NCBI GenBank assembly: GCA_965198225.1
Contig: CBDAOY010000007.1
Span: 862,045-926,044, forward strand
Source of the DNA: Terriglobia bacterium
Lineage (GTDB): Bacteria; Acidobacteriota; Terriglobia; 20CM-2-55-15
Length of the DNA stretch: 64,000 nucleotides
Direction: 5' to 3'
The stretch's first letter is position 1, and every line of letters starts with the position of its first letter. The notes under the pieces were generated by a model. That model was not told the DNA's origin. It saw only the letters and a list, made by a program, of their open reading frames with translations, and searched no databases. Positions 1-64,000 of this stretch are shown piece after piece. The position numbers and the translations under genes were made by a program.

Positions 1-213
1 CTGCCAGCCCACCCACCAGGCCCGCTACCCCCTTGAGGGCCCCCCGGCGTGTCATCCTTGGCGTTGAGGTTTCGTTTCCGACGTCGCGGGGCGTCCGCTT
101 CGGGCTTCTCGCGATTTCACGCTCTTTCTTTTTCAAACTCATACTTGTACCTTTCCGACGTCAATCCTGTCGGATCATTTGTGCAAACGACACGCCGAGG
201 TCGCGTGCCGTGC

Positions 214-933
214 TCAGGCTTCGGGTGTGAACCCCAGCACAACGTCAAACCGTGCGGCCAGCTCGCCGACCCGCGAGCCGTGAAGGGGCGCGAAATCCAC
301 GGTCACGGCTTCCCGTGCCTTCGGGTCTCGAGTCCGATTCAGGACGCGGTCGTCCTTATTCCGCGGTTCGCCTTTGACGTACATCTGCGTGGTCCACTTG
401 TCGCGACCCTTCATCTTGATCGCGAAGTGGATATGACTCGTGCGGTTTCCGTATACCACGGGCCTGATGGTACGGAAATAGTATTCGCCCGTCGAGCCGG
501 TCAAGAAGCGGCCGAACCCCTGGAAGTTCTGGTCGCGCAGGTCGTGGTCGTTGCTGTCGGTGTGGAGGTAGACGCCATAGTTGTCCACTTGCCAGATCTC
601 GACCAGCGTGTTTCGGATGGGCTCCCCGGCGGCGGTCAGGATTCTGCCGCCCAGGTGCGTGATCTGACCCACCGCAGGGGTGATGCTGTCGTTAACGGTG
701 AGAAGGTCGTTGTCGGTGTCCAGCGGCAGGTGGTCGGGATAGAACGGCCCTTCGCCCTGGCTCGGCGTGAGCATGAGCTGTTCGGCGAGCAGGCCGGGAA
801 CGTTGAAGAGGCTGGATACGCTGAACCCCGTAACACCAAAGGCCATGCCGCGAATAAAACGACGGCGGCCCTCGAACAGGATGGCTTCCTGCATGGTTTG
901 CTCCTTTGATGGAAAGCGGAAAACGTTGGGCAT
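214..933 (-). CDS. Intradiol ring-cleavage dioxygenase (protocatechuate/catechol dioxygenase-like), Tat-secreted
   Basis: 239-aa ORF. The twin-arginine motif RRRFIRGMAFGVTG is near the N-terminus. The C-terminal region (GEPIRNTLVEIWQVDNYGVY..TSHIHF) resembles the intradiol dioxygenase core. Confidence 0.65.
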   Translation of the reverse strand: MPNVFRFPSKEQTMQEAILFEGRRRFIRGMAFGVTGFSVSSLFNVPGLLAEQLMLTPSQGEGPFYPDHLPLDTDNDLLTVNDSITPAVGQITHLGGRILTAAGEPIRNTLVEIWQVDNYGVYLHTDSNDHDLRDQNFQGFGRFLTGSTGEYYFRTIRPVVYGNRTSHIHFAIKMKGRDKWTTQMYVKGEPRNKDDRVLNRTRDPKAREAVTVDFAPLHGSRVGELAARFDVVLGFTPEA

Positions 934-1249
934 TTATACCACCGAGTGACGGGCGAATCAATTCGGCGCGAGGCGGCGTTGGATGCCACGGCTTGTGGCA
1001 CCGGCACCTGCTCCTTCTGTTTTTTCAAACCCTGAGGATCAGCGTGTGTGGTTTCCCTCGCGTTCGTCGCCTCCTACGTCGGCGTTCGAGGCGTGAGTCG
1101 ACACCTGCTCGGCCGGCCGCCGCCACGAGAATTCTGGGTTGTTCATCATCGAAGAGGCGCTCCTTCACGCCTGCGCGCGGCTCCATTCTTTTTTGATTTC
1201 GGCCTGAGCTGCTATAAGATCTGGCCGTAACTTCCTAGGACTCAATCTG

Positions 1250-2488
1250 ATGGTTACGGCCGCCATTCGTCCAACCCAACCCCAGGAGCGGATCGCGAGT
1301 CTCGATGTGTTGCGTGCGTTTGCGCTTCTTGGAATCCTCGTCGTGAACATGATGGATTTCGCGTATACGGGCAGCCTGGAAGCGCCTGCCCAGCGATGGC
1401 CGGCGTGGTGGGACCAGGCCGCGGTTGGAATAGTCTTCCCGTTGTTTGCCGGCAAGTTCAATTCACTGTTCTCTTTCCTGTTCGGGATTGGTTTCTTCAT
1501 TCAGCTCGACCGCCTCAGAGTGCGTGGCACCGCCGGCAACGTCATATACCTGCGCAGACTAGGGGTGTTGTTCCTATTGGGCGCGCTCCACGCTCTTTTT
1601 GTCTGGTGGGGGGACGTGCTCCATATGTACGCGATTCTGGGCGTCTTTCTACTCCTGATGAGGAGGGTGTCGAACAAGACTGTCTGGGTCGTGATGATCC
1701 TGTGCCTGCTCTACCCCGCGGTGCTCAGCGTTTATCAGTTCTACAAGAGCACCCCGGACGATATGGCGCGGCTACAGTCTCAATTCGTGCTGATGAGCGC
1801 GACGAATAACGAAGTCCTGACGCAGGGGAGCTACTGGGAAGCAACGCTCGCGCGCGTCGAGATGCAGCGGTTCCTGTACAGCGATTTGAGCTACTCTTTT
1901 GTGGGTTATCCGCTCTTCTTCACGACCATCCTCCTGGGTTTCTGGGTGGCTCGTGCAGGTTACGTGCGCGACACTGCCGCGCGCCGCGCCTTCCTCAAAA
2001 AGGTCCTGATCTGGTGCTTCGCGATTGGTCTGGCCTGCGGCATCACCATCGCCGTGGCTATTCGGTTTGTCGTTCCGTTCCAACTCTCACCGCTAAGCGT
2101 GCTGCTCGTCTCCATGTACTCGTTCGGCCGGCCCCCACTGATGTTGTCCTACGCGGTGATCCTGGTGCTGCTGTTCGACGCGGGACGATTGCGGCGGTTT
2201 TTCAGCTGGCTGACGTATGTGGGCCGCATGCCGTTGACGAACTACCTGATGCAATCGGTTGTCTGCACTCTGCTCTTCTACGGCTATGGTCTTGGTTTGA
2301 TCGACCAGGTCAATCCGGCGGCAGCTCTTCTGCTGAGCCTGGCGATTTGGGGACTCCAGATTCCTGTCAGCGTCCTCTGGTTACGCCGCTTCAGATTCGG
2401 CCCAATGGAGTGGCTGTGGCGAGCAGCAACCTACGGTACGACCACCGTGGCGGAGAAGCAGCCTCTGGCCGCAGGAGCGACGACCTGA
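1250..2488 (+). CDS. DUF418 (YeiB-like) family polytopic membrane protein
   Basis: 412 aa with multiple hydrophobic segments. A TNYLMQS-type motif near the C-terminus is typical of DUF418 proteins. Confidence 0.55.
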   Translation: MVTAAIRPTQPQERIASLDVLRAFALLGILVVNMMDFAYTGSLEAPAQRWPAWWDQAAVGIVFPLFAGKFNSLFSFLFGIGFFIQLDRLRVRGTAGNVIYLRRLGVLFLLGALHALFVWWGDVLHMYAILGVFLLLMRRVSNKTVWVVMILCLLYPAVLSVYQFYKSTPDDMARLQSQFVLMSATNNEVLTQGSYWEATLARVEMQRFLYSDLSYSFVGYPLFFTTILLGFWVARAGYVRDTAARRAFLKKVLIWCFAIGLACGITIAVAIRFVVPFQLSPLSVLLVSMYSFGRPPLMLSYAVILVLLFDAGRLRRFFSWLTYVGRMPLTNYLMQSVVCTLLFYGYGLGLIDQVNPAAALLLSLAIWGLQIPVSVLWLRRFRFGPMEWLWRAATYGTTTVAEKQPLAAGATT

Positions 2489-2514
2489 ATCGAGTCCACG
2501 ACTTTCCAGGTTAT

Positions 2515-5500
2515 TCAGTCGCCCGCATGTGCCGGCCCTGCCTCCGGCGTCCAGTCTTCGTCCCAGGCCGGCTGGGCCTTCCCGCCAAATTTCAGGTATA
2601 GCGCCGGAATCACGACCATGTTCAAGAATGTCGAGGTCAGCATGCCTCCAAGGATCACTGCGGCCATCGGCTGCTGAATCTCTTTACCTGGCGTACCTGC
2701 GCCGAGCGCCAGCGGAAGCAGGCCCACGCCGGTGACCAGTGCTGTCATCAGAATTGGACTGAGCCGCTCCATCGATCCCTGAACGATGGCGTCCCGTAGA
2801 GTAGTTCCTTCCTCGATCAGGTGGTGATAGTGCGTCACGAGCATGATCCCGTTGCGCGTCGCGATGCCGAAGAGCGTAATGAATCCCACCAGGGAAGCCA
2901 CCGACAGCGTTCCGCCCGAAAGGAACACGATGAACACGCCCCCGATCAACGCCAGAGGCAGGTTCGCCATCACGAGCAGCGAAGCGCGCACGGACTTGAG
3001 CGCGATGTACAGCAGGAGGAAGATGCCGCCTACCGCCAGTAGGGACAGCCAGAAGATCCGACCCGAGGCCTCTTCTTGAGCCTCGAACTGACCTCCGTAC
3101 TGGACGAAGTACCCCTCGGGAAGTGAAACTTTCCTGGCGATCGCTACCCTCACGTCGTCGATCACGCTGCCGAGATCTCGGCCCGCAACGTTCGCCTGGA
3201 CGATGATCCTTCGCTGTCCGTTCTCTCGATTGATCGTGTTCGGTCCCTGGTCGGAACGGACGTCGGCCACCTGGGCGATGGGAATCCGCACTCCCAGGGG
3301 AGTCTCGATCAAAGTTGCGCTGAGGGACTCCACCGACTCGCGGGCGGTCTCGTTCAGGCGCACGAGAAGGTCGTAGCTTCGCTGCTGTTCCAGAACCTGG
3401 CCGACGACGCGTCCGTTGAATGCCGTTTCGACGACCTCGGCGAGATGGCCGGCCGACAGCCCGACCGCGGAGGCGTTTGCCCGGTCGATGTTGATCTGGA
3501 CTTGCGGTACACCCACCTGGGGTTCGACCAGCAGGTCGACGACGCCTCCGACGTTTTCCATCGCCGCCCGGACTTCTTCAGCCTTGTTGCGCAAAGTCGG
3601 AAGGTCCGGCCCGAAGACCTTGATCGCGATCTGTGCGCGGGTACCCGACAGCAGATGGTCGATCCGGTGAGAGATAGGCTGCCCGACTTCAGCCGCCGCT
3701 CCGGGTATCTGCGCCAGCGTCTGACGGACTTCATCCATAATTTCGAACTGGCTGCGATCGGCGGTCCGTGTGACGACTTCCAGCTCGCTGGTGTTGACTC
3801 CGGCGGCATGCTCGTCCTGTTCGGCTCTCCCGGTTCGACGTGTCGTCGAGACGACTTCCGGTATCTCGTGGAGCTCCCTTTCGACGACGTTCCCGATTCG
3901 ATTGGACTCCTCGAGCGAGGTTCCTGGTGGCAGGTTCACATTGATGTTGAGGGCCCCCTCGTTGAAAGGCGGCAGGAACTCGCGTCCGGTCAGTGGGAGG
4001 AGACTGAGAGCGGTGAACAGCAGCAACGCCGAAAGCCCGATGATTTCGGAAGGATGGTCGAGAGTCCAACCCAAAACGCTTCGGTATCCCCGTTTCAGCC
4101 AGGAGACGAGGCGGGAGTCGCCTTGGGATTTCAGGAGTTGAGACCGTCCGAGGAGGAAGTAGCAGAGGACCGGCGTGACGGTCAACGCCACGAGCAACGA
4201 GGCGGCAATCGAAACGATGTAGGCAAAAGCGAGTGGCGCGAACATGCGTCCTTCGAAACCCGCCAGGGAGAACAGGGGAAGGAACACGAGGATGATGATG
4301 AGGGTTGCATAGAAAATGGAGTTTCTAATTTCGCTCGACGCCCGGAAGACCACGTTGGGCACTCCCAGCGGCTTGTCCGATAGCGCGTTCTGTTTCAATC
4401 TGCGGAAGACGTTTTCCACGTCGACAATGGAGTCGTCAACCAGTTCCCCGATCGCGATCGCCAATCCTCCAAGAGTCATCGTGTTGATGCTGATCCCGAA
4501 GTAGTTCATCGTCAGGATCGCTGTCAGCAGTGATAGCGGTATCGCTGTCAGGCTGATGAACGTCGTCCGGAAATTCCACAGGAAGAGGAACATGACGACG
4601 GTTACCATCACGCCGCCTTCAATCAGCGCCCGGCGGACGTTCCCAACGGCGCGTTCGATGAAATCGGCTTGTTGGAACGCTTCGGTATCGATGACCATGT
4701 CGGCTGGAAGGGTCGGTCGAAGCGCCACCAATGCCGCCTCGATCTCGCGGGTCAGGTCAAGCGTGTTGACGTTGGGTTGTTTCTGGATCGTGGCGACGAG
4801 GGCCGGCTGCGCGTTAAAGCTGCCGTCCCCTCTCTTGACGGCGGCGCCCAAGCCGACTTCGGCAACATGCCGGATCAGCACGCGTGTGCCTTCCCGGACT
4901 GTGATGACCGATGCGCTCAGATCCTCGATCGAATGAATCCTTCCCCGGCCCCGAATCAGGAATTCCTCGTTCGGTCTTTCCATGAAGCCGCCCGTGCTGA
5001 CGGCGTTTGCTTCGGCTACCGCCGCAGTGACTTCCTCGAGCGACAGGTCATAGTCGACGAGTCGAGTCGGATCGACGATCACCTGGTACTGTTTCAGGTC
5101 GCCCCCGATGATGGTGACCTGCGAGACGCCGGTGATCGAGAGCAGGCGGGGGCGTATGACCCAGTCGGCCAGCGAGCGGAGTTCCATCGCCGAGGTATTC
5201 CCCTCGGTGCGGATGGAAACCAGCATGATCTCGCCCATCGTCGACGAGATCGGCCCGAGCACTGGAGGTTCAATGTCGGTCGGGAGCCGGACCTGCTGGA
5301 GCTTCTCGGTAACGAGCTGCCGGGCGCGGTAGATGTCCATCCCGAGGTCGAATTCGACGAAGACCAGGGACAGACCAGCGGCCGAATTGGATCGGACGCG
5401 AAAGACGCCAGACGTTCCATTCAGGACGGACTCCAGCGGCACGGTTACCAGGGCCTCGACCTCTTCGGGCGCCAGTCCGTGTGCTTCGGTGAGCACGGTC

Positions 5501-5640
5501 ACGATAGGGGCGGTGAGATCGGGGAAAACGTCGATTGGCGTACGGGCGGCCACGATGCCCCCGTAGAGCAACAGCAAACTCGCGGCGACGAGAACCAGCA
5601 GCCGATTCTCCAGGGACCAACGAATGATTCTGTCAAGCAT
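2515..5640 (-). CDS. CusA/CzcA-family heavy-metal efflux RND permease
   Basis: 1041 aa, 12-TM RND architecture. The N-terminus MLDRIIRWSLENRLLVLV and overall similarity match the HME-RND (CzcA/CusA) family. Confidence 0.9.
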   Translation of the reverse strand: MLDRIIRWSLENRLLVLVAASLLLLYGGIVAARTPIDVFPDLTAPIVTVLTEAHGLAPEEVEALVTVPLESVLNGTSGVFRVRSNSAAGLSLVFVEFDLGMDIYRARQLVTEKLQQVRLPTDIEPPVLGPISSTMGEIMLVSIRTEGNTSAMELRSLADWVIRPRLLSITGVSQVTIIGGDLKQYQVIVDPTRLVDYDLSLEEVTAAVAEANAVSTGGFMERPNEEFLIRGRGRIHSIEDLSASVITVREGTRVLIRHVAEVGLGAAVKRGDGSFNAQPALVATIQKQPNVNTLDLTREIEAALVALRPTLPADMVIDTEAFQQADFIERAVGNVRRALIEGGVMVTVVMFLFLWNFRTTFISLTAIPLSLLTAILTMNYFGISINTMTLGGLAIAIGELVDDSIVDVENVFRRLKQNALSDKPLGVPNVVFRASSEIRNSIFYATLIIILVFLPLFSLAGFEGRMFAPLAFAYIVSIAASLLVALTVTPVLCYFLLGRSQLLKSQGDSRLVSWLKRGYRSVLGWTLDHPSEIIGLSALLLFTALSLLPLTGREFLPPFNEGALNINVNLPPGTSLEESNRIGNVVERELHEIPEVVSTTRRTGRAEQDEHAAGVNTSELEVVTRTADRSQFEIMDEVRQTLAQIPGAAAEVGQPISHRIDHLLSGTRAQIAIKVFGPDLPTLRNKAEEVRAAMENVGGVVDLLVEPQVGVPQVQINIDRANASAVGLSAGHLAEVVETAFNGRVVGQVLEQQRSYDLLVRLNETARESVESLSATLIETPLGVRIPIAQVADVRSDQGPNTINRENGQRRIIVQANVAGRDLGSVIDDVRVAIARKVSLPEGYFVQYGGQFEAQEEASGRIFWLSLLAVGGIFLLLYIALKSVRASLLVMANLPLALIGGVFIVFLSGGTLSVASLVGFITLFGIATRNGIMLVTHYHHLIEEGTTLRDAIVQGSMERLSPILMTALVTGVGLLPLALGAGTPGKEIQQPMAAVILGGMLTSTFLNMVVIPALYLKFGGKAQPAWDEDWTPEAGPAHAGD

Positions 5641-5662
5641 CAGGTCCCCGCTATTTCGCCAA

Positions 5663-5897
5663 ACCCGGATTGTTCACCGGTTGTCGTCGCGAAGCCCGCC
5701 GGGCCACTTCGTGGCCCGGTTTGATGCCGACGCCGGCAGGGCATCTTTTTTTTGGCATGGCCCTTGACGGGCCATGCTGAGCGCGCGCCGGGAGGGCGCC
5801 GGAGCCGTACTCGACAGTACGTTGAGGCGTCCGACCAAGGGCAACGCTGTAATGGCGGATGTATCCGGCGCTGCAGCAGACAACCGGTGAGCAATGC
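5663..5897. repeat. MITE-like element, family B copy 1, in the czcB-czcA intergenic spacer
   Basis: About 235 bp bounded by 22-bp imperfect terminal inverted repeats: CCCGGATTGTTCACCGGTTGTC and the reverse complement of AACCCGCATTGCTCACCGGTTGTC. Both termini (GGTTGTCTGCTGCAGCGCCGGATACA and GCTTCGCGACGACAACCGGTGAACAATCCGGG) are shared with the copy at 22375-22539. Confidence 0.6.
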
Positions 5898-5900
5898 GGG

Positions 5901-7169
5901 TTATACCTCATGGGAGTGTTCTCCCGGATCCGCCGGTTGCAGCTCCTGCAGCTTCAACTGGTAGGCTCCCTGTGTCACAACCCGGTCGCCCGGTTTGAGA
6001 CCCTCGAGAACAACCACCTCGTTTCCGTATCGGCCCTCGAGCGCAACGTGGCGACGCTCGAACTCTTCACCCGACAACAGGACGTAAACAATGTCCTGTC
6101 CTTCGTGTTCGAGTACCGCCTCGGCAGGAATCACGATGACCTCCCGCCGTGAGCCGGCATCGAGTCGCACGTTCGCCTGCATACCGATGCGGAGTCGGCC
6201 GTCCGGGTTGCGAACTTCGAAGGTGACCGTTGCGGTCCGGGTCACGTCGCCGATTCGAGCTCCGACATCCACTACCGCGCCCTCGAACTCAACGCCGGGA
6301 TAAGCCGCAGTCTCGAATACCGCTCTCCCCGCATCGAGGACCGTCGGAAGATCCTTCTCAAAGATTGGTGCCTCGACCCACACCGTCTCGAAGTTCACGA
6401 TCTCGAGAATAGGTTCTCCGGGCTGAACCAACTCACCGACGGACTTGTAGACCTCGGCGACTTTCCCCGCGATTGGGCCCGTCAGTACGCGACGGGCCGT
6501 CGTGGTTTCCGCGGCGAGCGCCGGAGTCGGAGCTTCCATGAGCGTTTCCAGCTGCTGGGCAAACGACTGCACGACTGTTTCGGCGGCCTCAAAGTCGGTT
6601 GCGGCGGCTTCGAGCTCCCGCTGTGCGATCACTTCGGCCTCGTGCAAACGTTTGGCCCGATCCAGTTCGCGGCGCGCGTGTTCCAGACGAATCTCCGCTT
6701 CGACGCGAGCCTGTTCCAGCGCGCGGCGTTCCGACTCGGTACGAGCGGCCTCGAGACGAAGCTGTACAACCTGGGCAGCTTCCGCCGCTGACGGGATCTG
6801 GCGCAGGGTCAATAACTCGCCGCCGCGTCGGACTTCCTGGCCGAGGAGCGGAAGTCCCTCTTCGCCGATCAAACCAGAAACCGAAGAAGAAACGACCGCG
6901 CGGTGATTCGCCGCAGGGATGATCCTTCCAACCGCTCGTACCTGAGGCGCCAGGTCTCGCAACTCCGCCTGGGCCAATTTCATCCGGATGAGCCACTGTT
7001 GCTCCATCAGGAATCGGACGGCTCCTGTCCGGCTCCGTTCCGCGGCAGGCTCCTCGATTGTGTCCGCGCGCTCTCTCGAATACAGCATCCCGATCAAGGC
7101 AACGATCGGCAGAGCCGCCAGCACGATCCACACCAGCCCCGAACGTCGTTTTGTGCCTTTGTCGGTCAT
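5901..7169 (-). CDS. Efflux RND periplasmic adaptor subunit (membrane fusion protein, CzcB/CusB-like)
   Basis: 422 aa with an N-terminal TM anchor, a coiled-coil hairpin region rich in E/A/R, and beta-barrel C-terminal domains. It lies immediately upstream of, and co-oriented with, the RND permease. Confidence 0.85.
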   Translation of the reverse strand: MTDKGTKRRSGLVWIVLAALPIVALIGMLYSRERADTIEEPAAERSRTGAVRFLMEQQWLIRMKLAQAELRDLAPQVRAVGRIIPAANHRAVVSSSVSGLIGEEGLPLLGQEVRRGGELLTLRQIPSAAEAAQVVQLRLEAARTESERRALEQARVEAEIRLEHARRELDRAKRLHEAEVIAQRELEAAATDFEAAETVVQSFAQQLETLMEAPTPALAAETTTARRVLTGPIAGKVAEVYKSVGELVQPGEPILEIVNFETVWVEAPIFEKDLPTVLDAGRAVFETAAYPGVEFEGAVVDVGARIGDVTRTATVTFEVRNPDGRLRIGMQANVRLDAGSRREVIVIPAEAVLEHEGQDIVYVLLSGEEFERRHVALEGRYGNEVVVLEGLKPGDRVVTQGAYQLKLQELQPADPGEHSHEV

Positions 7170-7194
7170 CCTTCAGCTTCCTCCATAACTGCCT

Positions 7195-7707
7195 CTATTG
7201 AACGGCGAAACCCGCCACAACCATCGTTTCGTACAGGTCTGAGTTGCGAACGCGAAACTCGATTTCGTAGGTCCCCGGGCGGGGCACCGCGAGTTCCGCA
7301 ACATAGATACCCGTAACCCTTCCGACCTGGGCCCTGGTCGATGCAACTTCTTCTCCGTTGGATGCTCGAACCGAGAGCTCGACTTCTGCCTGCGCGACCG
7401 GGGACCCATCGTCAAGGTCCGTGAGGTGGATGAGGAACGGGCTTGGCTCTGCGGACTGTAACGGCGAGTACTCAAAGAAGTTTTCGATGCGGTCCGTGAA
7501 TTCGGTCCGGGCCAGCGTCTCCTGATCGGCTTCTGCCTCCGGCACCGGCTCTGTTTCGGTGCAGCTCATGACAGAACCAAACAAGAGCAGCACGACGGAC
7601 AGGCGAACACAAGCGAGCCGGACACATATCAGGGATTCCACGGTTTTCCTTTTCTGAACTTTGATGAAGAATCCGAACCAGTGCGCGAGGGAGCACCGGC
7701 GGCGCAT
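7195..7707 (-). CDS. Hypothetical periplasmic lipoprotein (possibly a FixH/YtkA-like Ig-fold metal-related domain)
   Basis: A lipobox-like LLLFGSVMSC is followed by an acidic linker and a beta-rich domain (TYEIEFRVRN). It sits directly upstream of the adaptor gene. The start codon is uncertain. Confidence 0.4.
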   Translation of the reverse strand: MRRRCSLAHWFGFFIKVQKRKTVESLICVRLACVRLSVVLLLFGSVMSCTETEPVPEAEADQETLARTEFTDRIENFFEYSPLQSAEPSPFLIHLTDLDDGSPVAQAEVELSVRASNGEEVASTRAQVGRVTGIYVAELAVPRPGTYEIEFRVRNSDLYETMVVAGFAVQ

Positions 7708-7726
7708 CAGAACGATTGCGAGGTGA

Positions 7727-8116
7727 TCAGGCTGGTGGGGCTCTTGGGGGCAGGTCCGCCAGGGGAGGAGCCCGCGTTCGTTCGGAGCCTCTCAGCTCAT
7801 CCAGTCTTTCAACGACAGGTTCTGGCAAGAGGTCCGAGCAAGCGTCCACGGACCCCGCTGCAGGGGAAACCTTGCCTTCGGTGTACAGCAGGACATCGAC
7901 GTCGCGTTCCGCGTGATAGGGTGGGTCGAACGATGCCTCGTCGTGTGCCGAAGCTGCTCTAGACCGTGCAATAGGGAAGTGATTGTGCAACGTCGTCTGG
8001 TAGGTCCCCGTGTGTCCATGATCCTGAACGCTCTCAGGGTGCACGTGGGAAAATGGTCCCTGGAAAAGAGTCCAGAGCATCAGCATCAGCGGGACTGCGA
8101 GGAAAAAACGCCGCAT
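7727..8116 (-). CDS. Small secreted histidine-rich protein (putative metal-binding)
   Basis: 129 aa with signal peptide MRRFFLAVPLMLMLWTLFQG, followed by HVHPESVQDHGHTGTYQTTLHNH (His-rich). It heads the putative efflux gene string. Confidence 0.4.
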   Translation of the reverse strand: MRRFFLAVPLMLMLWTLFQGPFSHVHPESVQDHGHTGTYQTTLHNHFPIARSRAASAHDEASFDPPYHAERDVDVLLYTEGKVSPAAGSVDACSDLLPEPVVERLDELRGSERTRAPPLADLPPRAPPA

Positions 8117-8667
8117 GATCGAGGATTATCTGCCAGCGATCCGACGAATGTCAATCGGGGCTGCGCTTGGGTGTAGGGGCGAAGGGGCTTAACAGTCCGT
8201 GGTTTCGGTCGCAGCGTAGACGACCGGTTACAAACCGCGAGCGAAGACAGGAACCATTCGCGCCTGCTGACTCCTCTGTCGTTCAGCCAGATTGTCGACA
8301 GGCTCCGGATCTTACGCGGGTAGGCCGTTGCCGCTCAGTTCGTGTTGATGAAGGGCAGGTGGCCCTGTTGCGGCCGGATCGGAACTACCGTCCCACGAAC
8401 TGCGGAGATGGGTCAATAGCTCTTCGAGAAGCTCACGATTCAACGCATTCAGAACCTCTTGTCGGTTGAGAGTGAGCCAAACGGTTTCCCATTGCCGCTG
8501 GCTGAGCACCAAGCTGCCTTGCTTCGTCATGTCTGTTTCCCTCTTGCCTTGAGATTTGCCGAGGACCTTGGGATCTCCGGCCCGAACTCTTGTGTACTAG
8601 CTTGGAATCCGCCCGTAGAGTATAAGGACTGCTGGCGTCGCAAGCCCGCCAGAAGGACCTTAGAACC

Positions 8668-9225
8668 ATGGAACCCATCGCCAAGACCCTGGTCGTCATT
8701 CTGTTGATGGGTGCAGCGATTCTTGGGCCGGCTCCAGATACTCGAGCACAGGCAACGACAAACCTGGAGAAAGCAAAGCTTTGGGTCGAAGACTACGAAC
8801 ACCTGACGATTTTCGTCGAGAATGTTGGCAAGGAGGCTGACGACCTTGGTCTAACGAGGGACCGAATTCAAACAGAAACGGAACTCCGGCTTCGACAGGC
8901 CGGCATTAGTCCTTCTGATGCATTCGTGATCGACGGATTCGAAATCCCCCTACCATCGCAGGATGTAGTTGTTGGAAAGGACGTTGTCGACTATCACCTG
9001 AATGTTCAAATCCGCGTCGTGGGCACGTATTTCCGAGTCGCGGTCGCATTCAAACGGTTCGCCAGCTACGTCTTACCGGACGGTGAGTTTGCGCGGGGTT
9101 ACATGACCAGTTGGGAGAGAACGTCCTCCGGGGCCTTCGATGAAGGGGATAGCGACTCCGTGATCGACTCCCTGGATCAGGCGCTGGATACCTTTCTCGA
9201 TGAATACCTGAAAGCCAATCGATAG
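8668..9225 (+). CDS. Secreted hypothetical protein
   Basis: 185 aa with an N-terminal signal peptide (ILLMGAAILGPAPDTRAQA). No recognisable domain. Its stop codon overlaps the first inverted repeat of the MITE-A element. Confidence 0.5.
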   Translation: MEPIAKTLVVILLMGAAILGPAPDTRAQATTNLEKAKLWVEDYEHLTIFVENVGKEADDLGLTRDRIQTETELRLRQAGISPSDAFVIDGFEIPLPSQDVVVGKDVVDYHLNVQIRVVGTYFRVAVAFKRFASYVLPDGEFARGYMTSWERTSSGAFDEGDSDSVIDSLDQALDTFLDEYLKANR

Positions 9226-9665
9226 CACTGTTACAGGCCACTAGAACGGTGTTTCGGCGGACAATGGCGCCGTGTTTTCCGCCATGCCCGTCAAAGTCTT
9301 CCAATAGGGCTCTGTTTTTCAAGGAACGCCAGGCTCGAATGGCTCGTACAGATAGTGCAATTCAGAATGCCCTCCCAATTGTCAACTAGTGGCCTGTAAC
9401 AGTGCTATCGGTACCATCGCCGATGGGTCTTGCGGGCGAGGTCGAGGAGGGAGACGGAAAGCGATGCTCATTCATCGGTGACGGCTTCCGACAAAGAGAT
9501 CGCCCGCAACCCCCATCGGCCCGAAGGGTTCGGCGGAACGGCGCCGTCTTCGGTGTCGTAACGCCCTCGCAATGAAACAGCATTGGCTCGGGCGTCACTC
9601 CTAGAATCCGACGCCGTTCCGCCGAACGCTGGTACCGATAGCACTGTTACAGGTCACCAGAACCC
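9220..9665. repeat. Composite MITE-like element, family A (two back-to-back units sharing the motif CGATAGCACTGTTACAGG)
   Basis: The ~25-bp motif occurs at 9220-9245 (+), 9386-9410 (inverted) and 9636-9660 (+). The second unit (9391-9660) is an expanded version of the 150-bp copy at 20650-20800; the two share about 100 bp almost perfectly. Confidence 0.65.
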
Positions 9666-9989
9666 TCCCCGGTCCTGTCTCAAGAGGAATGGCTGACCCG
9701 TTGTTGGTGACCGAACGACTGTGTCGAGCCGTAACGGATTGAAAGCGTAGATCAGCCGGAGTGGAGTTCTGATCAACGGGATCATGACCTGAAGCTCCGC
9801 TCCGGTACTGGCCCGTAAGCCCGAGTTGGTTCCGGGCAAGTAGCGAACACTTTCTTTTCGTAGGGTGCCGTCCGGCTGGGGGAAATGACGTCTCAACTGG
9901 CTTTTCCGCATCACCCAGGAATTACCAACATCGAGGAAGGGAGCGAGAGTGAGGATGTCTCCCGCCAGGGGGATAAGGATGCCGACCAC
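9654..9989 (-). pseudogene. C-terminal remnant of an Omp85/BamA-family outer-membrane protein
   Basis: The 111-aa ORF ends ..GLRASTGAELQVMIPLIRTPLRLIYAFNPLRLD..GGFW, matching the last beta-strands of Omp85-family barrels. There is no upstream POTRA or barrel region. The fragment abuts the MITE-A element. Confidence 0.4.
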
Positions 9990-10060
9990 GGGGTTCTAAT
10001 TCCTGCTTCTCCCGTAATTAGTGTAAAGTCATCTAGTACCTCGAAAAGGAGTTCCCAGGA

Positions 10061-11566
10061 TTGAGCCCGTCTAACCTATTGGTCCGATTGAGCCGGCTGG
10101 AACTCGATCTTGTGGTCGAGGCGCTGGCTGCATTCCCCGTCTCAGATCCCGAGCGGGCCCATCCATTCGTGCGAGCGTTCCGAACATTCAGAGGCGCGGA
10201 GACCGGCCAGCCTTTCGAGGCTACGGTCGAAAACCTCGAAGCCGCCCTGCAGGCGCTGGTCTCTCACATGGACCAGGTAACCGCCGAACGGCGGGACGCA
10301 GGCGAAGAGGTGGCGGCCAAGATCGCCAGTACTCTATTGGCTCGAACGAAGGTTCAGGCTGAGCCTGAGACGAGCGAGGTATTCATCAACCGGCATCCGA
10401 TCTATCAGCCGACGGTCCAGCTCTTCGCATACGAACTGCTTGCCCAGGAAGAAACACGAAATGGTAGGGACTCCGACAGTCCCGTCGTCAGCCAGACGAT
10501 CCTCGACAGGTTCACCGAGCCGGGACTGGATCCGCTTGTCGGCACTAAGCCAGCGTTCATCAGTGTGCCCCGGCGCGCCATTGTGACTGGCCAATGTGAG
10601 GCCTTACCCAAGGAGCGGATTGTCCTGGAGGTCCTCGACGGAGTGAATCCGGACAAGGATCTTTTCCAAGCGCTGGCAAGGCTCTCGCAGGATGGCTTTC
10701 GGGTGGCGATAGCGGATTCGCTGATTCGCTCGAGCGATTATCCACTCATCTCAATTGCGGACTTCGTCAGGCTCGATCTGAGCGCTCTGGGAAGGCCCGC
10801 CGTTGAAGCCCGAATGGAAGCGCTCCAAGGTGGGCATACCAAGTTCGTGGCCGAGGGCGTGGAAACCCATGAGGACTATGAGTTCGCTCGAGATCTGGAA
10901 TTCGACTACGTTCAAGGTTACTTCTTCTGCAAGCCCCATGTCACAGGCGCAGACTTTCCGGCAAACCGTTTGGCCACGATGGAGTTGCTCGTCCGACTAC
11001 AAGATCCGGCGGTGACCATCCGCGAACTGGACGAGCTGATCAACCAGGACCTGGCTTTAGCTTACAAGTTGCTCCGGTACGCGAACTCAGCCTATGTGGG
11101 TTTGCCCCGGGAGGTGGAATCGGTGAGTCATGCCGTGAGCATGGTGGGGGTGGATCGGATTCGGATCTGGGCTACTTTGTTGATGTTCTCCAAGATGGAC
11201 GACAAGCCCCGGGAGTTGATGATCACGGCCGTGGTTCGCGCCAGGATGTGTGAATCCCTCGCGGAAGCTTCAAGTCAGGATCAAAAGGCCACGTTCTTTA
11301 CCGTGGGTCTGTTTTCTGTTCTGGATGCTGTCCTGGACTGCCCGATGGCCCAGGCGCTGGAACTGCTGCCGATTTCGCAGGGGATCCGCGACGCCCTGTT
11401 GGATCGGAAAGGCAGGATGGGCGAAGCTCTGAAATGCGTTTTGGCCTACGAGCGGGGTGGCTGGCAGGACGTCGGGTTCGGCAATCTCAGTTCGGGGCAG
11501 ATTCGAGATTGTTACCTCGACACGCTCGGCTGGACGAAAACGCAGACCGAGGGGCTGAGTATCTGA
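10061..11566 (+). CDS. EAL + HDOD domain protein (c-di-GMP-related signalling)
   Basis: 501 aa. The central region carries EAL-type motifs and ends in QGYFFCKP. The C-terminus is an HDOD domain (LLVRLQDPAVTIRELDELINQDLALAYKLLRYANSA..). Confidence 0.75.
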   Translation: MSPSNLLVRLSRLELDLVVEALAAFPVSDPERAHPFVRAFRTFRGAETGQPFEATVENLEAALQALVSHMDQVTAERRDAGEEVAAKIASTLLARTKVQAEPETSEVFINRHPIYQPTVQLFAYELLAQEETRNGRDSDSPVVSQTILDRFTEPGLDPLVGTKPAFISVPRRAIVTGQCEALPKERIVLEVLDGVNPDKDLFQALARLSQDGFRVAIADSLIRSSDYPLISIADFVRLDLSALGRPAVEARMEALQGGHTKFVAEGVETHEDYEFARDLEFDYVQGYFFCKPHVTGADFPANRLATMELLVRLQDPAVTIRELDELINQDLALAYKLLRYANSAYVGLPREVESVSHAVSMVGVDRIRIWATLLMFSKMDDKPRELMITAVVRARMCESLAEASSQDQKATFFTVGLFSVLDAVLDCPMAQALELLPISQGIRDALLDRKGRMGEALKCVLAYERGGWQDVGFGNLSSGQIRDCYLDTLGWTKTQTEGLSI

Positions 11567-11573
11567 AGAGGCG

Positions 11574-12164
11574 CTAATGGAGACTAGCTCGTTCCAGTTT
11601 CCCCAGCAGCCCATCCAGACAGTCCACCCCATTGCAGTGAATCATGAAGCCGTAGCGGCTGTAAGCGTCGGACTGCCGGATGATCATGTACGACCCGCCG
11701 CCGAGCAGGGAGTCCAGTGCGGCATCGACCGCAGGCCGCAGGAGCCGGTCGGTGGCGGAGTCGTTCGGCAGTTCCACGCGGTCGTTGAACGACAGTTCCC
11801 AGAACCCGGCGCGAGGTTTGAAAGACTCGGGGTACTCGCGTTCCGCCATCAGACGCCGCGCAAGCGCCATTCCCCGGCGGAACGTCTCGAGGACCCGATC
11901 CTCGATGCTGCCGTCCAGCTCCTTCTTGTTGTTCCACAGAATACCCGGGCCGGGTTCGGCCAGGTCGAGCGAAAGACTTCCCTGCCGGCCCACCAGCACG
12001 ATTCCAGGACCCTTTGCGACATGGGCGTAGTCGGCGAGATCGACCCAACCGGCCCGGTGCGATTCTTCGTGACGCCAGCGTCCGAAGATTGAGAGGAAGG
12101 GATCCAGGTTGACCGCAGCGGGGGCATCGGTGAACAGCTTGACGGTGATCTTTTGAATGTCCAT
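11574..12164 (-). CDS. Hypothetical protein, translationally coupled downstream of the sulfite reductase
   Basis: 196-aa ORF. Its start overlaps the stop of the upstream reductase reading frame (ATGA-type overlap at 12164-12167). No confident domain call. Confidence 0.45.
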   Translation of the reverse strand: MDIQKITVKLFTDAPAAVNLDPFLSIFGRWRHEESHRAGWVDLADYAHVAKGPGIVLVGRQGSLSLDLAEPGPGILWNNKKELDGSIEDRVLETFRRGMALARRLMAEREYPESFKPRAGFWELSFNDRVELPNDSATDRLLRPAVDAALDSLLGGGSYMIIRQSDAYSRYGFMIHCNGVDCLDGLLGKLERASLH

Positions 12165-12166
12165 TC

Positions 12167-13857
12167 CTAGGCGGTGCTGTAGACCGATTGCGCCATCTCG
12201 ACGAACAGCACAGCTTCCTGTACGCGGCGACGCGATTCCTCGCTCGAAACGCCGTTTCCGTCACCGGCGGCGGCCCGGAAGAAGTTCTCGGCGAACGCGA
12301 CGTGGAAATCGCCGGTGTCGTAGAAGCGTTTCCGGAATTCGCCGACGGTGTCGTAGTTGTCCGACAGCAATAGTCCGCGGGTCGAGAGTAGACCGTCGGC
12401 CGCGGCTTTGACCGCCTTGAACGCCTGTTGGGCGGCGTCATTCCAGCGGCCCTCATCCAGAGCGTGTGTCGCGTCGAATGTCAGTCGATCGGCTTCCTCC
12501 AGCATGAATTCGGCCTGATCGACCATTCCTCCGGCGCACTCGCCGACGCCCGTGTCGTGGCGGTACTGCCAACCCTGTCGGTTGTCCCTGTAGTATTCCG
12601 GTGCTTCCGCGCAGAGCGGCAGTTCGGCGAACTCGGCGAGTTCTTCCTTCAGGCGTGGTTTTCCGAGTCGGCGGACGAAGTCCGAGAAACTTTCCTCATC
12701 TCCTCGTTCTTCGTTATAAATCGACGTCAGTTTCCGGACGACTTCCGGGGCGTTTCGGGCAGGCACCTTGCCCGTGACCAATCCGAAAGAGGAGCCGTTG
12801 TTGCCGGTGCTTCCGCCGAGCACGACCTGGAAGACCGGGGCAGTGTCGGACTTCTTCCGCTGGACGGAACCCAGGAAGCCGATATCGGCGATGTGATGGT
12901 GGCCGCAGGCGTTGAAGCAGCCGCTGACCTTGACGTTGATGTCTTCGCGGTCTGCGATCGTGCCCATGCCGTTGGCGAACTTCGCTTTGAGCTCCGCGGC
13001 GAGTCCCCGCGAGGACGAAGAGGTTGTTCGTCGTAGTGGGCGGCGTCCTGGAGTTCGCTCTCCCATCGGGGGTCTGGAGGGAGTTTGCGGCGCTCTTGGT
13101 CGACGATCCGCCGGAACTCCTCGTTTCCGAGTTTATCGATCAGGAACTTCATGCGAGCGCGGGATCGATTCTTTTTCTCGCCCAAGCGGGTAAAGACGCG
13201 GGCGATAGCCTGCGCGAGGGGCAACATTTCATCAGCGGGGATAAACTCGCTGTAGAGCTTTGCCTGCTGGGGAATTGCTCCGAGCCCGCCGCCAACGTAC
13301 ACCTTGAAACCCTCGATCCTTCGCCCGTCAGCTTCCTGTACGACGGCAATGGCCCCAATGTCGTGGATCATCGCGAGACCGCACGGTTTGTCATCGCAGC
13401 CCGAGAAGGCAATCTTGAATTTGCGTCCGAGGTTCTGCGCGTCGGGGCGGCGCAGCAGAAAGTGGGACATCGCCAGCGCATGGGGGGTGACATCAAAACC
13501 CTGCGACGAGCAGAGACCGGCATCGGCGCATCCGGTGACGTTGCGAACCACGTTGCCGCAGGCTTCACGGGTCGTGATCCCCACTTCGGCCAGCCGGCGC
13601 ATGATGTCGGGGGTTTCTTCGAGCTCAACGAAGTGGAACTGGACGTCCTGACGCGTGGTGATGTGGCTGATGCCGTCTGCGTACTCCTCGGACAGATCCG
13701 CCAGGCAGATCATTTGTTCCGTGGTCAGGATGCCGAGCGGAATCTTGATTCGCAACATCTGGACGCCGCTCTGGCGCTGCCCGTAAACCCCGTGCCGCAG
13801 GCGGGTCTCGAGGAAGACTTTCGCTAAAGTATTTCGAATAAAAGGCTGATCGAGTCA
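12167..13857 (-). pseudogene. Ferredoxin-dependent sulfite/nitrite reductase (NirA/Sir family), apparently frameshifted
   Basis: Two overlapping ORFs in different frames cover this span. ORF 12727-13758 contains the first half (RIKIPLG..TTRQDVQFHF..) and ORF 12167-13066 the second half (VSGCFNACGHHHIADIGFLG). The frames differ by 1 nt and switch somewhere between about 12990 and 13050. The conserved N-terminal motif (FLETRLRHGVYGQRQ) lies upstream of the first ATG, in frame, with no canonical start before the next stop. The feature end (13857) is the in-frame upstream stop; no canonical start codon was found. Confidence 0.7.
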
Positions 13858-14024
13858 GGCGCCATTCCTGGGCCTCGGTGCGGGGGAGTGATCGCCGGCC
13901 GCATGGCCTTGTTGACCAATTGAGTCATGATGACTTGGCGGACGCGTTGGCTTCCTGGCAACCGTCGCACTGACGCTTGCGCCTTGAGGCGTGAAATGGT
14001 AAGAGGACGACTGGCGGAATCGCG

Positions 14025-14450
14025 ATGATTCAAACGACCGAAATCGAACTTGAGAGCGAAGGTCACTGCGACGTGCACGACATCACTGCCGAATTGAACG
14101 CCGAAGTGGCGAAGAGCGGCATCGACGAGGGCCAGGCGCTGGTCTTCGTTTCCGGCTCAACCGCCGGCGTCACGACCGTCGAGTTCGAACCCGGTCTCGT
14201 CCGGGACATCAAAGAGTTCTTCGAGAAGCTGATACCCGAGGGGCCCGACTACCACCATCACGCGACTTGGGGAGACGACAACGGCTCGAGTCATGTCCGC
14301 GCGGCCATTCTGAAGCCCTCGCTGACGATTCCTTTCCGCCAGGGACGGCTCCTGCTGGGGACCTGGCAGCAGGTCGTCCTGGTCGACTTCGACACCCGGC
14401 CGCGTCGACGGAGTGTCGTCGTTCAGGTCACAGGTGAGACTCGGGAGTAG
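14025..14450 (+). CDS. YjbQ/UPF0047-family protein (secondary thiamine-phosphate synthase-like)
   Basis: 141 aa with the characteristic family motifs: the HHATWGDDNGSSHVRAAILKPSLTIP and RLLLGTWQQVVLVDFDTRPRRR stretches. Confidence 0.75.
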   Translation: MIQTTEIELESEGHCDVHDITAELNAEVAKSGIDEGQALVFVSGSTAGVTTVEFEPGLVRDIKEFFEKLIPEGPDYHHHATWGDDNGSSHVRAAILKPSLTIPFRQGRLLLGTWQQVVLVDFDTRPRRRSVVVQVTGETRE

Positions 14451-14512
14451 GTTTCTAGGGGTTCCCCCGACTTCAGACCTCGGACCCTGGACCTCGTGCT
14501 TTCCCGAATCCA

Positions 14513-15424
14513 CTACCGTCCCGCTGCCCGCCGGCCGACGTCGAGTGCTTCACCGGCCGCGATGATCACCCGAAAGCCCTCTTCAATCCGCCTCCCGACG
14601 TCTACGGGTCCCGCCGTGATGGCGCAGACGACGTCGAACTCCTTGCAGGCGGCCAGGACTGTCTGCACATCCTGCTCCACCGCTTCCATGTCGCCATTGT
14701 GGTACGAACCCAGGTCGCCGGGCGCAGGCGAGAGGATGCTCAAGCCGGGAACCCTGGCGATCTCCCTGGCGTTATCGACGCCGGGCCCGTTCTCGATCAG
14801 GAGCCAGCTGATCAGGTTGCCGTCGGGATCCAGAGGCCAGACGTCGGCCTTCCGTTGGTACTCCGGCACTGGCAGCCCCCAGAAGCGGGCGGCGTTGCCC
14901 GGTGCCGCCCCGCGGAATCCTTCCGGCTCGAAATCGTCGTCGCTCCTTCGGTGGGGATAGCGCATCGCTCGGACGATGTTGAGCGCCTGAGCCGCGTTCT
15001 CGATATGGGGCACGACGATGCCGTACGCGCCCTGGTCGAGGATGTTCTTGACCATCCATTGGTTCATCTCGCGCCCATATGCCGGAATCCGGACGAGGAT
15101 AGGGTGGTCGCTACCGGGGCTTCCGCGTCTCAACGTTGCTGCGGGGCTCTGCAGGAACTGCATGAAGACCCGCATCTGGGACACGTCGAATACGCTGTGT
15201 TCGAGATCGTAGAAGACGAAGTCGAGCCTCGGGTCGGCCGAGAGCTGGATGGCTCCATCCGGGGTGGTGTTCCCGACGAAGGTGCCGAATACAGTCTGGC
15301 CGGTGTCGAGCAGTTCGACCATTTTGTTCGTGTAGCTCTTGCCCTGTCCGCGGACGATCGGCGACACTGAAAGTGTTCCCGACAGAACAGCGGCAAGCAG
15401 GCCGAAGTAGAGTTTCGTTTGCAT
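14513..15424 (-). CDS. HpcH/HpaI aldolase-family protein, secreted
   Basis: Aldolase-family motifs (LDTGQTVFGTF, DFVFYDLEHS, GIVVPHIENA). The likely start is the internal Met before signal peptide MQTKLYFGLLAAVLSG, placing the start codon at 15422-15424. Confidence 0.65.
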   Translation of the reverse strand: MQTKLYFGLLAAVLSGTLSVSPIVRGQGKSYTNKMVELLDTGQTVFGTFVGNTTPDGAIQLSADPRLDFVFYDLEHSVFDVSQMRVFMQFLQSPAATLRRGSPGSDHPILVRIPAYGREMNQWMVKNILDQGAYGIVVPHIENAAQALNIVRAMRYPHRRSDDDFEPEGFRGAAPGNAARFWGLPVPEYQRKADVWPLDPDGNLISWLLIENGPGVDNAREIARVPGLSILSPAPGDLGSYHNGDMEAVEQDVQTVLAACKEFDVVCAITAGPVDVGRRIEEGFRVIIAAGEALDVGRRAAGR

Positions 15425-15477
15425 GCGCCCTCCTTTCGATGGAGGCATTCTACCCGCTTGGTGCGGAGGCGATCCTC

Positions 15478-16242
15478 ATGATTGCAACGACGCCCCGACA
15501 GGGCATTCTCGCCAGCGTTCTCCTGACCATCGGCCTCGCCGCGTGCGCCAACGACCAGATCACCGAGGCCGAACCGTCCGTTGCCCGCCAGATCGATTTC
15601 GAAGCGTTACGGGCCAGGATGGTCGAGCGACAGATCGAGTCTCGGGGGATTCGGAACCCGCGGGTCCTGGACGCGATGGCCCGTGTCCCGCGCCACGAAT
15701 TCGTCCCCAATCGCTACCGCGCCTATGCCTACGACGACAACCCGCTGCCTATCGGTCTCGAGCAAACCATCTCCCAACCCTACATCGTCGCCTTGATGAC
15801 CGAATTGGTGGACCCGCAGCCCGAGGACCGGATACTGGAGGTCGGAACGGGATCCGGCTACCAGGCGGCCGTCGCTGCCGAGGTGGTCGACCACGTCTAC
15901 AGTATCGAGATCATTCCGGAGCTCGCAGAGTCGGCCGCCGTCCGGCTGCAGCGTCTGGGAATCTCGAACGTTTCCGTCCGTGAGGGCGATGGGTATCTGG
16001 GATGGCCCGAGGAGGGCCCGTTCGACGGAATTCTCGTGACTGCTGGAGCCCGGGACGTACCCCAACCGCTTGTCGACCAGCTTGTCGAAGGCGGCCGTAT
16101 GATCATCCCGGTCGGGGAAACGCTCACCAGCCAGGTGCTCAAGGTGATCGAGAAGCTCGAAGGCGGCCGAACGGAGGTTCGAGACGTCGTTCCCGTCCGG
16201 TTCGTGCCTTTGACGCGAAGGCCGCGGGGGGGAGGGCCCTAG
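15478..16242 (+). CDS. pcm: Protein-L-isoaspartate O-methyltransferase, lipoprotein form
   Basis: Carries the PIMT hallmark motifs: DAMARVPRHEFVP, ISQPYIVALM, the EVGTGSGYQAA SAM-binding region and GRMIIPVG. Start is taken at the internal ATG (15478) preceding the lipoprotein signal MIATT..LTIGLAAC. The longer 15373 start is less likely. Confidence 0.85.
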   Translation: MIATTPRQGILASVLLTIGLAACANDQITEAEPSVARQIDFEALRARMVERQIESRGIRNPRVLDAMARVPRHEFVPNRYRAYAYDDNPLPIGLEQTISQPYIVALMTELVDPQPEDRILEVGTGSGYQAAVAAEVVDHVYSIEIIPELAESAAVRLQRLGISNVSVREGDGYLGWPEEGPFDGILVTAGARDVPQPLVDQLVEGGRMIIPVGETLTSQVLKVIEKLEGGRTEVRDVVPVRFVPLTRRPRGGGP

Positions 16243-16248
16243 CAGCCA

Positions 16249-16501
16249 GTGGCAGAAGTCTGATGGTTCGCGCGCACGGGTCTTCGGAGGCGGAGACGAG
16301 GCGCGAGGAGGAATTGATGCTGTTTCATCATGACGACGAGCAACAAGGTATCCGACCGCAACCCCCGTGCGCCCGGAGGGTTACGGTGGCGTCACACACG
16401 GGCGTTGCTGCCGGGCATTTCTCCGGACACGCTGAACGGTCGTTTGGCGCCTAGCATCTGGCGCAACGCCGCCGTAACGCGAGCCATCAGACTTCTGCCA
16501 C
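16249..16501. repeat. Inverted-repeat element, family C (18-bp perfect terminal inverted repeat flanking ~217 bp)
   Basis: GTGGCAGAAGTCTGATGG at 16249-16266 and its exact reverse complement at 16484-16501. The element begins immediately after the pcm stop codon. Confidence 0.5.
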
Positions 16502-16782
16502 GGGCTTCACCCCCTCACAAATGCTGGACTCTCGCGGCGGTATCAATAGAATGAGCCCATGAGTTCCACAACCGGCCAAGAGTATTCGTCCGGCTTCCTG
16601 GGGCACAGCCTGATTGCGTGGCAGGAGGGCGGAGAATGGCGGGCCCGCATCGAAGGCGAAAAGGCGCTGGAAGTCCACGACCTGTTCGGGTCGCTACATG
16701 AAGTGCAGACCGATCTGCACCTGCGCGCCCATTGTCATATCGACCACAAAGAGTGCGATTGTAAGCGCGGTTCCGGACCCGT

Positions 16783-17601
16783 TTGGAACGAAGGTTGATC
16801 TTTCGGTCCGGCATGTGGATCCGGACCGACGTCTTGGGTCGCTCGATCATTCGTTCGAAGTGTTTTCCGGCGTTGGTGTGTCTCCTGCTGCTGGCTCTGC
16901 CCTCCGGTTGTCTCTTCGTCCGCGGACAGCGTTACCAGCATTTCACCACACCGACTCCTGTCGCGGCCGACGAGTTTCTCGTCGTCGGCTTTCTCGGCGG
17001 GCGCGATTCCTGGGACAACACCGAGGTCGGTGTGGGGCGGCTGGCCCTCCGGCTTCGCGACTCCGGTATCGACCGGCTGCATGTCGAAACCGTCGAAAAC
17101 AAGAAGCGGAACCTTGCGGTCGAACTCGTCCGGAACGCGTTCGACAGGAACAGCGACGGGCACATCGATGGTCCCGAGCAATCGTCGATCGGGTTGATCG
17201 TCTACGGGCAGAGCTTCGGCGGCGCGGCGGTCGTGAAGTTTGCCCGTCAGATGGAAGATCTGGACATCCCTATCCTGCTGACGGTCCAGGTCGACAGCGT
17301 CGGGATCGGTGACGGCGTTATTCCCTCGAACGTCCGGTCGGCCGCCAACCTGTTCCAACGCGACGGCCTGATCATCCGAGGCGAGCCGGAGATCCGCGCC
17401 GAGGATCCCGCTCGGACTCGCATAATCGGGAACTTCCGGTTCAGCTACAAGAACAGACAGGTCGATCTGACCGGTCTGTCATGGTTCAAGAAAATCGGCC
17501 GGGTGGCCCACGCGAAGATGGATCGGGATCCGGAGGTATGGAATCAGGTCGAACGGCTGATCCGTGACGCAGTGGAGGGCGCACGAGGACACGCCTCTTA
17601 G
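16783..17601 (+). CDS. Lipoprotein with alpha/beta-hydrolase-like GxSxG motif
   Basis: Lipobox LLALPSGC is followed by a GQSFGG nucleophile-elbow-like motif. The true start is probably at the internal Met (about 16813). Confidence 0.45.
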   Translation: MERRLIFRSGMWIRTDVLGRSIIRSKCFPALVCLLLLALPSGCLFVRGQRYQHFTTPTPVAADEFLVVGFLGGRDSWDNTEVGVGRLALRLRDSGIDRLHVETVENKKRNLAVELVRNAFDRNSDGHIDGPEQSSIGLIVYGQSFGGAAVVKFARQMEDLDIPILLTVQVDSVGIGDGVIPSNVRSAANLFQRDGLIIRGEPEIRAEDPARTRIIGNFRFSYKNRQVDLTGLSWFKKIGRVAHAKMDRDPEVWNQVERLIRDAVEGARGHAS

Positions 17602-17815
17602 ACGCTTGATCCTTGAGCCTGAGGATTCTGCTCTCACTTCGTCGGGCTCAGGTACGGGAATTCGGGGACGAGGAATTCGGGGACGGAGACCGGATTAAAT
17701 CGACTATTAAACCGTTGGTTTGCGGATCCCAAGAGTTCGGTCTCCGTCCCCGATCTCTTTGTTGAGACGACTTTGGTCTCCGTCCCTGCACGTCCCCTCT
17801 GATTGTCTTGGACGA

Positions 17816-19039
17816 TCAGTTGAGAAGATCCAGGATCGCGCCGCTGACCCGCTGCCAGGCCTCGGTGCGGGGATCGATCAGCTCGAAGTGACCCGCTCGG
17901 TCGATGGGAAGGTATTGCGCGTCGTCTCCCTCGGCTTGAGCTCTCGCGGCGTAGCTCGCACTGAGCTCGGGTGGAACGATGTCGTCAAGAGTTCCGTGCA
18001 ACAGACGCTGTCGGACCTCCAGGGGGAGGTTTTCGATTGGCGATGCCAGCCGATACCGATCCGGGACTTCCTCGGGGGACCCACCCAGAAGATCTCCCAC
18101 GACTGAGTTGCTGAGCTGGAGATCCCAGGCGCGATGCAAGTCGGTGACGCCTGCCAGAGACGCGACGCCGCGGATTGGGAAACGGACCCGATCCGGCGTT
18201 CCCGACCGGACCAGCGAAAAGGCTGGCAGCCCCGAAGATCCAGGATCGCGCCGCTGACCCGCTGCCAGGCCTCGGTGCGGGGATCGATCAGCTCGAAGTG
18301 ACCCGCTCGGTCGATGGGAAGGTATTGCGCCGAGCTCTCGCGGCGTAGCTCGCACTGAGCTCGGGTGGAACGATGTCGTCAAGAGTTCCGTGCAACAGAC
18401 GCTGTCGGACCTCCAGGGGGAGGCGATTGGCGATGCCAGCCGATACCGATCCGGGACTTCCTCGGGGGACCCACCCAGAAGATCTCCCACGACTGAGGCT
18501 GAGCTGGAGATCCCAGGCGCGATGCAAGTCGGTGACGCCTGCCAGAGACGCGACGCCGCGGATTGGGAACGGGTCGCGACCGGACCCGATCCGGCGAGGT
18601 TCGCACGGCTAGCGAGCCACAGGGCGAGGTGCCCGCCAGCGGAATGGCCGACCGACACAACGCGTTCAGGGTCGATCGACTGCGAGAGTGAGAGCTCGCG
18701 GACGAAGTCGGCGCCCGCGGCAACATCCGCGAACGTACCCGGCCAGCCACCTCCGTCATCCCCGATTCGCCTGTACTCCAGGCTCCATGTTGCGACGCCG
18801 ACTTCCCCGAGCGCGGCGCACAAGTGGCCGATGTGATCCAGGTTGTATGCGGCCCTCCAGAAACCTCCGTGAATGACGACGGCGAGCGGATGGGGGCCCG
18901 CTCCGGCGGGCAGTCGCAACTCGCCGAACCGCAGTGGAGGATCCGAATAGGGAATTCGTTCGTCCGCATCGGGAGCCGGAAGCTGCAGGATGTCGCGCGA
19001 TCGCTGTGTCATGCCGCCGAAGCCCGACCCGGGTGGCAT
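17816..19039 (-). pseudogene. Alpha/beta-hydrolase (esterase-type: HGGFW oxyanion, GHSAGG nucleophile) disrupted by a degenerate tandem duplication of its 3' half
   Basis: The N-terminal 133 aa are clean. Two ~408-bp copies then follow. The copy at 18235-18640 has 4-, 2- and 17-nt indels relative to the intact distal copy at 17827-18234, which encodes the Asp/His part of the triad (LHGTLDDIVP, AGHFELI). Confidence 0.65.
17827..18640. repeat. Imperfect tandem duplication (2 x ~408 bp) inside the hydrolase gene
   Basis: The 95-bp stretch GATCCAGGATCGCGCCGCTGACCCGCTGCCAGGCC...GGTATTGCGC recurs at 17827 and 18235. The copies differ only by small indels. Confidence 0.8.
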
Positions 19040-19348
19040 GCGCCGGCGGCTTCCCGCGAACGTCGAGAGTCCGCACAGGCCGAGGAATTATCTCCTGCGC
19101 ATAATGACTGTTTATTCAATGGTATATATTGATTTATCTAAAGTGACCCGCTAAATATAGCCCGACTCTGGAAGAGGGTAGCAGGCGGCCGTGAGATGTT
19201 TCGAAAATGCCAACGGCCAGCCCGTGGGCCGGCCGTTGGTAGAAGACGTCGGTAGCAGCGTCCGTTTATGAAATGGTCGGGGCACGAGTCCCGACAGCCC
19301 TCCTAGCGACAGTCTTCCCCTGGATACTAGCGCTGCCCCGAACCCTTG

Positions 19349-20596
19349 TCAATCCGGACTGGTTTCGAGATGGTTCACTGCGACCCTGCCGTCCGTAACC
19401 ACGACGACGACGTCCTGCAGCGCGATGATGTCGTCCAGCGGATTCTGGTCGACGACGATCAGGTCGGCTTCCATCCCAGCTCTGATCGAGCCGGTACGCT
19501 CCTCGATGCCCAATAACTCTGCGGCCGTCGTCGTCGCGGACTGAATCGCGACCATCGGCGGAAGTCCGGCGCGGACGAGTTCCTCGACCTCGTGTTGTAT
19601 CCTGACGACGCTGCCGGGCGAGTAGCCGGTGTCGGTCGCCGCGACGACCTTGACTCCAGCCTCGTGTGCTTTGCGGGCCGCCGCCAACAGTCTCTCGTAC
19701 ATGAATCGTCCGCGGATCTGCAGGGTCGGCGAGTCGTAGTCGCCCCCTGGATGCATCAGGTCGGTGACGATCGCGATGGTGGGAACCAGGAAGGTCCCGT
19801 TCTGGCTCATCAGACGGATTGTCTCGTCGCTCACGTATGTTCCGTGTTCGATGCTGCGCACACCAGCCCGAACCGCGGCCTGCGCCCCACCGTCGCCGTG
19901 AGCGTGAACCGCGACCGGAATACCGCGCTCCGAAGCGGTTTCCACCGCCGCGGCGATTTCCTCCTGGGTGAAGATCTGGCGGCGCGGGTTCGTGTTCGGC
20001 AGCCCGGCCCGGTCGGTGGCGACCACCTTGATGAAATCGACGTCGTGTTCGAGGAGCTTCGACACGACACGCCGGATGTTGGCGGCCCCGCGGACCTTGT
20101 TCGGACCCATCAGATCGCCCAGAGAAGGCTCGTTGATGAAGAAACTGGGATCGATAGTCGGCCGCACGTGGTAGCCGGCAGCCAGGATCTCGGGTCCGTC
20201 CAGGTATCCATTGTCGCCCAGGTCGCCGAGTCCGGCATCGGCAAAGTTTGCGACGCCCATGCTTCGCGCAGTCGTCACGCCTGAAATCAGGGCCGCCCTC
20301 GCCTGCCCGGTGCTCGCGATGTGGACATGCGCGTCGATCAAGCCCGGGAGCAGATAGCGACCCTCCAGGTCGATCGAGCGGATGCCTTCCGGGACGCTGC
20401 CGTCTCTCGATACGCTTTCGATCTTGCCCTCGCGAACTATGACTGTTGCGTTTTCGACAGGCTCCGCTCCACTACCGTCGATCACGACCGCGTGCGTGAT
20501 TACCAGATCTCCGGTCCCCTGGACGGCCTCGACATTGGGAACCGCTGCAGCCAGAAGGATCAACACGATCGAGATCGGTACTGAGTTCTTTGTCAT
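19349..20596 (-). CDS. Amidohydrolase-family metal-dependent hydrolase, secreted
   Basis: Start is taken at MTKNSVPISIVLILLAAAVPNVEA (signal peptide). The ORF-track start lies inside the MITE-A copy and reuses its sequence. Motifs LIDAHVHIAS and VAVHAHGDGG fit the amidohydrolase metal-binding pattern. Confidence 0.75.
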   Translation of the reverse strand: MTKNSVPISIVLILLAAAVPNVEAVQGTGDLVITHAVVIDGSGAEPVENATVIVREGKIESVSRDGSVPEGIRSIDLEGRYLLPGLIDAHVHIASTGQARAALISGVTTARSMGVANFADAGLGDLGDNGYLDGPEILAAGYHVRPTIDPSFFINEPSLGDLMGPNKVRGAANIRRVVSKLLEHDVDFIKVVATDRAGLPNTNPRRQIFTQEEIAAAVETASERGIPVAVHAHGDGGAQAAVRAGVRSIEHGTYVSDETIRLMSQNGTFLVPTIAIVTDLMHPGGDYDSPTLQIRGRFMYERLLAAARKAHEAGVKVVAATDTGYSPGSVVRIQHEVEELVRAGLPPMVAIQSATTTAAELLGIEERTGSIRAGMEADLIVVDQNPLDDIIALQDVVVVVTDGRVAVNHLETSPD

Positions 20597-20649
20597 TGAT
20601 TGATTCAACACTCTAGACCTCCTTGTAAGGCGATCGCCCGTCTGCTCGC

Positions 20650-20800
20650 TTCGAGTCGCCTGTAACAGTGCTATCGGCACCATCGCCGCCGTCTTCGGTG
20701 TCGTAACGCCCTCGCAATGAAACAGCATTGGCTCGGGGGGCACTCCTAGAATCCGACGCCGTTCGGCCGAACGCTGGTACCGATAGCACTGTTACAGGTC
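20650..20800. repeat. MITE-like element, family A copy 2 (short form)
   Basis: CCTGTAACAGTGCTATCGGCACC ... GGTACCGATAGCACTGTTACAGG terminal inverted repeats. The internal ~100 bp are nearly identical to 9540-9660. It lies about 55 bp upstream of the amidohydrolase start. Confidence 0.65.
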
Positions 20801-20953
20801 ACTGGTGACCTCGAAGACCTTATAGAGTCGGACAACTTCGATGTCAAGGCCGCATGCACGTGACGATTCTACTTGACGCAGGGTGCCCTAATGCGAGATC
20901 AAGAGGCCAAACAGCTCTGGTCGCATCCGCGGTGAGGATCGCGTCGATGACGG

Positions 20954-21316
20954 GTGGCTATGGTGACGGTTGAACAGCGTGACAACGACGGTATCCCTGT
21001 GCTCGATGTGACAGGGCGTCTGTCCGCGGGCGAGGCGGCCGACTACCTGGTGAACCGCGTACGGGTAGCTATGGAGGCTGGCGGTAATCGGCTCGTCATC
21101 AACCTCTCCGGCGTGGGCTATATCGACAGCCTGGGTCTGGAGGCGCTGCTGGAGATCCACAATCTGATCCGCGGTAGAAAGGGCGAGGTCAAACTGCTCA
21201 ATCCGACCGAAAAAGTCGAAGAGTTGCTGCGGATGACACGGCTGACCACCGTGTTCGACATTGATACCGACGAATCGGCGGCCGTGGCAGCGTTGAAAGA
21301 GACTGGCAAGTCTTAG
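20954..21316 (+). CDS. STAS-domain anti-sigma-factor antagonist (SpoIIAA-like)
   Basis: 120 aa with the motif VINLSGVGYIDSLGLEALLEI, typical of SpoIIAA/RsbV proteins. Confidence 0.75.
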   Translation: MAMVTVEQRDNDGIPVLDVTGRLSAGEAADYLVNRVRVAMEAGGNRLVINLSGVGYIDSLGLEALLEIHNLIRGRKGEVKLLNPTEKVEELLRMTRLTTVFDIDTDESAAVAALKETGKS

Positions 21317-21411
21317 AAATCAGTTCGAAGTCCGAGGTCCAAAGTCTGCGAAGAGTGGGATAGACAGTGGATTCGATCCTCGACCTTGGACCTCGGACGC
21401 TGGACTGTAGT

Positions 21412-22248
21412 CTAGTTGATCTGTACCATCGGTCCCGGGAAGATCGCAAACCTCAGGCTGCTGCCTTCCCGAAAATAGAAACGCAGCTGGTAGGCTCCGG
21501 TCGGAACGAACAAGCGCCCCAGCCTGACCGGCAGCGGCTCCGACAGCGACTCCTGCATCTCCGGCGACCACAGGTCCACGAATTCCGCTATCCGAAAGGT
21601 CCCTGCTCCGGCCGACACCACTGGGAAGTTGGTTACGGCTCCCCACCCGAACTCTGTCGGAACCGGGTCCTTCGTGTATGCCTGGACCGAAGCGAACAGC
21701 TGGGTCGCCATGATTTCGACGGTGAGAACCTCGCGCCCTGCCGCCTGGGACACTCCGACGCCCAGATGCGTCGAACCCGCGGTGAGGATGTTCGCCCGGT
21801 GTCCCGGACTGCCCATCAGGCTTTTCATGACATCGCGGGCGACGCTGGCGGTTTCGGTGAGGTCTCCGCGAATCCCCATCCAGATGTTCTCCGCCGTGGT
21901 TCCGATCAGGCGGCGGTGCCGTTCGGCTACCCTTGCGGCCGGACCCTGGCCGTCGGGGTTCTGGTGACTGAAGAACTCGCGTTCCATCATGTCCATGCTG
22001 TGGTCCCGTGCGATCTCGGTCAGCTCGTTTTCGTGCACGACGGCATTCAATCCGTGTTCCAGACGGATCTCGTTCACCCTTTCGAAGATGAGCTTCTCCG
22101 CCCGCAGGAGAAGGACCTGGGTCCGTTGCGGTGTGAAGATTTCCTGCTGGCCGGACTCCGCCGAAAGCGTCGGCGTGCCTTGGGGAACGAGCGACAGCGC
22201 CAGGGCGACGAGCAGCGTCAGCAATATGGGCACTCGGTTCGTGTTCAT
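21412..22248 (-). CDS. CAP (SCP/PR-1-like) domain secreted protein
   Basis: Has a signal peptide and the motifs FFSHQNPDG, GHRANIL and HLGVGV characteristic of CAP/YkwD domains. Confidence 0.7.
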   Translation of the reverse strand: MNTNRVPILLTLLVALALSLVPQGTPTLSAESGQQEIFTPQRTQVLLLRAEKLIFERVNEIRLEHGLNAVVHENELTEIARDHSMDMMEREFFSHQNPDGQGPAARVAERHRRLIGTTAENIWMGIRGDLTETASVARDVMKSLMGSPGHRANILTAGSTHLGVGVSQAAGREVLTVEIMATQLFASVQAYTKDPVPTEFGWGAVTNFPVVSAGAGTFRIAEFVDLWSPEMQESLSEPLPVRLGRLFVPTGAYQLRFYFREGSSLRFAIFPGPMVQIN

Positions 22249-22374
22249 CGAATTTGCGAGGTGTCGAGTTCGCGGATCAACTCCATTTTACACGTGTTCG
22301 CATCGGATGTGCCTGCGGCGTCAAGCTTCGAAACGGCTTCGAACCCGGGAGGGCTCAGGCGGTTCGACTGGCCA

Positions 22375-22539
22375 GCCCGGATTATTCATGGATTGTCTAC
22401 TGCAGCGGCGGATACACTCGCAGATACGGCGTTGCGCTAACGGGTCGCCCTCGGCATTCGATCCAGACACGCCGTCTTCGCGCGCCTTGTCTCTGCGGCG
22501 TCTCCACCGCTTCGCGACGACAACCACGAATAATCCGGG
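22375..22539. repeat. MITE-like element, family B copy 2
   Basis: Terminal inverted repeat CCCGGATTATTC...GAATAATCCGGG. The subterminal GGATTGTCTACTGCAGCGGCGGATACA and GCTTCGCGACGACAACCACGAA match copy 1 at 5663-5897. The IS1182-like terminal inverted repeat begins at its last base. Confidence 0.6.
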
Positions 22540-24075
22540 CTAGGAGTCTGCGCGGCAGAGCGCAAAGAACTCGGACTGATTGGGATTTGAGAGGGTCTTC
22601 GGAGGAGAATCGACCGATTCTTCCGATACGACGAGTTCAGAGTTGTACGGACACCCGTAATTGGCCGTGTATCGGGTCTGCCGGGTTGCGGTTTTCCGGA
22701 TTATGCCCATTCGATCTTCCCGTTCATCCGTCGTAAGTTCACCGCCAGAGTGACCAGATTCCACTCCCCGGTCACTTTGTCCAAACCGCGTAGACTGAAC
22801 TGTCGGAATCCGAGCACCGACTTGATCCACCCGAAGGGCGGCTCACCAATGTGCTTTCGGGCCCGGTAGCGGTCACGCCCACGCTTGGTTTTCATCTTTC
22901 TCATCATCCGACCAACAGCGGTGTCTTTGGGTGGGAGTGGGGCACGGGCGAGATCCTTCTCGCGACCCATCGCAACATACCCGTCAATCTGACGTTGTTC
23001 CAACATCCCCAGATTTGACTCGGATCGATATCCCGCATCGGCCAGCACGCGGTCGGGACGCTCCCCCAGATTGTCGCTCAACGCATCCAGCGTGGGTTCC
23101 AACTGCCCCACATCCGATGCATTGTCAGTCACCGTTGTTGCCACGATGATCCGGGCCTGGGAATCCACCACCGCTTGCGCGTTGTAGCATTGCTGGAACC
23201 CTTCGGTGGAGGTCTTCATCATCCGGCTTTCCGGGTCGGTGAAGTTGTCCTGGGCCGTGGGTTTAGGTTCCCCCATGGGACGTTTGAATGGCTTCTTTCC
23301 GCATCCGGGTTTGTGATCTTTGGTGTTCCGTCCCGCTTCCTTGTCCGCGGCCATCTGACGTTCTTCGAGCCGCTTCATGGCCGCCTGTATCGTGGCCAGG
23401 CGCTTCTTGCGCGTGGCCAACCCGTCGGGCAGTTCGTCTCCGCGCCGGTCCTTGCCGTATCGCTCGTCTTCGTCCTCATCGGTCGCCTCGGCCCGGTTCA
23501 ACAGATCCCGAATCTGTTCACCCAATTCGGTCTCCTGCTTTTTCATGCGTTCGTAGCTCATCGCTTTGCGTTTGCTTGCATTCGCCCGCATCTTGGTCCC
23601 GTCCACCGCCACGGTTCCCATCTTCACCAGTCCCGCTTCCCGCGCCATCATCACCACTTGCACAAACAGGTTTCCGAACTCCTCAAGATGCAGTTTGCGA
23701 AAATCCGAGATCGTTCGGTGCGCCGGAAAGTTCTCCGCTCCCAACATCCGGAACGCTACGTCGTCGGTCAACTTCGCCGCGATCTTCCTGGACGAGAACA
23801 CTCCGGTCGCGTACCCATAAATCAGCACCTTCACCATCATCCGCGGATCAAACGCCTGATTGCCCGGACCCTCGGTTCCATACCGCTGTTCGAACGCGCT
23901 CAAATCCATCGCGTCCACCGCGTCCGATATGAAGTACGACAGGTGATCTTCGGCCAACCAATCTCTCAACGACGGTGGCATCAGCAGTGTTTGTTCTGGG
24001 CTATAAGTCCGATAGGTTCGTGCCATGACATATCTTCGATCTTTATCCGCCCAATTCCGGTCCTTCTGCCGCGCA
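22539..24075 (-). mobile_element. IS1182-family (IS5-superfamily-like) insertion sequence
   Basis: Perfect 21-bp terminal inverted repeats GCTAGGAGTCTGCGCGGCAGA at 22539-22559 and inverted at 24055-24075. They enclose a single transposase gene. Confidence 0.8.
22701..24026 (-). CDS. IS1182-family DDE transposase
   Basis: 441 aa. The N-terminus MARTYRTYSPEQTLLMPPSLRDWLAEDHLSYF is typical of IS1182-family transposases. The C-terminal DDE region ends ..NLVTLAVNLRRM. Confidence 0.85.
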   Translation of the reverse strand: MARTYRTYSPEQTLLMPPSLRDWLAEDHLSYFISDAVDAMDLSAFEQRYGTEGPGNQAFDPRMMVKVLIYGYATGVFSSRKIAAKLTDDVAFRMLGAENFPAHRTISDFRKLHLEEFGNLFVQVVMMAREAGLVKMGTVAVDGTKMRANASKRKAMSYERMKKQETELGEQIRDLLNRAEATDEDEDERYGKDRRGDELPDGLATRKKRLATIQAAMKRLEERQMAADKEAGRNTKDHKPGCGKKPFKRPMGEPKPTAQDNFTDPESRMMKTSTEGFQQCYNAQAVVDSQARIIVATTVTDNASDVGQLEPTLDALSDNLGERPDRVLADAGYRSESNLGMLEQRQIDGYVAMGREKDLARAPLPPKDTAVGRMMRKMKTKRGRDRYRARKHIGEPPFGWIKSVLGFRQFSLRGLDKVTGEWNLVTLAVNLRRMNGKIEWA

Positions 24076-24080
24076 GACTC

Positions 24081-24479
24081 CTAGCGGCCGGCGGGTCTTG
24101 CAAACCGGATCTTCAAGTCGGCGTTGGGGAATGTGATCACATCATCGAAGTTTAGAGCGTGGCTGCCTTCCACCTTGGAGCCGTTCACGAGGACGCCCAT
24201 CCGCTGGCCCAGATCCTGGAGCTCGAATTTTCCGTCGTCGTGGGCGATACCGATGGATTTGCGGGACATGCCGCCGTCCTGCACGAGCACGTGGTTTCCC
24301 TTTCCGCGTCCGATCCGGAGAGGGAACTCCCGCACCGGGATGTTGCACGGCTGACCGTACGGGACAGTGGCTTCGGGATCGTCGGCATACTTAGGCGAGT
24401 CCTCGACTCGTGCCGCAGGTGAAACCTCCAGCACGGCGAGTGGCGGACTTTCTGATGACATTTTTTCGGGCCCCGACAC
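24081..24479 (-). CDS. FHA-domain protein
   Basis: The C-terminal ~90 aa form an FHA domain (RIGRGKGNHVLVQDGGMSRKSIGIAHDDGKFELQDLGQRMGVLVNG). Confidence 0.7.
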   Translation of the reverse strand: MSGPEKMSSESPPLAVLEVSPAARVEDSPKYADDPEATVPYGQPCNIPVREFPLRIGRGKGNHVLVQDGGMSRKSIGIAHDDGKFELQDLGQRMGVLVNGSKVEGSHALNFDDVITFPNADLKIRFARPAGR

Positions 24480-24650
24480 TCCAGTGGAATTCCTCGGATC
24501 TTATAAGAAGTTGATCTTCCAGGTCAAAATGTGAAATGTCAAATCTGCAATCTCGAATCTTGCGTGCGGAACGGCCATGCCCGGTTGGCGTTGCGAAATT
24601 CTGGGCGTAGGCGGTAGCCTATCGAAGCTCTGAATGATGTCCGCGAAGGA

Positions 24651-26216
24651 GTGTGCGCCATTTCAACTGCCAGATCTTTCGTTCCGGTCGTCGCCATGTT
24701 TGTCTGTCTGCTCGGCGGTGCGTGGGCCCAGGAAGAAGAATTCGCAGTCGAGGAAGCGACGATCTCCCAAATCCACGAGGCGATGAGCTCGGGGCAAATC
24801 ACCAGTCGCGCACTCGTCGAGATATACGTGGATCGAATCGAGGCATACGATAAAGAAGGGCCGCGGCTGAATTCCGTGATTTTCCTCAATCCCGAAGCAC
24901 TCACGCGCGCCGAAGAGTTGGACCGGCGTTTCGAGCAATCCGGGTTGACCGGCCCCCTCCACGGTATCCCTATCCTGCTCAAGGACAACGTCAACACCGC
25001 GGACATGCCCACAACTGGCGGATCCCTCAGTCTCGAGGGAGTCGTTCCCCCCGACGACGCCTTCATCACGAGGAGACTCCGCAGTGCGGGCGCTATCATT
25101 CTGGCGAAGGTCAACCTCCATGAATTCGCGACGCGTGGAGAGACCCGGAGTTCCGTGCTCGGTCAGACGTTGAACCCTTACGACCTGACGCGAACTCCAG
25201 GAGGATCGAGCGGAGGGACCGGCGCGGCGGTGGCGGCGAACTTCGGTGTCGCGGGCATCGGCACCGATACGGTCAACTCGATCCGGTCTCCTGCGTCGGC
25301 AAACAGCCTGGTAGGAATCCGGCCCACCTTGGGCCTGGTCAGCCGTGGCGGCATCATCCCGGTGTCGTCCACACAGGACACCGCAGGCCCGATTGCCCGG
25401 ACGGTCGCAGACGCTGCGAGGGTGTTGGAAGTGATCGCCGGTCGCGACCCTCTAGACGAGGCCACCGCCCTCAGCACGTTTAGCACGGGTCGGTCGGGAG
25501 GGTACCTCGACGCTCTGGACGCGGACGGTCTGCGAGGTGTTCGCCTGGGCGTGCTGCGGAGTTTTCTCGGTTCAGAAGACGTGCACCGGGAGGTCAACCG
25601 CGTGGTCGAACGGGCGCTCGTCCGGTTGCGGGACCAGGGTGCGAGCGTCGTCATGATCGACGAGGTGTTCGATGCGGACCGGTTGATCGCCGACATCTCA
25701 GTCCATGCCCACGAGTACAGAGGCCTGTTGAACGACTACCTCGCGAGGCTCGGAAACAACGCGCCGGCTTCGCTGGAGGAGATCATGTCGTCCGGCCGCC
25801 ACGACCCGAGCATTGCCGGGTTCTTCAAAAGCGCGATCGACAACGCGTCGGCGCGAGACGACTACGACCGAAGACTCCGGCGCCGGGAGGAGCTGCAGGC
25901 GCGGCTGAGCCGGCTATTTGAAGACAATCGTCTGAACGCGCTCGTCTATCCTCTGCAGAAGAGATTAGTCGTTCCGATTGGTGAGGATCAGGTCGAGCGC
26001 AACGGAATCCTCGGTGCGGCCAGCGGTTTTCCCGCAATCACGGTTCCCGGCGGTTTTTCCACTGCAACCCAAACCGCGCCGATCGGTGTTCCGGTCGGAA
26101 TCGAATTCCTCGGCCGGCCGTGGAGCGAAACGAAACTGATCAGTATCGCTTACGCGTTTGAACAGGCAACGCGTTTCCGGCGAGCGCCGGTGAGCACACC
26201 GCCGCTCGGTCGCTGA
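24651..26216 (+). CDS. Amidase (amidase-signature family), secreted
   Basis: Amidase-signature stretch GGSSGGTGAAVAANFG..GTDTVNSIRSPA, with an N-terminal signal peptide. Confidence 0.85.
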   Translation: MCAISTARSFVPVVAMFVCLLGGAWAQEEEFAVEEATISQIHEAMSSGQITSRALVEIYVDRIEAYDKEGPRLNSVIFLNPEALTRAEELDRRFEQSGLTGPLHGIPILLKDNVNTADMPTTGGSLSLEGVVPPDDAFITRRLRSAGAIILAKVNLHEFATRGETRSSVLGQTLNPYDLTRTPGGSSGGTGAAVAANFGVAGIGTDTVNSIRSPASANSLVGIRPTLGLVSRGGIIPVSSTQDTAGPIARTVADAARVLEVIAGRDPLDEATALSTFSTGRSGGYLDALDADGLRGVRLGVLRSFLGSEDVHREVNRVVERALVRLRDQGASVVMIDEVFDADRLIADISVHAHEYRGLLNDYLARLGNNAPASLEEIMSSGRHDPSIAGFFKSAIDNASARDDYDRRLRRREELQARLSRLFEDNRLNALVYPLQKRLVVPIGEDQVERNGILGAASGFPAITVPGGFSTATQTAPIGVPVGIEFLGRPWSETKLISIAYAFEQATRFRRAPVSTPPLGR

Positions 26217-26241
26217 ATCTCTTCTCCGACCCCTGAAAAGC

Positions 26242-28326
26242 ATGACCGGAAAAATTCGGATAGCAACTGACATCGGAGGCACGTTCACGGATCTGGTGTA
26301 TTACGAGGTCGATCGTGAAACCGGCGCTCTGCAGGCAGTGAAGACTGCCAAGACGCACACGACCCCGCCCGACTTTGAAGTGGGTGTCATGGATGCGCTG
26401 CAGAAACAGAATGTCGATCTCCGGGACGCCGAGTTCTTCGCCCACGGGACGACGGTCGTCATCAACGCCCTGACTGAGCGAAAAGGCGTCAAGACAGGGT
26501 TGATCACGACGCGGGGTTTCAGGGATGTCCTCGAGATCGGGCGCGGTAATCGGCCCGACTTCTTCAACCTGCGCTATTCCAAGCCCGCCCCCTTCGTGCC
26601 GCGCTTCCTCCGGAAGGAAATCACCGAGAGAGTCACTCATTCCGGAGAGGTGCATACACCGCTCGCAGTCGATGAAGTCGACGGGATTCTCGAAACATTC
26701 CGGGAAGAAGGCGTCGAAGCGATTGCGGTGTGCCTGCTGCATGCCTACCGAAACCCCTCCCATGAGGAGCTTCTTGAAGCCAGGATTCTGGAAGCCTGGC
26801 CCGAGGTTGCCGTTGCGATCTCTCACAGGATCACGCGGGAGTGGCGGGAGTACGAGCGAACGAGCACGACCGTTCTCTCGGCCTACGTTCAACCCATCGC
26901 TCGGCACTATCTCGATCGCCTGGAAAAACGGCTCGCCGGCGAGGCGTTCGACGGCACCCTCTACATCATGCAGTCCAACGGCGGGATCGACACTATCGAG
27001 GCAGCCCGTTCGACTCCGATCACGATGGTCGAGTCGGGACCGGCCAGCGGCGTTCTGGGCGCGGCGATGCTGGGCAAGTTGATCGGCCAGCCCAATGTGA
27101 TCGCGCTCGATATCGGCGGGACCACCGCAAAATGTTCGTTGATCGAAGACGACCAGGTGCAGGTGACGAGCCAGTACCTGATCGAGCGAAGCCGGACCTC
27201 GGCTGGTTACCCGGTGATGACCCCGGTCGTCGATATCGTTGAGATCGGAAACGGAGGCGGGAGTATTGCCTGGATCGACGAGGACAATCGTCTCAGAGTC
27301 GGTCCCCGCAGTGCCGGCGCCGTGCCCGGACCGGTCGCCTACGGACAAGGCGGCACCGAACCGACGACGACCGACGCGCACCTGCTGACCGGTCGTATCG
27401 ATCCAGGCTACTTTTTCGGTGGCGAGATCACCGCTGACATGCAGGCTGTCGAAAGCGCGCTCGCCGAACTCGGAGCCCGGTTGGGCCTGAAGGCCGACGA
27501 GGCCGCCCGGGGTGTGATTCGCATCGCGAACCACAACATGATCAATGCGCTCAAACTTGTCTCCATCAACCGAGGCCACGATCCCCGTGATTTCACGATG
27601 ATTGCATTCGGCGGTGGTGGGGCGATGCATGCCACGGCATTGGCCGAGGAGCTCAACGTTCCGAAGGTCGTCATACCGTCGAACTCGGCGGTCTTCTCGG
27701 CCTGGGGCATGTTGATGTCGGATCTTCGGCGAGACTATGTGCGCACCCGACCCATCGTCGTCCGCGACACCGCCGCGCTTGAGATCAACACGGTTCTCGA
27801 GGACATGGAGGCGTCGGCGACGTCGGAATTCGCGGGTGACGGGATAGGCCGCGATCGGTTGAGATTCGAACGGATGGTCGACATGAGGTATGACGGCCAG
27901 GAACACACGGTTCGGGTCGTTCTGCCCGCGGGCAAGATCGACGGGGAATCGTTGCCACGGATCATCGAACGTTTTCACGAGAACTACGAAAGGGAATACA
28001 CCTATCGGTTGGGGAACGAGGTGCAGCTGGTCAGCTATCGACTCGTTGCCTTCGGACACGTCGACCAGCCCGGGCTGGAGCGCCTGCCGGACTCGACAAA
28101 GGCATCAGAGCAGCCCCTGAAGGGTCATCGCGAAGTGGATTTCGATGCGCGCGGCACCCATCGTGCTACGATCTGGGATCGTCAACAGCTTCGAACCGGC
28201 GACAGCTTTGAGGGTCCTGCGATCATCGAGGAGCCTGCCAGTACCACTATCGTGTTCCCGGGCCAGAGCGTTGAAGTTGACGACTACGGCAACCTGCATG
28301 TCCAGGTGCGGCACGGAGGAGGATGA
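26242..28326 (+). CDS. hyuA: Hydantoinase A / N-methylhydantoinase A / oxoprolinase-family subunit
   Basis: MTGKIRIATDIGGTFTDLV N-terminus and 694 aa. Forms a canonical pairing with the following hydantoinase B gene. Confidence 0.85.
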   Translation: MTGKIRIATDIGGTFTDLVYYEVDRETGALQAVKTAKTHTTPPDFEVGVMDALQKQNVDLRDAEFFAHGTTVVINALTERKGVKTGLITTRGFRDVLEIGRGNRPDFFNLRYSKPAPFVPRFLRKEITERVTHSGEVHTPLAVDEVDGILETFREEGVEAIAVCLLHAYRNPSHEELLEARILEAWPEVAVAISHRITREWREYERTSTTVLSAYVQPIARHYLDRLEKRLAGEAFDGTLYIMQSNGGIDTIEAARSTPITMVESGPASGVLGAAMLGKLIGQPNVIALDIGGTTAKCSLIEDDQVQVTSQYLIERSRTSAGYPVMTPVVDIVEIGNGGGSIAWIDEDNRLRVGPRSAGAVPGPVAYGQGGTEPTTTDAHLLTGRIDPGYFFGGEITADMQAVESALAELGARLGLKADEAARGVIRIANHNMINALKLVSINRGHDPRDFTMIAFGGGGAMHATALAEELNVPKVVIPSNSAVFSAWGMLMSDLRRDYVRTRPIVVRDTAALEINTVLEDMEASATSEFAGDGIGRDRLRFERMVDMRYDGQEHTVRVVLPAGKIDGESLPRIIERFHENYEREYTYRLGNEVQLVSYRLVAFGHVDQPGLERLPDSTKASEQPLKGHREVDFDARGTHRATIWDRQQLRTGDSFEGPAIIEEPASTTIVFPGQSVEVDDYGNLHVQVRHGGG

Positions 28327-30030
28327 CAACAAAAGGGACATCGACTGACCTGACGCCCGAAGAATTCGATCCCGTTACGGTCGAGATCATCCAGAGCTCG
28401 CTCGGAGCGATCACCGACGAGATGTTCGCCACGATGCGCAAGACAGCGATGAGCTCGATCATTATACGAAGTGCTCGACTTTGGAGTGGCCGTCACCGAC
28501 GCACGAGGGAACCTGGCGAGTTCGGGCAACGGAATACCTCCTTTCGTCGGCATGCTCGACTGGGCGGTCCGAACCGTCCTGGAGAAGCACGGCCGGCCAG
28601 GCGCCGTCCGTCCGGGCGACATCTTTGTCACGAACGATCCCCACCGTGGCGGGGTCAGTCATCTGAACGACGTTGCCATGGTTCTGCCCGTGTTCCTTAA
28701 AGATGAACTGATTGCCTGGGTCGCGAACAAGGCCCACTGGGTCGACGTCGGCGGGATGTCGCCGGGCAGTATCAATCCCGAGGCCACCGAAGTTTTTCAG
28801 GAAGGGCTTCAACTGCCCGAGGTGAAGCTGTTCGAATGTGGGGAACCGATCGAGCCGGTCTTCGACATTATCAAGGCCAACAGCCGGCTGCCGGACACGA
28901 CGATGGGCGATCTGTGGGCGGGTGTGGCATCCATGCGAGCCGGGGAGCGACGTTTGCTGGAGCTGGTGGAAAAGTACGGCAAGAACACGCTCCTGTATGC
29001 GTTCGAAAACTACCTGGATTACGGAGAGGCCGTATCTCGACGGGCATTATCGGAGCTTCCGAAAGGAACATTCGAGGCTGAGGACTTCCTCGACGACGGG
29101 CGACGTCTGTTTGCGCGTGTCTCCATCACTGACTCCGAGTTCGTCGTCGATCTCGGCGGCAACCCCTCGCAGGATGACGGGCCCTTCAACACTTCCTACG
29201 CGGCGACACTGGTTCACGCCCAGGTCTTCTTCAAGGCTGTCACGAGCCCGGACACGGTCGCCAACTCGGGCACGTTCCGTCCCCTGAAAGTGATCTGCGA
29301 CGAGGGATCGATGTTCAATGCCCGGTATCCGGCCGCCCTCGGGCTGTACTACGAATGCGGCATCCGCGTGTTCGACGTCATGTGGAAGGCGCTGGCGCCT
29401 CAGGTCCCGAACCGACTGACCGCCGGGCACTACAGTTCGATATGCGGAACCATCATCGGCGGTATCCATCCCGAGACCGGCCGGCCGCACAGTTTCATCG
29501 AACCGGAAATCGGCGGATGGGGCGCCACCGATGGGAAGGACGGCGACAGCGCCCAATACACCGGGGCGCACGGCGACACTTTCAACTGCCCGGTCGAAGT
29601 CAATGAGGCCCGCAACGGCGTTCACATCGATCAATACGCTTTCAACCAGGAGCCAGGCGGAGACGGACGGTTCCGGGGCGGCAAGGGGATCTATCTCGAC
29701 TACCGCATCCGCGGGCGGGACTCCTGGATCACCGCCATGTACACGCGGGGCAAGCACGCACCGTGGGGTCTTCGAGGAGGCCGAGAGGGGACCTACAACT
29801 ATGTCCGGATTCTGCGCGGCAGCGGAGCCGACGAGACCTTCAACACCTGCACGGGCTTGAGGCTCGAACCCGGGGACGTCGTTCGCGTCGTCACCGCGAC
29901 CGGTGGAGGATATGGCGATCCCCGGGACCGGCCCCGCGAGCGAGTCCTGGAAGACCTCAAGAACGAGTTCATCACAGCTGAACAGGCGCGCGAAGTCTAT
30001 GGGGTAGAGGTAGGGGGGAGTGGGTCGTAG
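28323..30030 (+). CDS. hyuB: Hydantoinase B / oxoprolinase-family subunit, with an apparent +1 frameshift near 28464
   Basis: The N-terminal ~47 aa (DPVTVEIIQSSLGAITDEMFATMRKTAMSSII) are in the frame of ORF 28323. The rest (YEVLDFGVAVTDARGNL..) is in the frame of ORF 28471. One extra nucleotide in ATCATT[A]TACGAA separates them. Confidence 0.8.
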
Positions 30031-30047
30031 GCCGTTGTTGCGGGGGA

Positions 30048-30226
30048 GCGTAGGCCGTTATCCGTAGGCCGTTGTTGTGGTACGGGTCCGCCAACGCGAA
30101 AGTAACCAATGGTGGGCGAACAACAACGTTCCCACAGTGGGGTTGTCGTTAGTAGCTGGTAGTCTCGCTTGATCTGACCCGTGCGGTCGTAGACCGCACC
30201 AACGGCCTGCGGATAACGGCCTACGC
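30048..30226. repeat. Inverted-repeat element, family D (27-bp terminal inverted repeat) with an embedded GTGCGGTC-GTA-GACCGCAC palindrome
   Basis: GCGTAGGCCGTTATCCGTAGGCCGTTG at 30048-30074 versus the reverse complement of CAACGGCCTGCGGATAACGGCCTACGC at 30200-30226 (1 mismatch). The palindrome GTGCGGTCGTAGACCGCAC at 30181-30199 belongs to the same family as the sites at 55312, 55338 and 57891. Confidence 0.55.
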
Positions 30227-30254
30227 CCCCCTGACCGCACAACATGACGAAACC

Positions 30255-31502
30255 ATGAGTAAGACGAGCGACAATCTGATCCTCCTCAAGAACGGGCTGC
30301 TCGTCGACGGCTCCGGGCCGGATCCTGTCGGCAAGGTCGACGTTCTTGTCGAGGGAAGTCGGATCAAAGAGGTGTCCGACAAGGCGATCAAGGCCAGGGG
30401 GGCGCAGAAACACGACCTCAAGGGTCGGACGTTGATGCCCGGCCTGATCGACTGTCACGCGCATCCCTGCCTGACGCAGATGAAACTGGCCAGCCTGGAG
30501 GACGTGCCGCTGACGCTGATGACCGCGCAGGCTTCCACGATCTTGCGAGGAATGCTCGACCGGGGTTTTACGAGTATCCGTGACGCGGCCGGCGGAGACT
30601 GGGGCCTGAAGGAAGCCGTCGAAAAGGGCCACATCGCCGGACCGCGAATGTTTATCTCGGGTCGGGCTTTGAGCCAGACGGGCGGTCACGGCGACTTTCG
30701 TCGCCGGACCGACGACTCCATCCCGTGCAGTTGTGGGAACGCCCTGCATTTCACGACCCGTGTCGCCGACGGGATCGATGAGGTCCGGCAGGCGGCGCGT
30801 GACGAACTGCGGAAGGGCGCCGATCAAATCAAGGTGATGGTCTCGGGGGGCGTCGTTTCTCCGAATGATCCACTCGAGGCATGTCAGTACTCGAGCGAGG
30901 AAATCCGGGCGATCGTGGACGAAGCCGAGGCTGCCGGAACCTACGTCCTGGCCCACGCTTACACCGCCGAGGCGATCACCCATGCCGTCAAGGCCGGCGT
31001 CCGCTCGCTCGAGCACGCGAACCTGATCGATGCCGAGGCCGCGCGCCTCGTCGCGGCCGAGGGAGCCTACGTCGTACCAACGCTCGTGACCTACGACGCG
31101 CTCGAACGCCTTGGCAAGGAGCTGGGCCTTACCGCGGCAATGCTGGAGAAGCTGGCACGTGTGCGGTCGTTCGGACTGGACTCGCTGGAAGTGTGCAAGA
31201 GAGCCGGGGTCCAGTTAGGTTTCGGTACAGATTTATTGGGCGAGACCCACGATGAACAATCCCGCGAGTTCCTGATCCGTTCCGAGGTGCAGCCCGCACA
31301 CGAGGTGATCGCGTCGGCGACGCGCATCAACGCAGAGATTCTGCAGAAGAAAGGAGAGCTTGGCGTCGTCGCCGCGGGAGCGACGGCGGACTTGCTGGTC
31401 GTCGACGGCAATCCCCTGAAAGATCTCAATCTGCTGCAGGACCAGGGAAAGCATCTGTGCGTCATCATGAAGGACGGGCGGATCCACAAGAACCTTCTGT
31501 GA
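30255..31502 (+). CDS. Amidohydrolase-family protein (metal-dependent hydrolase)
   Basis: LLKNGLLVDGSG..., metal-ligand motif LIDCHAHPC, and the VLAHAYTAEAI region. Confidence 0.8.
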   Translation: MSKTSDNLILLKNGLLVDGSGPDPVGKVDVLVEGSRIKEVSDKAIKARGAQKHDLKGRTLMPGLIDCHAHPCLTQMKLASLEDVPLTLMTAQASTILRGMLDRGFTSIRDAAGGDWGLKEAVEKGHIAGPRMFISGRALSQTGGHGDFRRRTDDSIPCSCGNALHFTTRVADGIDEVRQAARDELRKGADQIKVMVSGGVVSPNDPLEACQYSSEEIRAIVDEAEAAGTYVLAHAYTAEAITHAVKAGVRSLEHANLIDAEAARLVAAEGAYVVPTLVTYDALERLGKELGLTAAMLEKLARVRSFGLDSLEVCKRAGVQLGFGTDLLGETHDEQSREFLIRSEVQPAHEVIASATRINAEILQKKGELGVVAAGATADLLVVDGNPLKDLNLLQDQGKHLCVIMKDGRIHKNLL

Positions 31503-31525
31503 CGGCCGGCGGTACCGATTCGACG

Positions 31526-32710
31526 ATGCCTGACGAAAGCGCGCAACTTCCGCAGACGACGGACGTCAACAACCCCGAAGCGATTGCATCGATGGTCACG
31601 CTCGGTGTCATCGGGGCGATGGGCACGTTCACGTTCCTGCCCATGGTCGTCGGCACAGCCGTGGATGACCTGGGATTCACACCACAGCAGGCCGGGCTGC
31701 TCGCTTCCGCCGAGATGGCCGGTGCCGGTCTCGGCACCTTTGTCGTTTCTCCGCGTGTCCATCTGTGGAACCGACGCAAGATTGCGTTCCTCGGCCTCGT
31801 GTCAATCATAGCTGGTGCAACGCTGTCGGTGCTCGCCGGCAGTTACGGGCTGTTGATCCCGTCACGCGCACTGACGGGCCTTGGAGCGGGTGCGATCGTG
31901 GCGGCGGTCATCGCGTCGATGTCCGGGGCGCGGAACCCTGAACGCCTGTTCGGGTTGTGGACGATCTTCAACATGGTGATGGCCAGCACCTTGTTCTTTA
32001 TGGTGATGCCGCGAGTGATCGCATTCTGGGGTGCCGACGGTGTGTTCGGCGCCCTCGGTGTCGCGGCGGTGATCGGAACCTTCGCCCTGCGGAAGTATCC
32101 GGTGAACTTCGCCGCGACGAGGGATGAGGCGGCTGTGCGGGCGATCGACATACGGAAGGTCGGTTTCGGCCTCGCCGCGATCTTCTGTGCCTACCTTGCT
32201 CACGGCGCGATCTGGGCCTACATGGAACGCATCGGGCTGGGTGCGAACCTCGATGCCGGCTTGATCAGTCGGGTCCTGGGTTCAGCCGCCCTGGCTGGGC
32301 TGGCAGGGGGTCTGCTGGTGACCTGGTTGGGGACTCGATCCGGCCGAGTCGTGCCGAACCTTGCCGCGCTGATTGTCTCGATCGCGAGCCTGCTCTTTGT
32401 CATCAATGGATCCACCGCGGAGGCCTTCATTGCCGCCGCCCTGCTGTTCTATATCGCGTGGGTGTTCGGCCTGCCTTACTTGATGGGCGTCATCGCGGGC
32501 CTCGATCCCGGTGGACGGGCCGGCGCCTTTGCCATCGTGATGCAGAACATCGGACTTGCCCTGGGACCCGCCCTGGCCGGTTTCATGGTTACCGGAGAAG
32601 GCTTCGCCGTTCTCGGCTGGATGGGCTTGGGCCTGTACGGGGCTTGCCTGGCCCTGATCGTTCCAATCGCCCTGTTCCTCGACCGACGCGAGCGGCTGGC
32701 ACCCGCGTAG
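31526..32710 (+). CDS. MFS-type transporter
   Basis: About 395 aa with 10-12 predicted TM helices rich in G/A/L. Start is taken at the internal ATG (MPDESAQL) to avoid a 46-nt overlap with the upstream gene. Confidence 0.65.
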   Translation: MPDESAQLPQTTDVNNPEAIASMVTLGVIGAMGTFTFLPMVVGTAVDDLGFTPQQAGLLASAEMAGAGLGTFVVSPRVHLWNRRKIAFLGLVSIIAGATLSVLAGSYGLLIPSRALTGLGAGAIVAAVIASMSGARNPERLFGLWTIFNMVMASTLFFMVMPRVIAFWGADGVFGALGVAAVIGTFALRKYPVNFAATRDEAAVRAIDIRKVGFGLAAIFCAYLAHGAIWAYMERIGLGANLDAGLISRVLGSAALAGLAGGLLVTWLGTRSGRVVPNLAALIVSIASLLFVINGSTAEAFIAAALLFYIAWVFGLPYLMGVIAGLDPGGRAGAFAIVMQNIGLALGPALAGFMVTGEGFAVLGWMGLGLYGACLALIVPIALFLDRRERLAPA

Positions 32711-32722
32711 GATGGGTTATTC

Positions 32723-34906
32723 GTGCCGCTAGCCCGCATCCTGCTCATGTGCCTGATCGGTGCCGGTTTCCCAAACCTGGCCACCGCCCAGGGACTTGGG
32801 CCGGGGCCGATCGACGACTACGATGCGCTGCGGGCTGCGAAGGTCTACGAGGCCCGGCGAACCAGCGAGCGCATCGTCGTCGACGGGATTGTCGACGAGC
32901 CGGCCTGGGGGCGGGCTGTCGCCGACGATGACTTTTATCAGAACGATCCGGTTCGTGGCACCCCGCCCGACGACCGGACCGTGCTGCGGATCCTCTACGA
33001 CGACGTCAACCTCTACGTCGGGATCGTGTGTTACCAGGCCGGCCCCGCCATCATCTCCGAGCTCAGACGCGATTTCGAACCGTTCGACGGTGACATTCTA
33101 GCCGTGTCGCTCGACACGTTCGACGACGACCGCAACGGATTCATCTTCCAGACGAATCCCGGAGGTGCGAAACGGGATCAGCAGATCGCCGGCGGAGTTC
33201 GGAGCTCGGACTGGAACGGCGTCTACGACGTCGTGTCCCACATCGATGACGGGTGGTGGAGCACCGAGTATGCGATTCCGTTCAAGACGCTCCGGTTCGA
33301 CGAGGTGAGCGAGGGCCAGCGCTGGGGATTGAACATCTTCCGGATCATCCGCTACTCGAACGAGAGCGTGATTTGGACCCCGGCTCCCCGGCCGTTCGGC
33401 CCGGCGGACATGTTTATATCGGGTTCTCTGGTCGGACTCGAGGGCGTCACGCAGGGACGGAACCTGTACGTGAAGCCGTTCGCCCTGGCCGAATTCAGAC
33501 CCGACGCCCCAGACGGTCGGAGCGATTACGACGCCGGCTTCGACGTGAAGTATGGCGTGACATCCGAATTGACGCTGGACCTGACCGTCAACACCGACTT
33601 CTCTCAGGTCGAGGTCGATGAACAGCAGATCAACCTGACCCGTTTCAGCCTGTTCTTCCCGGAAAAGCGCGATTTCTTCCTGGAGAATGCCGGATTGTTC
33701 GACATCGGCGGCGTGGTCGGCGCGCCCGGTGGGGGGGCACGGAGGGACGTGATCCCGTTCTTCAGCAGGCGCATCGGACTTTCTGACGCGGGGTCTCCGT
33801 TGCCCATCCGTGGGGGCGCACGTCTGACCGGCAAAGTCGGCGGGTTTGATCTCGGAGTGATGAACATTCAGGTTGGCCAAAACGAGGAAATCCCGTCCGA
33901 CAACTGGTCGATCTTGCGGCTGAAACGCGACATCATGGCAAACTCCGACATCGGTGGATTCTTCTTCAACCGGGACACGGGCGGCAGCTCGTACTGGAAT
34001 CGGACCGCAGGGGCCGACATGAACCTGCGCTTCTTCCAGCGCCGCTTCGCCATCTCGGGTTTTGCGATACGAACCGACAATCCGGACAAGAACGAGGAGA
34101 ACCTTGCCGGCAGTTTCGAGACGTCTTACCGGGACAATTTCTTTACAGCGCGCGGCGGTTACCTGTCGGTCGGGGAAGGCTTCAATAACGATTTCGGATT
34201 CACGCGCCGGAAGGCAATCCGCAAGGGCGACTTCTTTTTCAGTGTCAGCCCACGTCCGAATACCCGACTGATACGCGCCGTTGTCCCGCAGGTGCAGTCC
34301 ACCTACGTCACGGACCGTAATAATCGAGTCATCACCAGGGAACACCGGGCTGGACTCCGCGTCAACTTTCAGGATGGCGCGAACTTCGGGGTCGACCGCA
34401 ACATGCGTTTCGAACGACTCGATCGGGCATTCCCCATCCGCTCGGTCATCGAGATCCCGGCAGGCGATCACGGCTTCGATGACTGGAACGCGACCTTCCG
34501 AACGTCCGGTGGGCGACGCATTACCGTCGGTGGCAACCTGAGAACCGGCGATTTCTGGGACGGAAAGAGACGCCAGACCGGCCTGAACCTGAGCTATCGG
34601 CAGAGCATCTATTTGAACAGTGCCATCAGCTGGTCGAGAAACAAGGTCGAGCTCGCCCAAGGGAACTTTACGACGGACCTCATCGGCCTGCGGTTGAACT
34701 TTGCCTTCTCACCGCGGATGTTCTTCGAGAACTTCATCCAGTACAACTCTGACCGCCGAACCGTCTCCTCCAACGTCCGGTTCCGTTTTATCCATCATCC
34801 TTTGAGCGACTTCTACGTTGTCTACACCGAAGTTCGCGGGACCGGCGGCAATCCCGAGCTCCATCGCACGCTGACCATCAAGCTCAACAACCTCTTCGCC
34901 TTCTGA
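32723..34906 (+). CDS. DUF5916 / CBM9-like domain secreted protein
   Basis: 727 aa with a signal peptide, an N-terminal carbohydrate-binding-family-9-like module (VDGIVDEPAWGRA..DFYQNDP) and a long C-terminal beta-rich region. The architecture matches DUF5916 proteins. Confidence 0.55.
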   Translation: MPLARILLMCLIGAGFPNLATAQGLGPGPIDDYDALRAAKVYEARRTSERIVVDGIVDEPAWGRAVADDDFYQNDPVRGTPPDDRTVLRILYDDVNLYVGIVCYQAGPAIISELRRDFEPFDGDILAVSLDTFDDDRNGFIFQTNPGGAKRDQQIAGGVRSSDWNGVYDVVSHIDDGWWSTEYAIPFKTLRFDEVSEGQRWGLNIFRIIRYSNESVIWTPAPRPFGPADMFISGSLVGLEGVTQGRNLYVKPFALAEFRPDAPDGRSDYDAGFDVKYGVTSELTLDLTVNTDFSQVEVDEQQINLTRFSLFFPEKRDFFLENAGLFDIGGVVGAPGGGARRDVIPFFSRRIGLSDAGSPLPIRGGARLTGKVGGFDLGVMNIQVGQNEEIPSDNWSILRLKRDIMANSDIGGFFFNRDTGGSSYWNRTAGADMNLRFFQRRFAISGFAIRTDNPDKNEENLAGSFETSYRDNFFTARGGYLSVGEGFNNDFGFTRRKAIRKGDFFFSVSPRPNTRLIRAVVPQVQSTYVTDRNNRVITREHRAGLRVNFQDGANFGVDRNMRFERLDRAFPIRSVIEIPAGDHGFDDWNATFRTSGGRRITVGGNLRTGDFWDGKRRQTGLNLSYRQSIYLNSAISWSRNKVELAQGNFTTDLIGLRLNFAFSPRMFFENFIQYNSDRRTVSSNVRFRFIHHPLSDFYVVYTEVRGTGGNPELHRTLTIKLNNLFAF

Positions 34907-34934
34907 AGCGACAACCTCTTGGCTTTCTGAAGAT

Positions 34935-35747
34935 GTGTATGATGGTCGGCGCATGCGTCGTCCGATCAAAGTGTTCATCTTCCTGTTTGTACTGGCGCGG
35001 GCGCCCGCCATCGGCGCACAGAGCGGACCCTACGACGCCACACCTCAACGTCCGACATTCACCTCCGACACATCGACCACAGCGCCCGGAACGATGGAGA
35101 TCGAATTCGGGGGCTCCGCCACGGGCTCGGGTGGCGGCTTTCTGGCGTTGCCGACGATGCTGAAGTTCACACCCGACGTCGGGGCCGGTGTCTTCCGTCA
35201 AGCCGAGTTCAGCGTGAGTTTCGACGCCCTGCAGCGCGATTCTTCAGGGGCGGAAACGGAATCGCGCTTCGGCGATTCGCTGCTGCTGGCCGTGCGTCGT
35301 CCGGTCTTGGAGGGGGATTCGTTCTCGGTGGCCGTCGCTCCACTCGCTCAGTTCTTCCTCCGCGATCAGGCCGGCGCACGGCTGGGCTTGCTGGGCATCG
35401 CGGCCTATTCGTCGGGCCTCGAGGCCGTCGTTGCCAACTTTACCTGGACGGCAGCGACCTCTTCGTCGCCGGCGAACCCGGCGCACAAGTACGACTTCGC
35501 CCTGGACTACGCGCACACCATGGGCTCGACCGGGATTGCTTCTCGGCTCGGCGTGTTTGCGGGAATACTGATCGAAAAGCCCACCCAAGCGGACACATCC
35601 GTTTCGATGAGCCAGGGAATCACCTACCGGATGCGTCCCGACCTGGTCTGGGATGTGGCCATCGTCGAGAACGGTCTCGCGTCAGGCCAGGCGGGTTACC
35701 AGGTATTGGCCGGGCTGACCGTCAACCTCGGTCGACTGGTCCCTTGA
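34935..35747 (+). CDS. Secreted hypothetical protein (possible outer-membrane beta-barrel)
   Basis: Signal peptide followed by an alternating-hydrophobic, G/S/T-rich sequence. No confident family. Confidence 0.4.
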   Translation: MYDGRRMRRPIKVFIFLFVLARAPAIGAQSGPYDATPQRPTFTSDTSTTAPGTMEIEFGGSATGSGGGFLALPTMLKFTPDVGAGVFRQAEFSVSFDALQRDSSGAETESRFGDSLLLAVRRPVLEGDSFSVAVAPLAQFFLRDQAGARLGLLGIAAYSSGLEAVVANFTWTAATSSSPANPAHKYDFALDYAHTMGSTGIASRLGVFAGILIEKPTQADTSVSMSQGITYRMRPDLVWDVAIVENGLASGQAGYQVLAGLTVNLGRLVP

Positions 35748-35772
35748 CAGCAATCTGCCGGCTTGACGCTTC

Positions 35773-36130
35773 ATGCATGGTGGGGGGTTGCAAAACGGGG
35801 ACAAGCGCAGGGTTCGGCATATTGGCCGGCGTTTTGCTTCCGAAGGCTTCATAACCGTCTGTAACAACTACCGCCTCACACCACCCAACGCCCATCCGGC
35901 CCATATCGAAGACGCGGCGGCGGCGTTTGACTGGGTCTATCGAAACATCGGGGAATACGGAGGCGATCCCGGCATGATTTTTGTGTCCGGAGGTTCGGCC
36001 GGCGGTTACCTTGCAGCGCTGCTGGCCTACGACAACCGGTACCTCGCCGAACATGACTTGTCCACGTCGCTGACTACGGCCGTGATACCGATCAGTGGGC
36101 TCGTCGACGTGACGCGGGCGAATCGTCGCC
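35773..36130 (+). pseudogene. Remnant of an alpha/beta-hydrolase (esterase/arylformamidase-like) gene
   Basis: Contains HGGG (oxyanion) and GGSAGG (nucleophile) motifs, then decays into low-complexity sequence. The Asp/His half is missing. Confidence 0.45.
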
Positions 36131-36190
36131 CGTGCAGAGGTCCAGAGCCGAAAAGCCTTCTGCGTCCGGCGCAGTTTGCGCGGTGCCTCT

Positions 36191-38050
36191 TTACCAACCC
36201 ACGGCGTAGGCCACCCGCCTGGGGTCTGCTCCGGCCCACAAGGTCCCGGTTCTGAGGTCCCGAAAGATCCCCTGGTTGCTGCCGAGGCTGTACGGAGCCG
36301 CCAGCTCCACGTGGTGCCCGATGTCCATAAGCGACGCAGCAATCGCGGGGTCCACACGGCTCTCGAGGTTTAGGACGACCTGTGCACCGGGTAGGTAGAA
36401 GTTCGGCTCTACGGTCAACGCGAACCGCGGCGCCGCCACTGCCTCCAGAATCGACATTTCGAACTCCAACACGTTGAGTACGGTCTGGAACTGTGTCTGG
36501 CCAATGGTCTCGCCGCCGGGAGATCCGATCGCGAGGACGAACTCGCCGTCCTTCATGACAATGACGGGGGAGTTGTTCAGCAACGGAATCTGCCCACCGC
36601 GGACGTAGTTGACGTCGTCCTGATACGGGGAGGTCGAGCCGATCCGGGTCCCGTTGTTAAACAGCAGTCCGGTAGTGCCGACGACCACCCCAGTACCGAA
36701 CCCTCCACCGTGGGTCGGCGTGGCGGCTATCACATTCCCGAATTGATCCGCGACGGAGAAGCTGGTCGTACCGCCTACCTCTGCATCCTCATCGAACTGC
36801 GGTCCACGAGGGGCCCCGATCAGCGCCGGGGCGTCGGCTGTCGAGTGAGGAGGCTGGCCCGCTTCCGGATAGTCCATCGCCGCCGACCGGCTGATAAGGC
36901 CGCGGCGCTCGGCCGCGTACTCCTTCGACAGCATGCCGGCCACCGGGATATCAGTGAAGTCGGGGTCGCCGACGTAGTGGTAGATGTCGGACTTCGCGAC
37001 CTTGATCGCTTCAGCAAGAATGTGAAGAGTCTCCGCGCTGTTGTGACCCAGTGCCCTGAGGTCGAAGCCTTCAACGAGGTTCAGCTGCATGGCGACTTCG
37101 AAGCCGCCTCGGGACGTCGATGGGCTCGAGTAGATGTCGTAGCCGCGGAAGGTCGTGTGAACCGGCTCGGCCCAGATCGGCTCGTACGCGGCGAAGTCGT
37201 CGAGCGTGAAGTCTCCACCGTTTTCCCTATAGAACCGGGCCATCTCTTGGGCGATGTCGCCCTTGTAAAAGCGATCGAAGGCGGCTTGCAGAGCTTGGGA
37301 CCTGCTCTTGCCCTCTGCGAGCGCCTGTTGCTCGGCTTGCACCACCTTCCTGAAGGTGTTCGCCAAGTCGGTCATGCGGAACATTTCCCCCGGCTCAGGC
37401 ACCTTCCCGTCAGGCATGAACACACCAACGCTCGTCGGGAACCGTTCGAAGAACGATCGCGATCGGGCGATGGAGCCGGCGACAGACTCCTCGATTGGAT
37501 GGCCGTTCTCCGCGTAGTCGATAGCGGGCTCGAGTACCTCGGCCAGGCTCATCGTTCCGAACCGGTCGAGGACCGCGATCCAGCCTCCGAACAGCCCGGG
37601 CACCACACCGGCTCGAATCCCCTTATTCAGGGACTCCCGCGTCATCGTCTCGGGGTCGATCGCCAGGGCCGCGGCACCCGTCGCGCCCAATGAATAGACC
37701 TGATCGGTCGCCTTGTCGTAGATCGTGAAGAAGCCGTTCCCCCCGATACCCGAGCTCTGTGGCCTCACGACGTGCAGGGTGGCTAGGGTGGCCACTGTGG
37801 CGTCGGCCGCGTTGCCTCCCTGAAGCAGGATCCTCAGTCCCGTCGTCGATGCGAGTGGATGACCGGCGGTGACCGCTCCGTTCGTGAATTGGACGGCCGG
37901 TCGGTACACGGAAAGAGACTGAGCCGCCGGACCCGCGGCATCCGGGTGTATCTGGTCCTGGCGGTTTTGCGCCAGCAGCCCGGCAGGTGCCAATAGGGTC
38001 AGGATCAGGAGGCCACCAATCACGACCCGGAATCTGCTCTCGATGCTCAT
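36191..38050 (-). CDS. ggt: Gamma-glutamyltransferase
   Basis: GGT-family sequence throughout, including the autoprocessing region (..TTSFSVADQFGNV..). Start is taken at MSIESRFRVVIGGLLILTLLAPAGLLA (signal peptide), 59 codons inside the ORF-track start. Confidence 0.9.
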   Translation of the reverse strand: MSIESRFRVVIGGLLILTLLAPAGLLAQNRQDQIHPDAAGPAAQSLSVYRPAVQFTNGAVTAGHPLASTTGLRILLQGGNAADATVATLATLHVVRPQSSGIGGNGFFTIYDKATDQVYSLGATGAAALAIDPETMTRESLNKGIRAGVVPGLFGGWIAVLDRFGTMSLAEVLEPAIDYAENGHPIEESVAGSIARSRSFFERFPTSVGVFMPDGKVPEPGEMFRMTDLANTFRKVVQAEQQALAEGKSRSQALQAAFDRFYKGDIAQEMARFYRENGGDFTLDDFAAYEPIWAEPVHTTFRGYDIYSSPSTSRGGFEVAMQLNLVEGFDLRALGHNSAETLHILAEAIKVAKSDIYHYVGDPDFTDIPVAGMLSKEYAAERRGLISRSAAMDYPEAGQPPHSTADAPALIGAPRGPQFDEDAEVGGTTSFSVADQFGNVIAATPTHGGGFGTGVVVGTTGLLFNNGTRIGSTSPYQDDVNYVRGGQIPLLNNSPVIVMKDGEFVLAIGSPGGETIGQTQFQTVLNVLEFEMSILEAVAAPRFALTVEPNFYLPGAQVVLNLESRVDPAIAASLMDIGHHVELAAPYSLGSNQGIFRDLRTGTLWAGADPRRVAYAVGW

Positions 38051-38232
38051 GGCTCTCGTCCTCGTTTTCACAGGGTGACGGCCGATCTGAAGGCCTGATG
38101 CCCGTAACCCACGATACCGCCCACACGCGGGCGACGCTCGCACGGTCAAGGCGCTACCTAACGGACACTCGCTTAAGCTGCAGCGCGAAGCGCTGTCAGT
38201 CTTCAAGCGATTGCTAGGCCGCTGCACCTTCT

Positions 38233-39051
38233 TTATCCGGGCACCACCGCCACATACGCCCCCACTGGATCCTGAAGCACCGCATATGCGTACCCCCGAT
38301 CGTTCGCCGGTGTCTCCTTGATGATCTTACCCCCTTCCTGCGGTACGCGACGGAGACTTTCGGCGAGGTCGCCAACGGGGAGGTAGAGCATCCAGACAGG
38401 CGGCACATCCAGGTTCACGCCGCGGGCATGGCAGACGCCCGCCGCGGCGTTTCCATCATCGCCGAGCATATTGTAGTCGGCGTAGCGCTTGCTCGCGTCG
38501 TCCATCTCGACGTCCTTCGCGCTCCAGCCAACGACCTGTCCGTAGAACTCACGGGTTGCCGTGGCGTCAGATACCGTCAAGTCGAGCCAGGCGACGCATC
38601 CCACAGGTGCCGACGGATCGCGCGATGCGGCGCCGTCTGATGCGGAAATTTCTTCCGTCGAAACGACTGGAATGATCCCGAACGTCGCCCCATTGGGATC
38701 GAGCAGCACCGCCCACTGGCTCTTTCCATCGTCGTCCTTGCCATGCATGAGCTCGCTCCCGCCCAGACCCAGGGCACGCTCAACACTCGTTGCGACATCA
38801 GCGACCTGAATGTGCGGCATCCATTGGAGAGGGAGCATCTCATGCTCCGTGCTACGCGCGCCCAATCCGATGATCGGCATGCCGAGGTTGTTCATTAGAT
38901 CCTCGCGCCAAAGCGGGCTCTCACCCGTGCTGAGTACACGCGAGTAGAAGCGCACTTCACGTTCGTGTTCGGGAACGGCGATGTCGGCGCTGAGGACTCC
39001 GCCGACGCGTGGAGCAAAGGGGTCACTCATGGTTTGCGTCCTAATTGACAT
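38233..39051 (-). CDS. VOC-family (glyoxalase/bleomycin-resistance/dioxygenase fold) two-domain protein
   Basis: Two tandem beta-alpha-beta-beta-beta modules. The ATFGIIPV and AYVAVVPG-type motifs are typical of the VOC superfamily. Confidence 0.6.
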   Translation of the reverse strand: MSIRTQTMSDPFAPRVGGVLSADIAVPEHEREVRFYSRVLSTGESPLWREDLMNNLGMPIIGLGARSTEHEMLPLQWMPHIQVADVATSVERALGLGGSELMHGKDDDGKSQWAVLLDPNGATFGIIPVVSTEEISASDGAASRDPSAPVGCVAWLDLTVSDATATREFYGQVVGWSAKDVEMDDASKRYADYNMLGDDGNAAAGVCHARGVNLDVPPVWMLYLPVGDLAESLRRVPQEGGKIIKETPANDRGYAYAVLQDPVGAYVAVVPG

Positions 39052-39341
39052 TGCGTGGGAGTGAAAGGCTCATTGGCCAGATATCGTACTTCAATGGTCA
39101 TCGCGGCGACGATTGTCGAGGCAGGGGTGGAGACCTTCTCGAAGAATCGTGCCGCGTGAGGTCACACTTCGTGTCGGTTTGATCCGGGGTCGGCCTAACG
39201 ACCAAGTTCACCGGGCACGCGGCCCAAGGCGAGTAAACGTTGAACAATCGGAAAAGCGTAAACGAAGGTGAAGACGTTGAAAAGCCGAAAGACGAGCGTG
39301 CTCCGGTGCAACGCCTTGTTATGTGGTCAGCGTCGCGGACA

Positions 39342-39869
39342 TCAATCTTGCCAGAACCCACACTCGATGCCACCGTGGATAACAATCGCAAACATGCCAT
39401 GTTCGGGAATCTCCATTGGTGGCATCGCGATTTCGGCTCCCGCTTTTGCGGCAGACTCGACAGCTGCCTTGATGTCATCGACAAGCATATACGGTCGCAC
39501 GACTGGTGTCTCCGTATCACGCAGTGGTCCGCGAATGCCGATCAAGCCGCCGCCATCCAGTTTTGCAGTACGAGCACCACCAAAGTTGCCATCAGGTTCA
39601 CTGAAGGTAATGCCATGGACTGTTGAGTATTGACCACACAAGGCATCCACTTCCGGTGTCACAATTTCAAGGTATTGGACTTTCATCGTTTCTCCTGCCG
39701 CAAGCGGATTTGATTCTCGGGTTTCATGGTTCAACTCATCATTGGATTCCGTCTGCTGAGCTTTATCGGTGCTGGATTGATTGCATCCGGTGATCAGCGT
39801 CACCAATCCCGGAGGAATCGCGAGTGCAAACCCGGTGCGGAGTACGTTACGACGAGTAAGTGAAGGCAT
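39342..39869 (-). CDS. Tat/lipoprotein-signal protein with VOC/glyoxalase-like domain
   Basis: An RRNVLRTGFALAIPPGLVTLITGC (Tat plus lipobox) leader is followed by a domain rich in G/A/I and E/D/H. The gene lies in a lower-GC stretch (39.05-40.08 kb). Confidence 0.5.
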   Translation of the reverse strand: MPSLTRRNVLRTGFALAIPPGLVTLITGCNQSSTDKAQQTESNDELNHETRESNPLAAGETMKVQYLEIVTPEVDALCGQYSTVHGITFSEPDGNFGGARTAKLDGGGLIGIRGPLRDTETPVVRPYMLVDDIKAAVESAAKAGAEIAMPPMEIPEHGMFAIVIHGGIECGFWQD

Positions 39870-40027
39870 GGAATTCTTTCCACATAACTACTATTAGACG
39901 GAACTTCGTAGTAACACAAAACACGCAATCCCGCCCACCTAGCAACATCCCGCCAGTTGGGTGTAATCCATCCGAAACCAGCGGGATAAAGACAAAAATT
40001 GTATGAGCGCTATCCTGACCGATCCGG

Positions 40028-40297
40028 CTATCTATGTCCATCAGATTGGACCAATGAATCCGCCGGGCTCCGGACTCCGCCCGGGCCGCGGTTCAGCACG
40101 TGTGTGTAGACCATCGTTGTGCGAACGTCCTTGTGGCCGAGGAGGTCCTGGACGGTGCGGATGTCATATCCGTCCTCGAGCAGATGAGTCGCGAAGGAGT
40201 GTCTGAATGTGTGACAGGTGGCGGTTTCGCGATGCCGGACCGCGGGACGGCGCTGCGGACGGCCCTTTGGATTACCGACTCATGAAGGTGGTGGCGT
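40028..40297 (-). pseudogene. C-terminal remnant of an integron-integrase-like tyrosine recombinase (IntI/XerD type)
   Basis: The reverse-strand translation reads ..[24 protein letters not shown] / [53 protein letters not shown], carrying the catalytic RHxxxxxLLxxGxDIRTVQxLLGH...TxxYTH box. There is one internal frameshift. The N-terminal ~250 aa are absent and replaced by repeat U1. Confidence 0.7.
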
Positions 40298-40400
40298 GCG
40301 GATAAGCGGAATAAGCAGGGTCTGACGACTATGGTAGCACTGAGATTGTCGTCGCATGGGTGTTATGTCAACCCGCGCGCGGCGGCAGGCCGTCGCGCGG
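40298..40400 (+). repeat. U-repeat copy 1 (~104-bp two-hairpin element)
   Basis: GCGGATAAGCGGAATAAGCAGGGTCTGACGACTATGGTAGCACTGAGATTGTCGTCG.ATGGGTGTTATGTCAACCCGCGCGCGG..GTCGCGCGG. This is 1 of 4 near-identical copies, the others at 42473, 51741 and 51100(-). Confidence 0.8.
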
Positions 40401-40616
40401 CGCCACGCATGTCGGGCTACGGCGGCAACATCGTTCAGCTGATGCCGAATGGCATGATTGGATTTCGTTTTGGCAATGGCGGCTCTGTCCCGCTCGAGCG
40501 GATGACCGTTGTCGCGGACAAGATTCGTCCATTTGACGAATACCCCCGTCGCTGACAGCGCCCCTTTTGACTATGCTTTTATTAAACTATGCTAAATCGG
40601 TTGAGGATCAATCAAA

Positions 40617-41303
40617 ATGAGCGAAACGCGCTATCCGAACGAGAGCCCTGAATATCGCAAAGCCCGCGACGAACTGCTGGAAGCCGAGCAGGCACTGGTC
40701 GAACAAACCAGGGCCGTAGCCGAAAAACGCCGGCAACTTCCTCCTGGTGGAAAACTGAAGGAGGACTACGTATTCCAGTGGGCCAATGAAGGCAAGGTCG
40801 GGGAAGAAGTGCGCTTGTCCGAGCTGTTCGGCGACAAGAACACGCTTATTCTTTATAACTTCATGTACGGCCCGGCCTGGGACAAGCCCTGCATGTCTTG
40901 CACAACGTTGATGGATGGTTTTGATCGTACCGCCTACCCGGTGTCACAGGATGCGGCATTCGTCGGAATTGCGAAGGCGCCCGCAGACATGATCCATGAC
41001 TGGGCGTCGCATCGCGGCTGGACGAAAATCGGACTTGTGTCAGGCGCCAATACAACATACCAGGCCGACTACAACTGCCAGGGCGAGAACGACGACATGC
41101 AATGGCCGATCATGCACGTATTCCGGAAAGTCGACGGCGAGATCTACCACTTCTGGGGAACCGAATTACAGGGCAACCATGTCGATACCGTCTGGCCGTA
41201 CTGGAACATGATGGACTTCACGCCCGAGGGCCGCCCGGACTACATGGCGCCCCCGCAGGATTTCACGTCAGAATTCCTGCAGAAGCACTACCTGGACGAC
41301 TAG
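40617..41303 (+). CDS. DUF899 thioredoxin-like family protein
   Basis: 228 aa containing the motifs EDYVFQWANEGKVGEEVRLSELFGDKNTLILYNFMYGP..CMSC and WPIMHVFRK.DGEIYHFWGTEL. Confidence 0.65.
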   Translation: MSETRYPNESPEYRKARDELLEAEQALVEQTRAVAEKRRQLPPGGKLKEDYVFQWANEGKVGEEVRLSELFGDKNTLILYNFMYGPAWDKPCMSCTTLMDGFDRTAYPVSQDAAFVGIAKAPADMIHDWASHRGWTKIGLVSGANTTYQADYNCQGENDDMQWPIMHVFRKVDGEIYHFWGTELQGNHVDTVWPYWNMMDFTPEGRPDYMAPPQDFTSEFLQKHYLDD

Positions 41304-42355
41304 TCCGCGTCGAGTGGCGCGCAAGGTTCCAGGTCACTCATCGCAATGCCGCCGCGATTACCAATTGTGACGGTGCCATAGCGCTCGGCAAAGATGTCCG
41401 GCAGTGGCCGGTCATTGGGCATGGATAACCATAGCCGCAACAGGTGGCGACGGTCTTCTATTTCCGGCCAGTCTTCAAAACCGGTTCGATCGTGCAGCAA
41501 TCCGTGGTTGTAGACGAACTGCAGATCGCCCGGTTCCAGTTGCATGGACAAATTTAACCGAGTGTCGTTGGCCAGATTGTCGAATAAGTCGAGTGCGTCA
41601 ATGTGCTCGGGCGTCAGCTGCATGGCGTTCTCGAATCGTTGTGCCGAATCGATGTACTGGCGCTGGTACATCACCGTCAGGAAGTCGTGATCCCAGGTTA
41701 AGACCGGAATCGAAAAGAACGGCTGCATGCCGTCGGGAATTTCGCCGCGCCGGTCCGTCGCTATCGGGTCGAACAACAGTTTGGCGAGGTCCGGGCGAGT
41801 TTCCAACATTTCGTTGTAGATGGTGATTGCGCTCACCAGGAGCGAATCACCGCCCTTTTTTGCCTTCTTCAAACATAGCAGGCCGACCACGTCGCTGGAA
41901 TCGGTGTGAAAGGTCTGCCGTTCATTGGTCTGGTAAATCCGGACGTCCGGTGCGTCGCTATGCATGTCCAGGTCGCGTACGTGTCCAAGCACATGCCCCT
42001 TGGCGTTTTGCATGCGTGCGCTACCGAGATGTGCGCCAACGCCGTAAAACATGATGGCCGCCTGTTCGACTGTATATCTCTCGACCGGGAGTCGACGCAG
42101 CAATGCAAAGCCGATGCCTTCTACAAGCTGTTCAGCGAGTTCTTCCACCCTTGGTCCCAGTCCCGCGAGTGGAAAATTCTTCCTGTTAATTGAAACAATG
42201 GGAATAGCGAGCTTCGCGATGCTGCCTGCCGCCGCTTCAATCTCAGCGATCTCTGAATCTCTCAGATCAATGATCCACTGGTCCGTATCTGCCCTGAGAT
42301 CGGGCCCATACCAGGCCAGCGCACATTCCTGCCGTTCCGGTATTTGCATTGCCAT
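41300..42355 (-). CDS. TauD/TfdA-family Fe(II)/2-oxoglutarate-dependent dioxygenase
   Basis: HTDSSD (His-x-Asp facial triad) and overall TauD-like sequence. Start is taken at MAMQIPER, which is preceded by GGAAAG. Confidence 0.7.
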   Translation of the reverse strand: MAMQIPERQECALAWYGPDLRADTDQWIIDLRDSEIAEIEAAAGSIAKLAIPIVSINRKNFPLAGLGPRVEELAEQLVEGIGFALLRRLPVERYTVEQAAIMFYGVGAHLGSARMQNAKGHVLGHVRDLDMHSDAPDVRIYQTNERQTFHTDSSDVVGLLCLKKAKKGGDSLLVSAITIYNEMLETRPDLAKLLFDPIATDRRGEIPDGMQPFFSIPVLTWDHDFLTVMYQRQYIDSAQRFENAMQLTPEHIDALDLFDNLANDTRLNLSMQLEPGDLQFVYNHGLLHDRTGFEDWPEIEDRRHLLRLWLSMPNDRPLPDIFAERYGTVTIGNRGGIAMSDLEPCAPLDAD

Positions 42356-42472
42356 CTTTCCTGGTCGCGCTCCATGGTCGGAGAGGTGTTTCGCTCGTGA
42401 CAATTATCCCGTCATTGACGCACAATGCCAGCGAAGCAGTCATTGCGAAGTTGATTGGGCACCTAATTACGT

Positions 42473-42576
42473 TGCGGATAAGCGGAATAAGCAGGGTCTG
42501 ACGACTATGGTAGCACTGAGATTGTCGTCGTATGGGTGTTATGTCAACCCGCGCGCGGCCGCAGGCCGTCGCGCGG
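42473..42576 (+). repeat. U-repeat copy 2
   Basis: 104 bp, 2 mismatches to copy 1. Its 3' hairpin supplies the stop-proximal codons of the truncated PD40 ORF. Confidence 0.8.
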
Positions 42577-42976
42577 TTGCCCGTACAGGATCGTCCCGTC
42601 TGTCTCCCAACTGATACCGAAGTTGTTGCCACCAGGCTCGGTGAGCAATTTGGGCGCACCTCCCGTGACGGCGACCTTCATCAATCGTGGGCGTGCAGCG
42701 TTTGATACGAAGTCCATATAAACAATCTGCTGCCCATCGGGTGAGAAAACAGGGTCTACCAAACTAGCATCACCAATTCCCGGTATCATCTGGGCTTCGA
42801 GTCCATCCATAGCCCGGAGGTAGAACCCGCCCGTGCCTCGGTACACGAACTGTCGGCCATCGGGTGAAATCGCAACAACTTGCCGCCCAAGATTTGAAAA
42901 AGTAATCCCCTCCGGCAGCTCGTAGTCAAAGCGGCTGACGGAGACAGGTTCTACAGGCCTCAGAGTCCACCCGCCA
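42577..42976 (-). pseudogene. Internal fragment of a PD40/TolB-like beta-propeller repeat protein
   Basis: Contains SPDGRQFVY and FSPDGQQIVY PD40 repeats. It is bounded by U2 at its 3' end and by the IS6 terminal inverted repeat at its 5' end. Confidence 0.5.
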
Positions 42977-43772
42977 GGAATTGTCAACTTGGGCCCATAA
43001 CTGCCAGACTGGTTCTATGAAATCGACTCGACCCCTCTATCACGGCCACCGTTACCCACGCGAAATCATCAGTCATGCAGTCTGGCTGTATCACAGATTC
43101 GGCATCAGCTTCCGAGATGTGGAAGATCGCCTCGCCGAACGAGGTGTAGTTGTGTCCTACGAGACAATCCGCCAATGGTGCGCGAAGTTCGGTCTCGAAT
43201 ATGTCAGGCGTCTCAAACGACAACAAGGTCGACTCGGAGATACATGGTTCCTGGACGAAGTCTTCGTCACAATCAACGGTGAACGCCAATATCTTTGGCG
43301 CGCCGTGGATCAAGACGGTGACGTGATCGACATCCTCGTCCAGTCCCGACGCAATCGTCGTGCGGCGGAGCGCTTCTTTCGCAAACTCTTGAAGAATCAG
43401 GGAAAGGCGCCGTTCCGCCTCGTTACAGACAAGTTAAAGAGTTACGGCGCGGCGCTCCGGACGATCATGCCTTCGGTGAACCACGACACCGCACAATACG
43501 CGAACAATCGAGCAAAAGTCTCACACCAACCAACGCGACAGAGAGAACGACAAATGCGACGGTTCAAGTCTCCACGACAAGCCCAACTCTTCCTGTCGCT
43601 ACATGGCATAGTTCTGAATCTTTTCCGATTGTCCAGGCACAGACTGAAGGCGGTTCACCACCGTATGCTGCGAGCGCGTTCTTTTGCGACCTGGGAGGCG
43701 GTTACCGTGGGTTGATCGACCCGCGCCGATCCGGCACACGTTCGACCTTCGGACGGCAAGTTGACAGAACCC
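42977..43772 (+). mobile_element. IS6-family (IS26-like) insertion sequence
   Basis: About 800 bp with terminal inverted repeats GGAATTGTCAACTTGGG (42977-42993) and reverse complement of CGGCAAGTTGACAGAACC (43755-43772). Single transposase gene. Confidence 0.8.
43017..43715 (+). CDS. IS6-family transposase
   Basis: MKSTRPLYHGHRYPREIISHAVWLYHRFGISFRDVEDRLAERGVVVSYETIRQW.. matches the IS26/IS6 transposase family in length and motifs. Confidence 0.85.
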   Translation: MKSTRPLYHGHRYPREIISHAVWLYHRFGISFRDVEDRLAERGVVVSYETIRQWCAKFGLEYVRRLKRQQGRLGDTWFLDEVFVTINGERQYLWRAVDQDGDVIDILVQSRRNRRAAERFFRKLLKNQGKAPFRLVTDKLKSYGAALRTIMPSVNHDTAQYANNRAKVSHQPTRQRERQMRRFKSPRQAQLFLSLHGIVLNLFRLSRHRLKAVHHRMLRARSFATWEAVTVG

Positions 43773-43897
43773 TTCGTGGCTATCGGTGTCGCGTATCGCC
43801 CGCGCAATCCGGAAACGACAGTCCTTCTACACGAAGTCGCCGACGGTTGGAAGACATCGCCCAGATCGGCGCGCTGGAATACGCTGACGGCAGGGCG

Positions 43898-46165
43898 TCA
43901 GTCGCGGTGCACGAAGACAAACTCGCCGCCCTCGTCGCCGGCCTGGTAGATCACGCCGTACTGTGGCGTGTTGGGGCTGTTGTTGATCACCGCCTGCCGG
44001 AAATCGGCGAACAGTGCGTCGGCGGTGATGTAGCGGCTCGAGTTGTCGGTTAGCCGGTCGGTCAGGTATTGCAGGAAAACGCTCTGGTCCGGAACCTGGG
44101 TGAGCGTGCCGCTGGTCATGGCCTTGCGGCTCGACAGCCGGGCCAGCTCGGTGATCGCCCGGTCCGCGCCCGCGAACGCCGTGCGCGTCTTGAAGATACC
44201 GCCGCTGAAGCAGGCGTCAGAGATCAGCAGCGTGTGCTTACTGTTGATGCCTTTGATCAGGTCGCGGATGTCGCTGTTCGAGATCCATTGGGCGGGATTG
44301 TCCTGCGTGGCGTCGGCCGGCAGCCAGTAGCCCTGTCCGATCTGTTCGTTCCAGATGCCGTGGCCGGCGAAGAAGACGATCACGCTGTCCTTGTCCGTGA
44401 CCCTCAGGCCGAGCTGCTGAAGGCCACGGTAGATCTCGTCTTCGTCCGGATTCTCGAGCCGGGTGACGTTCTGGGCGTCGAAACGATAGCGCTGGACCAG
44501 TACGTTCTCGAGCCGCTGGGCGTCGGAGATGGGATGGTCCAGGTCGTTGACCGCGGGGTTCTCGTAGTCCTGCACAGCGATCAGGAGCGCGTGGTAGGTA
44601 CCTTCGGGCAGCTCGGCCAGCGCGGACTCGTCGGCCGGCTTGAGCCCCCGGTCGCCACCGGGAGTCGGGGCGTCGGGAGGCGGTGCGCCGCCGCTCTCGC
44701 GAACGACGATCAGACGCGCTTCTGCCCAGTTCTGGTGTCGCTGACGCGCACGCGGATCTGGTTCTCGCCGAAGGCCAGGTTCACCTCCCGCCAGAATTCG
44801 CCGCGCGCCGAGACGTTGGCATCCTCGCCGTTGATCAGCACCTCGTAGATGCCGCTCTCGTCCCTGACCGCTCCGGCGACCACGACCCTCTTGGACGGCA
44901 CGGTGATCCGATCGCCGCTTGAGCCTGGTCGGCTGAGCTCAATCTCCGGCGGCCTGACGTCGTTGGTTCTCACGACCACCTCGTCTTCACTCGGCGACGG
45001 GATCTCGGGTCGTGTGGGACGCGGCTCGGCCTCCTCCGGGCTCACCGACGCGACCAGCGTCCGGAGATCGACCGCCTGGACCTTCGAGAAGATGACGTTG
45101 GCCCGGCTGGAGGCGGGATAGCGCGTGTAGCCGCGACCGGACTCGTGGAACCGGAAGACCATGTGGGCAGTGGATCCGCCGCGCGCCAGCTCGCGGTTGG
45201 GGATCGTGTACTCCCACACCGGATGCGGCTTCGCCGAAATGGCGGTGGCTTTGAAGCCGACCGCCAGTGAGGCGCCCGAGGAGAACCCTCCGCACCCGGT
45301 GGAAGAGCCCTCGGTAAGAAGGTACTGGGTACAGATGCTGGTGTAGGTGCCGTTCCTCCTACCGTAGCCGACATCGGTCCTCGCGGCGTCGATGATGCCG
45401 TTCTGGTTGACGTCGACCCGAATGCTGGCGAAGTCGAGCGCGGGGAACTGCCCGCGCAGGTTGTCGGAGGTATCGCCCACCGCCTCCAGCACGAAGGTGG
45501 TCTTGTCGCCCTCGTACTTGGCGATGACAACGTGGCGCTCGTTCTTCTCCAGTACCCGCTCGCTCGCCGTTGTCGGCGGCGTCAGCGAGGCGATGATGAC
45601 CTTCGAGAAGATGACGTTGGCCCGGCTGGAGGCGGGATAGCGCGTGTAGCCGCGACCGGACTCGTGGAACCGGAAGACCATGTGGGCAGTGGATCCGCCG
45701 CGCGCCAGCTCGCGGTTGGGGATCGTGTACTCCCACACCGGATGCGGCTTCGCCGAAATGGCGGTGGCTTTGAAGCCGACCGCCAGTGAGGCGCCCGAGG
45801 AGAACCCTCCGCACCCGGTGGAAGAGCCCTCGGTAAGAAGTACTGGGTACAGATGCTGGTGTAGGTGCCGTTCCTCCTACCGTAGCCGACATCGGTCGGC
45901 GTCGATGATGCCGTTCTGGTTGACGAACCCGAATGCTGGCGAAGTCGAGCGCGGGGAACTGCCCGCGCAGGTTGTCGGAGGTATCGCCCACCGCCTCCAG
46001 CACGAAGGTGGTCTTGTCGCCCTCGTACCTGGCGATGACAACGTGGCGCTCGTTCTTCTCCAGTACCCGCTCGCTCGCCGCCTGTACGCCGGGCGTTGCG
46101 AACAGAGCCAGGATCGCGGTCGCCAAGAGAAGCCGAGTCGCATTGGCGAGAGTCGAACTCATCAA
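43898..46165 (-). pseudogene. Secreted caspase-family (peptidase C14) protein with a tandemly duplicated N-terminal domain; reading frame interrupted in the first repeat
   Basis: Signal peptide MMSSTLANATRLLLATAILALFATPGVQA. Two copies of a ~170-aa module (ERVLEKNERHVVIAKYEGDKTTFVLEAVGDTSD..GGSTAHMVFRFHESGRGYTRYPASSRANVIFSKV) follow. The C-terminal caspase domain has His (FFAGHG) and Cys (LLISDACFSGG). ORFs 45359-46165, 44710-45738 and 43898-44575 are pieces of this one gene. Confidence 0.65.
45081..46085. repeat. Tandem duplication (2 x ~519 bp) inside the caspase-family gene
   Basis: Over 250 bp are identical between 45081-45330 and 45600-45850. The upstream copy (closest to the signal-peptide end of the gene) has 1-, 7- and 2-nt deletions that break the frame. 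Confidence 0.8.
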
Positions 46166-46451
46166 CAGGCGCGCCGCGCCTGCCTCGCAGGTTCGTATCG
46201 CCGGCCTTTCCCCTACATGCTAGTGCACCGCCGATGGCAAGGGCAAGGTAGCCGCCATCGACGCCTTGCGCGAGGCGACCATGCCCTCCATCGGCACCAG
46301 GATCCGCCGGTGGGCGGCCGCCAACGCGTCCTCGGTCAGTCCGTCTTCTCCGGTCCGAGCAGCACCGCGGTCGGCTGAGTGGAGTTCGACCGCCTCGTCG
46401 GACAGGTGCTGCCAGCAACGGCGGAACCGGATAATGGGCAGTCGAACCGTG

Positions 46452-47450
46452 CTACTCCCACACATCAAAATTCCCCGCCCAGATCGCATCGATGCGGCCT
46501 GTGCGCCAGCCCGCCACCTTGTCGCGTACCAGCGACGAGGGCAACTCCCGGTAGCGGCGGACGATCGCGGGCGCTTGGTTCTCGGATGCATTCAGCAGTT
46601 CGCGCGCGGTGCGAATCTGGTCTTTACGCCGTGGGCTCGGTGGTTCCGGCTGAGGAGCCACCACGACGCGCGCGCGCACACGGTCGAAACGCGATTCGTC
46701 GATCGGCGATTCCATGACGTGCAGGCCCGATTCACGGGAGAGGATGGCGTAGCTGCCGAAGCCGCCGAGCGAGAAGATTACGCCGTCGGGGCGCTCCCCT
46801 CCCCCGACTGGTAGCTCCGTCAACCGCATGCGGCGGCGCCTGGCCCACTGCCGGTACATGTCCACGGTGTGTGCCAGGAACTCCCGGGCCTGGGGATGAT
46901 CCATGTCCTCGCGCAGCAAGCGAACGCCGAGGAACGCCTGGGTGGGACGCTCGCTGTCCAGGTCCTCGATCCCCTCGTCCAACACGTAGAGCTTCTCCGC
47001 TATCCGCGCGGTGGGTGACGGGCTGTGACCGTTCTGCCGTCGGCGCTCCGCGAGGGAGTTGAGCGCTGCTGCTGCGGACTCGATACGATCCATGAGCTCG
47101 ATCCGATGCAGCACCAGAAAACGGTCCTCCCGGTTCCAGAACCCGTCGCCGTTGATCTCCTTAAGGCCCTCTTCCTTTGCTGCACGCCAGGGCTCGTCGT
47201 CCAAACGCATGACGATATCTTTCACCCGCGATGTGAGAAACGCCTGCTCGTTCGCCGCGCCGGTGGCGTGCAGCATTAGGTGCGTAACCGAGAGCGATGC
47301 CGCAGATGCCTCTGCACCCGCAATCTCCGGAGGCGGTTCCGCTTCGGCGTCGGGATCGATGAACTCCACACGCAGGGTGTTCCCATCGCTGCGCACGAAC
47401 AGGAACTGCTCACCCTCCGGCGCGCGGTTCTCGACGATCGTGATCGACAA
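46452..47450 (-). CDS. Peptide-chain-release-factor-2-like protein lacking the GGQ catalytic segment
   Basis: 332 aa. HTVDMYRQWARRRRMRLTEL..GVIFSLGGFGSYAILSRESGLHVMESPIDESRFDRVRARVVVAP aligns to the RF PCRF domain (MYxRWAE..[33 protein letters not shown].P), with an SPI in the SPF position. The C-terminus RRYRELPSSLVRDKVAGWRTGRIDAIWAGNFD matches the RSYNFPQGRVTDHR..LD..L.G.LD tail. The ~45-aa GGQ-bearing region between them is absent. Confidence 0.6.
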   Translation of the reverse strand: MSITIVENRAPEGEQFLFVRSDGNTLRVEFIDPDAEAEPPPEIAGAEASAASLSVTHLMLHATGAANEQAFLTSRVKDIVMRLDDEPWRAAKEEGLKEINGDGFWNREDRFLVLHRIELMDRIESAAAALNSLAERRRQNGHSPSPTARIAEKLYVLDEGIEDLDSERPTQAFLGVRLLREDMDHPQAREFLAHTVDMYRQWARRRRMRLTELPVGGGERPDGVIFSLGGFGSYAILSRESGLHVMESPIDESRFDRVRARVVVAPQPEPPSPRRKDQIRTARELLNASENQAPAIVRRYRELPSSLVRDKVAGWRTGRIDAIWAGNFDVWE

Positions 47451-47479
47451 AGGCGCAAGGAGGCAACGAGAGCTGTGCT

Positions 47480-48290
47480 TGACGATCTGAAGCGTAGATC
47501 GAACACTTTTGAGCGGTGAGAATGCGCTAACAGTGGAAACAAGTGCGACTCCATTGCTTGTTGCCCGATGTACATTACTGGTGCTTTATCTTTCCGAAGA
47601 CGAGAAGCAAGGGGTTATAGTATCCCACGCTTGGGCACATCCAGGTTGTTCCGGACGTAGCGTTGGTCCAAAACGCTCAGGCCGTTCGTAGCCAGGGGCG
47701 ATCTTCCATCCGTGACGTTGTTAAGGTGATCGGGACAAGCAACTTCAGTTTCCTTAGCCAAGACGGACACTGAGGGACTCAGTAGCGAGTTCAATCTCGC
47801 GTGCGGCAGTCGAGCCCTTCCAGAGCCGTTGCTCTCGCAGTACGCGCTTGGTCACTCGAGGGTTCACGGACCAAACTATAGCGGCTACCTGTGGGTCACG
47901 GCCGATAAGGTATTCGAGTTAGGAAGGGCGAGGTGACGTGAGCTCTCGGGCTTGCTGATTACTTGGCCAGTGGCATGAGGCGATCATTGACCATCAGACC
48001 TGAGAAGCCGTGCCGCCACGGCCAGCACGCCAAAGAATTGAGTTCGCGGGCCCGACATTTTTAACAGAGCAACTCCGAGTTGGTTGCGTATTCCGGCGAA
48101 ATCCGCCAGTGATTCCGAAGTGAAAGCCGCCACGATTCCGGGCAAAGCATCCACCCGTCGGAGCGAAGCGACGCTGGGGAGGGTTATCATTTCCGAAGTG
48201 GATGGCTTCGGTCAAACAAGAACCGCGTTTGTGGTGTAATTTTCATCTAACAATTCCTCCTCGAATGTGAATGAATCGCCGGGCCTGTGT
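47480..48290. other. Non-coding ~0.8-kb spacer with lower GC between the RF-like gene and IS21 copy 1
   Basis: Only short, low-complexity ORFs in all six frames. Contains short hairpins (for example CCGAAGCCATCCACTTCGG). I did not recognise tmRNA, RNase P or CRISPR features. Confidence 0.3.
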
Positions 48291-48481
48291 GTAAGTGTGA
48301 ATGGGCTGCGGGTTGTGCGGCCCATTCAAGCCGGTGTGGGAATCCGCGCGTTGTGTAGCGGATTTCCATAGCTGCGGCACTTTCCACAGGCCGATGCCTC
48401 TGTGCTGTTCGCAAGGCAGAAAGTTCCGACCGCGGCGCGGCCTGGGGTCGGAATCTCTGCGGAGCGGTGGTCCACTGAAGG

Positions 48482-49252
48482 CTATCCCTCATTCGGATCA
48501 GGCTCCTTTCTAGCCCGGCTCGGGCCGTTTTTGGACTTTCGCATCGAAGCCCCATCCAGTTCGATGCGATGCGCATTGTGGACCAAGCGGTCGAGGATGC
48601 TATCGGCCAGTGTGGGATCCCCGATCTGATCGTGCCAGTCGGTGATGGGCAACTGACTGGTGAGGATCGTGGATCGGGTGGCGTAACGGTCGTCGCAGAT
48701 TTCCAGGAAGTCGCGGCGTTCGGTGTCGGCGAGCGGCGCGATGGCCCAATCATCGACAAGGAGAACGTCGATTCGGGCAATGCGGTCCAGCAGTTTGACA
48801 AAGCTGCCGTCCGCACGGGCCACGGCTAGGTCGCGCAGCAATCGCGGCGCGCGGGTGTAGAGTGCGGTGAAGCCGTCGCGAACGGCTTTGTGGCCCAGCG
48901 CGCAGCCGAGAAAGCTTTTTCCGACGCCACAGGGTCCGGTGATGATCACGTTCTGATGCTGGGTAACCCAGTCACAGGCGGCCAGGCTGCGGATCAACCC
49001 GCGGTCCAGGCGGCGCGGATGCCGGTAGTCGATGTCTTCGACGGCGGCGTTGATTTTAAACCGGGCGGTCTTCAAGCGACGGGCGAGCGCCCGGTTTGCC
49101 TTCCAATCCCATTGCCGATCCACCAGCAAGGCCAGACGTTGCTCGAAACTGAGCCGGAGGATTTCGGGGTCTTCCATCTGCTGGCCCACCGCCTCGGCCA
49201 TGCCCGTGAGTCGCATCGCATGGAGTTTTTCCAGTGTGGGTTGCATTAGCAT
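48482..49252 (-). CDS. istB: IS21-family helper IstB (AAA+ ATPase)
   Basis: 256 aa starting MLMQPTLEKL, with Walker A GPCGVGKS and Walker B LLVDDW. The start overlaps the istA stop. The 650-aa ORF in the track is a frame run-on through istA. Confidence 0.85.
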   Translation of the reverse strand: MLMQPTLEKLHAMRLTGMAEAVGQQMEDPEILRLSFEQRLALLVDRQWDWKANRALARRLKTARFKINAAVEDIDYRHPRRLDRGLIRSLAACDWVTQHQNVIITGPCGVGKSFLGCALGHKAVRDGFTALYTRAPRLLRDLAVARADGSFVKLLDRIARIDVLLVDDWAIAPLADTERRDFLEICDDRYATRSTILTSQLPITDWHDQIGDPTLADSILDRLVHNAHRIELDGASMRKSKNGPSRARKEPDPNEG

Positions 49253-50808
49253 GACGGTCCCTCCGGAGTCTTGAAGTAATCGGTTCCACGGATATTGGGG
49301 TGTTGAATGGGCGGCCGGACCGGACCGGGTTCCGGCTCGGCCTGCCGATCCAGACCGGTGCCGAGGATCGACCGGACGCTTTGATAGGAGCAGGCATCGA
49401 GTCGGCAGGCGCGGGCCGCGGCGGCTTCCAGCCGATCCGGCCCATAGCTTTGACCCAGACGAAGGATGCCCAAACAGCTGCGGAAGCCTTGTTCGGGATG
49501 GCGGCGCGATTGAAGCACGCGCGCCACCAGTTGGGAGGTGAACGGACCGGTGCTCGATGCCCAGCGGATGAGCCGTTCCGGTGTCCATTCCAGGTAGCGT
49601 TGATGCGCGGCGGGCCGATGCGCATCGACGGTGGTGTGCGCCCCCGCCTTCGAGCTGCGCGGGTGACTGGCTACACGCTGGCCCCGATGAAAGATCTCCA
49701 CGGTCAGGGCCGTGTAGCGCACGTCCAACTGCTGATGCACCAGGGCGTAGGGAGCGCTGTAATAGTGGCCCTCGACCTCGATGTGGTAATCGATGTGGAC
49801 GCGCGCTTTCTTCCATTCGGCGAACGCGTAGCGGTCGGCTGGCAAGCGGCCCAGCGCCGGCCGGTCGAGCGTCTCGAACCGGGTGCGGCGGCTGCCCTCG
49901 AGCTTGCGAAATCTGCGGGCATTGAGCCGGTCCAACAGTTCCGCGATCGCGGCGTTCAGATCGGCCAGGTTGAAGAACGTGCGTTTGCGCAGGACGGCCA
50001 GGATCCACCGTTCCACCAAAAGCACACCCGCCTCGGCCTTCGCCTTGTCCCGGGGTTTGCGCACGCGCGCCGGAATGACAGCGACGCCGTAATGAGCCGC
50101 CATCTCCTGATAGGTCGGATTCAGGTCCGGTTCGTACCGGCAGGGACGGCTGACCGCGCTCTTCAAGTTGTCGGGGACAACGATCTCGGGCACGCCCCCA
50201 AAAAACTCCAATGCACGGATGTGAGAGCCAATCCAACAGGGCAGCTTCTGGCTCCAGGTCGCTTCGGCGAACGTGTAATTGCTGGCGCCCAGGACCGCAA
50301 CGAAGATGGACGCGTCCTGAATGGCTCCCGTCTTCGAATCGACGATCGGGACGGTGTCTCCCGCATAGTCGACGAACAGTTTTTCTCCGGCGCGGTGTTC
50401 TTGCCGCAGAACCCGATCGAGCTTCCGGGCCCATTGCCGGTAGAGTTCACAGAACCGACTGTAGGAATAACCGTCCGGGTTCGACTGCCGGTACTCCTGC
50501 CAGAGCAACTGCAACGTGACATGCTTGTCGCCCCGGAACTCTTCGTGGATCGTCGCCCAATTCGGCGCCGGGCGGTCCGGAGTCAGCGTCACCCGCGGTG
50601 GGAACAGCTGCGTCTCCAATCCCGATTCATCCAGTCCTTCGGGCAACGGCCATCCGAGCCCCGCCACCTCGGCCCGGCGGACATAATCGGCGACTGTGCT
50701 GTGGTTGATCGAACAACTGCGGGCGATCTGGCGGTGACCTAACCCCAGCCCGAACTTGAGTCGTAGAACTTCTTTGATCTTTCGCATGGACAATCTCTCT
50801 GCAGGCAC
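49246..50808 (-). CDS. istA: IS21-family transposase IstA
   Basis: 520 aa with an N-terminal HTH (MPAERLSMRKIKEVLRLKFGLGLGHRQIARSCSIN) and an IS21 DDE core. Confidence 0.85.
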   Translation of the reverse strand: MPAERLSMRKIKEVLRLKFGLGLGHRQIARSCSINHSTVADYVRRAEVAGLGWPLPEGLDESGLETQLFPPRVTLTPDRPAPNWATIHEEFRGDKHVTLQLLWQEYRQSNPDGYSYSRFCELYRQWARKLDRVLRQEHRAGEKLFVDYAGDTVPIVDSKTGAIQDASIFVAVLGASNYTFAEATWSQKLPCWIGSHIRALEFFGGVPEIVVPDNLKSAVSRPCRYEPDLNPTYQEMAAHYGVAVIPARVRKPRDKAKAEAGVLLVERWILAVLRKRTFFNLADLNAAIAELLDRLNARRFRKLEGSRRTRFETLDRPALGRLPADRYAFAEWKKARVHIDYHIEVEGHYYSAPYALVHQQLDVRYTALTVEIFHRGQRVASHPRSSKAGAHTTVDAHRPAAHQRYLEWTPERLIRWASSTGPFTSQLVARVLQSRRHPEQGFRSCLGILRLGQSYGPDRLEAAAARACRLDACSYQSVRSILGTGLDRQAEPEPGPVRPPIQHPNIRGTDYFKTPEGPSC

Positions 50809-51099
50809 GTGTTCTCCCTCCTTGACTAAAAGGGAAAACAGTACCCGCGGGTTGTCCAGCGTCGCTATCGGCCTCTTCGATTCCGGAGCATCTCATCCAC
50901 CATTCCGACCGGCACCCCAAAACTGGATGGCTTCGGGTCGGAATCCCTGGATGCTTTCCCTCGGAATCGCTGGATGACTTCGATCGGAATCAGTGGGGGC
51001 TTTCGATCGGAATCCCTGGATGACTTGCTCTGGAATACGCAGTTGGCCGCGAACCTCCGCGTACTGTAGTTGAACCGCGAAGGACCTTGTCTGAATTCC

Positions 51100-51201
51100 C
51101 CGCGCGACAGCCTGCGGCCGCGCGCGGGTCGACATAACGCCCATACGACGACAATTCAGCCCTACCATAGTCGTCAGACCCTGCTTGTGCCGCTTATCCG
51201 C
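51100..51201 (-). repeat. U-repeat copy 4 (inverted orientation, most diverged), abutting the IS21 copy-1 end
   Basis: Its reverse complement reads GCGGATAAGCGGCACAAGCAGGGTCTGACGACTATGGTAGGGCTGAATTGTCGTCGTATGGGCGTTATGTCGACCCGCGCGCGGCCGCAGGCTGTCGCGCGG. Confidence 0.75.
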
Positions 51202-51567
51202 AGGTGAGCGCCCTGGACATCGTGACGTGGGCCGGAGCATGTGCCACTCTTCTCGCCGCCTCTATCGCGGCGGGATACTTACCTGGGAACGCGCTGCTCG
51301 GACCGACCCGAAGGCGGCACTCAGAGCCGAGTAGCCCCGGCCCTAGCGCCAACGTGCAGGTCCGTCAGGCGATAGGTCCTGCCTTGTCGCCTCGCGTTTA
51401 GGGATGGTCAAGCAGTGCACGGCTATTTGGCCAAGTGAGTTTAGTTGCTCCGTAACATTGACCCGGGTTCCCAAGCTGACGACGAAGCCTTCAGGCGTTC
51501 GCAAATCCTGTGGCTCTCACGGAGGACTTGCTGTTTGTGTTGCGGTAACGCACTCGGGACACTGGGC

Positions 51568-51740
51568 CGGGCGGGTTTCAGCCCGTCCTCTGCTCGAAGG
51601 CCCTCATGAATTCGACCAGCGTGTCGACGCCTTCTTCGGGTAGCGCGTTGTAGATCGAAGCACGCATTCCTCCGACCGAGCGGTGACCTTGAGGCCGTCG
51701 AGGTCGAGGCCCTCCGCGCTCCCTTGCTGCACGAACATGA
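51568..51740 (-). pseudogene. serC: C-terminal remnant of phosphoserine aminotransferase
   Basis: The reverse-strand translation ends ..[36 protein letters not shown], a near-canonical SerC C-terminus. An internal frameshift precedes it. The 5' side is cut off precisely at U-repeat copy 3. Confidence 0.6.
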
Positions 51741-51823
51741 GCGGATAAGCGGAATAAGCAGGGTCTGACGACTATGGTAGCACTGAGATTGTCGTCGTAT
51801 GGGTGTTATGTCAACCCGCGCGG
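51741..51823 (+). repeat. U-repeat copy 3 (3'-truncated, lacks the terminal GC hairpin)
   Basis: The first 83 bp are identical to copy 2. The element ends at CCCGCGCGG. Confidence 0.8.
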
Positions 51824-51919
51824 GGATTCAAGGCAGGATGTTCCGGGCAGGCGGCAGATTCAAGGCAGTTTTCCGTCTTGCGGAGACACACCCGTCCCGC
51901 GGCGTCGTGACGTCGACGT

Positions 51920-52126
51920 TCAGAAGGCGTCCATCTGGCAGTTGTAGTCGGAAGAGGCCGGCGCCAGAGGCGGGGCGCGGGAAGGCAGGCCCAGGCACTC
52001 CAGGATTCTTACTGTGACCGTGGGCGGACGAATTGCTGCAAGGATTTTCATCCTTCCGCCGCAATGTTCACACTGAAGAACGTCCACCAGGAAGACACGT
52101 TTCATCAACTCCGCCCAGGTGTAATT
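51920..52126 (-). pseudogene. C-terminal remnant of an IS91-family (rolling-circle, Y2) transposase
   Basis: ..NYTWAELMKRVFLVDVLQCEHCGGRMKILAAI..RILECLGLPSRAPP resembles the conserved IS91/ISCR transposase tail (zinc-ribbon CxxC..GLP). Confidence 0.45.
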
Positions 52127-52345
52127 GCGATTGCGCGCAGATGATTCCGCGCAGGGCTCAGCCGCAACAGTCAGCTCGGCTGATTGTTGGGCAGTAGGCT
52201 GCGGTTTCACCTCGGTCTCCCTGCGATTGTTATCCTCGGCGGTCACCCAAAACCGGCCAATGGTGGTCACCTGAAAACCGGCCAACGAACATAGATAAGC
52301 CCGGGACATTGACACCGACGGGAAGCCGAAACAGGCTCCGTCGGC

Positions 52346-53986
52346 ATGAGCAATGTCTTGAGCACAGAAAAGAGAGAGCAAGTTGTTGCATTGGGGCGGC
52401 TTGGATGGCCGCTGCGTCGGATCGAACAGACCACCGGCGTGCGTCGTGAGACGGCCAGTGCGTATCTGAGAGCGGCCGGAATCCCCATTCGGCCGCCCGG
52501 GAGTTGGGGCCGGCGACCGGCAAAACCGGCCAACGAGGTGACCACCGACCCGGACGGCGTAAATGGTGTCGTTGAGGGGTTTGGCGGTTCCGATACTTCA
52601 AAACCGGCCAACGAAGTGACCACCGACCCGGAGGCCGAGAATCCGGTCTCGGCAGAGTCGTCGGCTCCCCCTCCAAGCCCACCGTCGGGCAGTTCCTGCG
52701 AGCCGTACCGGGAGACCATCCAACAGGCGCTGGAGCGTGGCCGCAACGCGATGGCGATCTGGCAGGACCTGGTCACGGATCACGGTTTTGTCGGCAGCTA
52801 CGAATCGGTCAAGCGTTTCGTTCGCAAACTCCGGGGAGTGCGATCCCCGGAAGCGGTCGGAATCATCCAGACCGGAGCTGGAGAGGAAGCGCAGGTCGAC
52901 TACGGGACCGGACCGATGGTCCGGGATCCGAAGACGGGCAAGTACCGACGGACGCGGCTGTTCGTGATGACGTTGGGCTACAGCCGCAAATCGGTCCGGC
53001 TGCTGACGTTCAAGTCCAGTTCCCGCATCTGGGCCCAGTTGCACGAGACCGCGTTCCGCCGACTCGGCGGCACTCCCCGCCTCATCGTGCTGGATAACCT
53101 GCGCGAAGGCGTGATCGTCCCGGACCATTACGACCCCACCCTGAATCCGTTGTTTCGAGATGTCCTGACCCATTACGGCGTGGTGGCCATGCCATGCCGG
53201 GTGCGCGATCCAGACCGCAAAGGCAAAGTCGAATCCGGTGTCGGGCACGCCCAGAAGACCCCATTGAAGGGACAGCGCTTCGAGAGCCTCGACCAGGCCC
53301 AGGGGTATCTGGATCGCTGGGAAGTCCGATGGGCCGACACCCGCATCCACGGCACGACCAAGCGGCAGGTGGCGGCCATGTTCGCCGAAGAGAAACCATC
53401 TCTTAAGCCGCTGCCGATCGAACCGTTTCGCTATTACCAATTCGGTGAACGTGTCGTCCATCTCGACGGTTGCGTCGAAGTCGAAGCCGCCTATTACAGT
53501 GTACCGCCGGGCTGGATCGGACGGGGTGTCAAGGTCCAGTGGGACACGCTTCACGTCCGGATCCTGGACCCAAACACCTATCCACTCCTCCGCGAGCATG
53601 TCCGCCAGAAGCGGGGTGGATACCGTGTCCGTGCTGAAGACAACCCGAAGAAAACCCCGTTAACGACGGTGCAACTGCTGGCCCGAGCCCGCCGCGCTGG
53701 CACCCACATCGGCACACTCTGTGACGCCATTCACCGCCGACAAGGGGAAGCTGCGGTCCGCCGCATCCTGGGTGTGCTCTCCCTGGCCAAGAAGTACGGT
53801 GTCTCCGCCGTGGAGGATGCTTCGGCTGCGGCACTGGAACTCCACGTCTACGAGTATCGTTTCGTCCGCCGCTATCTGGAGCGGCGACCTCCACTCGCCC
53901 TGCGTCAGGTCGATCCTCTCATTCGCGAACTGACTCAGTATCGCGATCTCATCAACCTCAAAATCCAGGAGCAGGAACACTCATGA
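52346..53986 (+). CDS. istA: IS21-family transposase IstA (copy 2)
   Basis: 546 aa with an N-terminal HTH and DDE core. The ends of the C-terminal region overlap istB by 4 nt. Confidence 0.85.
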   Translation: MSNVLSTEKREQVVALGRLGWPLRRIEQTTGVRRETASAYLRAAGIPIRPPGSWGRRPAKPANEVTTDPDGVNGVVEGFGGSDTSKPANEVTTDPEAENPVSAESSAPPPSPPSGSSCEPYRETIQQALERGRNAMAIWQDLVTDHGFVGSYESVKRFVRKLRGVRSPEAVGIIQTGAGEEAQVDYGTGPMVRDPKTGKYRRTRLFVMTLGYSRKSVRLLTFKSSSRIWAQLHETAFRRLGGTPRLIVLDNLREGVIVPDHYDPTLNPLFRDVLTHYGVVAMPCRVRDPDRKGKVESGVGHAQKTPLKGQRFESLDQAQGYLDRWEVRWADTRIHGTTKRQVAAMFAEEKPSLKPLPIEPFRYYQFGERVVHLDGCVEVEAAYYSVPPGWIGRGVKVQWDTLHVRILDPNTYPLLREHVRQKRGGYRVRAEDNPKKTPLTTVQLLARARRAGTHIGTLCDAIHRRQGEAAVRRILGVLSLAKKYGVSAVEDASAAALELHVYEYRFVRRYLERRPPLALRQVDPLIRELTQYRDLINLKIQEQEHS

Positions 53987-54738
53987 ATCTGATCGAACTC
54001 CAGCGGGCTCTCCGACAACTCCGGCTCGGCGGCATTGCCGAGGTGTTGGAAACACGCCTCCACCAGGCCCAGACCGAAGCCATGGCGCCGATCGACTTGG
54101 TCTCTCGTCTGGTCTCGGATGAACTGGACCGTCGCAGCATCCGGTTGTTGGAACGGCGTCGGAAACAGGCCCGGTTCCGCGATCCCCAGAAGACGCTCGA
54201 CTCCTTCGACTTTACTTTCAACAAGAAGATGAATCGTAGTCTGGTCTTCGACCTGGCGACGGGCGCCTTCATCTCCAGGCACGACGATGCCTTGTTTCTC
54301 GGTCCTCCTGGCACCGGCAAGAGTCATCTGGCTCAGGCCATCGGCTTGGCTGCGATTGAGCAGGGCTATCGGGTCGTCTACCGTGAAACTCATGCGCTTC
54401 TCGACGACATCGCCGAAGCCACCATTGACGGTACCCGAAAGGAGTGCATGGAAGCTTTGGCGACGGTCCCGCTGCTGATCATCGACGATCTGGGGATGCG
54501 GAAGCTTCCTCCCACTGCAGCAGAGGAACTCCTCGAGATCGTGATGCGACGCTATGAACGGACCAGTACGTTACTGACATCGAATCGACCCGTCCAAGAC
54601 TGGGGAAAACTACTGGGTGATAGCGCCGCCGTCACAGCCATGCTGGACCGGCTGCTCCATCACGGCCACATCCTCAAATGCGGCCCTCGGAGTTGGAGGA
54701 CTAAAACGGGCTTGCCGAGTCCAGTCCCAAAGAGGTAG
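53983..54738 (+). CDS. istB: IS21-family helper IstB (copy 2)
   Basis: 251 aa with Walker A GPPGTGKS and Walker B LLIIDDLG. Confidence 0.85.
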   Translation: MNLIELQRALRQLRLGGIAEVLETRLHQAQTEAMAPIDLVSRLVSDELDRRSIRLLERRRKQARFRDPQKTLDSFDFTFNKKMNRSLVFDLATGAFISRHDDALFLGPPGTGKSHLAQAIGLAAIEQGYRVVYRETHALLDDIAEATIDGTRKECMEALATVPLLIIDDLGMRKLPPTAAEELLEIVMRRYERTSTLLTSNRPVQDWGKLLGDSAAVTAMLDRLLHHGHILKCGPRSWRTKTGLPSPVPKR

Positions 54739-54787
54739 AACAACACCGTCCCGGGCCATCCCCGTTGGCCGGTTTTGAAGTGACCAC

Positions 54788-55125
54788 TGAGGTACGTTGC
54801 CCAGTGGATGGAATTCCGGCCGGTTGTTGGCCGTGACCGTAAGTTTGGGCGGCATCTTGCCGTACCGGAGGGGAAGCCATGCGGGTGTCTGGCATTCGAT
54901 CCGGTAGGTAACGGGAGAAGTCACACGCAGTCGGCAGTCCTGCATGCGCATGATCGATTGGACGCGGGCATAGTGTAGTTCGGAGCGGATCTGATACGCA
55001 GCGGACTGCAAAAGCCAGTGCTGCCGGGCTTCAACGAGTGAGGGGACGGCGATCATGGTGAGGGAACTGATGATCGCAACGACAACGCAGGCTTCCAGAA
55101 GGCTGGTGCCTCGGGATGAAGACAT
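54788..55125 (-). pseudogene. Type IV pilin / T2SS pseudopilin-like gene (GspH/FimT-like), 3'-truncated by IS21 copy 2
   Basis: The N-terminus ..RGTSLLEACVVVAIISSLTMIAVPSL carries the prepilin cleavage/methylation motif (G|TSLLE, Glu at +5). The ORF-track protein continues for 59 aa that are encoded by the IS21 right end (54610-54787), so the native 3' end is lost. Confidence 0.6.
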
Positions 55126-55311
55126 AAACCCTTCCTGTGTGTTCTAGAAAGGGCACCTTCAATGTTAGTAGTTAGCGCAATTGTCCGATACAGAAATCTG
55201 TCTGCGAGAGAACCAACGTGAGGGGGACAGGGGTATAGCCCTGTCCCCCGGTGGTTGGTAAGCAATAAAATTCGGAGACGCTGGCTGTCGAGTTGGTGCG
55301 GACGAAGAATG

Positions 55312-55354
55312 TGCGGTCATAGACCGCCCGAAGAATGTGCGGTCATAGACCGCA
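55312..55354. promoter_or_regulatory. Two tandem copies of a 17-bp palindrome TGCGGTC-ATA-GACCGCA(C) upstream of the sensor kinase gene
   Basis: Sites at 55312-55328 (GACCGCC variant) and 55338-55354 (perfect), each preceded by GAAGAATG. They lie in the divergent region between the pilin-like gene and the CHASE2 kinase. Confidence 0.5.
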
Positions 55355-55494
55355 CCTACACCTTGTTTCCTGCGATGGTAGAGGCCTTTTGATAGAATAT
55401 AGGCGTTCTTTCCGCGTCTTCTGCGCCTGCGCGGGAAACACCCTTTCCTGTGTTTTCTGTGTCTAGCTGTCTGAAAGCGGACTGACGGGAGCCC

Positions 55495-57882
55495 TTGTTG
55501 TCCAGGGAGTCAAAGCAGTACCTCAAGGTGGCGGCGACCAGCGCGGCCGTGGCGTTGTTCGTCCTGCTTCTGTCCTGGCAGAGCTACTTCAACCAGATCA
55601 ACGACGCCGCTTACGACTTCACGCTTCGTGTTTCGGGACAGATCGAGCCGTCCAGCCCCGCGCACATCGTTGCGATCGATGAGGAAAGCCTCGACCGGTT
55701 CGGAGCCTGGCCCTGGCCCCGAGACGTTCTGGCACGACTGATCGACCGGATCGCCGAGGTTGAACCGCGCGTGATCGGGATAGACCTGGTCCTGGAGGAT
55801 CCAAGGGACGAACTTGGCGACTTTCTGCTGGCGCGTTCGGTCAAGGGCGCCGGCAGGGTCGTGTTGGCGACGCGGGTCGACGATTCCACCGGCGATCCAC
55901 GCTGGCAGCAACCGTTCCCGGCCCTGGCCGGACCGGATGTCCGCCTCGGCCACGTCCACGCCGACCCGGACCTGGACGGCGTCATCCGGCGCATTGTCTC
56001 CGCCAAGGAAGCGGGAGGCGAAGTCTACTCGGCGCTGGCCGTGGAGGTGCTTCGTGCTTCGGGAGATCTGCCAGAGGGTTTCGAGCATCAGGTTGGCTCC
56101 AGCGTTCGGATCGTCCCCGAACCGATTCTCATTCGCTTCTCCGGAGACCGACAGACGTTTCCTCACGTGCCTGCCTGGGAGGTTCTGGAGGGGCGCTCCT
56201 CGGCCTCGGCGCTGACCGGAGGCATCGTACTGGTCGGTTCCACCGCGGAGGGTCTGGGCGATGACTGGATGACGCCGTTCTCGGCTGCGGGCCGCCGCAT
56301 GAGCGGGATTGAAGTCCACGCAAATCTATTAGAAACAATATTTTCAGAACGCCGAATTCAGGTTGTGCCTGATGTGTTGGTGTTCTTCGCCCTGGCGCTG
56401 CTCGTCGCAGGTCTCTGGTGGATGGATGAGCGGTACGAGGGCAGACGCTTCTACGCGGCAGCCCTGGCGGTGGTTCCCCTGACCCTCGGTCTGTCGTGGC
56501 TGCTCATGAGCGCGTTCACACTCTGGCTGCCGTTTCCAACGTTCCTTGTCGCGCTCGTGCTGGTCGTTCCGGGGTTGGAAGTCGGCAAAATGGTCCGGGT
56601 CAACCGGGACCTGGACGAGAAGATCGGGCGCCTTTCCTCCTGGGCCGCCGAAGAGCCGATTCCCGCCGATGCTGCTCCTGATCTCCGGGCGCAGTTGCTG
56701 GAGCAAGTCGAGGCCGGCGAAGTGCGAGACCGCTGGCTGGCGCTGCTCGAAGCCGCCGAACAGGAAGGACGGGCCCGCCGAAGCCGGCGCCAGAGACTGC
56801 TGGACATCGTCCGGCGGGATTCGCGCTGGAAGCTGGACGCGGTGGATTTCTTCAACGAACAACTCTACCGCTTCCTCTCTTTTAACAACGCCATCCTCGG
56901 CGCCATCGACGACGTCATCATTGTTTCAGACCCGCTCGGGCGGGTGGTCTACCAGAACCCGGCGGCAGAGCGACTCCCGGGCTACTCACAGGCACCTCCG
57001 GCGGCCTGGGAGTATCTTCCTGGATTGCTGGACGGCCGTCGGTTGATCCACGATTTCGCGGCCGTGTTCGCGGGAGGCGAGCCCCGTCGTCTGGAGTTCA
57101 TTAGATCGAACGACGGGAGCCGGTTCTACACGATGGTGCTTTCTCCCATCGTCGACATCGGAATCGTGGCCAGCCTCCACGACGTGACTGCGCAGCACGA
57201 ACTGAATCAGGCGAAGAACGACATGGTGTCGCTGGTTTCGCATGAGCTCCGCACCCCCCTGACCTCGATCCAGGGCTACAGCGAGATGCTCGTGAAATAC
57301 GGGCTGGTAGAAGAAAAGGGATCCGAGTTCCTGGGGTCGATCATCGGCGAGAGCCGCCGCTTGAACGAGCTCATCCAGTCCTTTCTCGACATTGCATACA
57401 TCGAGTCGGGACGGCAGAAGCTCAACCTCGGCGAGTTTGCCATCCAACCCATGCTCGACGACCTGCTGCGAATCCACGATCCGGTCGCGCGAGCCAAGGG
57501 AATAGGGGTCGAGGCCACCGCAGCTGACGATAAAGGGCTCGTGCGGGCCGACCGGATGCTACTGTATCAGGCGCTGGCGAATCTGGTGTCGAACGCCATC
57601 AAGTACAGCCCGGCAGGGACGTCGATCCGGATCACAGGTTCGAACGGAGACGGACGCGCCCGGTTCCTTGTCGAAGATGAGGGCTATGGAATTCCCTCCG
57701 AAGAGGCTGCCCGAATCTTCGAAAAGTTTTACCGACGAGGCAACAAGGAAACGCGGGACGAATCCGGGTTCGGGCTCGGTCTGGCTTTCGTCCGCGAAGT
57801 CGCCGTCCGGCATGGCGGCGATGTGACGGTGGAGAGCGAGCCCGGAAAGGGCTCCGTGTTCTCCCTGTGGATCCCGAATTAG
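55495..57882 (+). CDS. CHASE2-domain sensor histidine kinase
   Basis: 795 aa. The N-terminal periplasmic CHASE2 domain (IVAIDEESL..GAWPWPRDV) and TM segments are followed by a PAS-like region, HisKA (LVSHELRTPLTSIQGYSEML) and HATPase (GFGLGLAFV). Confidence 0.85.
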   Translation: MLSRESKQYLKVAATSAAVALFVLLLSWQSYFNQINDAAYDFTLRVSGQIEPSSPAHIVAIDEESLDRFGAWPWPRDVLARLIDRIAEVEPRVIGIDLVLEDPRDELGDFLLARSVKGAGRVVLATRVDDSTGDPRWQQPFPALAGPDVRLGHVHADPDLDGVIRRIVSAKEAGGEVYSALAVEVLRASGDLPEGFEHQVGSSVRIVPEPILIRFSGDRQTFPHVPAWEVLEGRSSASALTGGIVLVGSTAEGLGDDWMTPFSAAGRRMSGIEVHANLLETIFSERRIQVVPDVLVFFALALLVAGLWWMDERYEGRRFYAAALAVVPLTLGLSWLLMSAFTLWLPFPTFLVALVLVVPGLEVGKMVRVNRDLDEKIGRLSSWAAEEPIPADAAPDLRAQLLEQVEAGEVRDRWLALLEAAEQEGRARRSRRQRLLDIVRRDSRWKLDAVDFFNEQLYRFLSFNNAILGAIDDVIIVSDPLGRVVYQNPAAERLPGYSQAPPAAWEYLPGLLDGRRLIHDFAAVFAGGEPRRLEFIRSNDGSRFYTMVLSPIVDIGIVASLHDVTAQHELNQAKNDMVSLVSHELRTPLTSIQGYSEMLVKYGLVEEKGSEFLGSIIGESRRLNELIQSFLDIAYIESGRQKLNLGEFAIQPMLDDLLRIHDPVARAKGIGVEATAADDKGLVRADRMLLYQALANLVSNAIKYSPAGTSIRITGSNGDGRARFLVEDEGYGIPSEEAARIFEKFYRRGNKETRDESGFGLGLAFVREVAVRHGGDVTVESEPGKGSVFSLWIPN

Positions 57883-57890
57883 GAGGGATG

Positions 57891-57907
57891 TGCGGTCATA
57901 GACCGCA
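57891..57907. promoter_or_regulatory. Third copy of palindrome TGCGGTCATAGACCGCA, between the kinase and regulator genes
   Basis: GGGATGTGCGGTCATAGACCGCACCTACACC is identical over 28 bp to the site at 55334-55361. Confidence 0.5.
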
Positions 57908-57919
57908 CCTACACCTGGT

Positions 57920-59299
57920 GTGAGTGTGAGCAAAGCGAAACAGCAGGAGTCGTTCGGTCCGAAGCCCAGCATCCTCATCGTCGATGACGATAAGTCGATC
58001 TGCAAGATGATCGCCTCGTTGCTCGACATGGAGGGGTACCCCCATCGGATCGTCACCCGAGGCGAGGAAGCGCTCGAGGCCATCCGCGACGAAGCCTACC
58101 GCATCGTCGTCAGCGACATCTACATGGGGGATGTGTCCGGTCTCGACGTTCTCGAAACGGTTCGACAGACATGTCCGGAATCGGAAGTCGTCATCATGAC
58201 GGCCCACGGTTCGGTCGAGACTGCGGTTCAGGCGGTCCGAAACGGCGCCTTCGACTACATCAGTAAGCCTTTCGCTGTCGAAGAGATTCTGGGCACCATC
58301 CACAGGATCGAGGAGAAGGAGCGTCTGCTCGAGACCTCCATCGTCGGCTCTGAACTGGCAGAGTCTCTACCGAATACTGACATCGTCGGGACGAGTCCGC
58401 AGATGGTGGACATTTACAAGAAGGTTGCGCGGGTTGCGTCGATCGACGCGCCGGTGCTCATTTTCGGGGAGAGCGGAGCAGGGAAGGAGCTGATCGCCCG
58501 TGCGCTCCATCTGCATAGCAAGCGTGCCGCGGCTCCTTTTGTCGTCATCAACTGTGGTGCACTGACCGAAACCCTGCTCGAGAGCGAACTGTTCGGGCAC
58601 GAACGGGGATCCTTCACCGGGGCAGTTGGAACCCGGAAGGGTCTGTTCGAAAGCGCTGCCGGAGGCACCGTCCTGCTGGACGAAATCTCCGAGACGTCGC
58701 TGGGGTTTCAGGTCAAATTGCTGCGGGTCATCCAGGAACACGAGATCCGCCGCGTCGGCTCCAACGACACGATCGGCGTCGACATCCGCGCCGTGGCAGC
58801 CACGAACCGGGATCTGCGGGAAATGGTCCGTGGCGGTCAGTTCCGCGAGGACCTGTTTCACCGGCTGAACGTCTTCACGATCGCCGTCCCGCCAATGAGA
58901 GACCGGCCCGAGGACATACCGATGCTGACCAGTTACTACCTGAAGCAGTACAACGATCAGTACGGCAGGTCGGTTCGGTTGATGCCCGAAGCGCTGGAAG
59001 CCCTCAGAGGCTACGACTGGCCGGGCAATGTTCGGGAACTGAAGAATGTAGTTGAACGTGCTCTGACGTTCTGCGAAAACGGTGTGATACGGCAATCGGA
59101 TCTCGAATTGGGAGAAGACCCCGCCGAGCCGGAAAGTCCGTCGGGCGGGTCGCTGGAAGAGATGGAGCGGGACCACATCGTCCGGACCCTGCGGGAAACC
59201 GGTGGAAACAAGAAAAAAGCGGCCGAGATCCTCGGGATCGAGCGCCGGACGCTCTACAACAAGGCGAAACGCTTAGGCATTGATTTAAGAGGTGTTTAG
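57920..59299 (+). CDS. Sigma-54-dependent Fis-family response regulator (NtrC-like)
   Basis: REC domain (ILIVDDDKSI..), AAA+ sigma-54 activator core (GESGAGKELIARALH, GAFTGA-like ESELFGHERGSFTGA) and a C-terminal HTH (KKKAAEILGIERRTLYNKAKR). Confidence 0.9.
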   Translation: MSVSKAKQQESFGPKPSILIVDDDKSICKMIASLLDMEGYPHRIVTRGEEALEAIRDEAYRIVVSDIYMGDVSGLDVLETVRQTCPESEVVIMTAHGSVETAVQAVRNGAFDYISKPFAVEEILGTIHRIEEKERLLETSIVGSELAESLPNTDIVGTSPQMVDIYKKVARVASIDAPVLIFGESGAGKELIARALHLHSKRAAAPFVVINCGALTETLLESELFGHERGSFTGAVGTRKGLFESAAGGTVLLDEISETSLGFQVKLLRVIQEHEIRRVGSNDTIGVDIRAVAATNRDLREMVRGGQFREDLFHRLNVFTIAVPPMRDRPEDIPMLTSYYLKQYNDQYGRSVRLMPEALEALRGYDWPGNVRELKNVVERALTFCENGVIRQSDLELGEDPAEPESPSGGSLEEMERDHIVRTLRETGGNKKKAAEILGIERRTLYNKAKRLGIDLRGV

Positions 59300-59369
59300 G
59301 GTTAAGATCCGCGGGGTAGGGGCAGTGTGCCCCGAAGACGGTTTTCCACCTCCCTGGGGGTGGTGAACG

Positions 59370-59969
59370 ATGAAGAAGAGAAGCGCCATCTCGGTCGGGA
59401 CTTTGACCCTTTTGCTGGGCCTGTCCGTGGCTGTATTTGCTGCGGATGACCTTCAGGAATTCGACCAGCGCATCCTGCGCGTGGTTGAACGACTGGACAC
59501 GGACGTCGCGACGGATCGCGGCTTGGCTCCGGTTTTTGCCGAGTTGATGCGCAACGAGTACGGTACGTCGCAGGCGGAACTGCGGTGGGCCCTTGAGCAG
59601 GAGATTTCCTGGGGCCGAATCGCGATTCTTGCCTACGTTCAGGCGACCACGGGGCGCTCGTTCCAAACGCTGGCGTCGGATGGCGCCGATGTCGATGTAG
59701 CCGGGTTTGTGGCGACGGCGGAAATGAGTCCGGACAAGATGATCGGCTCTCTCGAGGGCTTCCTGAAGCTCGCCGAGCGGGAGCGCAACTCGATGATCTT
59801 CGACAGACTCCGAACTGCTCGCCGCATTCAGGTGCTGCCCGACCTGGGGAGCGGGTTCGGCCTATTCCAGGAGGCCCTGGATTTCCGGCGGCTCGAGCCT
59901 CCTCGGCCCACCAAGATTCACGGTGGGACGACCGGTCTGGCAAAGGGTGGGAACAGAGGAAACAAATGA
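59370..59969 (+). CDS. Secreted hypothetical protein
   Basis: 199 aa with a signal peptide (LLLGLSVAVFAADD). No recognisable domain. Confidence 0.45.
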   Translation: MKKRSAISVGTLTLLLGLSVAVFAADDLQEFDQRILRVVERLDTDVATDRGLAPVFAELMRNEYGTSQAELRWALEQEISWGRIAILAYVQATTGRSFQTLASDGADVDVAGFVATAEMSPDKMIGSLEGFLKLAERERNSMIFDRLRTARRIQVLPDLGSGFGLFQEALDFRRLEPPRPTKIHGGTTGLAKGGNRGNK

Positions 59970-60736
59970 GGAAATACTTATTCATAGTGGCTTTGGCTCT
60001 TGTGCCATCCGTGGCGCTGGCACAAGGCCCTGTTCAGGTCACATCGAGCCATGGACCCGTCGAGTATGAGTTCGCCTCCGGCGCCAGGCTCCTTCCGGTC
60101 GATTCAAAGCTGCCGTCGCTGGACATCGGTGACAAGATCCGCACCGGCGCAGGTGCGCAACTGACGCTGGGCCTTCCAGACGGCTCCTACATAGTGGTCT
60201 CGGAGAACACGACGCTGGAAATCGAGAAGTTTTGGGGCTCGGAAGTCCGGAACCTGATGAAGGTGATGCTGGGGCGAGTGCGTTTCTTCATCCAGCGTCT
60301 CGGTGGGCGGCCGAACCCATATCGGGTCAATACGCCCACGGCCCTGATCGCCGTTCGCGGGACGACATTCGAAGTGATAGCGGGCCCGCTTTCGACCGAA
60401 GTGCGCTGCTTTGATGGCCGTGTGACCGTCGAGACCGCCGGTATGGCGGACCGCGAGGTGATCCTGGATGCCGGTCGAAAGACGATGGTGGTTACGGGCG
60501 AGTATCCGATGAGACCGGTCCAGATGGATGACATTTTTGGCGGTTCCCGGGTGCTGCGAGTCGTCAGGACAGACGGCGAAGCGGTGCCGGTTCTCGGGAC
60601 CCTTCCTTCGCTGGAGCGGGTTGCCCGGGACAACGACCGCCTCAATCGACAAATCGACCCGCTGGCTAATCCAGCCGGAGGAGCAGCCCTCGGCCAGCAG
60701 ATCCGGCGCGGCAAGCTGACTTTCCCTAAGAGATAG
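59966..60736 (+). CDS. FecR-domain secreted protein
   Basis: Signal peptide, then FecR-like motifs (LTLGLPDGSYIVVSENTTLEI, RVNTPTALIAVRGTTFEV). Confidence 0.65.
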   Translation: MRKYLFIVALALVPSVALAQGPVQVTSSHGPVEYEFASGARLLPVDSKLPSLDIGDKIRTGAGAQLTLGLPDGSYIVVSENTTLEIEKFWGSEVRNLMKVMLGRVRFFIQRLGGRPNPYRVNTPTALIAVRGTTFEVIAGPLSTEVRCFDGRVTVETAGMADREVILDAGRKTMVVTGEYPMRPVQMDDIFGGSRVLRVVRTDGEAVPVLGTLPSLERVARDNDRLNRQIDPLANPAGGAALGQQIRRGKLTFPKR

Positions 60737-60827
60737 AACGCACAGTAGAAGACCTGTTAAAGAGGGTGCTCATCGAGCACCCTTTTCTATTGGATAGACC
60801 TGCGACCATGACGGACATCCAGATCTC

Positions 60828-61682
60828 ATGAGTCTCAAACGGTATCTCGACGGTTTTCTCGATTCGTTCCCGAAGGAACGCCACGTCGAAATGGATCCGG
60901 TGCAGTTCGTCCACCGTTACTCGGATCCTGCGGACCGGGAAGTCGTCGGCTTCGTCGCTGCGGCGTTTTCCTACGGAAACGTGAAGAGCGTACTCCGGAG
61001 CGTCGAGCATGTGGTCGCGCGGTTGGGCGAACATCCGGCTCGGTTCATCGCCTCGTTCGATCCGCGGCGGGATGCCCGGGTGTTCCGGGGATTCTACCAC
61101 CGGTGGAATACGGACAAGGATGTCGCGGTCCTGCTTTGGATCCTGGGTCGGATGATCGGGCAGTATGGGTCGTTGGAGGCTGCCATCGCCGGCGGGTTCG
61201 ACCCGCGAAACGGATCGGTCGAAGCGGCGCTCGAACGATTCTCTTTGCAGGCGCTCAGTTTCGGGCACGAGCAGTTTTATTCCGGTGCCGAGCGACGCCG
61301 CCGTCGGGGCGTGCTTTATTTCTTCCCGAAGGTTTCGGGCGGGAGTGCCTGCAAGCGCCTCAACCTGTTCATGCGATGGATGGTGCGACCTGAAGACGGG
61401 GTCGATTGTGGAGTCTGGGATCGCATTCGGCCCAGTTCTCTGGTGATCCCGCTCGACACGCACATCAGCAGAATCTCTCAATACATCGGCCTGACCGAGA
61501 TGCGGACGCCGGGGTGGAGGATGGCCGTCGACGTCACCGAGTCCCTGCGAAAGCTGGATCCGGCCGACCCGCTACGCTACGATTTTGCTCTCTGTCATCT
61601 GGGAATTGCCGGCGATTGCCCCCGCCGGAGGGACTTTGAAAAGTGTGTCCGATGCCCCATTCAGCAGGTTTGCCGACTCTAA
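60828..61682 (+). CDS. DUF2400 (TIGR02757) family protein
   Basis: 284 aa with conserved family features, including the C-terminal Cys cluster (CHLGIAGDCPRRRDFEKCVRCP). Confidence 0.55.
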   Translation: MSLKRYLDGFLDSFPKERHVEMDPVQFVHRYSDPADREVVGFVAAAFSYGNVKSVLRSVEHVVARLGEHPARFIASFDPRRDARVFRGFYHRWNTDKDVAVLLWILGRMIGQYGSLEAAIAGGFDPRNGSVEAALERFSLQALSFGHEQFYSGAERRRRRGVLYFFPKVSGGSACKRLNLFMRWMVRPEDGVDCGVWDRIRPSSLVIPLDTHISRISQYIGLTEMRTPGWRMAVDVTESLRKLDPADPLRYDFALCHLGIAGDCPRRRDFEKCVRCPIQQVCRL

Positions 61683-61806
61683 TCGGCTATCGCCTGAGAG
61701 TCCCTCAAAGAAAACCCCATTTTTATGTATTTTTTTCCTTGCAATAAGTTTGACCAAGAACAAGAATGCCCCAAGTCGCGGTTAACCCAAGGAAGGGAGA
61801 CGAGAC

Positions 61807-63213
61807 ATGACCAAGGATGGTGCGACACTAGCAGTAGACCCCTCTAGCCTGATCGGCAACCTTTTCGCTTTACTTCCGATCCCTGTAGCTGTGGTGGACG
61901 TGCGTGGCGAGATCGTGATGTCGAACTCGACATTCAACGATTTTTTTCCGGAGACGAAGAACATCAACCGCCTGCCGCGGTATGAGGTTCAAGTGGAAGG
62001 ACGCGCCACGTTCGATTTCGACACGGTGCCACTGACGGACCAGGGACTGTCGATCTTTATCGGGCGGGAAACGACGAGCGAGAGACAGCTCCGGCATCAG
62101 CTGGTGCACATGGAAAAAATGGGCGCCATCGGCCGACTCGTGACCGGTGTCGCCCACGAACTGAACAACCCGCTGGCCGGCATCGTCTGCTACGCACAAC
62201 TCCTGTCGCGGGGGGATCTGGACCCATCCGCCATTCGCATGGTGGAGGTTCTCCGCGCTCAGGCCGAACGTGCCGGCAAGATCGTCCAGAATTTTCTGAG
62301 CCTGGCCACCAAGACCGAACCGGAAAGGCGTCCTTTCGCCCTGAACGGGCTGATCAAGAATGTCCTGTCACTGCGCGAGTACGATCACAGCGTTCGCGAC
62401 ATCGTCGTTTCATCGGAGCTTTCGCCCGATCTACCGAACGCGGCCGGAGACAGCGGCCAGATCGAGCAAGTCCTCCTGAACCTGATCGTCAACGCCGAGG
62501 AGGCCGTACAGGAATTGCATGATCGCGTGCCGGAGATTCAGGTTCGAACCGAGGCGTTGGGCAACAAGATCCGGCTGGAAGTTACAGATAACGGGAGCGG
62601 TATCCATTCCCGGGACATGAACCGGATTTTCGACCCGTTCTTTACGACCAAGAATTCTGCTGACGGCGGCGGCGGAACCGGTTTGGGTTTGAACATCTGC
62701 GCCGAAATCGTGAAGGATCACGGTGGCGAGCTCTACGCCTGGAGCAACCACGGTGCCGGTTCGACCTTTACGATGGAACTCCCCGTGGAACCGGCAGAGA
62801 TACACGTCGAGGCTCCACCTGAGCGAAGCAACGCCGGGGCACTGGTTCGCGGCAAGTCGATCATGGTGATCGATGACGAGGTCACGATCACGGAACTGAT
62901 CGACGATCTTCTCAGTCGCTATGGCGCGAAGGTCGATTTCTTCAACTGCGGTGCTCAGGCCTTCGACCATCTTTGCGTCAAATCTTACGATGCGATCGTC
63001 TGCGACCAGCGGATGCCCGGCGTGAACGGGCAGAGCCTGTATCGCATGGTCGAATCGCTAGATCCGGAGATGGCACGTCGTTTCCTTTTCGTAACGGGCG
63101 ACGTCCTCAACGATCGAACGAAACAGTTCTTCGCTCAGACAGGCGCGCGCTACCTGCGGAAGCCGTTCCGGCTCGATGATCTTCTGCGTGCCATCGAAGG
63201 AGTGCTGAAATAG
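61807..63213 (+). CDS. Hybrid sensor histidine kinase (HisKA-HATPase-REC)
   Basis: HisKA H-box (AHELNNPLAGIV), HATPase G-boxes (GTGLGLNICAEIV) and a C-terminal receiver domain (MVIDDEVTITELI..CDQRMPGVNG). Confidence 0.85.
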   Translation: MTKDGATLAVDPSSLIGNLFALLPIPVAVVDVRGEIVMSNSTFNDFFPETKNINRLPRYEVQVEGRATFDFDTVPLTDQGLSIFIGRETTSERQLRHQLVHMEKMGAIGRLVTGVAHELNNPLAGIVCYAQLLSRGDLDPSAIRMVEVLRAQAERAGKIVQNFLSLATKTEPERRPFALNGLIKNVLSLREYDHSVRDIVVSSELSPDLPNAAGDSGQIEQVLLNLIVNAEEAVQELHDRVPEIQVRTEALGNKIRLEVTDNGSGIHSRDMNRIFDPFFTTKNSADGGGGTGLGLNICAEIVKDHGGELYAWSNHGAGSTFTMELPVEPAEIHVEAPPERSNAGALVRGKSIMVIDDEVTITELIDDLLSRYGAKVDFFNCGAQAFDHLCVKSYDAIVCDQRMPGVNGQSLYRMVESLDPEMARRFLFVTGDVLNDRTKQFFAQTGARYLRKPFRLDDLLRAIEGVLK

Positions 63214-63641
63214 AACAAAGAGTGTGAGAGCAACAACCTGTGCAACGAGAACTGAGCGGGCCGGAGGCGACGAGAGCGTCACGGCCCGATTTCTTTTTTG
63301 GCTCTTCCGGAAACTTATTGGGTCTAATCGCAAAATCGCGATATTTGAACAATCCACATTGCAGGTTGCTCATTGGACATTGCTTCATTTGAAATCGGAG
63401 GAGGTCGCCGTCCTGAGTAGGAATTGCGCAGAGGTGCCTACACCGGCTCTCTCGGAAAACCGCGAACTCTGCTGGATCATCGCGGCGTCCGTCAAAACCT
63501 CTCGAAGCTCCGACCAATGACAAATCGAGCAATCTCCAATCTCCAATTTCGAATGCGGATTTGTCCATTAACCAATTTGCGATAGATTCCTTCTTTTCAA
63601 CCCACACCCAGTCGAAAATCGGAATTCCTTTTTTGAGGGCG

Positions 63642-64000
63642 TCACTCCCTGGAGACCCTGTTGCGCAGCGTTCCGACCCCTTCCAGGTCGATTTCGACGA
63701 CGTCTCCCGGCTTCATGAACACCGGGGGTTTTCTGGTGAAGCCGACGCCCGCCGGGGTGCCTGTCGCGATCACGTCGCCCGGCTCCAGCGTGAGGACACG
63801 TGAAGCATAAGAGACGAGTTCGGGCACTTTGAAGATGAGGTTCCGCGTGTTGGATTCCTGCATCGTTACGCCATTCAGGCGGAGGGCAATGGCCAGTCCG
63901 TCCCCGTCCGCCAGATCGCTGGTGGTCACCACGCAGGGCCCGATAGGGGCGAATGTGTCGAAGGTCTTCCCACGAATCCACTGGTTGTCGGAAAACTGAA
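63642..64000 (-). CDS. Fumarylacetoacetate-hydrolase (FAH) family protein, partial (5' end beyond the window)
   Basis: The C-terminus ..GDVIATGTPAGVGFTRKPPVFMKPGDVVEIDLEGVGTLRNRV is the conserved FAH-fold tail. The frame remains open to the window edge. Confidence 0.7.
   Translation of the reverse strand, partial: QFSDNQWIRGKTFDTFAPIGPCVVTTSDLADGDGLAIALRLNGVTMQESNTRNLIFKVPELVSYASRVLTLEPGDVIATGTPAGVGFTRKPPVFMKPGDVVEIDLEGVGTLRNRVSRE

Follow-up and report, generated by a model that had tools for sequence, protein, structure and literature searches.

Elements of the IS91 superfamily carry their origin of transposition, oriIS, downstream of tnpA; in IS91 and IS801 this end contains two imperfect subterminal palindromes, and 82 bp of it suffice (PMC13181058). 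In ISCR1 the oriIS region occupies 232 bp after the transposase gene, and for no ISCR element has transposition been demonstrated by experiment (PMC6218425). For IS801, right-end miniatures of 229, 360 and 679 nt occur alongside full copies and have been shown experimentally to transpose (Bardaji et al. 2011, PMC3189936).

An end of this kind appears to be present in several copies in a 64,000-nucleotide stretch of DNA from a Terriglobia bacterium, referred to here as the window. A repeat of about 103 bp, termed U, occurs four times in it, and with a probability of roughly 85% U represents the terminal ~103 bp (the origin-of-transposition, oriIS-type right end) of an uncharacterised insertion sequence of ~2.1-2.25 kb, which belongs to the ISCR-like branch of the IS91 superfamily and is resident in Terriglobia (Acidobacteriota). 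The relevant features, numbered from the first letter of the window, are the following.

40028..40296, minus strand: C-terminal remnant of an integron integrase gene, 89 codons, frameshifted, best NCBIfam match TIGR02249; it terminates exactly at the head of copy 1
40298..40400 (start 40297/8), plus strand: U copy 1, a detached putative oriIS module with its head, GCGGATAAGCGG, at 40298 and its GC hairpin tail reaching to 40400
40403..40555, plus strand: last ~50 codons of an open frame without a family match, beginning at the tail of copy 1
42474..42576 (start 42473/4), plus strand: U copy 2, a complete putative oriIS module, detached in the window, its tail joined to a PD40 remnant
42544..42987, minus strand: PD40-repeat open frame lacking its 3' end, which continues into the copy 2 tail and has its stop there
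43771..43825, plus strand: orphan fragment of 55 bp from the 5' part of the transposase gene (FVAIGVAYRPRNPETTV), 100% identical to positions 8201-8255 of the sibling contig L016
48034..51099, minus strand: IS21-family copy 1 (istA 49246-50808, istB 48482-49300), ends approximate, no target duplication
51100..51201, minus strand: U copy 4, a more diverged putative oriIS module (90-92%), its tail abutting IS21-family copy 1
51578..51738, minus strand: C-terminal remnant of serC, ~53 codons, frameshifted, terminating at the head of copy 3
51741..51823, plus strand: U copy 3, a putative oriIS module with the IS still attached, its tail cut after CCCGCGCGG
51824..51919, minus strand: spacer of ~97 bp between the transposase stop codon and U, containing CTGCCTTGAATC twice
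51920..52232, minus strand: 3' remnant of an ISCR-like (IS91-superfamily) transposase gene, ~104 codons plus the stop, cut by IS21-family copy 2
52233..54793, plus strand: IS21-family copy 2 (istA 52346-53986, istB 53983-54738), interrupting the ISCR-like transposase gene

The four copies proposed in a preliminary description of the window are real, but the identity of 95-100% assigned to them there does not extend to copy 4: repeat finding and alignment gave 98% between copies 1 and 2, 100% over 82 nt between copies 2 and 3, and just 90-92% between copy 4 and the others. An invariant 19-mer, GGTCTGACGACTATGGTAG, occurs four times against 0.01 occurrences expected from shuffles. In copy 3, ~20 nt of the GC hairpin were deleted between repeated CGCGCGG arms, and copies 4 and 3 are arranged head to head at a distance of 539 bp. 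The neighbours previously assigned to the copies (IntI-like, serC, PD40 and IS21) were each confirmed, with the serC tail being indeed truncated at the head of copy 3 but ~53 rather than ~45 codons long. The open frame at 40403-40555, to which the preliminary description makes no reference and which has no family match, is a candidate truncated gene. The window-right tip of IS21-family copy 1 is uncertain within ~24 bp, and the tail of copy 4 may either abut it directly or retain 8-24 nt of a diverged spacer. The region is crowded with other insertion sequences and gene fragments; the orphan transposase piece has a breakpoint on either side, and the right flank of IS21-family copy 2 is not the same in the window as in L016. 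The window contains no tRNA or tmRNA gene as a possible integration site, and no outward sigma-70-like promoter was found inside U.

The main argument for U as a transposon end comes from its counterparts in other assemblies. Exact-word scans yielded three genome loci and one metagenome locus that are real, as well as two matches in viral contigs that are chance 19-mers; further copies were obtained only by a protein-database search with open frames that run through U. The analysis covered ~20 loci, all of them metagenome assemblies, in which head and tail flanks may now and then have been wrongly paired across the 104-bp repeat. In six independent loci from Terriglobia genomes (L009, L011, L012, L013/L014, L015 and L016) a transposase gene is followed, ~97 bp beyond its stop codon, by U in reverse orientation, a layout that is repeated in the window at copy 3. 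The transposases of the six loci are 77-100% identical among themselves, their flanks are unrelated, and similarity between the loci ceases exactly at the U head. The combination of different DNA beyond the head with a constant distance and orientation in six copies of the IS implies that U moves with the IS. The ~97-bp spacer is conserved as well (L009, L011, L012, L013, L015, L016), and copy 3 together with its spacer and transposase remnant aligns through the junction to L009 and L013 at 83-87% identity. Copy 3 forms the end of an IS of this type, with a transposase gene interrupted by an IS21 insertion.

The complete element consists of a left end (flank followed by TAGCAGG...), the transposase gene, the ~97-bp spacer and U in reverse orientation, so that its right end is the U head, which reads ...CTTATCCGC-3' on the transposase-sense strand and is followed directly by the flank; the right-end motif can be written as ...GCTTAT(N5)CTTATCCGC. 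More distant relatives with 58-63% amino-acid identity (L019/L020 and L021) possess the same terminus, ...GCTTAT...TATCCGC, and L019 and L020 have the IS in common and diverge immediately past it. No terminal inverted repeats were detected, the sole likeness between the ends being a short AGCAGG-type sequence 15 nt inside the right end, and the flanks of four full copies contain no target-site duplication apart from a possible 6-nt coincidence in L011. The preliminary description had seen in U a recombination or transposition end and not a passive repeat between genes, and this is supported by the linkage to a Y2/ISCR-type transposase gene in every full copy found. Of the three candidates named there, an IS91-type terIS, suggested by the transposase remnant ~100 bp from copy 3, was correct as to type, but U is located downstream of the transposase gene and corresponds to the opposite end, oriIS.

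The cognate transposase gene linked to U encodes the domains Zn_Tnp_IS91 (PF14319) and Y2_Tnp (PF04986), both identified in the relatives P0007-P0125. Of the NCBIfam models, ISCR_clade_Ia fits the L011 protein best (E 1e-121, positions 35-485 of 509), with a score of 407 bits that is far under the strict cutoff of 925; the match to transpos_IS91 (1e-23) is weaker, and the IS91 equivalog model reaches 84 bits against a cutoff of 125. By tblastn, annotated ISCR1/ISVsa3 transposases share 43% identity with the protein across 95% of its length, and the remnant in the window covers positions 429-484 of ISCR_clade_Ia and is 87% identical in DNA to L013 over 415 bp. IS91 transposase is characterised by two tyrosines (YxxxY); in the L011 protein, inspection points to NANVHFHSMVIDG as a candidate HUH motif and to RLMRYAARP, which contains one tyrosine. 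Among 19 independent head flanks there is neither a conserved CTTG/GTTC-like tetranucleotide nor a conserved T at position 2. Because a conserved target tetranucleotide is lacking at the heads, the element is filed as ISCR-like within the superfamily and not as an IS91-group member sensu stricto.

The architecture of U itself is compatible with this assignment. Its tip carries two tandem ATAAGC motifs, followed by an imperfect palindrome and a strong GC hairpin of 12 bp with a GCA loop and a bulged T. The two structures described beforehand, an internal GACGACnAT...ATnGTCGTC stem and a GC-rich hairpin, were both predicted on either strand when U was folded as single-stranded DNA; they form separate local hairpins, the U head is unpaired, and no end-to-end pairing appeared in these folds. 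Over 18 copies, 87% of the cells in the two palindromes are paired, compared with 30-57% in slid controls. This level of pairing is, however, no better than in shuffles. Covariation was counted on 7 and 18 copies for the two-hairpin model and for an alternative long-range helix; neither surpasses shuffles, only one compensatory pair was seen, and L007a and L013 have a disrupted first stem. With its two predicted palindromes, the layout of U matches the two subterminal palindromes published for the oriIS of IS91 and IS801.

Many copies of U are detached from any transposase gene, and these are more numerous than the IS-linked ones. In ten independent detached copies, from at least six genomes, the inner border coincides to within 1 nt with the GC hairpin foot; three partial copies end at other positions. 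Detached copies share 93-100% identity with the IS-linked copy resident in their own genome, compared with 82-92% between genomes. An analogous detached copy of ~100 nt, derived from its own diverged end, was observed in the 58%-identical relative L021, where the end lacks a strong GC hairpin. Association with gene truncation, which the preliminary description had considered invariable, fails as a general rule: among the further copies in other genomes, some adjoin intact genes, one being located 6 bp after an intact peptidase gene (L004) and another 30 bp from an intact NifU gene (L008), and a third lies in non-coding DNA (L003). Truncation at U is a feature of this IS-riddled window and not of the element. 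In no detached copy do the two flanks derive from one gene, the pattern expected of a simple miniature insertion; in-silico removal of U rejoined no convincing split gene, and no empty-site allele was found. There is likewise no conserved target or termination motif at heads or tails; the tail borders read CCGC/TCGC and the left end starts with TAGC/CAGG, and a tentative CAGG left-border motif was dropped as the tail borders do not fit it.

Strain-level differences coincide with the same borders. Both flanks of copy 1 were independently confirmed in the sibling contig L016, which is 99.85% identical (~99.9%) to the window, but L016 lacks window positions 42577-51740 (~9.2 kb) together with one U copy, with each endpoint of the difference falling on a U border. 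The L016 counterpart of copy 2 runs on into the spacer and transposase remnant, and the difference can be explained by recombination between the direct repeats formed by copies 2 and 3. In another pair of loci (L001 and L007, 97-98% identical) the common block starts exactly at the U head. Rolling-circle or one-ended mobility of the element is suggested indirectly by such comparisons, namely by the multiple copies with different flanks, the putative miniatures and the structural polymorphism at U borders.

The origin that appears somewhat better than evenly probable for the detached copies is that they are miniatures of ~100 nt made by the transposase from the IS end and later shuffled by recombination. 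Transposition would start at the U head and end, by cleavage or by termination, where the inner GC hairpin has its foot, much as IS801 produces its right-end miniatures of 229-679 nt. On the U-forward strand, cleavage is predicted directly 5' of GCGGATAAG and, after ...GTCGCGCGG, at the 3' foot of the hairpin. Once detached, the copies could serve as portable homology and possibly as initiation sites, and their borders would be the exact points at which deletions, insertions and gene-fragment junctions accumulate. Genes truncated at a head may have been insertion targets, and those at tails either read-through cargo or products of recombination between copies.

The most serious competitor, to which about one chance in three may be given, regards the detached copies as scars, with the rest of a full IS having been removed by deletion, by IS21, IS4 or IS110 insertions and by homologous recombination between copies, and with the fragile GC hairpin as the preferred breakpoint. 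Every interpretable detached copy does join unrelated DNA on its two sides, the region is full of other insertion sequences and gene fragments, the hairpin of copy 3 is partly deleted between repeated arms, the difference between the window and L016 fits recombination between copies 2 and 3, and most genomic fragments of IS801 were judged to be reorganisations (PMC3189936). However, random deletion would produce neither the common inner border of the ten independent copies nor the analogous module of ~100 nt in L021, whose end has no strong GC hairpin, and the scar-like appearance of the three partial copies goes with ends at other positions. A further scheme, for which the odds are perhaps one in four, extends the role of the transposase: the ~103-nt U would be a self-sufficient rolling-circle mini-transposon that starts at its head, uses the hairpin foot as a substitute terminator and is moved in trans by the ISCR-like transposase. 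Failure of termination at the hairpin would drag adjacent DNA along, and the resulting units of U plus cargo would integrate at the head nick site of an existing U, stacking arrays such as intI'|U+2.1 kb|U+9.2 kb|U+IS. If this were true, the window would hold natural evidence, at nucleotide resolution, for the gene-capture mechanism of ISCR elements, which no experiment has so far demonstrated.

Readings in which U does not belong to the IS fare much worse. An independent repeat or recombination hotspot, beside which this IS91-family element, and IS21 and IS110 elements, preferentially insert, is very improbable; it would account for IS21-family copy 1 abutting the tail of copy 4, for the IS110-family elements found inside the U head in L011 and beside it in L007, and for the excess of detached over IS-linked copies, but not for the single distance and orientation of U in six full or truncated IS copies or for the terminal motif kept in relatives at 58-63% identity, and U has diverged about as far as the 3' end of the neighbouring transposase gene, a weak positive relation that is not significant (rho 0.35, p 0.12). 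Still less credible is a derivation of U from an IS200/IS605-type hairpin transposon (PATE), as its end or as a miniature, or a role as structured small RNA, for instance as the scaffold of a transposon guide RNA: subterminal hairpins and the absence of target duplication would suit such a reading, as would the long-range helix proposed by RNAalifold with some G-U-compatible changes. However, the covariation of that helix is not above shuffles, Rfam gave no match at the gathering threshold for the whole window or at E<=10 for U alone, the flanks have no conserved target tetra- or pentanucleotide, none of the ~20 loci has a Y1 TnpA, TnpB or IscB gene nearby, and linkage to a Y2/ISCR transposase accounts fully for the element. 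A homogeneous attC-like site of a decayed chromosomal integron can practically be dismissed, despite the integron-type integrase remnant beside copy 1 and the equal orientation of copies 1 and 2 at a distance of 2.2 kb, as a regular-expression search detected no RYYYAAC or GTTRRRY core in U on either strand, the single-strand folds show two local hairpins instead of a site-wide imperfect palindrome, the DNA between the two copies holds an intact convergent gene pair and no cassettes, and U belongs to the IS in other genomes without a nearby integron.

With U read as the oriIS-type end, a junction-associated repeat is explained as part of an unannotated ISCR-like IS of Acidobacteria. Its borders (about 2.1-2.25 kb in total, TAGCAGG... 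on the left and the right-end motif) may be used to annotate the IS and its detached ends of ~100 nt, and to flag rearrangement hotspots in Terriglobia. ISCR elements are blamed for the movement of resistance genes, though none has been shown to transpose; a clade with many discrete miniatures, borders sharp to 1 nt and strain-level polymorphism at these borders would offer defined substrates for cleavage and mobilisation assays.

In comparison with known systems, the element is a further example of the IS91/ISCR kind, from soil Acidobacteria. It is closest to ISCR elements (ISCR1, ISCR2/ISVsa3), sharing with them the nearest transposase, a single gene followed by a non-coding oriIS region of ~200 bp, distinct ends without inverted repeats, and an association with gene fragments, here including a nearby integron-integrase remnant. 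It differs in being found in another phylum, Terriglobia, and its oriIS region has no DNA similarity to that of an enterobacterial ISCR; U plus spacer also has no DNA similarity in a plasmid collection. Several of its copies show a left end that can be recognised, whereas ISCR1 lacks a terIS, and to our knowledge discrete detached oriIS copies of ~100 nt have not been described for ISCRs. IS91, IS801 and IS1294 resemble it in having this end downstream of tnpA, two palindromes in the last ~100 bp, no target duplication and one-ended events (PMC13181058), whereas U ends without a conserved CTTG/GTTC-type tetranucleotide and the match to the IS91 equivalog is weak. The miniatures of IS801 are likewise uninterrupted pieces that retain the right (origin) end and break off inside the element, but U is only ~103 nt long, its stop is a hairpin foot and not a tetranucleotide resembling the left end, and its transposition is here inferred. 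Helitrons, which are eukaryotic HUH rolling-circle elements that carry gene fragments, also have a GC-rich hairpin at one border, their 3' end. That hairpin marks the end where transposition terminates, whereas in U it forms the inner border of a module from the initiation end; the two are unrelated in sequence, and the likeness may be one of analogy.

In Terriglobia, a new ISCR-like insertion sequence has U as its oriIS module, and ~100-nt derivatives of this module also occur detached. The ~104-bp repeat that the preliminary description placed at four points of the window is real, as repeat finding and MAFFT alignment recovered four copies (c1-c4), of which c1-c3 are direct and c4 is inverted.

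Copies of U in the window (repeat finding and MAFFT) and the gene remnants that end at their heads (head, outer end; tail, GC-hairpin end)
40297/8-40400, direct: U copy c1
42473/4-42576, direct: U copy c2
51741-51823, direct: U copy c3
51100-51201, inverted: U copy c4
40028-40296, minus strand: integron-type integrase remnant, 89 codons, frameshifted, best model TIGR02249, ending at the c1 head
51578-51738, minus strand: serC remnant, ~53 codons, frameshifted, ending at the c3 head

The invariant 19-mer core of U occurs four times in the window against 0.01 expected; c1-c3 are 98-100% identical to each other and 90-92% identical to c4, and the terminal hairpin of c3 is missing ~20 nt. Both stems described for U are predicted by folding on each strand, with no covariation support for function of the hairpins. 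The integrase, serC, PD40 and IS21 neighbours are all as originally stated: the PD40 ORF runs into the c2 tail and stops there, and the c4 tail adjoins an IS21-family element; precisely where IS21 copy 1 ends at this point is uncertain. In addition, the c1 tail adjoins the 3'-terminal ~50 codons of a further open frame, for which no family match was found.

An exact 20-mer scan located U in three MAGs of Terriglobia and in a metagenome contig (two viral matches were due to chance); these loci resemble the window in U alone (~103 bp at 85-92% identity), the flanks being unrelated. The protein database was also queried with concatenated open frames running through U and the contigs encoding matches were retrieved, among them L009; collecting relatives of the L009 transposase yielded five further loci (L011, L012, L013/L014, L015). 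Profile searches gave 17 copies and later 21 non-redundant ones, namely seven IS-linked, 11 detached with a complete tail (L002 lacks the head, and c4, whose tail adjoins IS21, has an ambiguous border) and three head-only partials, all from metagenome assemblies in which flank pairing across a 104-bp repeat may be wrong in places.

At L009, a Y2_Tnp gene is followed by ~98 bp ending in ...CCTGCCTTGAATCC and then by the U tail, the same order as at c3, and the two regions are 83% identical through the junction. U is likewise reverse-oriented and starts ~97 bp past the transposase stop codon in all five further loci. Similarity between loci extends through U to ...CCGCTTATCCGC and ends there, the DNA beyond being different, so that U is the terminal segment of the transposase element and moves with its gene; the original view of U as a transposition end was thus well founded. 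More distant relatives (L019/L020 and L021, 58-63% amino-acid identity) have the same terminus, ...GCTTAT...TATCCGC, and L019 and L020, which carry the same IS, part immediately past it. At the opposite end the flank gives way to TAGCAGG... in L009, L011 and L013 and to TCAGGG... in L015, for an element length of 2.1-2.25 kb; flanks are unrelated, and no target duplication was found at the element ends in these four loci. The left end has a long form, with ~205 nt before the common core CGGCGTTACACGCGG (L013:4181-4385; L015:4192-4395), and short forms sharing the first 7-18 nt (TAGCAGG...; L009:3542-3572, L011:4559-4593), a difference that suggests either internal deletions or termination at varying points.

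The transposase contains Zn_Tnp_IS91 and Y2_Tnp domains, with HUH and tyrosine motifs read by eye. Its best NCBIfam match is ISCR_clade_Ia (E 1e-121, nearly full length, under the model's strict cutoff), the IS91 equivalog matching more weakly, and it shares 43% identity, over 95% of its length, with annotated plasmid ISCR1/ISVsa3 transposases. In IS91-family elements, terIS is the end upstream of tnpA and oriIS the downstream one; in IS91 and IS801, oriIS has two imperfect subterminal palindromes and its last 82 bp are enough to function; in 1-10% of events termination fails, mobilising adjacent DNA (PMC13181058). Since U lies downstream of the transposase gene, as does oriIS in the IS91 family and ISCR1, U with its 97-bp spacer is the oriIS-containing region of the element. 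An IS91-type terIS had been among the proposed identities, of which the type stands while the end is reversed; attC and IS200/IS605 identities were rejected, as U lacks their defining features.

It is plausible, at a probability of about 50-60%, that the detached copies are miniatures made by the transposase, which would initiate at the U head and cleave or terminate at the foot of the hairpin. This reading is favoured because IS801 has transposed miniatures of its right end (229-679 nt), made when transposition begins at the origin end and halts at an internal site (PMC3189936). In all ten detached copies whose tail border is unambiguous, that border falls no more than 1 nt from the 3' foot of the GC hairpin; the three head-only partials end at other positions, and the distant relative L021 also has a ~100-nt detached copy of its own, whose inner border is homologous in position. 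Between a detached copy and the resident IS-linked copy of the same genome, identity is 93-100%, against 82-92% between genomes. Four points count against miniatures: the tail border is unlike a left-end start, most IS801 genomic fragments were judged reorganisations by their authors (PMC3189936), no detached copy with both flanks from one gene was seen, and no empty site was found. A less probable but serious explanation is that the detached copies are scars of deletion or recombination.

The sibling contig L016, 99.85% identical to the window, confirms c1 with both flanks and c2 with its head flank. Past the c2 tail, with a full hairpin, it runs straight into the spacer, the transposase remnant and IS21 copy 2, so the window holds an extra 9,164 bp (42577-51740) and one U copy, both endpoints lying exactly on U borders. 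This difference can be explained by recombination between c2 and c3, which are direct repeats, or by a unit of U plus cargo integrating at an existing U head, and the data favour neither. A block common to L001 and L007 (97-98% identical) also starts exactly at a U head.

The window at ~39-55 kb is a graveyard of mobile elements, crowded with two IS21-family copies, the ISCR-like remnant, a stray 55-bp piece from the 5' part of the same transposase gene and several frameshifted gene fragments. Elsewhere U adjoins intact genes or sits in non-coding DNA, so the reported constant association with truncation points is local to the window and not intrinsic. Target duplications are absent at both IS21-family copies (48034-51099 and 52233-54793). 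To the right of IS21 copy 2 (L016:3150-5728 in the sibling contig) the window has a prepilin/GspH-like gene (54794-55125, minus strand), and L016 has an IS4-like element with the remainder of the ISCR-like transposase gene after it, so that strains also differ by rearrangements at IS21 ends.

Three of six IS-linked cases have a second, inverted U head-to-head with the first, 245-822 bp past the end of the IS. A gene fragment lies between the two copies, serC' in the window and part of an outer-membrane beta-barrel gene in L009.

Head-to-head U pairs
51100-51823, inverted: pair in the window
L009:5534-6545, inverted: pair in L009
L011:8222-8535, inverted: pair in L011

An IS110-family (RNA-guided) element sits inside the U head in L011, both head halves being kept around it (6660-8209), and in L007 the gene of another, different IS110-family transposase (8537-10003) is ~430 bp away from an intact U head; the repeated IS end may be a target of IS110 elements.

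Other repeats occur in the window. A MITE-like element bounded by terminal inverted repeats of ~34 bp (CCTGTAACAGTGCTATCGGTACCATCG) is present at 9385-9660 (276 bp) and 20650-20806 (157 bp), the common part being 97% identical. A REP-like short hairpin repeat, GTGCGGTC-ATA-GACCGCAC, with conserved flanks lies on both sides of a 795-aa ORF (55495-57882), at 55304-55366 and 57883-57919, and more weakly at 30174-30210. Near-perfect tandem duplications in coding-looking DNA span 45079-46080 and 17824-18579 (periods ~519 and ~390-410 bp), the former within a segment of unusually high third-position GC (0.88-0.93, 43898-45738) by a caspase-domain gene. An intergenic inverted repeat at 30043-30231 (39-nt arms, 90% complementary, 111 nt apart) separates ORFs 28471-30030 and 30255-31502.

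At L019:4512-5627, an ISCR-like element that is 63% identical has its origin end next to the 3' end of a 303-aa integrase (Phage_int_SAM_4 and Phage_integrase domains), as detached c1 adjoins the integron-integrase remnant (40028-40296) in the window; these neighbours may echo the ISCR1-integron association or be due to chance. Transposition has not been demonstrated for any ISCR (PMC6218425; PMC13393415), and the Terriglobia element offers a natural setting in which ISCR cleavage sites and gene capture could be tested. ISCR1 carries a 232-bp oriIS-containing region past its transposase gene (PMC6218425), the position taken by the 97-bp spacer and U in the Terriglobia element.

Follow-up and report, generated by a model that had tools for sequence, protein, structure and literature searches.

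A release factor 2-like reading frame without GGQ, probably the remnant of a Clp-type AAA+ ATPase gene

Organization of the Locus

Within the window (the whole stretch of DNA analyzed here, 64,000 nucleotides), an ORF of 332 aa lies on the minus strand at 46452–47450, with a TTG start and its stop codon at 46452–46454. It corresponds to residues ∼862–1199 of L006, its closest full-length homologue. The frame runs uninterrupted for all 332 codons and every family-invariant residue is present, which implies that the truncation described below is recent or that the fragment is still useful. The ORF and its parts are as follows:

46452..47450, minus strand: 332-codon ORF, interpreted as what is left, at the 3′ end, of a Clp/Hsp100-type AAA+ gene whose product ends in an RF2-like tail
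47349..47450, minus strand: residues 1–34, last β-hairpin of a ClpB-type D2-small domain, orphaned by truncation
47295..47348, minus strand: residues 35–52, disordered linker rich in acidic residues, Ala and Pro, between AAA+ body and RF-like module
46956..47294, minus strand: residues 53–165, RF2 domain-1-like helical bundle, aligned by profile to RF2 residues 7–120
46653..46955, minus strand: residues 166–266, RF domain-2-like region, PCRF core
46575..46652, minus strand: residues 267–292, Pro-rich linker and a single helix in the place of RF domain 3 (GGQ)
46455..46574, minus strand: residues 293–332, RF domain-4-like tail IVRRYRELPSSLVRDKVAGWRTGRIDAIWAGNFDVWE, from RF2 alignment and invariant columns

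The first 34 residues are not RF-like and derive from a ClpB-type D2-small domain. The hairpin reads PEGEQFLFVRSDG..LRVEFIDPD, with strands at residues 16–21 and 26–31 in the AF2 model; its assignment comes from the family alignment, from L006, which is alignable to ClpB EGDRVQVDV..., and from P0001 and other members that have PF10431. The linker that follows has pLDDT <50 at residues 37–50 and varies in length and sequence across the family, and the equivalent linker of the full-length model (817–833) is also disordered. Conserved residues of the bundle, modeled as helices over 55–165, are W88, K92, F104-W105, R110, E118, and D121-R122. Residues 166–266 contain the α5 sequence MYRQWARRRRM, the stretch GGFGSYAILSRESGLHV, and the loop ESPIDESRFDR, and the tail at 293–332 is the most conserved part of the family. 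A promoter and terminator scan around the ORF returned nothing meaningful.

Upstream of the ORF lie the following features:

47463..47464, no strand: rearrangement junction; DNA downstream 100% identical to contig L001, upstream unrelated
47465..48481, no strand: region upstream of the junction, largely ORF-free, leading into an IS21-family element
48482..50808, minus strand: IS21-family element flanking the truncated gene, with istA at 49246–50808 and an istB-like ORF downstream of it

The truncated gene is bordered by IS21 and IS6 elements, and the region also holds a ∼104-bp repeat as well as a 515-bp duplication present in different copy numbers in different assemblies. No canonical RF genes occur in the 64-kb window. 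The sequence-only reading had the ORF immediately upstream of a secreted caspase; in fact the Peptidase_C14 ORF (43898–44575) is ∼1.9 kb away, separated from it by a secreted-protein gene that is frame-broken and internally duplicated. A 389-aa truncated version is flanked by TPR-CHAT and caspase (Peptidase_C14) genes in two independent assemblies. This neighborhood was not seen with intact family members, and the caspase link is local.

Relationship of the Module to Release Factors

Searched on its own, the ORF gave weak release-factor matches: E = 0.006 and 16.8 bits to Pfam PCRF, under the gathering score of 24; E = 0.037 to TIGR prfB, with 13 bits against a cut-off of 370; and E = 0.009 to RF1 in the PDB, with the alignment MYRQWARRRRMRLTEL / MYSRYAEARRWRVEIM already quoted in the sequence-only reading. 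Its sequence identity to RF2 is only 16–19%. A 25-sequence family profile, in contrast, found RF2 in the PDB with E = 3.5e-16 and aligned a second stretch to the RF2 C-terminal tail. Profile positions 68–274 pair with RF2 residues 7–219, so that domain 1 is included, and PCRF scores above the Pfam gathering threshold in three of five full-length members. The AF2 model of the module (pLDDT 86.3, pTM 0.79) has the RF fold, a helical domain 1 plus a β-sheet superdomain 2/4, and the top 50 Foldseek matches were all RF2 or RF1 (best E = 6e-11). The proposed release-factor likeness, weak from the single sequence, is thus significant with the family profile and backed by structure. The N-terminal ∼150 aa had been judged unlike RF domain 1, an assessment that does not survive the model, in which residues 53–165 form a helical bundle. 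We conclude that the module is homologous to RF2 and has the RF fold, and that GGQ is missing across the family.

PF00472 (RF-1) had no match in the window ORF or in the full-length members examined, and there is no catalytic loop; the in-frame absence of the GGQ segment first noticed in this ORF is a family-wide feature. GGQ stands at the domain-3 site in none of 50 members, in which four chance GGQ tripeptides occur elsewhere. Between the last domain-2 strand and IRSY, ∼32 profile positions face ∼103 RF2 residues, a net gap of ∼70 residues where ∼45 had been estimated, and in the model a single helix at 275–290 stands in the position of domain 3. The replacement of the PCRF GxGG motif is likewise borne out, the α5 GGxE tip being present in 0 of 50 family sequences.

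An SPI tripeptide had been equated with the SPF of RF2. This placement requires a two-residue shift in the HMM alignment, and the Ser and Phe positions are unconserved in the family. Among 50 sequences inspected, the residue preceding the conserved Pro is most often T (15) or V (11), then I (6), S (6), or A (5), and the following residue is never Phe; the position reads [T/V/I/S/A]-P-[R/D/G...], with the SPI of the window among the six with Ser. The RF2 His-Thr positions align to variable residues. Because the α5 GGxE tip, SPF, and His-Thr are all unconserved, the case for binding of A-site stop codons is weakened. The suggestion of a stop-codon-binding scaffold without hydrolysis therefore stands for the missing hydrolysis domain and loses ground for stop-codon binding, as no RF2 reading element is conserved.

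A Family of AAA+ ATPases With an RF2-Like Tail

The native setting of the module is the C-terminus of a large ATPase. Close homologues (61) have PF07724/PF10431 N-terminal to it, and the window ORF matches them with E = 8e-216 to 1e-17 and the family HMM with 424 bits. At ∼55 of 60 genomic loci an uninterrupted frame of ∼1,100–1,330 aa carries the module at its end. An exhaustive search at E ≤ 1e-30 recovered 431 representative clusters (50% identity), with the module at the C-terminus in every case and a protein length of mostly 1,050–1,230 aa. The family signature FW..R, MY..W, E.G.H..E.P, IVRRYR..PSPLVRD..WRTGR is found in the window ORF. Members occur in ∼440 GTDB species of Gemmatimonadota, Acidobacteriota, Pseudomonadota, Planctomycetota, Desulfobacterota, Calditrichota, and others, and are currently labeled only “AAA family ATPase.” Pfam and NCBIfam assign to the full-length proteins (model pLDDT 86.3) AAA, AAA_2, ClpB_D2-small, and PCRF, with partial ClpA/ClpB matches.

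Full-length members align to ClpA 210–720 and to ClpB D2 with ∼300 bits, against NCBIfam cut-offs of 993–1232, and their D2 has Walker A/B, sensor motifs, and a D2-small domain. Unlike Clp/Hsp100 proteins, they lack Clp_N, having instead an unrelated all-α N-domain without a sequence match in Pfam or the PDB, and they have no M-domain. Their D1 Walker-B site reads P-[D/N]-hydrophobic, without the catalytic Glu, and in 50 members D2 positions 598–606 are variable with no conserved aromatic, so that D2 has no GYVG pore-1 loop. They further differ in the RF-like tail of ∼340 aa; the AAA+ part is absent from the window. A disordered loop after D2 sensor-1 carries [LIV]GF ([L22/I15/V6/M3]-G49-F49 of 50 full-length members) and lines up with the IGL loop of ClpA in the BAP chimera, which makes it the putative equivalent of the ClpP-docking loop of ClpA/ClpC.

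When ±3 neighbors at 60 loci were clustered, no conserved operon partners emerged beyond lineage-specific synteny; the largest neighbor cluster comprised 11 loci, apparently from related lineages (mostly Acidobacteriota-type MAGs), and no shared gene setting points to a particular pathway. Membership in a defense system was considered and rejected: the window ORF has no match in PADLOC-DB, and the matches of full-length members are confined to the generic AAA_2 core in DolB and PDC-M37B. PHROGs gave nothing significant. No description of an AAA+/RF fusion was found in the literature searched, an absence that is not proof of being unpublished, and the family is widespread and apparently undescribed.

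Truncation of the Window Copy

Homology to the full-length relatives ends at ∼47468, and in no frame does the region 47465..48481 resemble the AAA+ part of the gene. Searching five full-length proteins against the 64-kb window with tblastn recovered residues ∼862–1199 and nothing upstream in any frame; the two AAA+ modules and complete D2-small domain that precede the module in its relatives are missing here, and the in-frame sequence upstream is unrelated (...KHSSRC ahead of LLAPLSITIV). As only residues ∼862–1199 are encoded, the window ORF is a fragment of a family member and not a complete one, a 5′ truncation starting inside the Clp D2-small domain. The codon read as the TTG start encodes an internal Leu in the parent gene and follows CCTCCTTGCGCCT, with no Shine-Dalgarno-like sequence before it, for which reason the ORF is most likely a non-functional fragment.

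Downstream of the junction, the window and L001 show zero nucleotide differences over ∼1 kb. The L001 copy, in an arrangement that recurs in the independent assembly L094, is itself truncated (residues 808–1199). With no DNA difference between the window copy and that of L001, the pair carries no signal of selection on the fragment. Against the 91%-identical orthologue L089, dN/dS is 0.075; L089 lacks downstream synteny and ends at a contig end, and so cannot date the truncation.

A separate family of stand-alone, GGQ-less release factors was considered and rejected, as the short homologues on long contigs are frameshift-split genes or contig-end fragments: in P0050, P0021, P0031, P0061, and P0040, all from long-read assemblies, frameshifts split a full-length gene, and P0043 is cut by a contig end. 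A further relative, P0002, is 84% identical and 257 aa long.

Comparison With Known Systems

RF2 (PrfB; PF03462 + PF00472) is the top structural match, and its domains 1, 2, and 4 are homologous to the module, which shares with it the α5 MYxxWA, the ExGxH strand, and the tail VRxY...V(R/K)D..RTG...VLxGxxD. The module differs in having one helix instead of domain 3 and GGQ, in the lack of conservation at GGxE, SPF, and His-Thr, and in being natively a C-terminal appendage of an AAA+ ATPase, whereas RF2 is a free factor of ∼365 aa. PrfH (RF-H), an RF2 paralog that rescues damaged ribosomes with RtcB, has lost domain 1 and kept GGQ, the opposite of the domain loss seen here, and the window ORF does not fit that pattern.

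The land-plant protein AT3G57190, called PrfB3, is reported to stabilise a chloroplast mRNA. As an RF2 homologue, mtRF2b/AT3G57190 is listed without GGQ, without the tripeptide, and without the codon-recognition motif of helix α5 (Table 1, PMC3472500), and shows that RF2 scaffolds can persist after release activity is lost. It differs from the present family in being eukaryotic, organelle-targeted, stand-alone, and the product of an independent duplication, with no ATPase fusion. Archaeal and eukaryotic Dom34/Pelota-ABCE1 and Vms1-Cdc48 would follow an analogous logic, in which an RF-like A-site binder acts with an ATPase on stalled ribosomes; Dom34 lacks the catalytic Gln and Vms1 is a Cdc48 partner (PMC6514570). 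Their aeRF1 fold is unrelated and their ATPases are separate polypeptides, and the parallel is one of functional analogy only.

Alternative Explanations

The ORF was originally read as a 332-aa stand-alone RF2 paralog that occupies the A site without releasing peptide, and acts as sensor, decoy, or inhibitor of translation, perhaps partnered with neighboring CHAT/caspase-type proteases. An intact frame with all family-invariant residues kept, and a module fold predicted confidently on its own, would suit such a protein, as would the occurrence of 389-aa and 332-aa truncated versions in at least three assemblies. The position of the 389-aa version between TPR-CHAT and Peptidase_C14 genes could mean a co-opted gene, and the plant mtRF2b/AT3G57190 provides a precedent for an RF2 derivative without GGQ and codon-recognition motifs (PMC3472500). 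The verifiable relatives, however, are all C-terminal modules of double-AAA+ proteins of ∼1,100–1,200 aa, with no verified stand-alone member among 431 clusters or 60 genomic loci. The ORF opens within Clp D2-small at an internal Leu TTG without a Shine-Dalgarno-like sequence, the stop-codon-reading residues are unconserved, and intact members lack the CHAT/caspase neighborhood. The two truncated versions, despite different 5′ ends, are 100% identical in DNA and thus offer no evolutionary trace from which selection on the fragment could be read. We regard a stand-alone paralog as unlikely; co-option of the 332/389-aa tail beside the CHAT and caspase genes as a free ribosome-binding decoy is a less likely addition to the ribosome-factor proposal made below.

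An assembly artefact, with a chimeric join at 47463/47464 at or near repeat or IS sequence and a true genome of the L001-type arrangement or with an intact gene, seems still more improbable. It draws on the abrupt change from identity with L001 (∼1 kb, zero differences) to total divergence upstream, on the IS elements, the ∼104-bp repeat, and the 515-bp duplication of assembly-dependent copy number, and on the many frameshifts in related long-read assemblies. Against it, the identical 332-aa product is recorded on a 1.08-Mb NCBI/ENA contig, and the L001/L094 alternative is independently supported and itself truncated at residue ∼808, so that the fragment conclusion stands even if the join is wrong. 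That the ORF is an ordinary prfB with an internal deletion of the GGQ segment is refuted by the family data. Of the solved structures RF2 is the closest, yet it shares only 16–19% identity with the ORF, the N-terminus is Clp-derived, and TIGR prfB scores 13 bits against 370; moreover, hundreds of diverged sequences, evolving under purifying selection, have the GGQ-less organization. An assembly deletion in a normal prfB is ruled out because the whole family is without GGQ (431 clusters; 50/50 inspected).

Proposed Function and Significance

We consider it likely that the ORF is the remnant of an AAA+ gene whose intact form is a Clp-type remodeller with a ribosome-docking, RF2-derived tail. The parent gene encodes a Clp/Hsp100-type AAA+ ATPase of ∼1,100–1,200 aa with the RF2-derived module as its natural C-terminus, domains 1, 2, and 4 being kept and domain 3 with its GGQ replaced by one helix. 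A rearrangement in the IS-rich region would then have removed the first ∼860 codons, which specify the N-domain, the two AAA+ rings, and all but the end of D2-small. In the intact parent the tail has presumably lost both stop-codon reading and peptidyl-tRNA hydrolysis and would keep the basic RF2-like surfaces of domain 4 and α5. Judged from homology, it may serve as a codon-independent module for docking at the A site and decoding center, which would bring the remodeller, driven by ATP, to ribosomes that are stalled or aberrant in some other way. Cooperation with ClpP is probable because the [LIV]GF loop is conserved, and the D2 without an aromatic pore loop is a poor fit to a simple “unfoldase plus ClpP” model; the AAA+/RF proteins are possibly ribosome factors coupled to ClpP. 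That a Clp-type machine tethered to a dead, codon-blind RF2 mimic is an ATP-driven factor for stalled or damaged ribosomes is a tentative proposal.

For annotation, the ORF is no longer an exotic release-factor paralog standing alone; it becomes a fragment of a truncated gene within an IS-rich region, and a false lead is avoided. The fragment also reveals a widespread unannotated architecture, a Clp/Hsp100 ATPase joined to an RF scaffold without catalysis or stop-codon reading. For AAA+ mechanism, the family is of interest for its predicted combination of a D1 with a pore loop and no hydrolysis, a D2 with hydrolysis and no pore loop, and a candidate ClpP-docking loop. Should the tail dock in the A site, bacteria would have in this family a counterpart of Dom34-ABCE1 or Vms1-Cdc48 built as one polypeptide. 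In bacteria, tmRNA, ArfA/ArfB, RqcH, and PrfH are known to act in ribosome rescue and quality control; to these, an AAA+ enzyme that a release-factor mimic guides to the ribosome would add a new class of player.

A Release Factor 2-Like Module Without the GGQ Domain

The 332-aa ORF described in the sequence-only reading is present at 46452-47450(-), with a TTG start. Searched as a single sequence, it showed weak but consistent similarity to release factors (RFs), matching Pfam PCRF at E=0.006 (16.8 bits, under the gathering score of 24), TIGR prfB at E=0.037 and PDB RF1 at E=0.009, through the same local alignments quoted in that reading. Because these matches were borderline, homologues were gathered, and a profile (A2) was built from 25 sequences trimmed to the region that the window ORF covers. 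Among PDB chains it matched RF2 at E=3.5e-16; the release-factor match, borderline on the single sequence, is significant with the family profile. Profile positions 68-274 align with RF2 residues 7-219 and cover both of the first two RF domains, contrary to the earlier description of the N-terminal part as unlike domain 1. A second stretch, the tail IVRRYRExPSPLVRD..WRTGRLD.VL.GDFD, aligned with 33 letters of RF2. The AlphaFold2 model of the window protein, with the A2 alignment as input, was confident (pLDDT 86.3, pTM 0.79), and RF2/RF1 structures made up 50 of its 50 top Foldseek matches in the PDB (best E=6e-11). Because profile, model and Foldseek concur, the proposed kinship with RF2 is real.

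Of RF2, the module retains domain 4, the core of domain 2 with its MY..W alpha5 and E.G.H strand, and the helical domain 1, which spans residues ~53-165 and bears the conserved signature FW...R...E..DR. The GGQ domain 3 is missing, as had been claimed: ~32 profile positions stand against ~103 RF2 residues at this site, which is occupied by one helix (275-290), and the net loss by profile alignment and model is ~70 residues rather than the ~45 first estimated. This absence is a family trait, which rules out an assembly deletion. The alpha5-tip GG.E was found in 0 of 50 family sequences. Across 50 sequences the tripeptide site reads Thr (15), Val (11), Ile (6), Ser (6) or Ala (5), then Pro, then Arg, Asp, Gly or others, and variable residues align with the His-Thr of the next RF2 strand. 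Since the tripeptide site is variable and never holds Phe, the window's SPI, formerly equated with the SPF of RF2, is a coincidence; the family conserves only E.P.....F.R there. The module is RF2-derived, GGQ-less and codon-reading-deficient.

The Module Is the Tail of a Clp-Type ATPase

A search of a 5.8-billion-protein collection returned 61 relatives of the window ORF. Leaving aside those that short contigs cut off, nearly all have Clp-type AAA+ domains (PF07724 AAA_2, PF10431 ClpB_D2-small) N-terminal to the matching region. With each GTDB species represented by one genome, a scan found relatives encoded at 440 loci, the closest in Gemmatimonadota (Longimicrobiales, 52-57% identity) and others in Woeseiaceae, Burkholderiales, Acidobacteriota, Planctomycetota, Desulfobacterota, Calditrichia and further groups; about 55 of the 60 loci examined have an uninterrupted frame of ~1,100-1,330 codons ending in the module. 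HMMER search of 1.84 billion cluster representatives gave 431 clusters at E<=1e-30, and in all of the best 150 the module lies at the extreme C-terminus (most proteins 1,050-1,230 aa). By Pfam/NCBIfam, full-length members comprise an unmatched N-terminal ~250-350 aa, AAA (D1), AAA_2 (D2), ClpB_D2-small and PCRF; partial ClpA/ClpB matches (~300 bits) fall far under equivalog cut-offs, and public records name members only "AAA family ATPase." The full-length model (pLDDT 86.3) has an all-alpha N-domain (1-~240), D1 and D2 with a disordered loop at 673-681, a D2-small domain closing with a beta-hairpin (795-810), a disordered linker (817-833) and then the RF-like module. No Pfam or PDB sequence match was found for the all-alpha domain (~240 aa). 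The RF2-derived module is natively the C-terminal part of a Clp/Hsp100-like ATPase.

Motif states were read from 50 full-length representatives aligned to ClpB and a ClpB/ClpA "BAP" chimera. D1 has Walker A together with a pore loop of aromatic type (A-G-Q-x-[Y/F]-x-G-x-L-E-x-R), and its catalytic Walker-B Glu is absent, the site reading P-[D/N]-hydrophobic. D2 has intact Walker A/B (LLDEFEKA) and sensor motifs, and lacks the conserved aromatic pore-1 loop (GYVG). Full-length members outside the window, at the locus of the closest full-length homologue (L006 473-4036) and in protein P0062, exemplify this odd pattern. An [LIV]-G-F tripeptide in the disordered loop (G 49/50, F 49/50) aligns exactly with the ClpP-docking loop of ClpA (IGL); that of ClpC is VGF. 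This loop suggests ClpP coupling of the parent protein, and such a loop is hard to square with the absence of the D2 pore loop.

Truncation of the Window Copy

When five full-length proteins were compared with the window by tblastn, only residues ~862-1199 matched, at 47468-46455, and no other part was found in any frame of the 64 kb; only the tail of the parent gene survives. Read in frame, the codons before the TTG (...KHSSRC|LLAPLSITIV) encode a sequence unrelated to the family; the TTG itself lies within the parent gene, where it codes for Leu, and no Shine-Dalgarno-like sequence was seen ahead of it. ORF residues 1-34 correspond to the beta-hairpin that closes the Clp D2-small domain, and the ORF therefore opens inside a folded domain. 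Contig L001, encoding a 100%-identical protein, is a perfect DNA match to the window from 47463 downstream, with no match upstream; its copy is likewise truncated, at residue ~808, and adjoins a TPR-CHAT gene, an arrangement seen again in L094, an independent assembly from another read set. The surroundings are IS-rich:

Features of the window and of contigs L001 and L094
Window 40297-40400, 42473-42576, 51100-51202, 51741-51825: ~104-bp dispersed repeat, 90-98% identical
L001 14829-14932, 18392-18495: ~104-bp dispersed repeat
Window 42981-43715 (+): IS6/IS240-family transposase
Window 43898-44575 (-): Peptidase_C14 (caspase-like) gene
Window 45079-45569 and 45598-46080: ~515-bp tandem duplication
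Window 48482-50808 (-): IS21-family element (istA + istB)
Window 52346-54738 (+): second, different IS21-family element (istA + istB)
L001 7906-9729; L094 142-1899: TPR-CHAT protease gene, directly preceding the 389-aa truncated gene

The three IS elements lie within 12 kb, and L001 carries a further IS (Transposase_mut) at the point equivalent to window ~40650. The ~104-bp repeat adjoins IS elements, its spurious ORFs share the peptide ADKR(H/N)KQGLTTMV, and it looks like a MITE or an IS terminal sequence. The duplication (sub-blocks 100% and 99% identical, spaced 519 and 511 nt) sits in a signal-peptide-bearing protein gene downstream of the ORF and breaks its reading frames; L094 has one copy, which points to copy-number variation or an assembly effect. 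In the interval from the junction to the IS21 element, a stretch of ~700 bp (47575-48247) holds no ORFs >=80 aa, with no similarity found to the rest of the window or L001. In the L001/L094 haplotype the truncated gene lies between the TPR-CHAT and Peptidase_C14 genes and is thus bracketed by two caspase-superfamily genes; none neighbours intact family members in 60 other genomes.

Among the relatives we found no verified counterpart of the stand-alone paralog that had been proposed. "Short" relatives on other long contigs were full-length genes split by frameshifts, with AAA+ parts directly upstream, and further ones were cut by contig ends. In long-read metagenomes (ENA ERZ250395xx; L002, L004, L005, L086, L093) the family gene falls into 2-10 frame-shifted pieces and neighbour genes are split too (e.g., Peptidase_M20 in L093), indicating systematic indel errors, so short "proteins" there are not to be taken as truncated genes. 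Against L089, a 91%-identical partial orthologue, the window module gave dN/dS 0.075 (dS=0.63, 137 codons), and is therefore under strong constraint. L089 lacks its 5' part and does not share downstream synteny with the window; it is probably a full-length orthologue, and so gives no date for the truncation. Nor is there a selection signal from the two truncated copies (window, L001), whose DNA is identical. The window locus is unremarkable in itself, being a gene truncated amid IS elements, and its product is probably non-functional.

Comparison With Known Systems and Proposed Role

A class-I release factor was rejected on its two defining features, the GGQ domain and the stop-codon-reading residues, neither of which was found. 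PrfH shows the opposite pattern of domain loss, and the module is not PrfH. Ordinary ClpA, ClpB or ClpC was rejected as the identity of the parent protein. Land-plant mtRF2b/AT3G57190 is a stand-alone RF2 derivative lacking both GGQ and the codon motifs (PMC3472500, Table 1). An AAA+-fused bacterial RF module is not mentioned in an RF-evolution survey (PMC6514570) or a Clp-class survey, and full-text literature searches found no description of an AAA+/RF fusion. Of the original observation, the RF2-like, GGQ-less character stands, while the stand-alone reading falls and the interpretation is only partly supported. The family is an unrecognised, unusual variant combining two known kinds of protein, release factor and Clp ATPase.

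No conserved neighbour genes were found at 60 loci, nor any defence-system matches informative on role. Conservation within the module is highest in the basic alpha5 and domain-4 segments, both closely RF2-like. The closest functional analogies, as analogies only, are Dom34-ABCE1 and Vms1-Cdc48 (PMC6514570). The tail of the parent protein is most economically read as a ribosome-docking module, which may attach to the A-site or decoding-centre region whatever the codon and, once docked, would bring the ATPase to stalled or aberrant ribosomes.
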